This document shows positions 1 through 64,000 of a DNA stretch of 64,000 nt, in pieces; within the stretch, counting starts at the first letter, position 1; each line of letters opens with the position of its first letter. The notes beneath the pieces were generated by a model. That model did not search any database, was not told the DNA's origin, and saw only the letters and a program-made list of their open reading frames with translations. Location: positions 132,413 to 196,412 of the forward strand of contig JAIEPX010000012.1 in assembly GCA_019748175.1 (NCBI GenBank). The letters run 5' to 3'. A program made the position numbers and the translations under genes. The stretch comes from Gammaproteobacteria bacterium (GTDB lineage: Bacteria; Pseudomonadota; Gammaproteobacteria; JAIEPX01).

Positions 1-144
1 CATATCAAGGTCAGTTTTGTTGGATATTTCTATAGATCCAATGGTAACGCCAGCTCGATTGATGACTGCTTCCTTCGCGTCAGCTGCAAAAACTGAACTG
101 TGAGCAAGCAGAACTAAACTGAATCCTAAAATTTGTACTTTCAT
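1..144 (-). CDS. Partial CDS for the 5' end of a secreted protein of unknown function. The N-terminus MKVQILGFSLVLLAHSSVFA-ADAKEAV is a signal peptide. The gene runs off the left edge of the window.
   Basis: There is an ATG at 144..142 on the minus strand, preceded by AGGAAGAGG. The translation gives a hydrophobic h-region and a VFA-A cleavage motif. It is absent from the ORF track because only 48 codons lie in the window. Confidence 0.45.
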   Translation of the reverse strand, partial: MKVQILGFSLVLLAHSSVFAADAKEAVINRAGVTIGSIEISNKTDLDM

Positions 145-225
145 TGCCTCTTCCTTGAACAATAAACTTATCTTTAAGTAAAGCAGACCTTATGAGATTG
201 TCAAATTATGCTCTGTCTTTATCTA
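43..225. repeat. Left copy of a ~183-bp imperfect direct repeat, about 90% identical to 12793-12975.
   Basis: Direct alignment of 43-225 with 12793-12975 shows only scattered substitutions. The copy contains the RBS and first ~34 codons of the minus-strand secreted-protein gene, plus a TTGACA on the minus strand. Confidence 0.8.
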
Positions 226-237
226 TGAAAGAAATAA

Positions 238-2646
238 CTAAGACTTCACTCTAAGCGATAAAAGCCATGCTGATAACATATGAGTTAAACCAATACTCGT
301 AATAGGTTTTGTCAGTACATTATCGATTCCAGCTTGCAAGCACTTTTCTCTATCATTTTCGGAAGCATACGCAGTTAATGCTATAACGGGCGTATGATGA
401 TCATTTTTTTCTAACTCTCGAATTTTTTGTGTCACAACAAAACCATCCATATCCGGCAGCCCAATGTCCATTAAGATAAGATCGTAGGTATTCTTTTTAA
501 ACAACTTCAAGGCTAATATGCCATTATCAGCTACATCCGCTTTACAGCCCAAATCTTTCAAGAAATGAAGGACTACTCGTTGATTAATTAAATTATCTTC
601 GACGAGAAGAATTTTTGGATTAATATCGGCGAAAAGTTTTGAGGCATGTGTTAAACTTGCTTGATATTTTTCCCAGCAAGATGCTAAGTGCACTATAAAT
701 TTATTGTCATAACCGGCAATATGAATGAAATCAAAAATACCATTATCATTCTTTTCTAATTTTTGATTCTTATCAGAATAAAGTAATAACATAGGATTAT
801 ATAACGCAGGAAGAGCCTCCTTTAACTTGCCTAAATTTCCTTTATTATAAAAATGTGAATGGTTTGAAAGCAATATTAGCTGATAATGATGATTGCGTTT
901 TGCGGCATTTTCAAGAGCGTCAAATGCACTCGAACTTGACACTAAAGATACTGAAGAAGTATGGATAAGCTGTAATATTTTTGTGCCCACACTAAGATCA
1001 TCATCTACAATTAAAATTTTCACCTGAGCATACTTGCTTGCCCATAAATTTGATTTGTTAAGTTGAGGCTGGGCTGTAAATGTTAAATTTACTGTAAATG
1101 TTGTTCCCTTATTGAATTTACTATCAACGAAAATTTCACCTTTCATTAGTTCTACCAATTGCTTCACGATGGCAAGACCTAAACCTGTACCACTATGAAG
1201 CTTACTATAGGAAGAATCTAACTGACGAAAGCGGTCGAAAATTACCTCAATTTGATCTGAGGGAATACCAATACCTGTATCTTTAATGATAAAAGACAAT
1301 GTATATTTTCTATTCGACCTCTCTAAAAACTTCACTATCAAATCAGCTTTACCATGATCCGTAAACTTAACCGCATTACCTAATATATTAAGTAGTATTT
1401 GGTAAAGTCTTTGACTATCTCCAAGTAACAATGTCGGTACATCACCATCTATTTTTGTAGATAAAGTAATATTCTTTTGACCCGCCAGTGTTGATACTTG
1501 TTTTATTACACTATCAATTATGTACACTAAATCGAAAGGAGTATTAATGATTTCTAATTCACCGGCCTCAAGCTTTGAAAGATCAAGAATACTGTTGATA
1601 AGTGATAATAATGTTTTTCCAGAATTAGTGATATCTTCAACTAACAAGATTTGATCAGTTGAAAGCTTTTGTCTTGATAAAAGTTCGGTCATCCCGATGA
1701 TACCATTTAATGGCGTTCTTAATTCATGGCTAACCGTCGCCAAAAAGTCAGATTTGGCTTGATTTGCTATTTCAGCCTTTTCACGTGCCTCAACAAGTTC
1801 ATTTTCTTTCTTAACACGATCAGTAATATCTGTAGAAATACCAATGACACCGACAATCTTGCCATGTTCATTTCTAAACGGCACTCGAGTTGTAGTTTGG
1901 TAAATGATTTCACCATTAGAAGTTGTTAAGAAATTGATATTTTCGTTGGGTTTACCTGTTTTCATTACTTCCAGGTCATTTGATCGCCACAATTTTGCCT
2001 GTTCTTTTGGCCAATTTCGAATTTTAGCCATATCATAATACGTTAAACCTCTTACTTCTTTTCGAGAATTAAAACCGAGAATCTTTGCTAAATTATCATT
2101 ACAGCCTAGATTTGCAGAATTTTTATCGACCCAATAAACGTTAGAAGGTAAATGAGCTAAGATTCTATCTAACTGAAGTGCTGCAAGTTTAGTTTCTTTT
2201 TCAGCGGACCTAATCATTTTTTCCAATTGTTTTTCTTTCTTATTATGCTCTGTGATATCGATCATCTGAACGATGATGCCAGTCACTTTCTTTTTCACAC
2301 AGATAGGCTTATGTATACAAGACACTAGAATTTTTTTGCCTTTTTTCAACGGTATCCAGAGCACATGCTCATATTTTTTATTGTTTTCGAGCACTTTATT
2401 ATCATAAGACCTTAATTCTTCGAAGACACCCGCGTGAATTAAACTATTTTTTTGTATCTTGCTATAGTTTTTACCAAGTAATTTTTGTTTCGTTTTTAGG
2501 CCTAATAATTTCAACATGCTGTCATTGCAGCCTAAAATCACACCTGAGGCATCTTGCCAATAGATATAACTTGATAAATTCGCTATAATTTCACAAATAT
2601 TTTTTGTTTTCATGTCACCCTTCATGTTACTCAACGATGAGATCAT
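238..2646 (-). CDS. Hybrid sensor histidine kinase/response regulator. It has two PAS domains, HisKA and HATPase_c domains, a degenerate pseudo-receiver and a C-terminal REC domain.
   Basis: The H-box is HELRTPLNGIIGMTELL and the G-box is GTGLGLAIVKQL. A second REC domain has LILMDIGLPDMDG and a conserved TAYA/K. The PAS-like N-terminal halves contain YWQDASG and YWVDKNS. AGGAG lies 8 nt before the ATG at 2646. Confidence 0.85.
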   Translation of the reverse strand: MISSLSNMKGDMKTKNICEIIANLSSYIYWQDASGVILGCNDSMLKLLGLKTKQKLLGKNYSKIQKNSLIHAGVFEELRSYDNKVLENNKKYEHVLWIPLKKGKKILVSCIHKPICVKKKVTGIIVQMIDITEHNKKEKQLEKMIRSAEKETKLAALQLDRILAHLPSNVYWVDKNSANLGCNDNLAKILGFNSRKEVRGLTYYDMAKIRNWPKEQAKLWRSNDLEVMKTGKPNENINFLTTSNGEIIYQTTTRVPFRNEHGKIVGVIGISTDITDRVKKENELVEAREKAEIANQAKSDFLATVSHELRTPLNGIIGMTELLSRQKLSTDQILLVEDITNSGKTLLSLINSILDLSKLEAGELEIINTPFDLVYIIDSVIKQVSTLAGQKNITLSTKIDGDVPTLLLGDSQRLYQILLNILGNAVKFTDHGKADLIVKFLERSNRKYTLSFIIKDTGIGIPSDQIEVIFDRFRQLDSSYSKLHSGTGLGLAIVKQLVELMKGEIFVDSKFNKGTTFTVNLTFTAQPQLNKSNLWASKYAQVKILIVDDDLSVGTKILQLIHTSSVSLVSSSSAFDALENAAKRNHHYQLILLSNHSHFYNKGNLGKLKEALPALYNPMLLLYSDKNQKLEKNDNGIFDFIHIAGYDNKFIVHLASCWEKYQASLTHASKLFADINPKILLVEDNLINQRVVLHFLKDLGCKADVADNGILALKLFKKNTYDLILMDIGLPDMDGFVVTQKIRELEKNDHHTPVIALTAYASENDREKCLQAGIDNVLTKPITSIGLTHMLSAWLLSLRVKS

Positions 2647-2702
2647 CCTAAAACTCCTGTAATCTCTGGATACAGAATAACGTTACATGCCACACTATTA
2701 CG

Positions 2703-2730
2703 TTTACATGTTAATATATTCCAGGCTATA
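2703..2730 (+). promoter_or_regulatory. Putative sigma70-like promoter for the NRPS gene: TTTACA, a 16-nt spacer, then TATAAT.
   Basis: TTTACA is at 2703-2708 and TATAAT at 2725-2730, within the 200-bp divergent intergenic region. No experimental support is available. Confidence 0.3.
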
Positions 2731-2847
2731 ATGAAACAATTTAAGAGACTTGCTTTCGTCCTGGATACACTTTACATCGTAGCGACCGTCAACTAAATAC
2801 TCTATCAAAGCAAGATTAGTATCTTACCTTCAGGATGTATTGATAAT

Positions 2848-5800
2848 ATGGCAAAGGCTACAAGTACTGAAAGTATTAAATGCGTCGTTATAGGCAAAAA
2901 CAGCCTCGCTTTGGAATGTGCGAGCCGGTTGTTTAGTAACCCAAATTTCACTCTAGTTTCAATTGTTTCACCTGATCCACAGCTCGAATCACTGGCTGTA
3001 TCGAATAATATTCCTTACTATAAAAACACAGACACTTGGATTCAATCAGAGCTAAAAACCAAAATTGATTATTTATTCAGCATAATTCATGAAGATATTT
3101 TGACTGACGAGATCCTCCAGCTACCTCGCCGGGGAGCTATCAATTTCCATGATAGCCCATTGCCCCGTTATGCAGGACTCCATGCAACATCATGGGCAAT
3201 TCTAAACAATGAAAGCACCCATGGAGTTACTTGGCATATGATGTCAGGCAAAGTTGATTCGGGGGATATAGTAAAACAAAAAAGAGTTGAAATACTCCCA
3301 GACGATACAGCACTCGTACTAAACATGAAATGTTATGAAGCCGGTTTAGAACTATTCAACGAACTGTTAGAAGATCTTCAACGTGTTTATCTTATCACTC
3401 AACCTCAAGATTTATCTAAGAGAACTTACTACGGATACACTGCTAAACCTCCACTAGGCGGAATCATTAATTTTAATGATACCAGCCAAAATATCTATCG
3501 CAGTTGGCGATCAATGTATTTTGGACATACTCTCAATGATTTTGCTTCCTGTAAGTTTTTTATCGGAACCCGATGTTTCATCATCCAGGAAATGCAAATT
3601 AAGGCCTCCAGTTCAGATTGTGAACCTGGTCAAATAATAGAAATTACTAATGACCACATTCAAATAGCCACCAAAACAGGCGATGTATTCATAACCTCAC
3701 TAAAAACCCTGGATGGGCACCCTTGTAATTTTCTTAATCTAAAAAAATTGACCCAATTAAGTGAAGGAGACACTATTTCTCACCATGATATCGCTCTAAT
3801 GGAAAAAATATCTTCTAAAATTACCCAATTATTTCCACATGAACGTTACTGGGTGGATGAGCTTTGCGCCATTAATCCCACAAGCTTTCCATACTTTTCT
3901 CATCCGACTACAAAATTTAAAATAACAAGCCAAAAAAAGCTTGATCTTGAACCTCTACTGAGCCACAAAAATCAACATTTTGATTGGGAAATTTCTTATC
4001 TATGCATTCTGTCAATATATTTATTTCGCATCACAAATAAAAATAACATAACACTAGGCATTTACAGACCACAACAAAATACTGAAATCAACACAAGTTT
4101 CTTTTCAGATATCGTTCCACTCAATCTGCATTTCGAACCTCAAGACACGTTTTTAGATTTATATGCTCAGATTGAAAAAAAAATAAATCAAGTAACTACA
4201 CATTCAACATTTTTAAATGACATTACCTATCGTTATCCTGACTTAACTGATATATCAACTAGTCATCCAGGAATATATCCGTGCCTAATCGAGTATATTA
4301 ACAAAAAAGAACCTCAATTAAAGTCACAACTAGAATTAACAACCTCATATTTCAAATTGACAATTGACACTGCCAACAGGGAATACGTACTTGCACTAGG
4401 TTCTTCTAAAAACGAAGAAATTAAACCTAAAGAATTATTAGATAAAATACATTCTCATCTCTTTAATTTGCTTGATTCTATCAAAAATAATATTTTAACA
4501 CCAATTATTGCTCATTCATATTTAGATAAAAAAGAAATTCAACAATTACTACCTGCAAAGATAGATGATACAAAAAATATTCTTAATTCAAACGTTATAC
4601 AACTCTTTAAGGAGCAAGTTAATCGTTATGGAAATCATCTCAGCATAATTTCCTCTGAACACTCATTAACTTATGAAGATCTGGATAACCAATCTAATCA
4701 CCTTGCAGCGTATATTCTAGAGCATGTAAAATCCCCGCAAAAATCAATAGCTTTAATAATGAATCAGTCTGATACTGCAATTATATCGATGCTTGCAATA
4801 CTAAAAATTAATTGCATATATGTTCCACTAAACCCAGATAATCCTACAAACAGACTGCGATATATTCTTAAAGACGTTGATGCTGCAATGGTTCTCACTA
4901 ATACCCAGAATTTACAAGTAACTCATGCATGCACTGAAAACCTCAATATTCCGGTACTTAATGTTGAGAATACTGAAATACTTGACCAATACTCACTACC
5001 TACAAATCATCAAGTCAAAATATTACCTGATGACCTGGCGTACATATTATACACTTCAGGATCAACAGGTGATCCCAAGGGCGTTCAGATTTACCATAAA
5101 GGAATTGTGCGATTAGTCAAGGAGCAAAATTATGTACAGTTTACTCAAAATGATATTGTTGCTCAATTCACTACGCTAATTTTTGATGTATCAACTTTTG
5201 AAATTTGGGGAGCATTACTGAACGGATCCACCTTATTTATCATTGATAAAACTCTAGGTTTAGAACCAGAAAAATTACATAATATTATTAGAGATAATTG
5301 TACAATCTTGTTCATGACCCCAGCAGTTTTCGTGGAAGTTTATAAAGCCGAGCCAGATACTTTTGATAACCTGAGAATATTGATTCTAGGAGGAGAAGTT
5401 GTTCGAAGTGAAGATGTTCGAAGGCTTTTAAAGAGAAAAGAAGAGCTGAATCTAAATCTCACTATCATAAACGGGTATGGCCCTACTGAAAATACAACTT
5501 GGTCAACATATTATACTATCGATAAACTCAAACCAGGTCGTGATAGCATCCCAATTGGAAAATCTATTTCATACAGCTCAGCTTATATACTTGATAATTA
5601 TTTCAATCTACTTCCAGTCGGAGTTCCAGGCGAATTGTATCTAGGAGGACTTGGAATCGCTAAAGGTTATATTAACCACGAACAACTGACTCAAAAAGCA
5701 TTTATTAAAGACCCGTTTTCAAAGGGCAATACACTGTATAAAACTGGCGACATAGTGAAAATGCTACCAGATGGGAACATTCTTTTCATTTCTCGAATAG

Positions 5801-8800
5801 ATAGTCAAGTTAAAATAAAAGGAATTAGAGTCGAATTAGGTGAAATTGAAAGTTGGCTGTTAAAATATCATTCTGTCAAACAGGGAGTTGTCGTCTCCAA
5901 ACCAATTAAATCAAACAGACATCAATTAATTGCATATATTGTACCAGAAAGTCAACATTTCAACATAGTTGAATTGCAACATTACTTGTCTCAACATTTG
6001 CCAGAATACATGGTACCCTTACAGTATGTCATCATCGATAATTTTCCTTTGTCACCTAGCAAAAAGATTGACCATTCAAAACTGCCTGATCCATTACCTC
6101 TTGATGCAAAGAACTATCAAGCTCCACGAAATGATAAAGAAGCCTTATTAGTCAAAATATGGAGTCAAATATTAAGAATAAAACACATAGGCAGAAATGA
6201 TAATTTTTTTGCAATGGGTGGCGACTCAATCATCGCAATGCAAATAATCACAAAAGCGTACCATGATGGCTGGAAATTAAAAGCAGCTGATATTTTTCAT
6301 TACCCCTGCATATCAAAACTTGCCCCACGTCTAAAACCAATACAATCAAAGACGTCAAATGAAAGTATAACAGACACGATTGAAGGAAATATCCCCTTAA
6401 CACCAATTCAACATTGGTTTTTCGAGTCTGCATATTCCATGACATCAAGTTTTAGTCAATATGTATTACTTAAATTAGATGCAAAACCAGATGAATCAAT
6501 TATTGAAAAAACCTTCGACGCACTTATTCAACACCATGACATCTTACGAACCTTCTATGAGAATTCAGAAGGTCACTGGCAACAAACTATTAATAGCATA
6601 GTTGAACCATTCAAAGTAAATCACGACACACTTGCCAGCAAAAAGTATGACTCTAAAATTGCTGAAATGGAAAGTAAAATATCTAAAACATACTCTAAAT
6701 TTAAACTAGACCAGCCTCCTTTAGTGAGATGTGTACTGTTTAGCGGATCAAATGATAATTACCTCGCAATAATCGCACACCATCTAGTAATTGACGGGGT
6801 TTCTTGGAGAATATTCTTAGACGATTTCTTCATGGCATACCATACTTATTATCATAACAAAACAATTCCACTTCCAATAAAATCATCCTCTTTTAAATCA
6901 TGGAGTAAGTACCTCTGTGAATTTTCATCATCAATTACCTTGTTAAATGAAACCAATTACTGGCTACAGCAATCATCTGATAATGAAATACCAACTGATT
7001 TTAGACGAGGCGAAAATACTGAGAAAAATGCAAAAACTATCGAAAGTGAACTCGACCTTACCAATATAAGCTTAACATATAAGCAAGTAAGCGCGAGGGA
7101 TATATTAACTACAGCATTGGCAATCACATTGTGTGATTATTTTGATCTAAATGAAATTAATTTTTACATGGAGAGCCATGGTCGTGAAACCTTCAATAGC
7201 AAACTTGATTTATCACGGTCTATGGGATGGTTTACCTCTCTTTCACCTATAAAATTATCATTAGAATCTTCACAAAATAAAATTCAATATTTAAACATGC
7301 TCAGAAATGTCCGTAAAAAAATTGGCAATATTCCGCGACAAGGCATTGGCTTTGGATTAGTCAAATATCTTACAGAAGATCTTAACACTCGCAAAATAGT
7401 GAATGACATCTTAGTTTCCTCAATGTGTTTTAATTTTCTTGGGAATTTTGATGCTGGGATCAATACTAGTGACATGCAATTGGTTGGACGCCCAATTAGA
7501 TTAACAGACTCGGCGACTTCTTTACGGCAATTTTTGATTGAATTAACAGCGTGGATCAAAAACGATAAGTTACATTTGGAATGGAAATATAGTGCTAATT
7601 ATTACAAAGCCTCTACAATCCAAGCAGTTTCCAACCACTACATAAAAAATATTAATTCTATCGTTTCTCAATGTATCAATTCACTATCACAAACGTTGGT
7701 GTCTCACGACTTCCCACTAGCCTCCCTCACTCAGGAACAATTAAGTATCTGCATTACTAAATACCCTAATTTAGAAAATATTGCTCAGCTTTCTTCGTTA
7801 CAAAGTGGTTTGTTGTTCCACCACTTACAATATCCTGACAGTAATATTTATCACTCTCAATATATTTGGACAGATACCCGCGCTTTAGATTTGCGGGTAT
7901 TTAAAAAGGCTTGGGAAACCATTATCAAACGCCATAGTATATTTAGAACCACCTTCCTTTGGAAACATTTCAAATCTCCTATTCAGATTGTCGATTCAAC
8001 GATCAAATTACCGTGGAAAAATTATATTTGCTCTTCATTATCACGAGAAGCAAAAAAGGCGATGATAAATGCGATACTTCGCGAAGATCAAGAACGTTAT
8101 TTTGACTTTTCAGATCATCCTCTGATGCGATTAAGTATTATTCAAACCAACCCAAGTACATACGTCATAGTTTGGACACATCATCATATTTTACTTGGCG
8201 CGTCTAGTATAAAAAATGTCATTTCAGAATTATATCTAATATACCACGCCCTTCTTTCAGATCAACAATACTACCTACCTCCAGCGGTACCTTTTTCCGA
8301 ATACATCGCTTATCAAAATCAAAAATTTAATCATAAATTAAGTAAGCGTTTTTGGATAAAATACTTAAATAGATTTAATAGTATCGCAATAACAAAATTA
8401 CTCGGTGAAATTCATGAAAATACATCCCCGGACTTTCATCAACATGAGTTCGTAATACCCGATAAGTACGCATCTAAAATCAAAAAGTTTTCAAAGTCCT
8501 GCAACACCTCGCTTAACACCGTAATGTTATACGCATGGGCTTTACTGATCTCACGATACACTGACTCATTGGACATTAGCGTCGGTGTTGCGATTTCAAC
8601 AAGACCTAATGATTATTTCACTAATGAAAGCATCATCGGTCCGCTCATTAATACACTACCGTGCAGAATTACACTCGAAGATGATGAGCCATTGCAGCAA
8701 TCACTTAAGCGGATAAATGACAACATCCTTGATATAACACAACATTCTCATACAGCACTGTTAGATATCTATAAGTGGCTTAAACGAAATACACAAGACC

Positions 8801-11800
8801 AACTTTTCGATACGCTTTTCGTTTTTGAGAATTACCCCTTGGATTTTATTGATGAACATATCAGTGAATTAAAAGTCAACGCGATTACTCATTATCCACT
8901 CGTCCTTAATGTATACCCTCATGATAAAATTCAACTGGTTATGACATATAACAAAAATGTTATATGTACAACTATAATTGAAAACATTATGACAAATTAT
9001 TACCACACCCTCTGCGAAATTATTGATGATAATATACGTAATACTAAGGATATTGATATACTTTCAATTACTGAATCATCATTGCTAAAAAACTCTTGGA
9101 ACCATCGAAAATCAGATTATCCTCATTTCACTATCACGAACCTTTTTACGGAAATAGCAAACCTATATCCATCTAAAACTGCGATCACCTATCAAAATGA
9201 AAAACTGACGTACGATAAACTTGATAAAGTGACCAATCGCTGGGCTAATTATCTCCTTGAAAATGGTTTAAACAAGGGTGATGTTGTCGCTGTTTATATT
9301 GATAGAAGTATTGAAATGGTAATTGCCCTTTTAGCAATACTTAAAGCTGGGGGTGTTTATTTACCAATTGATACAACTTACCCCACCTATAGGGTTAATT
9401 ACATACTCGATGATGCGGGTGCTAAATTCATATTCACTCAATCTTCATTATTAGGTATTATCGATCCTAAATATCTAAGCCTATCCATTGATATTCTTAA
9501 TAGCAACCTTATTACAACTGTTTATGACAACCTCCCATTAATAGAATTATCCTATAGTGATCTGATTTATATCATTTATACCTCAGGCACTACAGGCTTG
9601 CCAAAAGGCATACAGATTCAACACAAAAGTGTAATCAATACAATCTACTCAATATTTAGAGAATTAAAACTTTCTTCAAATGATAAATTACTATCATTCA
9701 CAAGTATCTCATTTGACATATCTGCACTCGAAATATTTGGGCCATTGCTTTGGGGAATGGAGCTTGAAATTGCAAGCTCTGAATCTACAAAAACTAATTC
9801 TTCTCTCACTAAACTTATGAACGAAAGCTCTCCAACTATAATTCAAGGTACCCCTAGTCTTCTATTCTTAATGGTAAATGCGGGTTGGAAACCTAAAAAA
9901 GGAATTAAAATCATCTCGGGTGGAGAGACGCTCACGCAAAGCTTGGCTAATTCAATCTTAGCTATGGGTGCAAATTTATGGAATGTATACGGACCTACAG
10001 AAACGACAATTTGGTCTACTATCTCTCGTGTATATTCAAATAAAAAGATCGTAATAGGTAAACCTATTGCAAATACAGCTATCTATATCTTAGATCAAAG
10101 ACAAAAAATAGCACCGATTGGCGTTCCAGGAGAGCTTGTAATTGGTGGAGATGGTATAACTCCAGGATACATTAATAGACCCGAACTAAATAAGAAACGT
10201 TTTATTCCAAACCCCTATTCTAGCTCAGTAGCAGAAAGACTGTATCGCACAGGTGATTTAGCTAGGTGGCTACCTTCAGGCGAACTAGAGTTTATTGATC
10301 GACTAGACAATCAAGTTAAAATACGTGGGTATCGAATTGAACTAGAAGAAATTCGTACTATCTTACTAAAATTCACATCGATCAAAGATTGTGTTGTATT
10401 AAAAGTTGGGGATAATTATAATGAAGCTCATTTGAAAGCATTTTTCACTTTAAAAAATCCAAATATGAATTTTGACATATCAGACTTACGCACGCATCTC
10501 GCTTCATATTTACCGTACTACATGATTCCTGATGAGTTTATTCCCGTTGAAGGGATACCAATCAATACAAATGGAAAGGTCGATAAAGAGCAAATCTTGC
10601 AACTATATGCATCTCATCATAAAAAAGACATCGGGAATTATAACCCCGTTGAAAACCCGACCGAACAACTAATCTTAAATCTATTTAATAAAGTACTCTC
10701 TGCAAAAAATATTGAACCTAATGATAGTTTTTTTGAACTCGGTGGTAATTCTATCTCAGCAATTCAGATATTATCGAATATACAAGATTGCTTCTCAATA
10801 TCTTTATCTTTGCCTGATATTTTAACCTTACAAACTCCACGACAATTAGCCAAAGCTATAATTCATAAAAAATTTCAAAATCTTGATAGCTACGAAAACA
10901 TCACTTCTCCTATAGTTGGTTTACAATTAAAAGGAGATAAACCACCATTATTTTTAATTCACCCTGTAGGTGGAACAATATTCTGGTTTGTTAAACTCGC
11001 ACAATATTTAGGTAAAGATCGACCAATTTATGGATTACAAGATCCTGCTTTATCTACAGAGAGAGCTCATTTTTCTACTTTCGAAGCAATGGCTACATTC
11101 TATGCTAAAGAAATTAAAAACATTCATCCAAATGGTCCTTATCTTCTGGCAGGTGCATCCTTCGGTGCAAATATGGCAGCAGAAATCGCAAAACAATTGA
11201 TCGCTGAAGGTAAAAAAGTCTTATTTGTAGGACTACTAGATGGGTGGGCAGAATACCCTGACGAAGTTTCTACACATCGTTTTTTGAAAAAAGAGATGAA
11301 AGCGCAGTATAATGAGCTAAAGAAGAAACTTCCTGAAGTTAATAATAACAGTATTAAACCTATTATTGACTTTGCATGGCATCGTTCACATTTACTTGAT
11401 GCCTATAGTCTCGATTGGATTGATTGCCCTCTAGTACTATTCAAAGCGAAAAGTACCTTAAGTATTTTCTCTGACATCGAGTCCCCAAGTAACCACTGGA
11501 CAGGAAGGACTCCATACTTAAAAACCATTATAGCCCCAGGTAACCACGAAACTATGTTTTTCGATCCAAATGTTGAAACACTAGCCAAACAAATAAACAC
11601 TGCTATTCATGATAGTGAAAATATGGGAAATCACGATTCTCACAATAATGCATTTTTCAATGATTCAGATATATCTTATCCAAGAATAACTGTGATTGAG
11701 ATGTTCGAATCCATTGCTGAAAAAGAATATAGCTCATTTGCCGCAGTAAACAATGGGATATGCTTGACGTATGAAAAATTAAATAATCTGGCAAACCAAC

Positions 11801-12792
11801 TCTCTCACTATCTTATAGATTTGGATATCACACAAGGTGATATAGTTGGTATTTGCCTGAATCGTGATTTTGATTTACTCATTGCTATTCTGGCTGTCTT
11901 AAAATCTGGCGCCGCTTTTTCACCCATAAACTGTGATATAACTCCTAGTAGTATCGATTCTGTCCAACTAAGTTGTAGAGCAATCATTACAGAAAAAGAT
12001 TTTCTGAGAAAATTCAGTACTCTTGATAACAAAATGATCTGCCTCGATAGGGACTGGCAGTTTATTCGACTCAAATCAAGTGATAACCCATTAATACCTA
12101 TTAATCTCGATGATATAGCAATCGTTATACCAACATCTCACTCACAGCACAGCCAAACACGCATTTTGGTCAGCCACAGAAACATCAGTATTTTAACACA
12201 ATGGTCTTTGTCACAATTCACAAAAGAGGAACTATCTGGCGTATTAGCTTCAAATCACCATTACAATGAAATGTCGTTATTTGAAATATTCCCAGCTTTA
12301 TGTGCTGGAGGAACAGTACATCTTGTAAGAGATATAGAAAATCTATCGGAAGTCCCTTTTTCCAATAATATTACACTGATTTCTATCACACCAGCACAGT
12401 TAAATAACCTTTTATATACTGATCAATTACCTCAATCTGTACGAACTATCATTTTACAAACTCGCTCGGTGGATAATGCTGCTATCTCAAATATTGTAAA
12501 TACATCCCACGTTATTAAATTATGCAACGCCTTTATCAATATGGAAGTCGGCCAACTCACTCCAGGATTATTACCGAAACCTATCAATACACAGACAGTC
12601 ATTGGAAAGCCAATACCTAACGCAAAATTAGTCGTACTTAATAAAAACTTAGAGACCCTCCCTGCTGGATCCCCTTCAGAAATGAACAAATTTGGATATG
12701 TACTCTGTTTAGGCTATTTGAATTTTTCTGATTTCACAACTGAAGAATTACTTACCAATCCTAATTTACAATCCTCAATTTCAAATGAGTAA
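2848..12792 (+). CDS. Bimodular non-ribosomal peptide synthetase with an N-terminal formyltransferase-like (F) domain. Domain order is F-(unassigned ~280 aa)-A1-T1-E-C-A2-T2-TE, followed by a degenerate A-domain N-terminal stub.
   Basis: The F domain has FHDSPLPRYAG and HMMSGKVDSGDIV (Fmt-like). A1 has LAYILYTSGSTGDPKG, NGYGPTE, YKTGD and KIKGIRVELGEIE. T1 has FFAMGGDSI and the E domain has HHLVIDGVSWRIF. The C domain has HHILLGASS. A2 has YIIYTSGTTGLPKG, YGPTETT, YRTGD and KIRGYRIELEEI. T2 has FFELGGNSI and the TE has GASFGAN. Residues ~2945-3314 keep A1/A2-like cores (LTYEKL, LKSGAAFSPIN) but lack cores A3 and A5-A10. Confidence 0.9.
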   Translation: MAKATSTESIKCVVIGKNSLALECASRLFSNPNFTLVSIVSPDPQLESLAVSNNIPYYKNTDTWIQSELKTKIDYLFSIIHEDILTDEILQLPRRGAINFHDSPLPRYAGLHATSWAILNNESTHGVTWHMMSGKVDSGDIVKQKRVEILPDDTALVLNMKCYEAGLELFNELLEDLQRVYLITQPQDLSKRTYYGYTAKPPLGGIINFNDTSQNIYRSWRSMYFGHTLNDFASCKFFIGTRCFIIQEMQIKASSSDCEPGQIIEITNDHIQIATKTGDVFITSLKTLDGHPCNFLNLKKLTQLSEGDTISHHDIALMEKISSKITQLFPHERYWVDELCAINPTSFPYFSHPTTKFKITSQKKLDLEPLLSHKNQHFDWEISYLCILSIYLFRITNKNNITLGIYRPQQNTEINTSFFSDIVPLNLHFEPQDTFLDLYAQIEKKINQVTTHSTFLNDITYRYPDLTDISTSHPGIYPCLIEYINKKEPQLKSQLELTTSYFKLTIDTANREYVLALGSSKNEEIKPKELLDKIHSHLFNLLDSIKNNILTPIIAHSYLDKKEIQQLLPAKIDDTKNILNSNVIQLFKEQVNRYGNHLSIISSEHSLTYEDLDNQSNHLAAYILEHVKSPQKSIALIMNQSDTAIISMLAILKINCIYVPLNPDNPTNRLRYILKDVDAAMVLTNTQNLQVTHACTENLNIPVLNVENTEILDQYSLPTNHQVKILPDDLAYILYTSGSTGDPKGVQIYHKGIVRLVKEQNYVQFTQNDIVAQFTTLIFDVSTFEIWGALLNGSTLFIIDKTLGLEPEKLHNIIRDNCTILFMTPAVFVEVYKAEPDTFDNLRILILGGEVVRSEDVRRLLKRKEELNLNLTIINGYGPTENTTWSTYYTIDKLKPGRDSIPIGKSISYSSAYILDNYFNLLPVGVPGELYLGGLGIAKGYINHEQLTQKAFIKDPFSKGNTLYKTGDIVKMLPDGNILFISRIDSQVKIKGIRVELGEIESWLLKYHSVKQGVVVSKPIKSNRHQLIAYIVPESQHFNIVELQHYLSQHLPEYMVPLQYVIIDNFPLSPSKKIDHSKLPDPLPLDAKNYQAPRNDKEALLVKIWSQILRIKHIGRNDNFFAMGGDSIIAMQIITKAYHDGWKLKAADIFHYPCISKLAPRLKPIQSKTSNESITDTIEGNIPLTPIQHWFFESAYSMTSSFSQYVLLKLDAKPDESIIEKTFDALIQHHDILRTFYENSEGHWQQTINSIVEPFKVNHDTLASKKYDSKIAEMESKISKTYSKFKLDQPPLVRCVLFSGSNDNYLAIIAHHLVIDGVSWRIFLDDFFMAYHTYYHNKTIPLPIKSSSFKSWSKYLCEFSSSITLLNETNYWLQQSSDNEIPTDFRRGENTEKNAKTIESELDLTNISLTYKQVSARDILTTALAITLCDYFDLNEINFYMESHGRETFNSKLDLSRSMGWFTSLSPIKLSLESSQNKIQYLNMLRNVRKKIGNIPRQGIGFGLVKYLTEDLNTRKIVNDILVSSMCFNFLGNFDAGINTSDMQLVGRPIRLTDSATSLRQFLIELTAWIKNDKLHLEWKYSANYYKASTIQAVSNHYIKNINSIVSQCINSLSQTLVSHDFPLASLTQEQLSICITKYPNLENIAQLSSLQSGLLFHHLQYPDSNIYHSQYIWTDTRALDLRVFKKAWETIIKRHSIFRTTFLWKHFKSPIQIVDSTIKLPWKNYICSSLSREAKKAMINAILREDQERYFDFSDHPLMRLSIIQTNPSTYVIVWTHHHILLGASSIKNVISELYLIYHALLSDQQYYLPPAVPFSEYIAYQNQKFNHKLSKRFWIKYLNRFNSIAITKLLGEIHENTSPDFHQHEFVIPDKYASKIKKFSKSCNTSLNTVMLYAWALLISRYTDSLDISVGVAISTRPNDYFTNESIIGPLINTLPCRITLEDDEPLQQSLKRINDNILDITQHSHTALLDIYKWLKRNTQDQLFDTLFVFENYPLDFIDEHISELKVNAITHYPLVLNVYPHDKIQLVMTYNKNVICTTIIENIMTNYYHTLCEIIDDNIRNTKDIDILSITESSLLKNSWNHRKSDYPHFTITNLFTEIANLYPSKTAITYQNEKLTYDKLDKVTNRWANYLLENGLNKGDVVAVYIDRSIEMVIALLAILKAGGVYLPIDTTYPTYRVNYILDDAGAKFIFTQSSLLGIIDPKYLSLSIDILNSNLITTVYDNLPLIELSYSDLIYIIYTSGTTGLPKGIQIQHKSVINTIYSIFRELKLSSNDKLLSFTSISFDISALEIFGPLLWGMELEIASSESTKTNSSLTKLMNESSPTIIQGTPSLLFLMVNAGWKPKKGIKIISGGETLTQSLANSILAMGANLWNVYGPTETTIWSTISRVYSNKKIVIGKPIANTAIYILDQRQKIAPIGVPGELVIGGDGITPGYINRPELNKKRFIPNPYSSSVAERLYRTGDLARWLPSGELEFIDRLDNQVKIRGYRIELEEIRTILLKFTSIKDCVVLKVGDNYNEAHLKAFFTLKNPNMNFDISDLRTHLASYLPYYMIPDEFIPVEGIPINTNGKVDKEQILQLYASHHKKDIGNYNPVENPTEQLILNLFNKVLSAKNIEPNDSFFELGGNSISAIQILSNIQDCFSISLSLPDILTLQTPRQLAKAIIHKKFQNLDSYENITSPIVGLQLKGDKPPLFLIHPVGGTIFWFVKLAQYLGKDRPIYGLQDPALSTERAHFSTFEAMATFYAKEIKNIHPNGPYLLAGASFGANMAAEIAKQLIAEGKKVLFVGLLDGWAEYPDEVSTHRFLKKEMKAQYNELKKKLPEVNNNSIKPIIDFAWHRSHLLDAYSLDWIDCPLVLFKAKSTLSIFSDIESPSNHWTGRTPYLKTIIAPGNHETMFFDPNVETLAKQINTAIHDSENMGNHDSHNNAFFNDSDISYPRITVIEMFESIAEKEYSSFAAVNNGICLTYEKLNNLANQLSHYLIDLDITQGDIVGICLNRDFDLLIAILAVLKSGAAFSPINCDITPSSIDSVQLSCRAIITEKDFLRKFSTLDNKMICLDRDWQFIRLKSSDNPLIPINLDDIAIVIPTSHSQHSQTRILVSHRNISILTQWSLSQFTKEELSGVLASNHHYNEMSLFEIFPALCAGGTVHLVRDIENLSEVPFSNNITLISITPAQLNNLLYTDQLPQSVRTIILQTRSVDNAAISNIVNTSHVIKLCNAFINMEVGQLTPGLLPKPINTQTVIGKPIPNAKLVVLNKNLETLPAGSPSEMNKFGYVLCLGYLNFSDFTTEELLTNPNLQSSISNE

Positions 12793-12894
12793 GGTGACGT
12801 CAGCTCGATTGATGACTGCTTCCTTCGCATCTGCCGCAAAAACTGAACTTTGAGCAAGTAGAGCTAAACTGAATCCTAAAATTTGTACTTTCAT
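12781..12894 (-). pseudogene. Truncated remnant of the secreted-protein gene 5' end (37 codons) inside the right-hand repeat copy. It overlaps the NRPS stop codon.
   Basis: The minus-strand ATG at 12894 gives MKVQILGFSLALLAQSSVFAADAKEAVINRADVTLLI*, a near-identical signal peptide to the 1..144 ORF. It ends after ~34 homologous residues. Confidence 0.5.
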
Positions 12895-12975
12895 TGCCTC
12901 ATCCTTGAACAATAAACCTATCTCTAAGTAAAGCAGACCTTTAGAGATTGTCACATTGCGCTGTGTCTTCGTCTA
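12793..12975. repeat. Right copy of the ~183-bp direct repeat. It begins 1 nt after the NRPS TAA.
   Basis: It aligns along its whole length to 43-225. The flanks on both sides are unrelated. Confidence 0.8.
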
Positions 12976-13064
12976 GATTCGACCTTTTTCACACATCAGT
13001 TAATATTATCTTAAGGTTCTATGGGTAATATATCCGATTATTGTATGAAAAGCTTGGGGATTGT

Positions 13065-13859
13065 ATGAACGAAAGTACTCCTGTAAAAGAACCTATCGAT
13101 AAATCAGACCTTGTAAAACACTTTGAAGCCGGGGATTTACTGTTTGGGTTAGAAAACGAAGCTCGAGCCCTTTACTATGAAATTATTCGTCTTCAGTTAA
13201 GTAAATCAGACTCAACAATATTGTTTATCACCGTGGATGACATCAATAAAGAACTCTCTGCAGAATATATGTTTGGTGCAGAGGCTGAATCGCCAAAAAA
13301 TAAACAAACACAATATAATGCTTTTGCACAAAGACATCTTGATTCATGGAAAGCACACAAGAAGTTTGCTCCGAAAATGATTACTGAGAAAGGTGAAGCA
13401 AGAGCAGACAAAGCATTTATTTATTCTTGTAAAGTGGCTCTTTTAACACACAGCAGTAAAATACATTTCTGTTTAGACTTCTTCCAGCCCGAAGCTATAC
13501 GAAACAAAGCACACGACAACTATAAAAGTTACACATCCAAAGAATTAAGACTCTGTGCTAAAAATTGGGAACAAGTTAAAAATAGAGTTGTGTTTTATAT
13601 GGATGGCATGAGATGCAGTCCTCCTTGGGGAGAACGTGAACCTCTTGAGTGGTTAAATGACAAGAGTTCAATGACTCAATCCAGTGATTTAGATCAGAGT
13701 AGCCCATTACCTGAAGCATCACTTAAAACGCCACCTCATGGGAGTCAAAATTTTTTCAAAATGCCCACTTCAATATCCCCAGATTCAGATATCACGGAGA
13801 CCTCTCAAGAAAGTAAAAAAGATATCGATGCCATTGCAAAAAAGAAGTTGGATTTCTAA
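13065..13859 (+). CDS. Hypothetical protein. The ORF-track start at 13041 is TTG; the ATG at 13065 (MNESTPV..) is the likelier start.
   Basis: GGGGA lies 5 nt upstream of the ATG at 13065. No recognisable domain was found. The C-terminus is polar, Ser/Glu-rich. Confidence 0.5.
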   Translation: MNESTPVKEPIDKSDLVKHFEAGDLLFGLENEARALYYEIIRLQLSKSDSTILFITVDDINKELSAEYMFGAEAESPKNKQTQYNAFAQRHLDSWKAHKKFAPKMITEKGEARADKAFIYSCKVALLTHSSKIHFCLDFFQPEAIRNKAHDNYKSYTSKELRLCAKNWEQVKNRVVFYMDGMRCSPPWGEREPLEWLNDKSSMTQSSDLDQSSPLPEASLKTPPHGSQNFFKMPTSISPDSDITETSQESKKDIDAIAKKKLDF

Positions 13860-13914
13860 CTGGACGATTCCTCTTCACTCAGCAATACAATTAAGTAGTC
13901 GTATCAATGGAATA

Positions 13915-14859
13915 TTAGTCTAAACATAACAGAGATTCGCGCGTAAAATATTCTTCTTGATAATGAGAGCGAACCCATTTTTTATAAAGTTCTAGTGCCT
14001 CAGTTTCAATACTTGCGATTCGCGTAGAATTGCCTTTATTATGCACTATAGTATTCTTAATATAGTCTTTCATTGTTAAAATTGAATCAAATGATTCATT
14101 TAAGAGTGATGCAAGCTGATTTCCATGTAATGCATTGAATGAATCATTTAAATAGTACTTCCCAAGCCTTTCCGCAAGAAGTATAGCGAAATAGGCTTCA
14201 TAAAGATATTTGTAGAAAAGTCTGCCGCTCTTTTCAACTTGGCCAAAATACTTGAATAAAGGAAGATTGAGATTAGCCAACATCAAAAATCCTGCAGCCC
14301 CGAATTGCCTTCCAATAATATATAAGTTACCGCTAAATTTATTATACTCACTAAGATCAACTTTTTTATCTTCCGCTAGCGCCCTATCTGCTAAAACAAT
14401 AATTTCATTTAAATAATCACAAAATGCGTGAAAATTATAGCTTGAGAGAGCTTTCATTAAGTAAAGTTTGGATGTGGCTTGACCTGAAGTAGTCTGTACT
14501 CTTTGTAACTCAAGATGTTTACTATAATAAAAAACACCTTTAATTAAAAAATAACTTAATAGGCTAGACTGTGGCTTTAATTGATAACATGCAAGTTGAC
14601 CATCCAATTCTAACAAAGATAGATAATCTTCTGAAGTGATAAGCGTATCCCAAAAACTACTGAGCGTATCGTCACAGCAAAGCGTCTCTAAATCTGCTTC
14701 CAGACTCGTGGCTTCCAAAAACATGGGAAGTGACTGAACTGCATAATATTGAACAAAATCAATAAGAACGTCGTTCGACTGTTTTTTAGCCAACACTCTT
14801 TGATGTAAATCTCTAAATTTTTCTACAATAGAATTATGCGATAATCCTTTCTTATTCAT
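13915..14859 (-). CDS. Hypothetical protein of 314 aa.
   Basis: There is a long ORF with a strong AAGGAGG RBS before the ATG at 14859. No recognisable motif was found. Confidence 0.55.
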   Translation of the reverse strand: MNKKGLSHNSIVEKFRDLHQRVLAKKQSNDVLIDFVQYYAVQSLPMFLEATSLEADLETLCCDDTLSSFWDTLITSEDYLSLLELDGQLACYQLKPQSSLLSYFLIKGVFYYSKHLELQRVQTTSGQATSKLYLMKALSSYNFHAFCDYLNEIIVLADRALAEDKKVDLSEYNKFSGNLYIIGRQFGAAGFLMLANLNLPLFKYFGQVEKSGRLFYKYLYEAYFAILLAERLGKYYLNDSFNALHGNQLASLLNESFDSILTMKDYIKNTIVHNKGNSTRIASIETEALELYKKWVRSHYQEEYFTRESLLCLD

Positions 14860-15024
14860 ATATGCCTCCTTGCATTTTGTATGAAGAATATACCAGATAA
14901 ATGATTAGAAAGAAATAAGATAACGGCGTCGCGTCTAGGTTTTACAAAATCATTATTAACTTCTACTGTAAACTGAGACGTTTTGAGTATAGAATATGGC
15001 TGTTGAGCAGAAGGAATCTAAGCC

Positions 15025-15771
15025 ATGTCAATCATCATCATTCTCACCATGCTACTGGTTGCTGTAGCTAGTTTAATCTTAAATCGTAGACGTACTGGAA
15101 TATTTTTCAACCTAGTTACTTTGGTCTTATTCTTACTGGCAGGCTCTGGATTACTCACTCAACTTACTCTCAATTCACTGCAATCACAGGCGCCCCTTGA
15201 AACGCCTCATTGGACAAAGCGAAACGCGATTTTGATTCTTGGGATAGGCACTACACAATGGCCTGCTACTTCACACATCTCCACGCATCCACTTGGATAC
15301 TCTAGGATTCACGAAGCTGCACGACTTTATTATCTCTGCAAAAAGCAAGCAGTCGTCTGTCGCGTCATCACTTCCGGGGGAGATCCAACAAAGCATGGCA
15401 CTGCAGAAGCCGCTGTTATGGCACGTGAGTTAATGGAAATTGGGGTGCCTTCTGCAGACATCATCATGGAATCTAAGAGCCGAAATACCTTTGAAAATGC
15501 AAAATTCTCCAGCGAACTTATTCGTTCACAAAATCTTGATAACCTCACCTTGGTTACCTCTGGCTTTCATATGAAACGATCTTTGCTATTATTCCAGGCG
15601 TTTGATTTATATCCCTTGCCAGCAGCCTCTGATCGATTATCAGCACATATCTCTCTGCTACCATTATCTCAGAATTTAGCCCTTCTTGACTTGGCTCTGC
15701 ATGAATATACCGGTATGGCACAGTACTACCTGTATAACTTTATGGGATGGAATTCAAAACCAAAAAAATAA
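15025..15771 (+). CDS. DUF218 / YdcF (SanA/ElyC)-family membrane-anchored protein.
   Basis: It has an N-terminal TM segment and the characteristic GGDPTKHG...SRNTFENA...TSGFHM core. AAGGAA precedes the ATG. Confidence 0.7.
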   Translation: MSIIIILTMLLVAVASLILNRRRTGIFFNLVTLVLFLLAGSGLLTQLTLNSLQSQAPLETPHWTKRNAILILGIGTTQWPATSHISTHPLGYSRIHEAARLYYLCKKQAVVCRVITSGGDPTKHGTAEAAVMARELMEIGVPSADIIMESKSRNTFENAKFSSELIRSQNLDNLTLVTSGFHMKRSLLLFQAFDLYPLPAASDRLSAHISLLPLSQNLALLDLALHEYTGMAQYYLYNFMGWNSKPKK

Positions 15772-15800
15772 TGGGGTCCTATCTTGAGATACGATGACTT

Positions 15801-16481
15801 TTATTTTTTTGTAGCCTTAATCAAATAAGTCTCTTCGTTTCCATCCGTAGCAGGAACCTGATGAACAATTTGAAAGTCGAAATTATCGGAAAAAGTTTTC
15901 ATTGGATTTATCTTTTCTACACGGCGTGAATAACTAATAAGAATACAGCCATCTGGATGTAAATGATGATAGCCAGTTTCAAAAAGATTGGTGCGCGCTT
16001 TAAATTGCGGGTCGTAAAAAGCGATTTCCATATTATTATTAGCTTCTGAGCTTTCCCAAGGTATAGAAGCAAGGATAATATCGAATTTAGAGTCGGGAGA
16101 AATATTAGAAAAACCATCGCTTAACAAGACCTGAACCTGATCAGCCACACCATTTACATTGCAATTGTGTTGTGTACATTGCACAGCCTTAGGATTGATA
16201 TCTATGGCTGTCACCTGCGCTCCATGTTTTGCAGCAAATATAGCAAGGATACCAGTACCGGTACCAAAATCTAAAACACGAACACCTGAACGAAGCATAC
16301 TAGTGCCTTTATCCTCTAAATATAGGAGCGTGATTTCATCAGTTTCTGGAGGATAGACGGTATCATCAACTTGTATAGGTATTCCGAATGCCTCCATGTT
16401 GTAAGGTGTTTTGCGCTTACAAAACTCACTAAGTAACGCATCAGCAACATGACTTCTTCCGTGAACAAACTCTTTTTTCAC
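15801..16481 (-). CDS. Class I SAM-dependent methyltransferase with a small MTS-type domain (HemK/RsmC-like).
   Basis: Motif I is VLDFGTGTGILAIFAA, followed by DINPKAV. The ORF-track start at 16487 is a TTG abutting the SD. The GTG at 16481, with AGGAG 7 nt upstream, is a more likely start. Confidence 0.65.
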   Translation of the reverse strand: MKKEFVHGRSHVADALLSEFCKRKTPYNMEAFGIPIQVDDTVYPPETDEITLLYLEDKGTSMLRSGVRVLDFGTGTGILAIFAAKHGAQVTAIDINPKAVQCTQHNCNVNGVADQVQVLLSDGFSNISPDSKFDIILASIPWESSEANNNMEIAFYDPQFKARTNLFETGYHHLHPDGCILISYSRRVEKINPMKTFSDNFDFQIVHQVPATDGNEETYLIKATKK

Positions 16482-16557
16482 TGTCAATCTCCTATGCCTA
16501 GAATAGTTCCTATAAATTCGATTTGGCTATGCGATTATTTTACCTTTGATAGTCAGA

Positions 16558-19191
16558 TTAACCTTGAGCAACTTTTAGACCACCCTCTTGGGCCTTAACC
16601 CAATCAAATACGCCATCCAATGCTTCATCTAATTTTTCGGGGTTTTCACCACTGCCTTGTGCAAGTTCAGAGCGACCACCGCCTTTGCCGCCAAGTTGTG
16701 CAGCAACAAAATTGACAAGTTCTCCGGCGCTGAGGCGATCGGCGCAATTTTTAGTAGCTCCGGCAACCAGTCGAACTTTTTGATCTTCGACTGTCGCTAT
16801 CAAAATGATGGCACTGCCTAGTTTATCTTTGAGTTGATCGATTAAATCACGTGCAGTTTTGACATCAACTCCATCAACTCTTGCCGCTAAAACTTTTACT
16901 CCGTTAATGTCTTTAGCTTGGCTAATGAGATCAGACGTTTTTGATCCCGCAAGTTGTGATTTTAACTGATTTATTTCTTTTTCGAGCTGACGCTTTTCTT
17001 CTATGCTCTGCTCTAATTTTAAAATAATATTTTGTCGATTTGTTTTGAGTAATTGCGCAGCCTGCAATAAATGAGATTCAGTTTCTTCTAACCATGTTAA
17101 TGCAGCATCGCCAGTTACAGCTTCTAAACGTCGAATGCCAGCAGCAATGCCTGTTTCAGAAATAATTTTAAATAAACCGATTTCACCTGTATGTTTAACG
17201 TGCGTGCCGCCACATAATTCCATCGAGAACTCACCGATACTAAGCACTCGAACTTCATCGCCATATTTTTCTCCAAACAGCGCCATCGCACCTTTTTTAG
17301 TGGCTTGTTCGGGTGACATGGTTTCAACATTACCTGTTAAATTCGCACGGATTTGTTGATTGACTAAGCGCTCAACATCCAAAATTTGTTGTGGTGTCAT
17401 GGGTTCATGATGAGCGTAATCAAAGCGCAAACGATCAGCCGCGACGAGGGATCCTTTTTGAATAACATGAGCGCCAACAACGCGTCGTAATGCAGCGTGT
17501 AGTAAATGTGTTGCGGTGTGATTGATCATTATGGATTGACGATCCGAATCAACTTCGGCATCGACTTTGGTATTTACGCGCAAAACCCCGTGATTTATCT
17601 TCCCATAATGAAGATGCACCATGCCCTGCTTTTTGGTATCAGAGACTCTAAAATATCCCTGTTCATATTGTATTTTTCCTTTATCACCAATTTGGCCGCC
17701 CGCTTCTGCATAGAAAGGTGTACGATCCAAAATCACAATACCCGACTGCCCTTCAATTAATTCTTTAGTTGCTTTACCATCTTGGTCAAACAAGGCAGTG
17801 ACTGTCGCTTCGTCAGTCGTTTTATCATAACCCGTAAAAGCCGTTTCACCCTGCACCTGTAATTGCCCGGTATAATCAACGGCAAATTGACTCGCTGATT
17901 GCGATTGTTTGCGTTGCGCACCCATCGCCTCATCAAAACCTGCGTAATCAACGGCAAATCCACGCTCACGCGCAATATCTGCCGTTAAATCCGTAGGAAA
18001 CCCATAGGTATCGTATAATTTAAAAACAACTTCACCCGGAATTTCTTGACCCGATATTTTTGCAAACGCTTCTTCCAATAATTGCATGCCTTGATCTAAT
18101 GTTTTTTCAAACTGATCTTCTTCGCGTTTTAATACTGAAATAATACGGTCTTTTTCTTCGATTAATCGTGGATAGGCATCACCCATTACATCAACCAGTG
18201 GCTGAACCATTTCATGGAAAAATGAAGGTGATAATCCTAATTTTTTTCCGTGACGAATCGCTCGACGCAAAATACGTCTTAAAACATAGCCTCTTCCTTC
18301 ATTGGAAGGAATTACACCATCGGCGATCAAAAATGCAACTGAACGAATATGATCGGCAATAACACGAATAGAAGTAAGACTTTCTTCATCATTTGACAAC
18401 TTTGCTTGAAGCAAAAGAGCTTGCGTCGCCTGAATCAAATGTTGAAAAAGATCAATATCATAATTACTGTGTACCTGTTGCTTAACTGCAGCTATACGTT
18501 CCAATCCCATTCCGGTATCCACTGACGGTTTTGGTAAAGGTGTCATGGAACCATCAGGATGGCGATTAAATTGCATGAAAACTAAATTCCAAATTTCAAC
18601 ATAGCGATCGCCGTCTTCTTCTGGAGATCCTGGAGGTCCGCCGGGAATACTATCGCCGTGATCATAAAAAATTTCAGTGCAAGGACCGCACGGTCCTGTG
18701 TCACCCATAGACCAGAAGTTACTTTTTTCACCAAGATGAGCGAATTGATCTCGACTCACGCCAATATCGTTCAACCAAATGTCTTCTGCTTCTTTATCGT
18801 CTTTATAAACGGTTATCCACAACTTTTCTTTTGGTATTTTTAATTCTTGAGTTAAAAACTTCCAAGCAAACTCGATCGCTGCTTTTTTAAAATAATCACC
18901 AAAACTAAAATTACCGAGCATTTCAAAAAACGTGTGATGGCGAGCGGTATAGCCTACGTTATCAAGATCATTATGTTTTCCACCGGCTCGTACACAACAT
19001 TGGCTACTTGTTGCACGATTATAAGGCCGTTGTTCCATACCTAAAAATACATCTTTAAACTGCACCATACCTGCGTTTGTAAATAATAATGTAGGGTCAT
19101 TTCCTGGAATTAATGAGCTACTGGAAACAACGCTATGGCCATGCTGTTTAAAATACGCTAAAAATTTTGATCGAATTTCACTGGTTTTCAT
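16558..19191 (-). CDS. alaS: Alanine--tRNA ligase.
   Basis: The protein is 877 aa with class II aaRS motifs. The editing domain has HTATHLLH and CGGTH, and there is a C-terminal DHHA1 region. Confidence 0.97.
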
Positions 19192-19261
19192 AGACTAAAC
19201 TCGCATAATTAATCGGTAGAAGCACTACCCTGTCACTAAATTAAAAATAAACAAAGGACCT

Positions 19262-19720
19262 TTATAAATTTTCATAAGACAACCATTCACTGTGTTCATC
19301 CTCAAATCCTCGATATTGCAAAAATCGCTTCTGCTTTGCCCAAGACAGATAATCTTCGGGCTTTTTGCCTGCAAATTTTTTTACCCAGGTACTTTGAGCT
19401 AATGCTTTCCAATCTTGGTTTGGAATATCACCCAACGTCTGCGCAATTAATTCTTCTGACACACCGCGCTCACGTAAAGCTTGCTCTATTCTTCGTGGAC
19501 CAAATCCTCGCCGAGTTCTAGCTCGACAATATTGCTCGGCAAATCGTTGATCAGAAAGCAATCCACTTTTCATCAATGAAGCAAGAGTCCTGGGAATATC
19601 GTCTTCGGCAAAACCTTTCATTCGCAATTTGCGAGCCAACTCAAACTGCGAATGTTCACGTCGCGCTAACAAATCCATGGCACGAAGCATGACGGCAGAA
19701 GCAGAAGACGATTTCGTCAC
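19262..19720 (-). CDS. recX: Recombination regulator RecX.
   Basis: It lies immediately downstream of recA. The protein is 152 aa with RecX-like helical repeats (LLARREHSQFELARKL). The start is a GTG. Confidence 0.85.
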   Translation of the reverse strand: MTKSSSASAVMLRAMDLLARREHSQFELARKLRMKGFAEDDIPRTLASLMKSGLLSDQRFAEQYCRARTRRGFGPRRIEQALRERGVSEELIAQTLGDIPNQDWKALAQSTWVKKFAGKKPEDYLSWAKQKRFLQYRGFEDEHSEWLSYENL

Positions 19721-19739
19721 TCAACTATTCCCTTTACAA

Positions 19740-49404: not shown

Positions 49405-50523
49405 TTATTCACAAGACATTTCCAGGATAGCCTCCTCGCCAATAACATGCCATTGCTTAAGAGCAAATTGATCAAACGTGTATATTCCCTCATTAAACGC
49501 TGATTGAGCCTGATCGCCTAACCATTTAGGTGCACAATAAACTAAGAGTTTATGAATAGCATTCGTCTCTATTAAAGACCTCAGTAAACGGCCGCCTGCT
49601 TCGACCCATAAATCATGAACGCCATCACTGCCAATAACACCCATAATTTGTTCTAGATCCAGCAAACCCTCTAGCTCATCAACCGATATGAAACGTACAC
49701 CACGTTCAAGTAAATCATCAGGTAGTTTGCCACTATTTTTTGAAGAATAAAATACAGTAATAGGCTGATCATTTTTCCAAATCTGAAAATCACTTGTTAA
49801 GTTCAAATGGCTGTCGAGAATATATAACCGTTTGCTCAAACTTAAATTGTTGCTTTTAATAAAATCGGCAACATTATGATTTTTATCATCTTTATTTATA
49901 ATAATATTGAGCAATGGGTTGTCATGACTAATTGTTTTTGCCGTTGTCAAAATCGCATCACACCGCAAACGATAAGCATACGTTTGTTGCTTTAATGCTG
50001 TACCCGTAATCGAAATTCTCTCTCCAGCTGGCCCAGCGATTTTTCCATCCAGACTCATGGCAATTTTTGCGGTAACCCAAGGTCGCTGAGAATCTTGCCA
50101 ATAACAATAGCTACGATAAAACTGGTCAATCTCAGAACAGGCGACGTGCTCAGTATCAATACCTGCCGCCACCAAACGCTGATGCCCCTGGCTGGCAACA
50201 ATGGGATTAGGATCTTGATAGCTGTAAACAACCCGCTGAAGGCCCGATGCAATGATGGCGTCTGTACAAGGTGGTGTTCTACCTGTATGACAGCAGGGCT
50301 CTAGAGTGACATATAATGTAGCGTCAGAAAGATCGCCCTTAAATTCGCGAAGCGCCATAATTTCAGCATGAGGCTCTCCGCAGGCATAATGCACACCTTC
50401 GGCTACAATCTCATCGTTCTTCACAATCACTGCACCAACTGCAGGATTTGGCGCACAAAATCCCCTACGTGTAGAAGCCAACGCTAGCGCTTTCAACAAA
50501 TACGTAAGATTGTCCTGCAACAC
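49405..50523 (-). CDS. ribD: Bifunctional diaminohydroxyphosphoribosylaminopyrimidine deaminase / 5-amino-6-(5-phosphoribosylamino)uracil reductase.
   Basis: The CMP/dCMP deaminase zinc motifs are HAEIMAL and PCCHTGRTPPC. The C-terminal domain is an RibD reductase domain. Confidence 0.93.
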   Translation of the reverse strand: MLQDNLTYLLKALALASTRRGFCAPNPAVGAVIVKNDEIVAEGVHYACGEPHAEIMALREFKGDLSDATLYVTLEPCCHTGRTPPCTDAIIASGLQRVVYSYQDPNPIVASQGHQRLVAAGIDTEHVACSEIDQFYRSYCYWQDSQRPWVTAKIAMSLDGKIAGPAGERISITGTALKQQTYAYRLRCDAILTTAKTISHDNPLLNIIINKDDKNHNVADFIKSNNLSLSKRLYILDSHLNLTSDFQIWKNDQPITVFYSSKNSGKLPDDLLERGVRFISVDELEGLLDLEQIMGVIGSDGVHDLWVEAGGRLLRSLIETNAIHKLLVYCAPKWLGDQAQSAFNEGIYTFDQFALKQWHVIGEEAILEMSCE

Positions 50524-50816
50524 CTATTCCTCTCTATAATACTTTCGCTGAAATGAAGCTGTTCTAACACCTTGAATGCAAATGATTTCTATTTGCCCTA
50601 TTAACTGGGAACTGCTGATGATTTTACCTCAACTACAGGCTAAACACAATGTTCTCACAATGTACCCGAATATGCGTAGTTTTATTAGGACCGTCGAGTT
50701 GGCAAGCAGAATTCTCAACATACGCTATAATGTACATAGGTATGTTATGCAAACGGAATTTGCGCCTCTATAAGATAGGACATCACTCAAGAAGTTAAAT
50801 AATGAGGAGGTGTGTC

Positions 50817-51512
50817 ATGAAGCTGAGAAAGGTACTACTAGTAAGTTTGATCTTTTGCTTTATTCCATTTTTAAATGTCAATGCCAAAACTGAATCGACT
50901 GTTGGCACTGATGACGATCAAGGTTCACTGATTAAGAATCAAGATAGCATTAATCTATCTCGAGCCAACAACGATCAATCAAATGTTCAAACACGCAATG
51001 TGTACGCATACAATGATCAAGATAATGACGAATACGATGACGAAGATCAAAATGACAACAACACCTACTTTGATGCGCGCTATCAACACTACGCATACAA
51101 CACCCCAGAATACCGTGAAACCAATGGTCGAAGTCTTTTCATTTTTGATCCAAACCGTCATCGTTGGATGGCCTATAATAGCAGCGGCGAATTGGTAGGA
51201 TCTGGTAAAGCCTCTGGTGGCAAGGGATATTGTCCCGATACCAAACGTCGATGCAAAACACCTTCTGGAACTTTTCGTGTTTATTCGATGGGGGGCCCTG
51301 GATGCGTGTCTACTAAATTCCCTATAGGCCGAGGTGGCGCACCGATGCCCTACTGCATGTTTTTCCATGGTGGGTTTGCAATTCACGGGTCTTATGATGT
51401 TCCAAACCACAATGCAAGCCACGGCTGCATCCGCGTTGAACCATCTGCCGCACGCTGGCTCCAAGAAAACGTTATAGGGATAGGCACAACAGTGATTGTA
51501 AGACCTTACTAA
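50817..51512 (+). CDS. Secreted L,D-transpeptidase (YkuD domain) with an Asp/Asn-rich low-complexity linker.
   Basis: The catalytic motif is HGGFAIHGSYDVPNHNASHGCIRV, and a signal peptide is present. The real start is the ATG at 50817 after AATGAGGAGG. The ORF-track ATG at 50802 lies inside the SD. Confidence 0.8.
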   Translation: MKLRKVLLVSLIFCFIPFLNVNAKTESTVGTDDDQGSLIKNQDSINLSRANNDQSNVQTRNVYAYNDQDNDEYDDEDQNDNNTYFDARYQHYAYNTPEYRETNGRSLFIFDPNRHRWMAYNSSGELVGSGKASGGKGYCPDTKRRCKTPSGTFRVYSMGGPGCVSTKFPIGRGGAPMPYCMFFHGGFAIHGSYDVPNHNASHGCIRVEPSAARWLQENVIGIGTTVIVRPY

Positions 51513-51523
51513 CAACGGCGTTG

Positions 51524-51629
51524 CGGGGAAGGGGTCAGATCTAAGATTGATACATTCTTATAAGGCTAAAATAGCAATCGTATTTGTGAAGTACAGAATG
51601 TGTCAATCTTAGATCTGACCCCTTCCCAT
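51524..51629. repeat. Second MITE-like palindromic element (~100 bp), related to the 44608-44774 element.
   Basis: Terminal inverted repeats GGGAAGGGGTCAGATCTAAGATTGATACATTC / GAATGTGTCAATCTTAGATCTGACCCCTTCCC are present. They share a GGGGTCA(A/G)ATCTA(A/G)GATTG core with element A. Confidence 0.45.
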
Positions 51630-51677
51630 CCAACTCAAGACGCGACGCCAAAATAAATTACTGGTACACTTCTCCGA

Positions 51678-53102
51678 ATGAAATCAATCATCACACGTTC
51701 TTTAGTCATGATTCTTTTTGCAGTCTCAACGCTGAGCTTTGCCTACGCATTGCCGGATTTAGGTAACTCTAGTTATGCCTCACTACCAGCCAGTGAAGAA
51801 AAAGAACTTTCAGTGTTATTTATGAAAGATGTGCGCGAATCGGTTCCCATCATTCAAGATCCGATTATCAATAACTACATCAATTCACTCGGCAAAAAAC
51901 TGGTCTCTAACTCGACTGCTCAGCAAAAACAGTTTCATTTTTTCATCATAGATTCAGGCGACATTAATGCTTTTGCAGGTCCAGGTGCACACATTGGTAT
52001 TAACTCTGGAACAATTTTACTTGCAAAAAATGAAGATGAATTAGCAGGCGTTTTAGCGCATGAAATTACGCACGTCAGTCAACATCATTTCGCACGCGCA
52101 ATAGAAAAAGCCCGAGGCAGCACAGTGACTGCACTTGCAACAATTGCAGCCGCACTCATTGTTGGGACAGCAACGCATCAAGGTGATGCTGCGATGGGCG
52201 GGTTAATGGCCGCACAAACGCTCTCCCTCGAAAATCAATTAGGCTATTCGCGTGATAACGAACGTGAAGCTGATCGAATTGGTATACAAGTCCTACATAA
52301 AAGCCAATTTGATCCACAAGCCATGCCAAAATTTTTGTCTCGCATGTCCAAACAACAAATTGATATTTTAGACGGACGTTTTTCTTATTTGCGTACTCAT
52401 CCCGTTAATGAAGAGCGCATTGCTGATGCAAAAGCGAGAGCCGATGAACTTTCTCCTATTCACCATGAACCTTCTTTAAATTTTAAATTAATGCAAATGC
52501 GTTTATTAGCACTGAGCGGTTCCTACAATCCTGCTAAATTTAAAATCTTTTCCTTGAATGCGCTGAAAGCAAATTCTCCCGATTATTTAGCTAAACAATA
52601 TGGTAAAGGAATATTATTATTTCGTGGAAGAAAATTAACCGAAGCCGAAAATATTTTGCGTTCTTTGCATCAACAACATCCGCAAAATAGTTTATTTTCT
52701 ATCGCTCTAGCCGATATTTATCGAGAACAACAGCATCTTTCCACTGCCGAACAATTATTAGAAAAAAGTTACAATCTTGACCGCGACTTTTCTCCTTTAG
52801 TACTCAACTATGCCGAAATTCTTATGCAACAAAATCACTCTCAAAAAGCATTGCAATTACTGACAAATTTCACGCAAGAACAATCAAGGAATAACGTTGA
52901 CATTCTAGAAGCACTCGCACAAGCCCAAGCAAAAAATGGTTTAACGAGTCGCGCTTATCTTACACGAGCCCGAATTTATCAAATCACCGATCAACCTAAA
53001 CGCGCACGTCTGCAATCCCAGCAGGCTTTAAAATATGCCAGTGATTCTGAAAAAGCGTATATCAAAAATGAACTGATGTTAAATCCACAATACCCTAAAT
53101 AG
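51678..53102 (+). CDS. Periplasmic M48-family metalloprotease with a C-terminal TPR region (BepA/YfgC-like).
   Basis: It has a signal peptide, the HEITHVSQHH (HExxH) motif and downstream TPR-like repeats. Confidence 0.85.
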   Translation: MKSIITRSLVMILFAVSTLSFAYALPDLGNSSYASLPASEEKELSVLFMKDVRESVPIIQDPIINNYINSLGKKLVSNSTAQQKQFHFFIIDSGDINAFAGPGAHIGINSGTILLAKNEDELAGVLAHEITHVSQHHFARAIEKARGSTVTALATIAAALIVGTATHQGDAAMGGLMAAQTLSLENQLGYSRDNEREADRIGIQVLHKSQFDPQAMPKFLSRMSKQQIDILDGRFSYLRTHPVNEERIADAKARADELSPIHHEPSLNFKLMQMRLLALSGSYNPAKFKIFSLNALKANSPDYLAKQYGKGILLFRGRKLTEAENILRSLHQQHPQNSLFSIALADIYREQQHLSTAEQLLEKSYNLDRDFSPLVLNYAEILMQQNHSQKALQLLTNFTQEQSRNNVDILEALAQAQAKNGLTSRAYLTRARIYQITDQPKRARLQSQQALKYASDSEKAYIKNELMLNPQYPK

Positions 53103-53112
53103 GAGTCCCAAC

Positions 53113-53964
53113 ATGCAAAAAGATCAACCCTCTCAAAACACAGGCAGAACAATCATCCATGTTGTTCAAGGTGAAATAGCTGTTCTTAACTGCAAAAAAA
53201 ATCCTAATACTGATCTTATGACACTTGGCTTAATGGGCTGTTGCGCTGTGTTATTTATTGATGATAACTCAAATATTATCCTGGCACATGTTGATGATAT
53301 TACAGATCTTGATTTCATTAAGACATTTTCTGCAAAAATGCAGGGTAAATATACAATTGATATTATCGCTCATGCTGATCATCTTGACTCAATGGGAAAC
53401 GCAATATCAAATTATCTTAAAAAGCATTTTCCAGCTATAAAAAATTCAAAAGGTACTCATGATATACGGAAAACAAAAACAGGGGTTGTATTAATTCGAT
53501 CTATTGATAATGAAATCAAATTATTGACACCTCAACGGCCTCATTTGGCAATGCTTTCAAGGTTAAATGCTCAGAATAGACTTAAGATGAAATTACCCGA
53601 AGATAATCCCTTCCGAAACGATTCACTTGAAGAAGGCGGCCGATTCGACCAAGTCCGGATGTTTGAGCGGTCCTGTGAAGCACACTGCACTGATGTAAAA
53701 AGGATGCCAGCTCTGGTTTATGACAATAATTGGACAGGAAATTTTCCAGAGACTAGCAGAAAGGTTCAAGTTCTTCTCGAAGACTTAAAAAAGTGCACAA
53801 CCTCGTCATCACGTGAATCTTGCCTAAGAAAAAGCATACTCGATAGCCATAAAGGAAACATACCATTCATTATTCAAGCCTTAGAGATCTATAAACACTG
53901 CCTTGCAATTGAAGAAAAAGAAAAATCACAAAAATCTTCTATAGGATCAGGAATTATTCTCTGA
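53113..53964 (+). CDS. Hypothetical protein of 283 aa. Its N-terminal segment resembles the CheD-type Cys/His deamidase core.
   Basis: LGLMGCCAVLFID...NIILAHVD parallels the CheD GS-C-x-AV..D...G.AH motif (Cys to His spacing ~15 aa). AGGAG precedes the ATG. The similarity is motif-level only. Confidence 0.4.
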   Translation: MQKDQPSQNTGRTIIHVVQGEIAVLNCKKNPNTDLMTLGLMGCCAVLFIDDNSNIILAHVDDITDLDFIKTFSAKMQGKYTIDIIAHADHLDSMGNAISNYLKKHFPAIKNSKGTHDIRKTKTGVVLIRSIDNEIKLLTPQRPHLAMLSRLNAQNRLKMKLPEDNPFRNDSLEEGGRFDQVRMFERSCEAHCTDVKRMPALVYDNNWTGNFPETSRKVQVLLEDLKKCTTSSSRESCLRKSILDSHKGNIPFIIQALEIYKHCLAIEEKEKSQKSSIGSGIIL

Positions 53965-54323
53965 TGATGGCATCGCGTTTTGAGTTGTGACAGGTTTTGC
54001 AAATTTGATAATTTTATTAAACTAAATAATCTCAATTTTTGATTTAATTCACTACTAAAAAATTACTAATTTAATTATAGTTTACTATTCTAGTAATTAT
54101 TATATTATCCTAATAATTCTGATTATCAATTTCCTATTTAAAATCACCGAAACAGTAAAACCTATCACAAATCAAGACGCGACCCCAAATTTCTCCTATC
54201 GCGCCCCCATAGACATCTCTCCTTCACCCCTCTATACTTATTTCATTCCTATTACTCTTAACTTTTTGTATCACTATAGCTTAGCATACTGAAAACAGTA
54301 ACTGCGTAATCATAGGAAATGAA

Positions 54324-54989
54324 ATGTGGCCATTTAATCCAAAGCAATCTAATGAAAGTAAAGACGCTACAAGTGATCCTTACATTTGGATACCGGTAGG
54401 AGATAACAACCCATTTAATGCTCCAATAATGGATATTCGAGCGTTTACTCAGAATATGATCTCAACAACAAAAGACCGATCAATAGCTTTAAAGTATACT
54501 CAATCTCGAGGATCTAACGGTCTGGAATTTGTAGGAAAAATGCCACAAAACCCAATGGACATCCATACACGTTTCACAATTCCTCATAATGGCGATAAAT
54601 TAGAAGGCATTGTCTATAAATCGCCCGTTATGGAAGTGAAATGGGATATCTATGCCTATGATAACTGGTTTTATTTTGTTCGGAGCTGGACTTCGGAACT
54701 TATATATAGAGTGCAATTTATTAATACTGGCCCTACTCTTGAATTTATTAAAATTATCGTCGCACAGGGCAAGGTACCTGAATACATTTCTCAAGACATC
54801 TACTCCATAATCTTAACGCATGCATTGAATAGAGTATGGCCTTACCATCTTCCACAGAAGTTACATTCAGTGACAGGAGATAATATCGCCATATTTATGT
54901 ATGCCTTGTTCGGCTCTAAAGCAACTTTGGTGACAAAAGAAAATGTAATGAAAATTCAATTACTTGATGATGGCGTCGCGCCTAACTAA
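54324..54989 (+). CDS. Hypothetical protein of 221 aa.
   Basis: ORF with an AGGAAA RBS. No domain was recognised. Confidence 0.45.
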   Translation: MWPFNPKQSNESKDATSDPYIWIPVGDNNPFNAPIMDIRAFTQNMISTTKDRSIALKYTQSRGSNGLEFVGKMPQNPMDIHTRFTIPHNGDKLEGIVYKSPVMEVKWDIYAYDNWFYFVRSWTSELIYRVQFINTGPTLEFIKIIVAQGKVPEYISQDIYSIILTHALNRVWPYHLPQKLHSVTGDNIAIFMYALFGSKATLVTKENVMKIQLLDDGVAPN

Positions 54990-56139
54990 ATGCATCGATC
55001 CCCGTCAAATATTTACCTAGAATTAAATGATGTATATTATCCGTACCTTCATAGGTAAATACCGATTCTAGATTGACAACATGGCGCATCACAGGATATT
55101 CAGTACTAATTCCATTGGCGCCCATTAAATTGCGGGCCATTCTCGCAATTCGAAGTGCTTCACGACAATTATTCATTTTCGCAAGTGAAATCATTTCTGG
55201 CGTTGCTTCGCCGACATTCATTAAACGACCCAATTGAATATTTAAACATTTTGCTTTAATTATTTCGTTATATATATCAACTAAATCTTTTTGAATTAAT
55301 TGATATGAGGCTAAAGGTTTGGCAAATTGATTTCGCTCGGCTAAATAATTGCTTGCGGTGTCGAAACAACTTTCTGCAGCTCCAATGACTCCCCATGAAA
55401 TTCCAAATCTCGCTTGGTTGAGACAGCTTAAAGCACAACTCAATCCTTTTTCTGTACCCGGCAACATATTTTCTTCCGGAATCCAGCAATCATTCAAACT
55501 AATTTCACCGGTACTGGAAGCTCGCAAAGAAAATTTATGCTTCATCTCAGAACAAGCAATACCTTCACGATCGGTTTCAACTAAAAATCCTCGAATTCCA
55601 TCAGAGGTATGTGCCCAAATTAATGCTAAGTGCGCTAGAGGCGCATTCGTGATCCACATTTTGGATCCGTTTAATACCCAACCATTATTTGATCGTTTTG
55701 CATGGGTTTTCATACTGCTAGGATCAGAACCCGAATCAGGCTCTGTAAGTCCAAAACAGCCAATCACCTCACCTTTGGCCATACACGGCAGCCATTTTTG
55801 CTGCTGTTCTTCTGATCCAAAGCGATAAATAGGATACATACATAAGGAACTTTGTACTGAAGCAAAACTTCGCAGTGCGCTATCCCCCCGCTCTAGTTCC
55901 TGACAAACTAAACCATAACTATAAGCGCTTGCGTTAGAGCCACCAACCGATTCCGGTAGTCGCATCCCAAAGATTCCAAGAGCTGCCATTTTAGCGATCA
56001 ATTCGTGAGGAAAATGCGCAGATTCATTGGCAGGCGCTAACAATGGTTCCGCAACTTCGGTCACAAAACGACGAACGGCATCACGAATCATGAGTTCTTC
56101 GCTTGAAAATAATGTATCGAGCATTAAGATATCTTTCAT
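54982..56139 (-). CDS. Acyl-CoA dehydrogenase (glutaryl-CoA dehydrogenase-like).
   Basis: ACAD signatures are GLTEPDSGSDPSSM, WITNAPLA and the C-terminal TYEGTDNIH. Confidence 0.9.
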   Translation of the reverse strand: MKDILMLDTLFSSEELMIRDAVRRFVTEVAEPLLAPANESAHFPHELIAKMAALGIFGMRLPESVGGSNASAYSYGLVCQELERGDSALRSFASVQSSLCMYPIYRFGSEEQQQKWLPCMAKGEVIGCFGLTEPDSGSDPSSMKTHAKRSNNGWVLNGSKMWITNAPLAHLALIWAHTSDGIRGFLVETDREGIACSEMKHKFSLRASSTGEISLNDCWIPEENMLPGTEKGLSCALSCLNQARFGISWGVIGAAESCFDTASNYLAERNQFAKPLASYQLIQKDLVDIYNEIIKAKCLNIQLGRLMNVGEATPEMISLAKMNNCREALRIARMARNLMGANGISTEYPVMRHVVNLESVFTYEGTDNIHHLILGKYLTGIDAFS

Positions 56140-56206
56140 TAACAGTTATCCCTCACTAAGTTAACAGTAATATAATAGCACAGTGCTCTCCAACACCCAA
56201 AATCCT

Positions 56207-58651
56207 TCACAAAGAAAAATCACTCACGCTATTAATATCACTAGGTAATTGGTCTGCCTCAAACAGTGAACGGAAGACACTAAGGGCATTATCGAGAGTT
56301 AAAGACTTCAGTTTCACAGGATAGTTCAACTGAGTGACTAGTATACCAATGAAAATTTCAAGAAATTTTGCTGAAAAGACATTTGCAGGTCTTTTATCGA
56401 TAAATTCAAAAATTTCACGAGCCATTCTTACTTTGCTGAAAATACTCAGCTCGCATCGTCTCAAAAGATCTTTTGCTTTGCTCACTTCATCTGCGTATTC
56501 GCTGTCCAACCCGTATGTTGATGAGAAAAAGTTGATTTGACTCGGTTGATTTTCAAAAGATTCAAATTCTTTGATAGCGTTTGAGATTGCATCGATGAAA
56601 AGTCTATTTTCGCGAAATATAATAAATTGATCAGACTGCTGAACAAGCGAGTGTGCGTAAGAGTATTCTTTAAGCCTACAAAAATCATAAAACTCTTGAA
56701 GCTTTTTTAAAAAATCATCTCGACAATTTAAAACACCTTTAAGAATAGTGAACACTGAATACGGTTGTAATGAAACCGAATTTATGTCATTACATAATGA
56801 TGTAATTTCACTCTGTATAGATTCATTTCTTGCTTCATCTGGAACAGCGCTCAAGACCACCAAATAATATATTAATTTTTGTCGTTGATAACCGCTTACG
56901 GTTTGTTTTTCTTGTATTATGTGAAATAACTCGCATTGTTGCAGAGTCCTGTACAAATAATAGGCTAACTCTGCATTTTGAGGTAATTCGAGCTGATGAC
57001 TTCCACTAACTGAACCCATAAAAAATTGAAGAACCGTTGAAAACCCACTATAGCACACTGGCGCGTTAATTATCCTCTGTAGCAAACTATTAATTCGAGG
57101 TTGTAATATTCCGCGGTAGTACAATAACAATTTTTGAGAATGGAACGGGCCTATTTGATCACTGACCTGATCTTTCTTATCTTTTTCAGCAGAACTTCCT
57201 TGTTTCTTTGGGGCTTGAGACTCACCCAATTGAAGCTCAACTCGTATGTCATCTGCAAACTGCCAAAAACTTTTTGCCTCAACAATAACTTTATCTTTCT
57301 CTGACCCTTCAAGTTGATCTGCTAGCTCTAAAGAATCATCCATTGCTTCTATGGCCAGTTTTCCCAACTCATATAAAAAGCATTTTAATTCTTCTCTTCT
57401 TCTTAACGATTTTCCTAACAATGAAAATTGTTCTGGAATTTTCGAATCAACCAGGGATAAAACCCATTGCATTCTAACTCGGCGCGCTGTGAAATGATCA
57501 TGAAGAAGATAGAAACGAATTAGAGCATCAAATCCTATTTCTGCGCTCTGCTCTTTCAAAAAATCAGGACTGATAGCAACGCCATAGTAATATAAAATAA
57601 ATCCATAGTGATCATTTTTTTGGATTGCTGAATTAGACATTAAATTGTAAAATTGTGCTTTTATAACATCACATAAATGTTCTTTACGAAGTCTATGACA
57701 GGTCAAATAAGCTCTATGTAATAATTGAGCAGCTATTTTGATGTTGTCATTGTCAGGTGCGAGCGCTTTAATTCTTTTTTCTGCAACATTGACCAACCCA
57801 AATGGATCTCCTAGAACTGCAACACCCTTTACGTCTATCTTGATCTGTGTTGTTTTGACTTCTTGGTATTTATTATCAAATAGGCTTTTAGTTGCGCTAT
57901 CATCTTCACCATTATTCGAATTTAACTCAGCTTCAAGTAGCTCTATCGCAGTGATCAATTTTTTAATATCTATCTGTCTTTTAAGACCTAAATTAATACC
58001 CAAACTATCGCTCTCTTCAAAGCCTTTTAGAAGTATCCCTTTAACAGCAGAATAACCAGAATGTCTTGTACTCTTTAATCGAGCTTTACTCACTTCATTA
58101 TTTAAAAACATTTCAACTTGTTGAAAGTGTGCCTCAGGGTTGTAATCATCAATTAACGCTTTTTCAAAACAGTCCCAAGCAAAAGAAAAATTAGGCTTAC
58201 CTTCGTGCTGTCCGTGCCCTTTACGCGCCATAATTCCAAGAAAAAGCCATGCATCTTTTTGACTCAATGAAACTGCAAGTTCAAAATAATGCTTTGCCCG
58301 TGCATCATCCTGTTGTATACCAGCACCTAAATATTGAACGACACCTAATAACGTTGCTACTTTAGCTGTTTCTCCTAAAGTACCAGTATAAGTTTGTGGG
58401 ACTGCAATCTCTTTCCTATTTCTACAGAGTCGCAAAGGTACTTTTATATGCATTCGTTCGTATGATCTGCACACGACAAGCATTCGACTTGTCTGATTTG
58501 CAGTGAGCTCAAAATGTAAACAGTGATACAGTAATTGTTTAAATTCTTTTATATCTTTGAAAACTGCATTTCTGACCTTCTCTTCAAAGCGATTTAACTC
58601 TGCTAAAGATGAGGAATTGTGTTGTTCTGATTCGCTTTGTTTACCTTGCAT
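56207..58651 (-). CDS. Large (814-aa) mostly alpha-helical protein with Sel1-like repeats. It is effector-like and lies immediately downstream of ccmI.
   Basis: LGVVQYLGAGIQQDDARAKHYFELA... and LFLGIMARKGHGQHEGKPNFSFAWDCFEKA resemble Sel1/TPR repeats. The start overlaps the ccmI stop by ~11 nt. Confidence 0.55.
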   Translation of the reverse strand: MQGKQSESEQHNSSSLAELNRFEEKVRNAVFKDIKEFKQLLYHCLHFELTANQTSRMLVVCRSYERMHIKVPLRLCRNRKEIAVPQTYTGTLGETAKVATLLGVVQYLGAGIQQDDARAKHYFELAVSLSQKDAWLFLGIMARKGHGQHEGKPNFSFAWDCFEKALIDDYNPEAHFQQVEMFLNNEVSKARLKSTRHSGYSAVKGILLKGFEESDSLGINLGLKRQIDIKKLITAIELLEAELNSNNGEDDSATKSLFDNKYQEVKTTQIKIDVKGVAVLGDPFGLVNVAEKRIKALAPDNDNIKIAAQLLHRAYLTCHRLRKEHLCDVIKAQFYNLMSNSAIQKNDHYGFILYYYGVAISPDFLKEQSAEIGFDALIRFYLLHDHFTARRVRMQWVLSLVDSKIPEQFSLLGKSLRRREELKCFLYELGKLAIEAMDDSLELADQLEGSEKDKVIVEAKSFWQFADDIRVELQLGESQAPKKQGSSAEKDKKDQVSDQIGPFHSQKLLLYYRGILQPRINSLLQRIINAPVCYSGFSTVLQFFMGSVSGSHQLELPQNAELAYYLYRTLQQCELFHIIQEKQTVSGYQRQKLIYYLVVLSAVPDEARNESIQSEITSLCNDINSVSLQPYSVFTILKGVLNCRDDFLKKLQEFYDFCRLKEYSYAHSLVQQSDQFIIFRENRLFIDAISNAIKEFESFENQPSQINFFSSTYGLDSEYADEVSKAKDLLRRCELSIFSKVRMAREIFEFIDKRPANVFSAKFLEIFIGILVTQLNYPVKLKSLTLDNALSVFRSLFEADQLPSDINSVSDFSL

Positions 58652-59324
58652 TCTCTTTTACTACCTTCTGAGCTTGAGCTATTATTTCGAGCAGCTTTGC
58701 ACCATCCTCACTTTCAGGTGAGTAGTATGGCAAGAGCTTCTCAAAATAGCTAAGTGCTTGATTATATTGATGCTTATTATACGCGTCAGTACCTAATAGA
58801 GTCAATGCAACGGGTGACTCAGGAGCCTTTTTCAGGACTTCTAGCAATAGGGCATGTGCCTCCGGATTCAAGCTATTGTGATGCTGTATAAACAAGGCCT
58901 GAGCCAATGCCAGGAGGGTATCCACATCCACACGATTAAGCTTGTAGGACTTTTGAAGAGCTTTAACAGCCTCTTCTGTACGCTGATCGTGCAAATATAA
59001 TTTCCCGACTAAATACCACCCTTTTGCGCTCTGAGGGTTCTGTTCGAGATGCGCCTCAAACTCATGAATCAATTTTTCGCGAGATGCCTTGCCTTTTATA
59101 TCATCACCCATCTCAGCCATTCGTGATTGTACTAAAGCCGCTTGTTGAACTCGGTCATATCCACCCCAAAAGTAATACAATAGTCCCGACAAAGCTGGGA
59201 TAAACACTACGATACCTATAAGGATTAAAAAGTTTTTTGATGAAAATAAAGTTCGTGAAAAAGGCCAAAGAATAATTCCAAACGCTGTAGTGATTAAAAA
59301 AATTATGCCAATCCAAAATATCAT
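58641..59324 (-). CDS. ccmI: Cytochrome c-type biogenesis protein CcmI (CycH). It has an N-terminal TM pair plus TPR repeats.
   Basis: It is last in the ccm cluster, and topology and TPR content match this family. Confidence 0.78.
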   Translation of the reverse strand: MIFWIGIIFLITTAFGIILWPFSRTLFSSKNFLILIGIVVFIPALSGLLYYFWGGYDRVQQAALVQSRMAEMGDDIKGKASREKLIHEFEAHLEQNPQSAKGWYLVGKLYLHDQRTEEAVKALQKSYKLNRVDVDTLLALAQALFIQHHNSLNPEAHALLLEVLKKAPESPVALTLLGTDAYNKHQYNQALSYFEKLLPYYSPESEDGAKLLEIIAQAQKVVKENAR

Positions 59325-59710
59325 TTACTTTTTCTCACTGTGCTAGACAATACTATCATTCCAACAATTAAGAGAATTATTGGACTTGCCCAGAGTATCC
59401 ACGTTTGCTTTGCCACGGAGGGCTCTAAAAGTACATATTCACCATAACGCTGAGTCAAATGTTGTTTAATTTCCTCATTCGTTTTATTTTGAATAATTAA
59501 GCGATAGATTTCTGAGCGTAAATCAGCAGCAAACGGTGCATTGGAATCCGAAATGGCTTGATTTTGACAGACTAAACAGCGAACTTCCTGAGTCAATTTT
59601 GTAAATTGATTTTTTTGAATAGTTGATGCAAAAGGATAAAGATCATCGCCTGCAATGACAGGTAAAATCCAGATAATTAAAAATAATGGCAACAACAGAT
59701 TCTTAATCAC
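59321..59710 (-). CDS. ccmH: Cytochrome c-type biogenesis protein CcmH (CycL).
   Basis: The motif LRCLVCQNQ is present (CxxC; 'L' RCxxC). Confidence 0.85.
   Translation of the reverse strand: MIKNLLLPLFLIIWILPVIAGDDLYPFASTIQKNQFTKLTQEVRCLVCQNQAISDSNAPFAADLRSEIYRLIIQNKTNEEIKQHLTQRYGEYVLLEPSVAKQTWILWASPIILLIVGMIVLSSTVRKSK

Positions 59711-64000: not shown

Follow-up and report, generated by a model that had tools for sequence, protein, structure and literature searches.

How a sensor kinase gene and a giant NRPS gene came to lie between two copies of the 5′ part of one secreted-protein gene is the question raised by a 64-kb stretch of DNA (the window) from an uncultured Legionella-like bacterium. 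The source of the window is a metagenome-assembled genome (MAG). A preliminary description had taken the arrangement for a cassette inserted or duplicated at this site, which could still excise and so act as an on/off biosynthetic island. Here we compare the locus with its counterparts in related bacteria and with known modes of insertion.

A kinase-NRPS block between two copies of a gene start

The features of the locus are as follows.

1–144, minus strand: first 48 codons of a gene for a small secreted Cys-containing protein, the remainder lying past the left edge of the window
43–225: left repeat copy, 183 nt, comprising 81 nt of promoter, 5′UTR and SD and 34 codons; serves the functional gene
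226–237: left junction spacer, 12 nt, separating the repeat from the kinase stop codon
238–2646, minus strand: hybrid sensor histidine kinase, PAS-PAS-HisKA-HATPase_c-REC (Pfam), full length
2647–2847: divergent intergenic region, 201 nt; 2703–2732 (TTTACA-18-TATAAT) resembles a promoter for the NRPS
2848–12792, plus strand: NRPS of 3314 aa with its domains assigned by Pfam, identical to P0001 (MBX9586952.1)
12763–12792, plus strand: right junction tail, 9 codons (NLQSSISNE) and TAA, with no counterpart in orthologues
12781–12894, minus strand: stub ORF of 37 codons, signal peptide plus 17 residues, with ATG at 12894 and stop at 12781–12783
12793–12975: right repeat copy, 183 nt, which keeps the ancestral upstream flank
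12976–13859, plus strand: ancestral right flank, a 65-nt intergenic segment and a 272-aa gene of unknown function

A repeat search returned 43–225 and 12793–12975 as a direct repeat of 183 nt with 90% identity; the window has no other long direct repeat. The copies are mismatched at 19/183 positions, the 81 nt that precede the ATG accounting for 11 of these and the 102 coding nt for 8. The two longest stretches of uninterrupted identity span 37 and 28 nt. The DNA flanking the two copies is unrelated on either side. The alignment that the preliminary description had asked for therefore upheld its ~183-bp direct repeats of ~90% identity with unrelated flanks, and translation confirmed that both contain the same SD-preceded start of a minus-strand gene: each copy holds the 5′UTR, SD, ATG and 34 signal-peptide codons.

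On the minus strand the left copy reads MKVQILGFSLVLLAHSSVFAADAKEAVINRAGVT and stays open in frame up to the window edge. The gene is intact and encodes 137 aa, since P0122 (MBX9586950.1, K2X50_06800) starts with exactly the 48 residues present in the window, and its contig is listed at 206,919 bp, a length that is also on record for the NRPS of the window; the left copy does continue as a real gene, as had been supposed. The 137-aa protein matched no Pfam or NCBIfam family. Its orthologues are 77% (L001), ~66% (L007) and at least 90% (L009 type) identical, and in L001 and L009 the gene body aligns colinearly with the downstream flank of the left copy (42 down to 1). The right copy translates as MKVQILGFSLALLAQSSVFAADAKEAVINRADVT, followed by LLI and a stop. 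This stub is convergent with the NRPS gene and overlaps its last four sense codons; its length, its ATG at 12894 and its overlap with the NRPS stop codon had all been described correctly. The SD, ATG and first 10 codons of the stub are the same as in L009 and, with the promoter-proximal region included, 79 nt are unchanged.

The unique insert measures 12,567 bp (226–12792), or 12,750 bp counting one repeat copy. The extents given earlier for the kinase and NRPS genes were accurate; the NRPS TAA (12790–12792), placed 1 nt from the repeat in that account, directly abuts it at 12793. The insert ORFs of at least 80 aa are the kinase, the NRPS and three short opposite-strand ORFs nested inside the NRPS gene. 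None of the insert ORFs encodes an integrase, transposase or excisionase, and neither the kinase nor the NRPS has a Pfam recombinase domain. There are no tRNA or tmRNA genes in the window, and no inverted repeat pairs the insert ends at 226 and 12792.

The third codon positions of the insert have a GC content (GC3) of 0.280–0.285, as compared with 0.293 for alaS and 0.323 ± 0.049 for 42 other ORFs of the window, whereas overall GC is 0.345 versus 0.41–0.45 for alaS and recA. The AT-richness noted previously is thus real relative to these two genes, but it does not serve as evidence of horizontal origin, GC3 being 0.28 against 0.293. The composition of the insert is native-like and its lower GC is not diagnostic.

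A MAG contig might mis-join DNA of two organisms or strains through a repeat common to both, and repeats are classic sites of misassembly. We regard such an artefact as highly improbable here: identity between the copies is only 90%, each is bordered by unique sequence on either side, and the insert agrees with the rest of the contig in codon-level composition. Moreover, neither cassette junction has sequence in common with the other or with the empty site found in relatives, so that a mis-join would need two independent chimeric events without shared k-mers.

Empty sites and the conserved module in related bacteria

Relatives with an uninterrupted site, which the preliminary description had proposed to look for, were found, all of them in other species. 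A single copy of the segment is present in L009–L011 and L013 (the closest), in L001 and in L002, L007 and L008. At each empty site the 272-aa neighbour stands immediately beside an intact secreted-protein gene (137 aa), and the single copy runs colinearly into the right flank of the locus at one end and into the gene body that follows the left copy at the other. L009–L011 and L013 come from four sequencing runs, their secreted protein falls in the 90%-identity cluster of the window protein, and the empty site of L009 is shown across 4.3 kb. A fifth run gave L014, which is consistent over the length of its short upstream flank; a sixth gave L012, which starts only 91 nt upstream of the gene.

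The 272-aa gene is 81% identical in L001 and 47% in L002 (tblastn), and 83% in L009 (alignment). From 12976 onward the window is colinear with L001 and L009, with identities to L001 of 81% (272-aa gene), 78% (DUF5630), 92% (DUF218) and 92% (alaS). The interval that houses the target gene is variable; alaS bounds it on one side and, in relatives, lysC-csrA on the other. An occupied locus was found in the window's own genome only. The species is represented by one MAG and yielded no empty-site allele of its own, and neither empty nor occupied relatives were found among JGI metagenome contigs.

A PPTase-kinase-NRPS module is conserved at 53–66% identity in four contigs at two other chromosomal sites, between rpe and djlA-gshAB (L003 and L006) and between rluX and bamD-tamAB (L004 and L005). 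These copies have housekeeping genes on either side and no integrase annotated within 10 kb. The single-copy sites, together with the module at two other neighbourhoods, support the earlier view that the kinase-NRPS block was inserted here; its variant of a duplicated cassette was not borne out, the cassette having no second copy.

The kinase of the window is 62–66% identical to those of L003, L004 and L006, with a complete C-terminus. It has no Hpt domain, its sub-threshold NCBIfam matches are BarA/ArcB/LetS-like, and no response regulator or Hpt partner is present. The spacers between kinase and NRPS genes measure 171–207 nt in the orthologues. Where the window has 226–237, orthologous modules have the 3′ end of the PPTase gene, and a search of the window for a PPTase gene gave none. 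NRPS homology ends at 12762, ~50 codons short of the stop codons of L003 and L006, and this C-terminal loss of ~50 codons holds relative to two of three orthologues. Judged from these alignments, the insert is a trimmed form of the three-gene module, with the PPTase lost and the NRPS 3′ end cut.

Age and probable route of the insertion

Taken together, the region is very probably a fixed, ancient insertion of 12,567 bp into the 5′ part of the secreted-protein gene, at codon 34, accompanied by a 183-bp duplication. The block (226–12792) would have brought in two divergently transcribed genes, one for a hybrid sensor kinase with PAS domains and one for an NRPS of two modules, and the duplication would span the promoter, 5′UTR, SD and signal-peptide codons of the target. 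One repeat copy would thereby keep the target gene intact, the other leaving the 37-codon stub that faces the NRPS 3′ end.

The copies, which differ from each other at the 19 positions given above, differ from the single copy of L009 at 17 and 16, so that by this measure the insertion looks old: the copies have diverged mutually as much as each has from the single copy of a sister species. Changes private to the left copy number ten (−69, −64, −49, −30, −24, −7, +36, +45, +63 and +66) and those private to the right copy nine (−77, −76, −65, −60, −48, +32, +60, +95 and +99). The two sets are interspersed, the numbers being small. At least two derived states are common to both window copies against L009 and L001, and in the coding part the copies differ by 8/102 from each other and by 12 and 15/102 from L001. 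The shared derived states, and the greater closeness of the copies to each other than to L001, place the event in the lineage of the window.

These figures bear directly on the reversible island of the preliminary description, in which the 183-bp repeats would still recombine usefully, excising and re-integrating the block would switch the NRPS, and occupied and empty alleles would be mixed in the population. The repeats are correctly oriented and retain their identical stretches of 37 and 28 nt, the secreted-protein gene would be intact again after excision, relatives do have empty sites, and excision of prophage e14 recombines icd with icdC in a like manner (PMC13626634). Yet every empty site belongs to another species. 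Fourfold-site divergence between window and L009 is 0.27 and the range for the empty-site species 0.27–0.34, so these sites look ancestral and are not, it seems, products of excision. Nor does the single copy of L009 form a clean mosaic of the two window copies. The 10% drift between the copies argues for long co-residence without homogenisation or loss, no recombinase for excision is present, and the JGI contigs gave no empty or occupied relatives. Co-existing alleles were not found, and because no same-species empty-site allele turned up, on/off excision remains conjecture; we consider it quite improbable.

The absence of a recombinase, a tRNA or inverted repeats leads us to infer, for the old insertion that we favour, a recombinase-independent route. 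Insertion sequences and composite transposons fit poorly, as there are no terminal IRs and no transposase and the duplication is 183 bp versus 2–14 bp. The most likely route would be single-crossover (Campbell-type) integration of a circularised fragment that carried the 183-bp segment. In E. coli, single-crossover integration of circular molecules gave flanking duplications of 109–950 bp (PMC3240628). Likewise, a direct duplication of a host segment in the range of ~100–1000 bp brackets the insert, homology ends sharply and no dedicated recombinase is involved; the event in the window differs in being natural and ancient, in concerning a 12.6-kb biosynthetic module, and in that the copies are 10% diverged with no donor/recipient mosaic visible. 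Alternatively, the segment may have been duplicated in place during illegitimate insertion. A Campbell event with a diverged donor predicts a mosaic around one crossover, and with the private changes interspersed, in-place duplication followed by drift is no poorer a fit. Neither route cleanly predicts as much change in the functional left copy as in the dead stub. By either route, selection would then have retained only the arrangement preserving the secreted-protein gene.

The layout also recalls site-specific elements. Prophage e14 is flanked by icd and the icdC fragment pseudogene (PMC13626634); as with e14 (and phage 21) in E. coli icd, the displaced fragment stays as a stub and the repeats have diverged (PMC13626634), and in both cases the target gene is intact because a copy of its end was duplicated. 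In contrast to the present locus, where no recombinase is found, e14 has a site-specific recombinase of its own and is excised upon SOS induction, and it duplicates the 3′ end of the gene where the locus duplicates the promoter and 5′ end. A decayed element of this type, whose attP carried the 5′ end of the target and whose integrase is now gone or encoded beyond the insert, would account for the intact target gene on one side and the fragment pseudogene on the other, and for the left copy having as many private changes as the stub, as expected if it had already diverged on arrival. We nevertheless find it very improbable, for the insert ORFs include no integrase or excisionase, there is no tRNA, each end of the insert truncates or adjoins module genes and has no att-like sequence, and the two copies share derived states. 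The modules of L003–L006, too, sit between housekeeping genes with no integrase annotated nearby, and their unrelated sites mean that there is no recurrent att target. Genomic islands and prophages in general share with the locus a flanking repeat with a duplicated target-gene end; integrase, tRNA or recurrent att target and deviating composition are missing from it. Similarly, tRNA-associated islands and ICEs resemble it in having an accessory block between direct repeats and an empty site in relatives, and differ in that the locus has no tRNA target, integrase, mobility genes or compositional deviation, and the block only two genes.

A bolder reading is that the module is a recombinase-free mobile cassette, passing as a circle between Legionellales-like chromosomes, that integrates through a short captured piece of a host gene and rebuilds its target, and that the stub may fire antisense into the NRPS 3′ end. 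This we hold to be unlikely. If true, the captured-segment cassette would be an integrase-free functional counterpart of e14 at icd, and antisense transcription from the stub would couple the output of the NRPS to how the secreted-protein gene is regulated.

The synthetase and its predicted product

The 9.9-kb NRPS ORF remains open. The order of its domains is formyltransferase, A1, PCP, E, C, A2, PCP, TE and a degenerate A-core without PCP. Formyl_trans_N and Formyl_trans_C occupy residues 73–294 and are followed by AMP-binding and PP-binding (Pfam); the E domain was identified from motifs in the translation. Both A domains contain a 63-nt conserved motif, the other repeat family in the window. 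The next-best NRPS match is only 56% identical, and with F-domain NRPSs beyond its small clade the enzyme shares ~30% identity.

The best match of solved structure is LgrA (E = 7e-176), the formylating initiation subunit of linear gramicidin synthetase (F-A-PCP-C-A-PCP-E). As in LgrA, an N-terminal formyltransferase domain is fused to an A-PCP initiation module, and the second module has a glycine-like code. Unlike LgrA, the NRPS of the window has E after module 1, TE after two modules and an extra degenerate A-core after TE.

Because TE ends the line after two modules, a dipeptide is predicted. The specificity residues are DVFMIGGTWK for A1 and DILQIGVIWK for A2, the latter close to the glycine code; the product prediction depends on such codes. 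With low confidence, and from the sequence of these domains, we suggest an N-formyl D-Xaa-Gly dipeptide, probably formyl-D-(aliphatic residue)-Gly. The NRPS would then make a short N-formylated peptide released by the TE domain, a PPTase encoded elsewhere in the genome would prime it, and the kinase would presumably control its expression via a partner. Given the absent PPTase and the trimmed NRPS end, the synthetase could be impaired.

The locus represents a clear but fairly ordinary gene gain and reveals no new kind of element or switch. It offers a clean natural example of a biosynthetic gene added together with its own sensor and no recognisable mobile-element machinery, in which both junctions are visible, ancestral empty sites can be compared and the target gene survived the insertion. 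The kinase-NRPS pair and its PPTase appear to travel as a single unit among uncultured Legionella-like bacteria, and the predicted small N-formyl peptide would be of interest in organisms living inside eukaryotic hosts.

Direct repeats bracketing the kinase-NRPS block

The only long direct repeat of the 64-kb window is formed by positions 43-225 and 12793-12975, which were found by repeat search and align over 183 nt with 19 mismatches (90% identity). The flanks of the two copies are unrelated on both sides, as the preliminary description of this DNA had claimed. On the minus strand each copy comprises an upstream stretch of 81 nt that includes an SD, then ATG and 34 signal-peptide codons; translation has confirmed this part of the description as well. 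In the left copy the reading frame is open to the window edge, and the 48 residues encoded there match exactly the N-terminus of the secreted protein P0122 (MBX9586950.1, K2X50_06800, 137 aa), so that this copy does continue as a real gene, as proposed. P0122 and the NRPS P0001 are both recorded on a contig of 206,919 bp, and MBX9586950-52 carry the locus tags K2X50_06800-06810. In the right copy the shared sequence ends after codon 34 and the ORF stops after 37 codons, overlapping the final four NRPS codons. This stub had been correctly recognized, whereas the NRPS stop codon, placed 1 nt from the repeat in the earlier account, adjoins it directly. The two genes enclosed by the repeats have been found by domain search at the coordinates already assigned to them:

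238-2646, minus strand, hybrid kinase PAS-HisKA-HATPase-REC
2848-12792, plus strand, NRPS (P0001, MBX9586952.1)

Empty sites in relatives and the mode of insertion

Homologues of the secreted protein encoded by the target gene were sought with its 48-residue N-terminus in species-representative genomes and with a full-length orthologue in a protein database. The protein is rare, few relatives being found in the representative genomes and the protein database. The 48-aa N-terminus by itself gave no homologue in a protein search, and metagenome scans with an alignment of the secreted proteins or with the invariant 30-nt 5'UTR/ATG block gave no match. In eight contigs of related genomes (L001, L002, L007, L008, L009-L011 and L013) the target gene is intact and single-copy, and ~170 nt separate it from the orthologue of the 272-aa gene that adjoins the right flank in the window. 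In the longer contigs (L001, L002, L007 and L009) this orthologue is followed by DUF5630 and DUF218 genes in the same order as in the window; past them L002 carries alaS, recX and recA, and L001 parts of alaS and recX. The flank in L014 reaches no further than codon 41 of the neighbouring ORF, and L012 starts 91 nt upstream of the target gene. Nucleotide alignments fix both insertion junctions precisely: the sequence upstream of the right copy is colinear with the relatives' intergenic region, and that downstream of the left copy with their gene body.

The nearest relatives are represented by contigs L009-L014 (L009-type), with secreted proteins that share at least 90% identity with that of the window. 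These contigs stem from the six sequencing runs SRR27422804, SRR27422816, SRR27422827, SRR27422829, SRR36343558 and SRR36343559; their divergence from the window at 4-fold sites is 0.27, versus 0.34 for L001. The two window copies have at least two derived states in common against L009 and L001. Since the site is empty in two nested outgroups and derived states are common to both copies, the insertion occurred in the lineage of the window. Sequence comparison thus gives good support to the kinase-NRPS block being an insertion at the target gene. The cassette postulated previously is borne out by single-copy empty sites with conserved flanks (L001, L002, L007, L008 and L009-type), all of them in other species; an empty allele of the same species was not found among them. 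The interval between alaS and lysC-csrA varies among the relatives, which places the insertion in a plasticity zone flanked by core genes. When L007 (1-7029) is set against window 15801-16487 and L002 5440-6810, this interval of L007 is seen to encode a PIN-domain toxin pair and an ankyrin-repeat protein of 1028 aa.

An ORF and domain search revealed no integrase or transposase in the insert. There is no tRNA in the window, no inverted repeat pairing the two insert ends and no Rfam family in 1-13300. A plasmid origin was considered and rejected, the closest plasmid NRPSs being only 31-32% identical. The flanking duplication of 183 bp far exceeds a transposase-type target duplication, and lies within the range of 109-950 bp made experimentally by single-crossover integration of a circular molecule with partial homology (PMC3240628). 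In its layout, with an undamaged target gene at one end and a pseudogene fragment at the other, the insert matches the E. coli prophage e14 in icd/icdC (PMC13626634), but e14 has a recombinase and the window insert does not. The absence of mobile-element hallmarks, together with a duplication in the single-crossover range, favours a recombinase-independent event. Such an event could have been the Campbell-type integration of a circularised fragment bearing the 183-bp segment, or an illegitimate insertion during which the segment would have been duplicated in place. The private changes, of which the left copy has 10 and the right copy 9, are mixed along the segment, with no split around a single crossover point, a pattern in favour of in-place duplication and later drift. 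The functional left copy, however, has diverged to the same extent as the dead stub, and this would be easier to explain if the left copy came in already diverged.

The PPTase-kinase-NRPS module and its predicted product

Three relatives of the NRPS (P0002-P0004), at 53-56% identity, have nearly the same length and domain order. In all four contigs with such relatives (L003-L006) the NRPS is divergent from a 795-804-aa hybrid kinase, 62-66% identical to that of the window, and a gene for 4'-phosphopantetheinyl transferase (PPTase) is convergent on the kinase 3' end. The module lies between rpe and djlA-gshA-gshB in L003 and L006, and between a pseudouridine synthase gene and bamD-tamA-tamB in L004 and L005; these two differing housekeeping neighbourhoods indicate a conserved functional unit relocated more than once. 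Both ends of the window copy are trimmed. On its left, the junction is 12 nt past the complete kinase gene, and no PPTase gene is present anywhere in the window. Homology of the NRPS to L003/L006 ends at 12762, ~50 codons before their stops, and the following 30 nt of unrelated sequence provide nine codons and the TAA.

The NRPS domain order is formyltransferase, A1, PCP, E, C, A2, PCP, TE and a degenerate A-core domain, with the E-domain signatures HHLVIDGVSW, ESHGRE, GWFTS and FNFLG in the translation. Among solved structures the nearest is LgrA, the linear gramicidin synthetase subunit for formylating initiation, and the window NRPS also starts with a formyltransferase; a literature search for formylating NRPSs in Legionella gave no match. 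The specificity residues are DVFMIGGTWK in A1 and DILQIGVIWK in A2, the latter two residues off the common glycine code DILQLGLIWK. As the predicted product, the TE would release an N-formyl-D-(aliphatic)-Gly dipeptide whose aliphatic residue is expected to be Val/Ile-like. The adjacent PAS kinase may control the NRPS via a partner, and priming would depend on a putative PPTase encoded elsewhere. The specificity codes of the L006 orthologue differ from those of the window, and the product probably varies between species.

In the C domain (7800-8000) HHHILLGASS stands where the canonical HHxxxDG is expected, with the Asp and Gly positions substituted. The NRPS end (11700-12792) consists of the TE and an A-core-like domain without PCP, in which core motif A3 is degenerate (TSHSQHSQ replaces TSGTTG); this tail is kept in the three relatives at 53-56% identity and missing from relatives of ~2920 aa. 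Truncation as the origin of the odd C-terminal domain was largely rejected, the domain being common to P0002-P0004 and only the last ~50 codons missing in comparison with L003/L006. An A-core domain behind the TE is a native feature of the NRPS clade.

A second, paralogous pair is encoded in L001, the closest representative-genome relative, at 12855-20144, 3.5 kb from the secreted-protein gene. It comprises a PAS hybrid kinase of 810 aa, with 40% identity to that of the window, divergent from a formyltransferase-initiated NRPS (25% identical), and is adjoined by a 2OG-Fe(II) oxygenase gene. Kinase/F-NRPS pairs appear to be recurrent in these genomes.

The stub, the age of the insertion and its composition

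A 30-nt block TTTATTGTTCAAGGAWGAGGCAATGAAAGT covers the 5'UTR, SD and start codon in both copies (123-152 and 12873-12902, minus strand). It is invariant, directly upstream of the ATG, in L001, L002, L007 and L009-L014, even at only 50% N-terminal protein identity. Its AAGGA/GAGG core resembles a CsrA-type GGA site; csrA is two genes from the target gene in L007, and the block has no Rfam match. A perfect TTGACA is conserved within both repeat copies, and a sigma-70 consensus scan found no promoter within either. The 79 nt from -47 to +31 of the right copy (12847-12925) are identical to L009, and three changes fall in this stretch in the functional left copy. This unchanged stub 5' region may reflect chance (maximum-gap p ~0.06) or continued constraint. 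A terminator-like hairpin (12651-12674, minus strand) is located ~110 nt downstream of the stub stop within the NRPS coding sequence, the scan count being not above chance; a short antisense transcript could terminate there.

Between the two copies 19 of 183 positions differ, compared with 17 and 16 between each of them and the single copy of the sister species (L009), and the repeat segment and flanks differ between window and L009 by ~9-14%. The copies being as far apart as each is from L009, the insertion, if they were identical at the start, took place not long after the species split and would be very old. The NRPS ORF is open over 9.9 kb throughout, which implies purifying selection. It had been suggested that the island may switch on and off by excision between the repeats. 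RecA-dependent deletion between the copies is conceivable but should be inefficient, as the longest identical runs remaining are 37 and 28 nt. Switching has no support: every empty site found belongs to another species, and none resembles a right-copy/left-copy recombinant, with one genome of the window's species sampled.

The preliminary description was correct that the GC content of the insert (0.345) is lower than that of alaS/recA (0.41-0.45), but not in taking this as a sign of horizontal origin. Accessory genes beside the insert and many other window genes are equally low in GC, and GC3 of the insert (0.280-0.285) matches that of alaS (0.293) and falls within one SD of the mean for 42 other ORFs (0.323 ± 0.049). 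Composition as a sign of foreign origin was rejected, since the insert is indistinguishable in GC3 from native genes. Nothing in the composition points to a recent foreign origin, as would be expected of an old, ameliorated insertion. The 42-46 kb region is also AT-rich and deviates more than the insert; it includes the ORF with the lowest GC in the window (42103-43086, minus strand, GC 0.28, GC3 0.235).

The repeats are real and the insertion is well supported; neither the switch idea nor the compositional argument stands. The gain of an accessory gene block with a duplicated target on either side is a known kind of event, of which this is a tidy example, distinguished by the lack of recombination machinery and by its apparent great age.

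Follow-up and report, generated by a model that had tools for sequence, protein, structure and literature searches.

The DNA analysed here (the window, 64 kb in all) carries near its left end an NRPS gene and a tandem-PAS hybrid histidine kinase gene, which are divergently transcribed (Table 1). The NRPS protein is identical to NCBI MBX9586952.1, from a MAG of a Gammaproteobacteria bacterium, and its reading frame is open throughout, extending over 9.9 kb without interruption. The strings that the original prediction had quoted from this ORF are all present in its translation, i.e. NFHDSPLPRYAG, HMMSGKVDSGD, HHLVIDGVSWRIF (aa 1311), HHILLGA (aa 1779) and GASFGAN (aa 2769).

The kinase-NRPS cassette is bracketed by the two copies of a direct repeat. 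The signal-peptide gene at the left copy extends beyond the window, and the right copy begins at the first base past the NRPS stop codon. Compositional evidence of recent transfer was considered and rejected, since cassette and housekeeping genes have the same GC3, despite a lower overall GC. An Rfam search of the 64-kb window gave no matches. RecA reaches at most 93% identity to that of other MAGs, which places the organism among uncultured Gammaproteobacteria.

Table 1. Features of the kinase-NRPS cassette and its borders (positions in the window).
Feature	Position	Strand	Details
183-nt direct repeat, left copy	43-225	.	minus-strand gene for a signal-peptide protein: 5' end plus upstream DNA
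Tandem-PAS hybrid histidine kinase	238-2646	-	PAS-PAS-HisKA-HATPase-REC
Sigma-70-like promoter	2703-2732	+	TTTACA-18-TATAAT; divergent intergenic region
NRPS gene	2848-12792	+	ATG start, 3314 aa
F domain, ArnA/Fmt-type two-subdomain formyltransferase	2848-3747	+	aa 1-300; Formyl_trans_N and Formyl_trans_C
Cl, condensation-domain C-terminal-lobe remnant, F-to-A1 linker	3835-4572	+	aa ~330-575; hhalign
A1	4585-6102	+	aa 580-1085; code DVFFIGGTWK; Lys kept at A10
T1	6130-6342	+	aa 1095-1165; MGGDSI, Ser1127
E domain	6370-7737	+	aa 1175-1630; Pfam, TIGR01720, motifs
C domain	7765-9087	+	aa 1640-2080; LSSLQSGLLFH start (DCL-like), C3 = HHILLGA
A2	9130-10632	+	aa 2095-2595; Gly-type code DILQIGVIWK; Lys kept at A10
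T2	10645-10887	+	aa 2600-2680; LGGNSI
TE	10915-11682	+	aa 2690-2945; Ser2771 (GASFG), Asp2798, His2900
Ax, degenerate adenylation-core fold	11710-12789	+	aa ~2955-3314; Pfam AMP-binding
Truncated stump of signal-peptide gene in right repeat	12781-12954	-	ORF
183-nt direct repeat, right copy	12793-12975	.	90% identical to left copy

Domain architecture of the synthetase

All named NRPS domains scored above the curated Pfam cut-offs, among them the F, A1-T1, C, A2-T2 and TE domains that had been called before. Condensation gave 221.1 bits for the E domain and 245.5 bits for the C domain, AMP-binding gave 248.9 bits for A1 and 275.7 bits for A2, and PP-binding gave 45.2 and 55.9 bits, T1 (MGGDSI) and T2 (LGGNSI) both having the GGxS phosphopantetheine site. 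HMM support for the F and E assignments, on which the original prediction depended, came from Pfam and TIGR01720, respectively. Motif inspection found the catalytic residues to be kept in F, A1, A2, T1, T2, E and TE. The predicted string F-A-T-E-C-A-T-TE therefore holds for every domain that it named; what it omitted are the remnant Cl and the terminal dead A core, Ax.

The F domain matched Formyl_trans_N (72.5 bits) and Formyl_trans_C (34.5 bits) in Pfam and is fused in one chain to A-T. Its triad, N99/H101/D137, is invariant in an alignment of 10 family members. Matches in the PDB scored 84-91 bits for ArnA formyltransferase, 39-53 for Fmt and 35-37 for LgrA-F, the last being limited to aa 66-173, the N-terminal half of the domain. 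The top NCBIfam matches were ArnA, PRK06988 and fmt, at scores far under the equivalog cut-offs (121.8 vs 777; 86.7 vs 201.5). By these scores the formyltransferase closest to the F domain is ArnA, ahead of Fmt and LgrA-F. The LgrA-like character that had been proposed for it is thus not borne out: LgrA-F is not its closest relative, nor does it directly abut A1, from which it is separated by the 245-aa spacer Cl. Among solved structures the F domain is matched best by the N-terminal domain of ArnA, along both subdomains (aa 49-278), and the N-H-D triad and the HxSxLPxxxG motif of ArnA/Fmt are also found here. ArnA and Fmt differ in that their substrates are a sugar nucleotide and tRNA; the F domain of the window protein is fused to an NRPS, and its predicted substrate is therefore a carrier-bound amino acid.

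Cl gives a weak Pfam Condensation match and also aligns to the C lobe of LgrA. When compared by hhalign with a C-domain alignment of the NRPS family, it was matched to columns 193-447 with 98% probability (E 2.4e-13); the same comparison gave 0.1% for A1 and 2.3% for TE as controls. Judged by this alignment, the segment is a remnant of a condensation-domain C-terminal lobe.

Core motifs A3, A5 and A7 are kept in both A1 (YTSGSTGDPKG, NGYGPTE, YKTGD) and A2 (YTSGTTGLPKG, NVYGPTE, YRTGD). A8 is recognisable in both, being slightly variant in A1 (RIDSQVKIKG) when set beside A2 (RLDNQVKIRG), and the A10 Lys, whose absence would have spoken against the original prediction, is aligned in both domains (K517). 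Pocket codes were read by a method that reproduced the GrsA code, DAWTIAAICK. The A2 code falls in the Gly set DILQLG[LMV]IWK and departs from DILQLGMIWK at positions 299 and 322 only; published Gly codes vary among themselves at positions 299, 322 and 330 (PMC12283262). This code predicts Gly. The A1 code is ambiguous, agreeing with a Val-type code (DAWFIGGTFK) and an Ala-type code (DVFWLGGTFK) at 7/10 positions each and with a Met-type code (DVFYLGGVFK) at 6/10, and predicts a small or medium hydrophobic residue. No exact DVFFIGGTWK code was found in the supplement of PMC12283262.

The first condensation-type domain scored 95.6 bits against TIGR01720 (cut-off 74.2), whereas the second gave no match to this model. 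Its motifs read HHLVIDG, ESHGRE, MGWFTS(LSP), GIGFG and FNFLGN, with E2 and E4-E7 intact. The T1 domain upstream has the GGDSI form, which is typical of carrier domains that partner an E domain. Profile and motifs identify the first of the two condensation-type domains as E, and the epimerase assignment made earlier stands.

The C domain covers positions 3-452 of the 456 in the Condensation profile, i.e. a near-complete condensation fold. It lies downstream of E, and its N-terminal LSSLQSGLLFH is of the LSxxQxGLLFH type, which has reportedly been linked to the DCL subtype; fold and position are those of a DCL domain. Its C3 motif deviates from the canonical HHxxxDG in that both His remain while another residue takes the place of the Asp, and the longer stretch in the window protein, HHILLGASS, also has AS in place of GW. 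The Asp is structurally important in the C domains that have been studied. Its loss, which the original prediction had pointed out, is real and is shared by a clade: HHILLG[GA] is common to seven relatives (HHILLGG in six), and outgroups carry HHILLDG. Identity of the C domain to three full-length orthologues is 59-63%, behind T1, T2 and TE only. Because the motif is clade-wide and few domains are as well conserved as C, the loss of Asp is not taken as a sign of decay.

TE scored 82 bits against Pfam Thioesterase (cut-off 26.4), and its motifs GASFG, LLDGW and GNHETMF, which hold the Ser/Asp/His triad, are conserved in 13 relatives. The protein does not end with TE but continues with the approximately 360 aa of Ax. 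Together with the Asp-less C domain, this core behind TE is one of two structural oddities of the NRPS. Ax matched AMP-binding with 93.8 bits over profile positions 5-383, as expected of an adenylation-core fold, and reached 140.8 bits against TIGR01733 (cut-off 317.4). Its motifs A3 (PTSHSQHSQTR), A4 and A5 (NAFINME) are degenerate. In the window protein it ends after A6, so that it lacks A7, A8, the A10 Lys, a C-terminal subdomain and a T domain. By these motifs Ax is catalytically dead.

Orthologues of Ax are confined to a four-member clade, in which the copy of the window protein is shorter than those of P0002 and P0004. A HMMER search with Ax among 1.84 billion representatives returned giant multi-A NRPSs and the P0002 cluster only, and AlphaFold2, run on the four sequences available, gave an unusable model (pLDDT 37). 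A duplicate of A1 or A2 was ruled out as its source, given that the nearest solved relative is of the McyA type (McyA A domain, E 1e-46) and that A4-A5 align poorly. Also ruled out was that a 272-aa ORF at 13041-13859 is its missing end, as this ORF has no family matches; it is also without similarity to the orthologous loci.

Predicted product

The locus probably encodes an intact, functional two-module NRPS. Drawing on the observed domain identities, catalytic residues, Gly-type code, family distribution and kinase linkage, we put at about 60% the probability that this enzyme makes N-formyl-D-Xaa-Gly and works together with the adjacent tandem-PAS hybrid kinase. Beyond this we infer the donor of the formyl group, the sequence in which the steps occur, release by hydrolysis, which residue Xaa is, and in which direction the kinase is coupled. 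T1 would receive from A1 an L-amino acid that is hydrophobic and small or medium in size, the F domain would formylate the T1-bound amino group, presumably from N10-formyl-tetrahydrofolate, and the E domain would then epimerise the formylated first residue. The DCL-type C domain would couple this D-configured formyl-aminoacyl donor to Gly preloaded on T2 by A2, and TE would release the dipeptide by hydrolysis, although release onto a nucleophile other than water is also conceivable. The formyl cap would leave no free amine for cyclisation or oligomerisation. The product would be of about 200 Da; Cl and the terminal A core would be non-catalytic. Domain order and motifs thus agree with the F-A-T-E, C-A-T-TE logic, and the N-formylated dipeptide with a D-configured first residue, of the original prediction. 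The conserved promoter upstream of the gene also speaks for a functional enzyme. What speaks against this product is the missing C3 Asp, the ambiguous A1 code, the presence of Ax, and the absence of an Sfp-type PPTase and MbtH from the window.

Some of the same features would fit a cassette that is decaying or inactive in this MAG, or a line halted after module 1, with nothing or only N-formyl-D-Xaa being made. Besides the altered C3 stretch, Ax is shortened and a recombination scar directly follows the stop codon. In three orthologous loci a PPTase gene lies beside the kinase; it is missing from that place here, and neither an Sfp-type PPTase nor MbtH was found in the 64-kb window. Decay is nevertheless improbable, since the long reading frame is uninterrupted, no other catalytic residue has been lost, C ranks with the most conserved domains throughout the Asp-less clade, and GC3 is the same as in housekeeping genes.

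The partner kinase

The kinase is cytoplasmic, without any TM segment, and the NCBIfam matches of its core include BarA, LuxQ and LetS. The original prediction had named this divergent gene as a candidate regulator; its linkage to the NRPS is strongly supported by conserved synteny. The order PPTase-kinase-NRPS occurs in three orthologous loci with differing outer flanks, and practically every gammaproteobacterial or Legionella locus has a kinase homologue beside its F-NRPS, whereas only 2 of ~50 loci from other phyla have the pairing. Adjacency of the synthase and a hybrid kinase is thus conserved across species.

Gene order differs among these loci. The pair is divergent in the clade of the window and in L012, L085 and L087; it is co-directional in cultured Legionella species and in L033, L037 and L041, with a spacing of 275-600 bp or a 4-nt overlap. 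A reciprocal scan from the kinase side, carried out on metagenomes with a four-sequence sensor alignment, returned three loci, and an F-NRPS was present in both of the informative ones. A word-index-limited protein search with the kinase sensor region gave one match. The pairing is kept in two gene orders and is recovered from the kinase side, which supports functional coupling of NRPS and kinase. Such tight and rearrangement-proof linkage offers a concrete hypothesis of role, either regulation or signalling.

The kinase might be an ordinary cluster-situated regulator, responding to an unrelated intracellular cue and controlling NRPS transcription via an unlinked response regulator. The synteny fits such a role, as does the divergent promoter region, in which the TATAAT element is invariant in four orthologous loci, and metabolic cues are commonly integrated by PAS hybrid kinases. 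In many loci, however, the kinase is downstream in the same orientation, in one case overlapping the NRPS stop, an arrangement that looks like co-expression and not control; there is also no linked output regulator. A plain regulator is possible but somewhat unlikely.

More tentatively, the NRPS and kinase could be a signal synthase and its receptor, the N-formyl peptide being bound by the PAS domains of the kinase, with an N-formyl amino acid as the signal in one-module relatives, by a logic analogous to that of LuxM/LuxN or CqsA/CqsS. F-initiated mini-NRPSs and linked cytoplasmic tandem-PAS hybrid kinases would then form an unrecognised signalling module of Legionellales-like gammaproteobacteria, a proposal that we regard as unlikely. 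Under it, either an N-formyl amino acid or the dipeptide N-formyl-D-Xaa-Gly would serve as signal and the PAS domains as receptor. Linkage that survives rearrangement into divergent and co-directional forms would be expected of such a pair, no DNA-binding regulator is conserved alongside, one MAG has at least five NRPS-kinase pairs, and the kinase is of the phosphorelay type (REC, accompanied by Hpt in L. feeleii). By contrast, it has no membrane segment, unlike known autoinducer receptors of such gene layout, and no exporter or importer is conserved. A relation of regulator and target would explain the linkage equally well. The one-module enzymes of Legionella all share a single code, DAWQFGLIDK, and so show no sign of signal diversification. 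As the pair occurs in cultured Legionella, a signalling role is directly testable.

The original prediction had pointed to host formyl-peptide receptors as a possible target of the product. Its N-formyl group would suit these, the window also has genes for orphan proteins, among them an ankyrin-repeat protein of 1007 aa, and if A1 took Met the product would start with formyl-Met. Potent agonists of these receptors are fMet peptides of three or more residues. The predicted product, however, has only two residues, the first D-configured and the second Gly, there is no linked secretion or host-targeting gene, and the enzyme family is also found in free-living Acidobacteria, Chloroflexi and cyanobacteria. 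Moreover, the gene conserved beside the NRPS encodes a cytoplasmic sensor of bacteria, and the receptor proposal is very improbable.

Distribution and known relatives

The F-plus-C-lobe head was found in 273 loci of species-representative genomes. This abundance contrasts with a 2022 review, in which F domains are "very scarcely observed" and have three described products (PMC8949500). One-module synthetases, predicted to make formyl-amino acids, account for about 25 of the best 80 among the 273 loci; two-module, predicted formyl-dipeptide synthetases are a smaller class. The F-Cl-A-T-E-C-A-T-TE arrangement is common to fourteen protein clusters, nine of which have a Gly code at A2. The F-Cl-A-T head is also present in synthetases of Photorhabdus, Xenorhabdus, Mycetohabitans, Paraburkholderia and cyanobacteria. 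While the window gene alone is a well-supported but unremarkable biosynthetic prediction, the family, if the domain predictions are true, represents an unexplored class of tiny N-formylated metabolites.

F-plus-C-lobe synthetases appear to be well represented in Legionella, Rickettsiales, Holosporales and Paracaedibacteraceae. These are intracellular or amoeba-associated lineages. In Legionella, a monomodular F-A-T-Red ('cluster C') has been predicted (Tobias et al. 2016, PMC5126622), and monomodular F-Cl-A-T-TE synthetases were found here. These monomodular enzymes resemble the window NRPS in their F-Cl head and in having the same partner kinase family (L. feeleii, L. maceachernii, L. bononiensis, L. 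nagasakiensis, L. drozanskii, L. jamestowniensis). They differ in having one module, with no E, C or Ax, and in their A code, which is Gln-type (PMC8313283).

LgrA (F-A-T-C-A-T-E; PDB 5ES5, 6MFZ) likewise has an N-terminal formyltransferase domain fused to A-T, its A-T aligning to A1-T1 with 323 bits, and a Gly-specific second module that follows an aliphatic, formylated first residue. The F domains, however, are only distantly related. In the alignments the A domain of LgrA starts near residue 204, right after a short F, and thus there is no Formyl_trans_C or C-lobe remnant. In the window protein E follows module 1 and TE ends a two-residue line, whereas LgrA passes its product on to three more synthetases. 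ApdA (anabaenopeptilide) and the kolossin A synthetase are long multi-module lines, compared with the minimal two-module line described here, which differs further in the E domain of its initiation module, the TE, the trailing dead A core and the linked kinase. The A-T-E modules of GrsA and TycA share the GGDSI T followed by a full E, the next C having an LSxxQxGLLFH start; the differences are the predicted N-formylated donor and the C3 motif without Asp.

With regard to the kinase, the gene pairs LuxM/LuxN, AinS/AinR, CqsA/CqsS and Legionella LqsA/LqsS also place a small-molecule synthase gene beside a hybrid (phosphorelay) histidine kinase gene. The synthase here is an NRPS and its partner a soluble tandem-PAS kinase; the resemblance is one of gene layout only.

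Domain organization of the synthetase

The non-ribosomal peptide synthetase (NRPS) is encoded by a single gene, and its product is a 100% match to MBX9586952.1 at NCBI, from a gammaproteobacterial MAG (contig of 206,919 bp). All peptide strings quoted in the original prediction are present in the translation. Pfam was applied to the full protein and to ten overlapping segments with curated cut-offs, which were exceeded by each domain named in that prediction: Formyl_trans_N and Formyl_trans_C, two full sets of AMP-binding and AMP-binding_C, two PP-binding domains, two full-length condensation-fold domains and one thioesterase (TE). The predicted domain string holds for these, but left two segments, together ~18% of the protein, undescribed.

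Features of the window and of the NRPS protein
Feature	Position	Strand	Remarks
PAS hybrid kinase	238-2646	-	two PAS, HisKA, HATPase, receiver; soluble
NRPS ORF	2848-12792	+	uninterrupted; 3314 aa
Cl, C-terminal-lobe remnant of a condensation domain	residues ~330-575, between F and A1	+	profile alignment, Pfam, LgrA alignment
Ax, adenylation-core fold	~360 residues C-terminal to TE	+	Pfam AMP-binding, 93.8 bits
183-nt direct repeat, left copy	43-225		90% identity to right copy
183-nt direct repeat, right copy	12793-12975		90% identity to left copy
Truncated stump of signal-peptide gene	ORF 12781-12954	-	57 codons; right repeat copy
AbiEi antitoxin and AbiEii nucleotidyltransferase toxin pair	44821-46499	-	low-GC stretch, 0.31-0.34
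DUF4917 protein	42103-43086		beside AbiE pair
Ankyrin, DUF5630 and no-family ORFs	23606-26629 (+), 13915-14859 (-), 31407-33680 (-), 34835-35890 (-), 56207-58651 (-), 13041-13859 (+)		

The profile of the Cl region aligned with the C domain of the same family over columns 193-447 (98% probability, E 2.4e-13), whereas control profiles of A1 and TE gave 0.1% and 2.3% probability; Pfam and an alignment to LgrA concur. The closest solved structure to Ax is the McyA A domain (E 1e-46). Its P-loop (PTSHSQHSQTR), A4 and A5 (NAFINME) are degenerate, the protein stops after an A6-like stretch, and the Ax of the window protein contains no A7-A10, C-terminal subdomain or carrier domain. Ax is limited to this protein and its three full-length relatives. 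Identity among the four is 40-53%, comparable to that of the formyltransferase domain F (50%), and on this basis Ax appears to be maintained, yet unable to adenylate. It is ~45 residues shorter here than in two relatives, P0002 and P0004.

TIGR01720 matches only one segment of the NRPS, the first condensation-fold domain (95.6 bits against a cut-off of 74.2), which also contains HHLVIDG and motifs E4-E7 and is preceded by a carrier domain of the GGDSI form. These features bear out its earlier assignment, and the domain is classed as an epimerase (E). The triad of F (N99/H101/D137) is invariant in 10/10 family members compared, and that of TE consists of Ser2771, Asp2798 and His2900. A3, A5 and A7 are kept in both A1 and A2, and so is the A10 Lys, whose loss had been named as evidence against active A domains; A8 is recognizable in both, if slightly variant in A1 (RIDSQVKIKG).

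The HHILLGA motif of the C domain, flagged in the original prediction for its lost Asp, is indeed present. HHILLG[GA] recurs in seven relatives, the most distant of them at 36% identity; relatives further off carry HHILLDG. When the window protein is compared with its three orthologues, the C domain is 59-63% identical, and only T1, T2 and TE are higher. The shared motif and this conservation argue for a C domain that is functional, though atypical.

In two relatives of about 38% identity (P0020 and P0022), the E domains lack the second His of HHxxxDG (HSLIADY, HTLTTDY) and have also lost E4 and E5. Although the domain itself is still there, the first residue in these lines is probably left as L.

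Pocket codes and predicted product

Pocket codes were read from an alignment of every A domain with part of GrsA; as a control, GrsA returned its published code, DAWTIAAICK. The A2 code, DILQIGVIWK, places this domain with the Gly type, which is described by DILQLGMIWK and by codes that vary from it at positions 299, 322 and 330 (PMC12283262). The A1 code, DVFFIGGTWK, is the same in P0002 and in a further relative, P0003, and agrees with Val-type DAWFIGGTFK and Ala-type DVFWLGGTFK at 7/10 positions each and with Met-type DVFYLGGVFK at 6/10. As a predicted substrate, nothing narrower than "small or medium hydrophobic" is warranted. Together with F, E, a DCL-like C domain and TE, the codes predict N-formyl-D-Xaa-Gly. 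Release by TE would be by hydrolysis, the simplest outcome because the formyl cap takes away the sole amine. The biosynthetic reading proposed originally was largely right but incomplete, Cl and Ax having been missed; the proposal that the product is aimed at formyl-peptide receptors is unsupported.

The codes of P0004 (DPLLMGGNMK, DVSMLSAIWK) are far removed from the codes of P0002 (DVFFIGGTWK, DILQLGMIWK), its syntenic sister, a difference which suggests that the specificity of P0004 was recently changed or lost.

Partner kinase and genomic setting

The window kinase contains no hydrophobic segment. Between its HATPase and the scored receiver, aa ~545-675 form a receiver-like stretch (VKILIVDDD...) without a Pfam call, which may be a degenerate pseudo-receiver.

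The window kinase was compared by tblastn with all fetched loci. A homologue (31-40% identity over PAS-HisKA-HATPase) adjoins the F-NRPS in essentially all Legionella and gammaproteobacterial loci with enough flank, as against only 2 of ~50 loci from other phyla with any match. The Legionella and gammaproteobacterial loci with an adjoining homologue include those of one-module enzymes. Among them the kinase gene follows the NRPS in the same orientation at a distance of 275-600 bp, and once it overlaps the NRPS stop by 4 nt. The partner in L. feeleii is PAS-HisKA-HATPase-REC-Hpt. A reciprocal metagenome scan from the sensor region returned three loci, with a divergent F-Cl-A-T-TE gene in both of the two with visible upstream DNA. 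The divergent intergenic region of the window contains a conserved sigma-70-like promoter (TTTACA-18-TATAAT, 2703-2732), the -10 of which is invariant in 4 loci. Linkage holds in either of two gene orders and for NRPSs of two sizes, which shows NRPS and kinase to be functionally coupled but not in which direction. That the pair forms a signalling module we consider rather unlikely.

At least 5 F-NRPS loci (L011, L022, L033, L037, L050), each with a PAS-kinase homologue nearby, occur in one gammaproteobacterial MAG, CAVQQD01 (MFD00731.bin.1.206), in which several NRPS ORFs are apparently frameshift-broken.

In all three orthologous loci an Sfp-type PPTase gene comes first, followed by the kinase and then the NRPS; genes further out differ. 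The PPTase gene (L001 6655-7395, L003, which encodes P0004, 6724-7416, L004 6575-7285) is convergent with the kinase gene and overlaps its end. At this position the window carries the repeat and another gene, and neither PPTase nor MbtH genes are found within the 64 kb. What lies between the two repeat copies is precisely the kinase and NRPS genes. The repeat consists of the 5' end of a signal-peptide gene on the minus strand and the DNA upstream of that end; the left copy runs off the window, and the NRPS stop codon is placed at the right junction. The repeat resembles a recombination scar left when the cassette was inserted or relocated, an event that may also have clipped the NRPS gene end. 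GC3 of the cassette (0.28) matches that of alaS (0.29), giving no compositional sign of recent foreign origin.

The remaining window is housekeeping (alaS, recX, recA, mutS, scpAB, dapA, rib and ccm genes), together with an ankyrin-repeat protein, a DUF5630 protein, the AbiE pair and several orphan ORFs. The ankyrin-repeat protein (1007 aa), the DUF5630 protein and several large ORFs without family match, one with a weak Sel1 repeat, are interspersed with housekeeping genes; they would fit a host-associated lifestyle but do not prove one.

The F-domain family and known systems

The likeness to the gramicidin F domain noted originally holds for function but not for family membership. F scores 84-91 bits against the ArnA formyltransferase domain, spanning both subdomains, 57-61 against sugar N-formyltransferases, 39-53 against Fmt and just 35-37 against LgrA-F, in the N-terminal subdomain only. 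NCBIfam concurs with this ranking, by which F is not of LgrA type.

An F-domain alignment, scanned against one genome per species, found 273 NRPS-fused relatives. Domain HMMs built from the family were run on the best 80 of these loci and on the protein matches. Among those typed, a head of F plus C lobe is the norm, and it is also found in Photorhabdus, Xenorhabdus, Mycetohabitans, Paraburkholderia and cyanobacterial synthetases. One-module F-Cl-A-T-TE is the most frequent architecture (about 25 of the best 80), with carriers including Legionella feeleii, maceachernii, nautarum, bononiensis, nagasakiensis, drozanskii and jamestowniensis. The two-module F-Cl-A-T-E-C-A-T-TE form comprises 14 protein clusters, 9 with a Gly-type A2. 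None of the one- or two-module F-Cl enzymes typed has a described product.

All one-module enzymes of eight loci from Legionella spp. and Legionella MAGs (L026, L028, L035, L046, L048, L063, L071, L077) share the code DAWQFGLIDK, with a PAS hybrid kinase immediately downstream in all but L035. As this is a published Gln code, their predicted product is N-formyl-Gln.

F-initiated NRPSs are already known, and the window gene is a variant of these. A 2022 review counts three F-domain products only (PMC8949500), and a formyl amino acid was predicted for a Legionella F-A-T-Red enzyme by Tobias et al. (PMC5126622). The most interesting result is at the level of the family: a large uncharacterized set of predicted formyl-amino-acid and formyl-dipeptide synthetases, which in Legionella-like bacteria are wedded to a single family of cytoplasmic PAS hybrid kinases.

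Follow-up and report, generated by a model that had tools for sequence, protein, structure and literature searches.

The window, that is, the whole stretch of 64,000 nucleotides that was analysed, carries near its left end a 12,567-bp cassette (positions 226–12792) consisting of two divergently oriented genes. The first, on the minus strand (238–2646), encodes a hybrid sensor histidine kinase with PAS, HisKA, HATPase and REC domains by Pfam. The second, on the plus strand (2848–12792), is a single open reading frame for a nonribosomal peptide synthetase (NRPS) of 3314 residues, assigned from its translation, Pfam matches and the location of its core motifs. These are the sole genes of the island, in which no recombinase or transposase was found. 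The kinase is a conserved partner of the NRPS: in a related lineage, L006, it is 62% identical and occupies the same arrangement, and a 68% identical remnant lies upstream of the NRPS in another, L001. The G+C content of the cassette is 0.345, compared with 0.388 for window positions 12976–64000.

The boundaries of the cassette were defined by blastn and alignment against a syntenic relative, L008, which lacks it and thus represents the empty site. Window positions 2–210 match L008 9712–9920, and 12794–14934 match L008 9754–11876. L008 carries an intact, 163-residue version of the target gene, which encodes a small secreted protein, and both copies of a 183-nt direct repeat flanking the cassette (43–225 and 12793–12975) align to L008 9754–9936. 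The cassette was inserted into this gene with duplication of 183 nt of target. The two copies are 89.6% identical to each other, and 83.1% (left) and 80.9% (right) identical to L008. The left copy holds the promoter region and the first 34 codons of the secreted-protein gene (minus strand, ATG at 144), which runs off the left end of the window. The right copy is an orphaned 5′ fragment, also on the minus strand, in which 34 codons from an ATG at 12894 are followed by Leu-Leu-Ile-stop, reading into the 3′ end of the NRPS gene at 12781. The TAA stop of the NRPS (12790–12792, plus strand) forms the final 3 nt of the inserted DNA; a three-way alignment finds AAT here in the uninterrupted target, showing that the stop codon is island DNA, not target. 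The initial annotation of this locus had the reading frame ending 1 nt before the right-hand repeat. The repeat is real, but the gap is not: the stop abuts the repeat with 0 nt between them.

Along the NRPS, Pfam finds a formyltransferase, an A domain, a T domain, two condensation-type domains, a second A and T domain, a thioesterase and a third AMP-binding match. In our assignment these become a formyltransferase, a region without assignment (residues 301–590), A1, T1, E-type and C-type condensation domains, A2, T2, the thioesterase (TE) and a dead A domain, here called A*. The product is predicted to be a formylated dipeptide. Full-length orthologues in L001 and L006 are 55–56% identical. 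The thioesterase (residues about 2699–2905, nt 10942–11562, plus strand) matches PF00975 and retains its motifs, with the serine in GASFG (nt 11152–11166) and the histidine motif GNHETMFF (nt 11539–11562); it is 71–73% identical among the window, L001 and L006. The linker between TE and A* (nt 11620–11712, plus strand) varies in length among homologues, shares 17–39% identity and has low pLDDT in a model of the two domains.

A*, a post-thioesterase adenylation-type pseudo-domain, comprises residues 2945–3314 (nt 11680–12789, 370 residues). The initial annotation had taken this stretch as A-like, degenerate, C-terminally incomplete and atypically placed behind a thioesterase, and in these respects it is borne out. 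Searched alone, A* scores 93.9 bits against PF00501 (cut-off 29.9), with profile positions 5–383 of 384 aligned; in the Pfam scan of the NRPS neither PF13193 (AMP-binding_C) nor PF00550 (carrier) gave a match after the thioesterase. On TIGR01733 it reaches 140.9 bits, below the curated cut-off of 317.4, compared with 386.7 for A1 and 404.2 for A2 of the same protein.

The core motifs tell the same story in more detail. Cores A1 (LTYEKLNNLANQL, nt 11764–11802) and A2 (LKSGAAFSPIN, nt 11899–11931) are intact and core A3, the P-loop (IVIPTSHSQHSQTR, nt 12121–12162), is degenerate, reading PTSHSQHSQTR against the consensus (T/S)SG(T/S)TGxPKG; all three lie where they had been annotated. The FD(x)S-like A4 region is likewise present, but reads EMSLFEIF, with Glu where FDxS has Asp. 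Cores A5 to A10 had been described as absent, which holds for the later ones only. Aligning A* with A1 and A2 from its own protein recovers a degenerate A5 remnant, NAFINME (nt 12526–12552), in place of NxYGPTE, and a positional A6 remnant, SPSEMNKFGYVLCLGYLN (nt 12670–12723), whereas A7, A8 and the C-terminal subdomain with A9/A10, including the A10 lysine, are missing. In active domains, A7 is preceded by an Asn-Pro; A* ends 9 residues past this dipeptide. Without a functional P-loop, A5, A7, A8, C-terminal subdomain or downstream carrier, A* is, judged by its sequence, predicted to be unable to adenylate or load a substrate.

The AlphaFold2 model of A* has pLDDT values of 80–98 for its residues 1–288 and below 50 for the tail, and the best Foldseek matches of the model are NRPS A-core structures, with TM scores of 0.75–0.83. 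By sequence and predicted fold, then, A* is an A-core. PF00501, TIGR01733, conservation, AlphaFold2 and Foldseek together delimit a conserved and confidently folded part, residues 2945–3232 (nt 11680–12543), followed by a weakly constrained tail, residues 3233–3314 (nt 12544–12789), with the A5/A6 remnants. For TE plus A* modelled together from a shallow alignment, pTM was only 0.45, which makes this model uninformative on their interface. An origin by duplication of A1 or A2 was ruled out, as A* shares 22–23% identity with them versus 30–31% with an unrelated active subclass. Also ruled out was that A7–A10 or a carrier domain is encoded downstream or in another frame, no remnant of them being found downstream of the NRPS. 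A possible internal deletion of 21 codons (window NLQSSISNE aligned with L006 NLYYLGSCNKE) is too weak to claim.

The initial annotation explained the incomplete domain as the debris of an ancestral third module, which the recombination event behind the repeat junction had severed in this genome. The abutment of stop and repeat fits this view, as do the lack of any A7-to-T remnant or plus-strand terminator past the stop, and the fact that A* in the window is about 45 residues shorter than in L006 and about 125 shorter than in L007, a further lineage. However, homologues carry the same C-terminal region at unrelated sites, the kind of finding by which the initial annotation itself would have its reading refuted. 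A dead A domain follows the thioesterase in at least four lineages (the window, L001, L006 and L007), whose genomic contexts differ. In L001 (3289 residues), the NRPS gene is followed by bamD/tamA/tamB, with a 99-nt spacer before bamD and no repeat, and yet its end falls within 2 residues of that in the window. In L006 (P0033, 3357 residues), the gene abuts djlA in a djlA/gshA flank, the two stop codons overlapping. In L007 (P0174), a more distant homologue, an EamA gene and djlA follow the NRPS gene.

The inactivating changes are shared as well. The P-loop is dead in all four, the other three reading PSPLSEYTPYR, PSSASQVGPPG and YCSVTSTNPQG, with its glycines and lysine lost throughout; A5 is NAFIQID, NVYLQTE and NGYIKSE in those three. 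A7 is missing in the window and L001 and mutated in L006 (FRTGSL) and L007 (YKTNDK), and none of the four has the A10 lysine or a carrier domain after the thioesterase. The endpoints step back in a series, from shortly before A10 to A8 and then to shortly before A7 (the last in both the window and L001), and the TIGR01733 signal is graded: 290.0 bits in L007, 243.5 in L006, 140.9 in the window and no match at 1e-30 in L001. Since the dead P-loop and A5 are common to four lineages, none of which has the carrier, there was no working third module when the cassette arrived. The same dead domain and the endpoint series in the homologues further indicate that the inactivation, and the loss of any downstream carrier, predate the insertion. 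Relative to L006 and L007, the NRPS gene may have lost its last 45–125 codons through the insertion or in a previous event, and this is the most that could have gone at insertion. With the TAA being part of the island, and with the signs of purifying selection described below, we regard the severing of a module in this genome as unlikely.

Homologues with an intact third module were looked for, and limited searches found none; four family members were found. A word-indexed protein search with A* yielded nothing beyond generic A or A-T proteins of at most 31% identity, and no match above about 1200 residues, so relatives with an intact module could have been missed. A metagenome scan gave only an unrelated A-T-TE protein (L005), and tblastn against plasmids only generic NRPS matches of at most 31% identity. 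With phmmer against 1.84 billion representatives, multi-A megasynthases dominated the ranking and P0033 was the sole useful match. Literature searches turned up no description of the A* family or of the TE-A* architecture.

Relaxed constraint, for which the initial annotation had suggested checking this stretch, is not what the first 245 residues show. Residues 2956–3200 are 47–55% identical in three orthologue pairs with 0 gaps; the first 245–290 or so residues of A* are conserved on a par with the formyltransferase (50–51%) and epimerisation (52–53%) domains, the corresponding values being 54–59% for A2 and 27–34% for residues 301–590. Synonymous sites are saturated, so that dN/dS by Nei-Gojobori is not computable, and pN, codon-position identity and simulation were used instead. 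For A*, pN is 0.33–0.35, whereas pS, which is saturated, is about 0.8. Identity at second codon positions (0.69–0.81) exceeds that at first (0.58–0.64) and third positions (0.36–0.45) over residues 2956–3200, which is the pattern of the catalytic domains. Across the four lineages, the frame has 0 in-frame stops versus 8–65 in the other five frames, and neutral simulation at the same divergence yields 11–17% amino acid identity and about 20 stops. The reading as module debris is not supported; the N-terminal 245–290 or so residues of A* evolve under purifying selection. The last 80 or so residues look weakly constrained: in the window, the tail is 41% identical to that of L006 without gaps, and 17% identical to that of L001 with 22 gaps.

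These data also bear on whether A* is a functionless vestige, left by an ancient fusion or truncation and persisting for lack of a clean removal, or because truncations exposing a misfolding stump are deleterious. The progressively shorter ends and the falling A-domain scores look like ongoing decay, the L001 tail is only 17–26% identical, with indels, the tail is modelled as disordered, and neither a partner nor an activity can be assigned. It is also conceivable that conservation of A* could reflect selection merely against a misfolding C-terminal extension. Against this, the first 245 residues are conserved like catalytic domains, free of indels in three lineages with saturated synonymous sites. 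Loss would be easily achieved by a nonsense mutation directly behind the thioesterase, but four lineages show none. Moreover, A* of L007 is 42–50% identical to those of the window and L006, whereas its upstream thioesterase is only 38–40% identical and no closer than generic Legionella A-T-TE proteins. We therefore find a vestige with no role of its own doubtful, although it deserves more weight than a module severed at the junction.

At the other extreme, A* might be a non-canonical but active adenylating or substrate-binding domain that relies on a C-terminal subdomain or a carrier protein acting in trans. Cores A1 and A2 are conserved, and the position of the α-amino-binding Asp is acidic in three of the four homologues (E, E and D; V in L001). 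Set against these are the P-loop residues and A10 lysine lost from every family member, the degenerate A5, the absent or mutated A7 and the scores below the TIGR01733 cut-off. In addition, no separate gene for an A subdomain or a carrier was found in the cassette or beside any of the four NRPS genes. An active A* is thus very improbable.

Taken together, we favour, with a probability of roughly two in three, the reading that A* is an inherited, catalytically dead A-core pseudo-domain, a family trait shared by a set of Legionellales NRPSs rather than a product of the local repeat junction. In the mechanism that we propose, the N-terminal two thirds would be retained because they serve a non-catalytic purpose. 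They might stabilise the thioesterase or hold it in position while the predicted N-formyl dipeptide is released, mediate self-association or dock a partner. The C-terminal third would be dispensable; deletions and rearrangements at the edge of the gene would be wearing it away from the 3′ end, and such erosion would produce the observed series of endpoints. Junction events may nevertheless have set individual endpoints, because the window frame ends at the insertion boundary and the L006 stop overlaps that of djlA. Beyond this, we would tentatively raise the possibility, slightly more probable than a mere vestige but well short of even odds, that A* represents an NRPS accessory domain of a new, non-catalytic kind. 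On this view, A* would be a dead A-core serving as a portable C-terminal module after thioesterases of different lineages (the window type and the L007 type), a scaffold or docking element for release, self-association or a partner, possibly tied to the co-inherited hybrid sensor kinase.

For annotation, the implication is that A-type domains behind the thioesterase in these Legionellales synthetases should be read neither as a third module nor as assembly or recombination damage when products are predicted. For enzymology, A* would add a conserved instance of a catalytic fold that is dead yet retained at the very terminus of an assembly line. Should a scaffold or docking role be confirmed, it would also be relevant to NRPS engineering and to the organisation of release by the thioesterase. 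As for gene transfer, the clean empty-site comparison documents, as a dated case, the movement of a kinase plus NRPS cassette of two genes between Legionellales genomes with no recombinase of its own.

Several known systems help to place A*. With the canonical NRPS adenylation domain (ANL superfamily, PF00501/TIGR01733; for example, PheA of GrsA, PDB 1AMU), it shares the family, the predicted N-terminal core fold and cores A1 and A2, and it falls in the A-domain subclass with 'GVLAS...FDLSVFE', as in the active relatives P0001 and P0002. It differs in being dead in A3 and A5, in having no A7, A8, A10, C-terminal subdomain or carrier, and in its place after a thioesterase. The formyltransferase start of the window NRPS is shared with the LgrA-type initiation module of linear gramicidin synthetase, and LgrA F-A structures appear in the list of fold matches of A* for no other reason than that they include A-cores. 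Unlike LgrA, the window NRPS has an extra region of about 290 residues between formyltransferase and A1, is dimodular and ends in TE plus A*.

Closer in kind are the fungal siderophore synthetases SidD/Nps6, in which a truncated, inactive 'dA' domain sits inside a working NRPS; this domain misses about 290 N-terminal residues, and the carrier domain of its module is loaded by another A domain (PMC10192304). A* is likewise a truncated, catalytically inactive A domain retained in an NRPS, but with the opposite polarity: its N-terminal 290 or so residues are kept, its C-terminus is lost and no carrier follows. Precedents for a dead NRPS fold retained in a structural or recruiting role are the X-domain of Tcp12, where oxygenases are recruited by a dead condensation fold, and the pseudo-Asub of StsA (reviewed in PMC10510592). 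From the former A* differs in fold, from the latter, a subdomain-like element, in the part of the A domain that remains, and from both in position. Finally, in ObiF1 the thioesterase is followed by a small MbtH-like domain, whose role is to activate an A domain further upstream (PMC10510592), a precedent for a post-thioesterase appendage folding back onto the assembly line; the appendage described here is, instead, a dead A-core of roughly 300 residues.

The NRPS of the window is encoded by a 3314-aa open reading frame on the plus strand (2848–12792). By Pfam, its domain order is formyltransferase, a ~290-aa region without assignment, adenylation domain A1, carrier domain T1, two condensation-type domains, A2, T2 and a thioesterase (aa about 2699–2905, plus strand, with the serine in GASFG), followed by a third AMP-binding match, the dead adenylation-type domain A*. 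The first condensation-type domain carries an epimerase-like HHLVIDG motif. In the second (window about 8500–8530), the HHxxxDG motif lacks its Asp, reading HHHILLGASS in the window and HHHILLGGWS in two orthologues (L001 and L006, below); the altered motif is common to the orthologues.

Scanned alone, the stub after the thioesterase (nt 11680–12789; aa 2945–3314, 370 aa) matches PF00501 with 93.9 bits over profile positions 5–383 of 384, and Pfam finds neither AMP-binding_C nor a carrier domain in it. This agrees with the degenerate A domain of the initial annotation, whose motif positions also hold: core A1 is LTYEKLNNLANQL, core A2 is LKSGAAFSPIN and the dead P-loop is IVIPTSHSQHSQTR. On TIGR01733, the NCBI adenylation-domain model (cut-off 317.4 bits), A* falls below the cut-off with 140.9 bits, the A1 and A2 domains scoring 386.7 and 404.2. 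The statement that cores A5–A10 are absent needs partial correction. Alignment to the A1 and A2 domains reveals positional remnants of A4 (EMSLFEIF), A5 (NAFINME) and A6 (SPSEMNKFGYVLCLGYLN). The protein does end nine residues past the Asn-Pro that precedes A7, and therefore A7, A8 and the C-terminal subdomain are indeed missing, as is the carrier domain.

AlphaFold2, run with a 20-sequence alignment, predicts stub residues 1–288 (aa 2945–3232) with pLDDT 80–98; the dead P-loop is modelled with low confidence, and pLDDT drops below 50 for stub residues 289–370. Foldseek searches of the PDB with the A* model return NRPS A-core structures only (TM 0.75–0.83, 18–26% identity), including McyA2, GrsB1-Acore, TycA, LgrA and PheA. 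A model of the thioesterase together with A* is poor (pTM 0.45) and uninformative on any interface. An origin of A* as a copy of A1 or A2 was rejected at 22–23% identity. It falls into the subclass of A domains that bears the signature 'GVLAS...FDLSVFE', whose active members P0001 and P0002 are 30–31% identical to A* and have A3 to A5 intact.

The initial annotation attributed the truncation to the recombination that formed a flanking direct repeat, which would have cut off a third module. Disagreeing with this assignment, the same dead end is found at three loci in other genomes and other contexts. First, a genome scan identified in an uncultured gammaproteobacterial MAG (L001) an orthologue of 3289 aa with 56% identity over the full length. 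Past its thioesterase it shares the degenerate A domain of the window protein, and the two endpoints lie no more than two residues apart; a 99-nt spacer and then bamD, tamA and tamB follow, and the locus has no direct repeat. Second, an exhaustive phmmer search yielded P0033 (L006; 3357 aa), whose A* is ~45 aa longer: A6 (GELYISGD) can be recognised, A7 (FRTGSL) is mutated, and a stretch resembling A8 is present. The stop codons of this NRPS gene and the convergent djlA overlap. Third, P0174 (L007), N-terminally incomplete on a short contig and syntenic with L006 at djlA and gshA, has the longest A*, with the A4 Asp kept (YDQS), A7 (YKTNDK), A8 (GRLDRGVILKG) and the C-terminal subdomain to just before A10. 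TIGR01733 scores of A* descend from L007 (290.0) through L006 (243.5) and the window (140.9) to L001 (no hit at 1e-30). In all four, the P-loop glycines and lysine are gone, A5 is degenerate and a carrier domain never follows, so inactivation and downstream loss are older than the divergence of these lineages and hence older than the window's insertion. Neither the genome scan nor phmmer found a homologue with an intact third module.

Between L006 and L007, djlA, gshA and A* are 66%, 69% and 50% identical, and the segment of A2 C-terminus, T2 and thioesterase 33% (L007 42–2960, L006 9830–19903). The L007 thioesterase has no specific relation to that of L006, and an EamA gene lies between the L007 NRPS and djlA. 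This contrast suggests that the upstream modules were replaced in mosaic fashion, or that L006 underwent a deletion.

The repeat itself is real, as initially described (183 nt, 43–225 and 12793–12975, 90% identical). On the minus strand it comprises the promoter region and the 34 initial codons of a small gene encoding a signal peptide (MKVQILGFSL...), whose frame runs on past the window's left end in the left copy and stops after three more codons, within the NRPS 3′ end, in the right copy. One protein of the flank, 100% identical to the NCBI MAG protein K2X50_06815 (annotated as Gammaproteobacteria bacterium), has an 80%-identical homologue that pointed to L008, a syntenic relative with an empty site. 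Here the flanks are 84–93% identical to the window's in nucleotides, and a 163-aa secreted-protein gene (L008 9441–9932), intact, directly adjoins the flank gene. Window 2–210 aligns to L008 9712–9920 and window 12794–14934 to L008 9754–11876, so that 226–12792 (12,567 bp, with a minus-strand hybrid sensor kinase and the NRPS), absent from L008, is an insertion at codon 34 of this gene, flanked by 183 nt of duplicated target DNA. On the left, the island extends 12 nt beyond the stop codon of the kinase; on the right, it finishes with the stop codon of the NRPS, whose TAA is the last inserted triplet because the target has AAT there. The repeat copies, 89.6% identical to each other and 83.1% and 80.9% to L008, are closer to each other than to L008, so the duplication arose in the window's lineage after its split from that of L008 and is not recent. 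The island (226–12792) contains no recombinase and has a slightly lower G+C (0.345 versus 0.388 for window 12976–64000). The insertion would be compatible with Campbell-type integration of a circle that has homology to the target. Within the A* tail, the minus strand has a terminator-like hairpin (window 12651–12674) downstream of the promoter orphaned in the right repeat copy, and no plus-strand terminator was found after the NRPS stop.

The PAS-HisKA-HATPase-REC kinase (window 238–2646, minus strand; L006 7271–9658; L001 44–1681) accompanies the NRPS as a co-inherited gene in three genomes at 62–68% identity, divergently transcribed every time (upstream of the NRPS, 68% identical to the window's in L001 and 62% in L006). 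Beside the L006 kinase lies an Sfp-type PPTase; no PPTase was found in the window. L008 has a different divergent kinase-NRPS pair (1–5933) about 3.5 kb off, across the secreted-protein gene. Its kinase is 38% identical to the window's, and its NRPS, which has methyltransferase domains, shows 25% identity between its N-terminal region and the matching part of the window's NRPS. Kinase-NRPS cassettes may have a hot spot in this neighbourhood. The L008 alanyl-tRNA synthetase gene (16753–19484) is called in three pieces, probably through frameshift errors of assembly. Near recA, alaS and mutS, the window encodes a DUF5630 protein (13915–14859, minus strand) and a 1007-aa ankyrin-repeat protein (23606–26629, plus strand), gene content of a kind seen in Legionella-like intracellular bacteria.

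The stub was initially taken for module debris, possibly under relaxed constraint; neither description suits at least the first two thirds. The NRPSs of the window, L001 and L006, all full-length, are about equidistant (55–56% identity). Across the three pairs, A* aa 2956–3200 shows 47–55% identity with 0 gaps, the formyltransferase 50–51% with up to 2 gaps per pair, the E-type domain 52–53% with up to 1, A2 54–59% with up to 2, and aa 301–590 27–34% with 4. The last region (window 3748–4617), between formyltransferase and A1, matches nothing in Pfam or NCBIfam; it is the least conserved in the protein, yet each of the three orthologues retains it, and gaps are few. In the conserved part of the stub pN is 0.33–0.35, with synonymous sites saturated (pS about 0.8). 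Identity there by codon position runs p2 (0.69–0.81) > p1 (0.58–0.64) > p3 (0.36–0.45), as in the catalytic domains, and the four A* regions contain no in-frame stops versus 8–65 in each of the five other frames, at 34–39% G+C. Neutral simulation to the observed third-position divergence gives 11–17% amino-acid identity and about 20 stops; at 5–7% neutral change, the order of repeat-copy divergence since insertion, the simulated stop-free chance is only 2–6%. The N-terminal ~245–290 residues of A* are under purifying selection. The L007 A* is 42–50% identical to those of the window and L006, its thioesterase only 38–40% and no closer to theirs than generic Legionella A-T-TE proteins are; either A* would be the more constrained part, or upstream modules would have been exchanged with A* staying in frame. 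By contrast, the last ~80–110 residues of A* align with L006 gap-free at 41% identity; with L001, identity is 17–26% and 22 positions are gaps.

Overall, A* is best explained as an A-core pseudo-domain, inherited and catalytically dead, that is attached behind the thioesterase in a Legionellales NRPS of putative formyl-dipeptide type; a hybrid sensor kinase travels with this NRPS. The conserved part of A* would serve a non-catalytic role, e.g., thioesterase support, self-association or partner docking; possibly it is instead purely vestigial, selection acting only against misfolding. The C-terminal part of the pseudo-domain would be dispensable, eroding from the gene's 3′ edge. Individual endpoints may be set by boundary events, since the end of the window ORF coincides exactly with the island boundary, and the L006 stop overlaps that of djlA. 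The window's last 45–125 codons could have been lost during insertion or earlier; that L001 has almost the same endpoint speaks against such a loss, though not decisively, the chance of some pair among four endpoints agreeing within two codons being about 0.2 by rough estimate.

Our literature search did not turn up a conserved dead A-core behind a thioesterase, or an A*-bearing Legionellales NRPS family. Precedents exist for its separate features. The 'dA' domains of fungal SidD/Nps6 are, like A*, dead A domains kept inside an NRPS; with ~290 N-terminal residues missing (PMC10192304), their polarity is opposite to that of A*. Dead catalytic folds reused as platforms include the Tcp12 X-domain and the StsA pseudo-Asub, and ObiF1, like the window NRPS, carries a domain appended after its thioesterase, in that case an MbtH-like one (PMC10510592).
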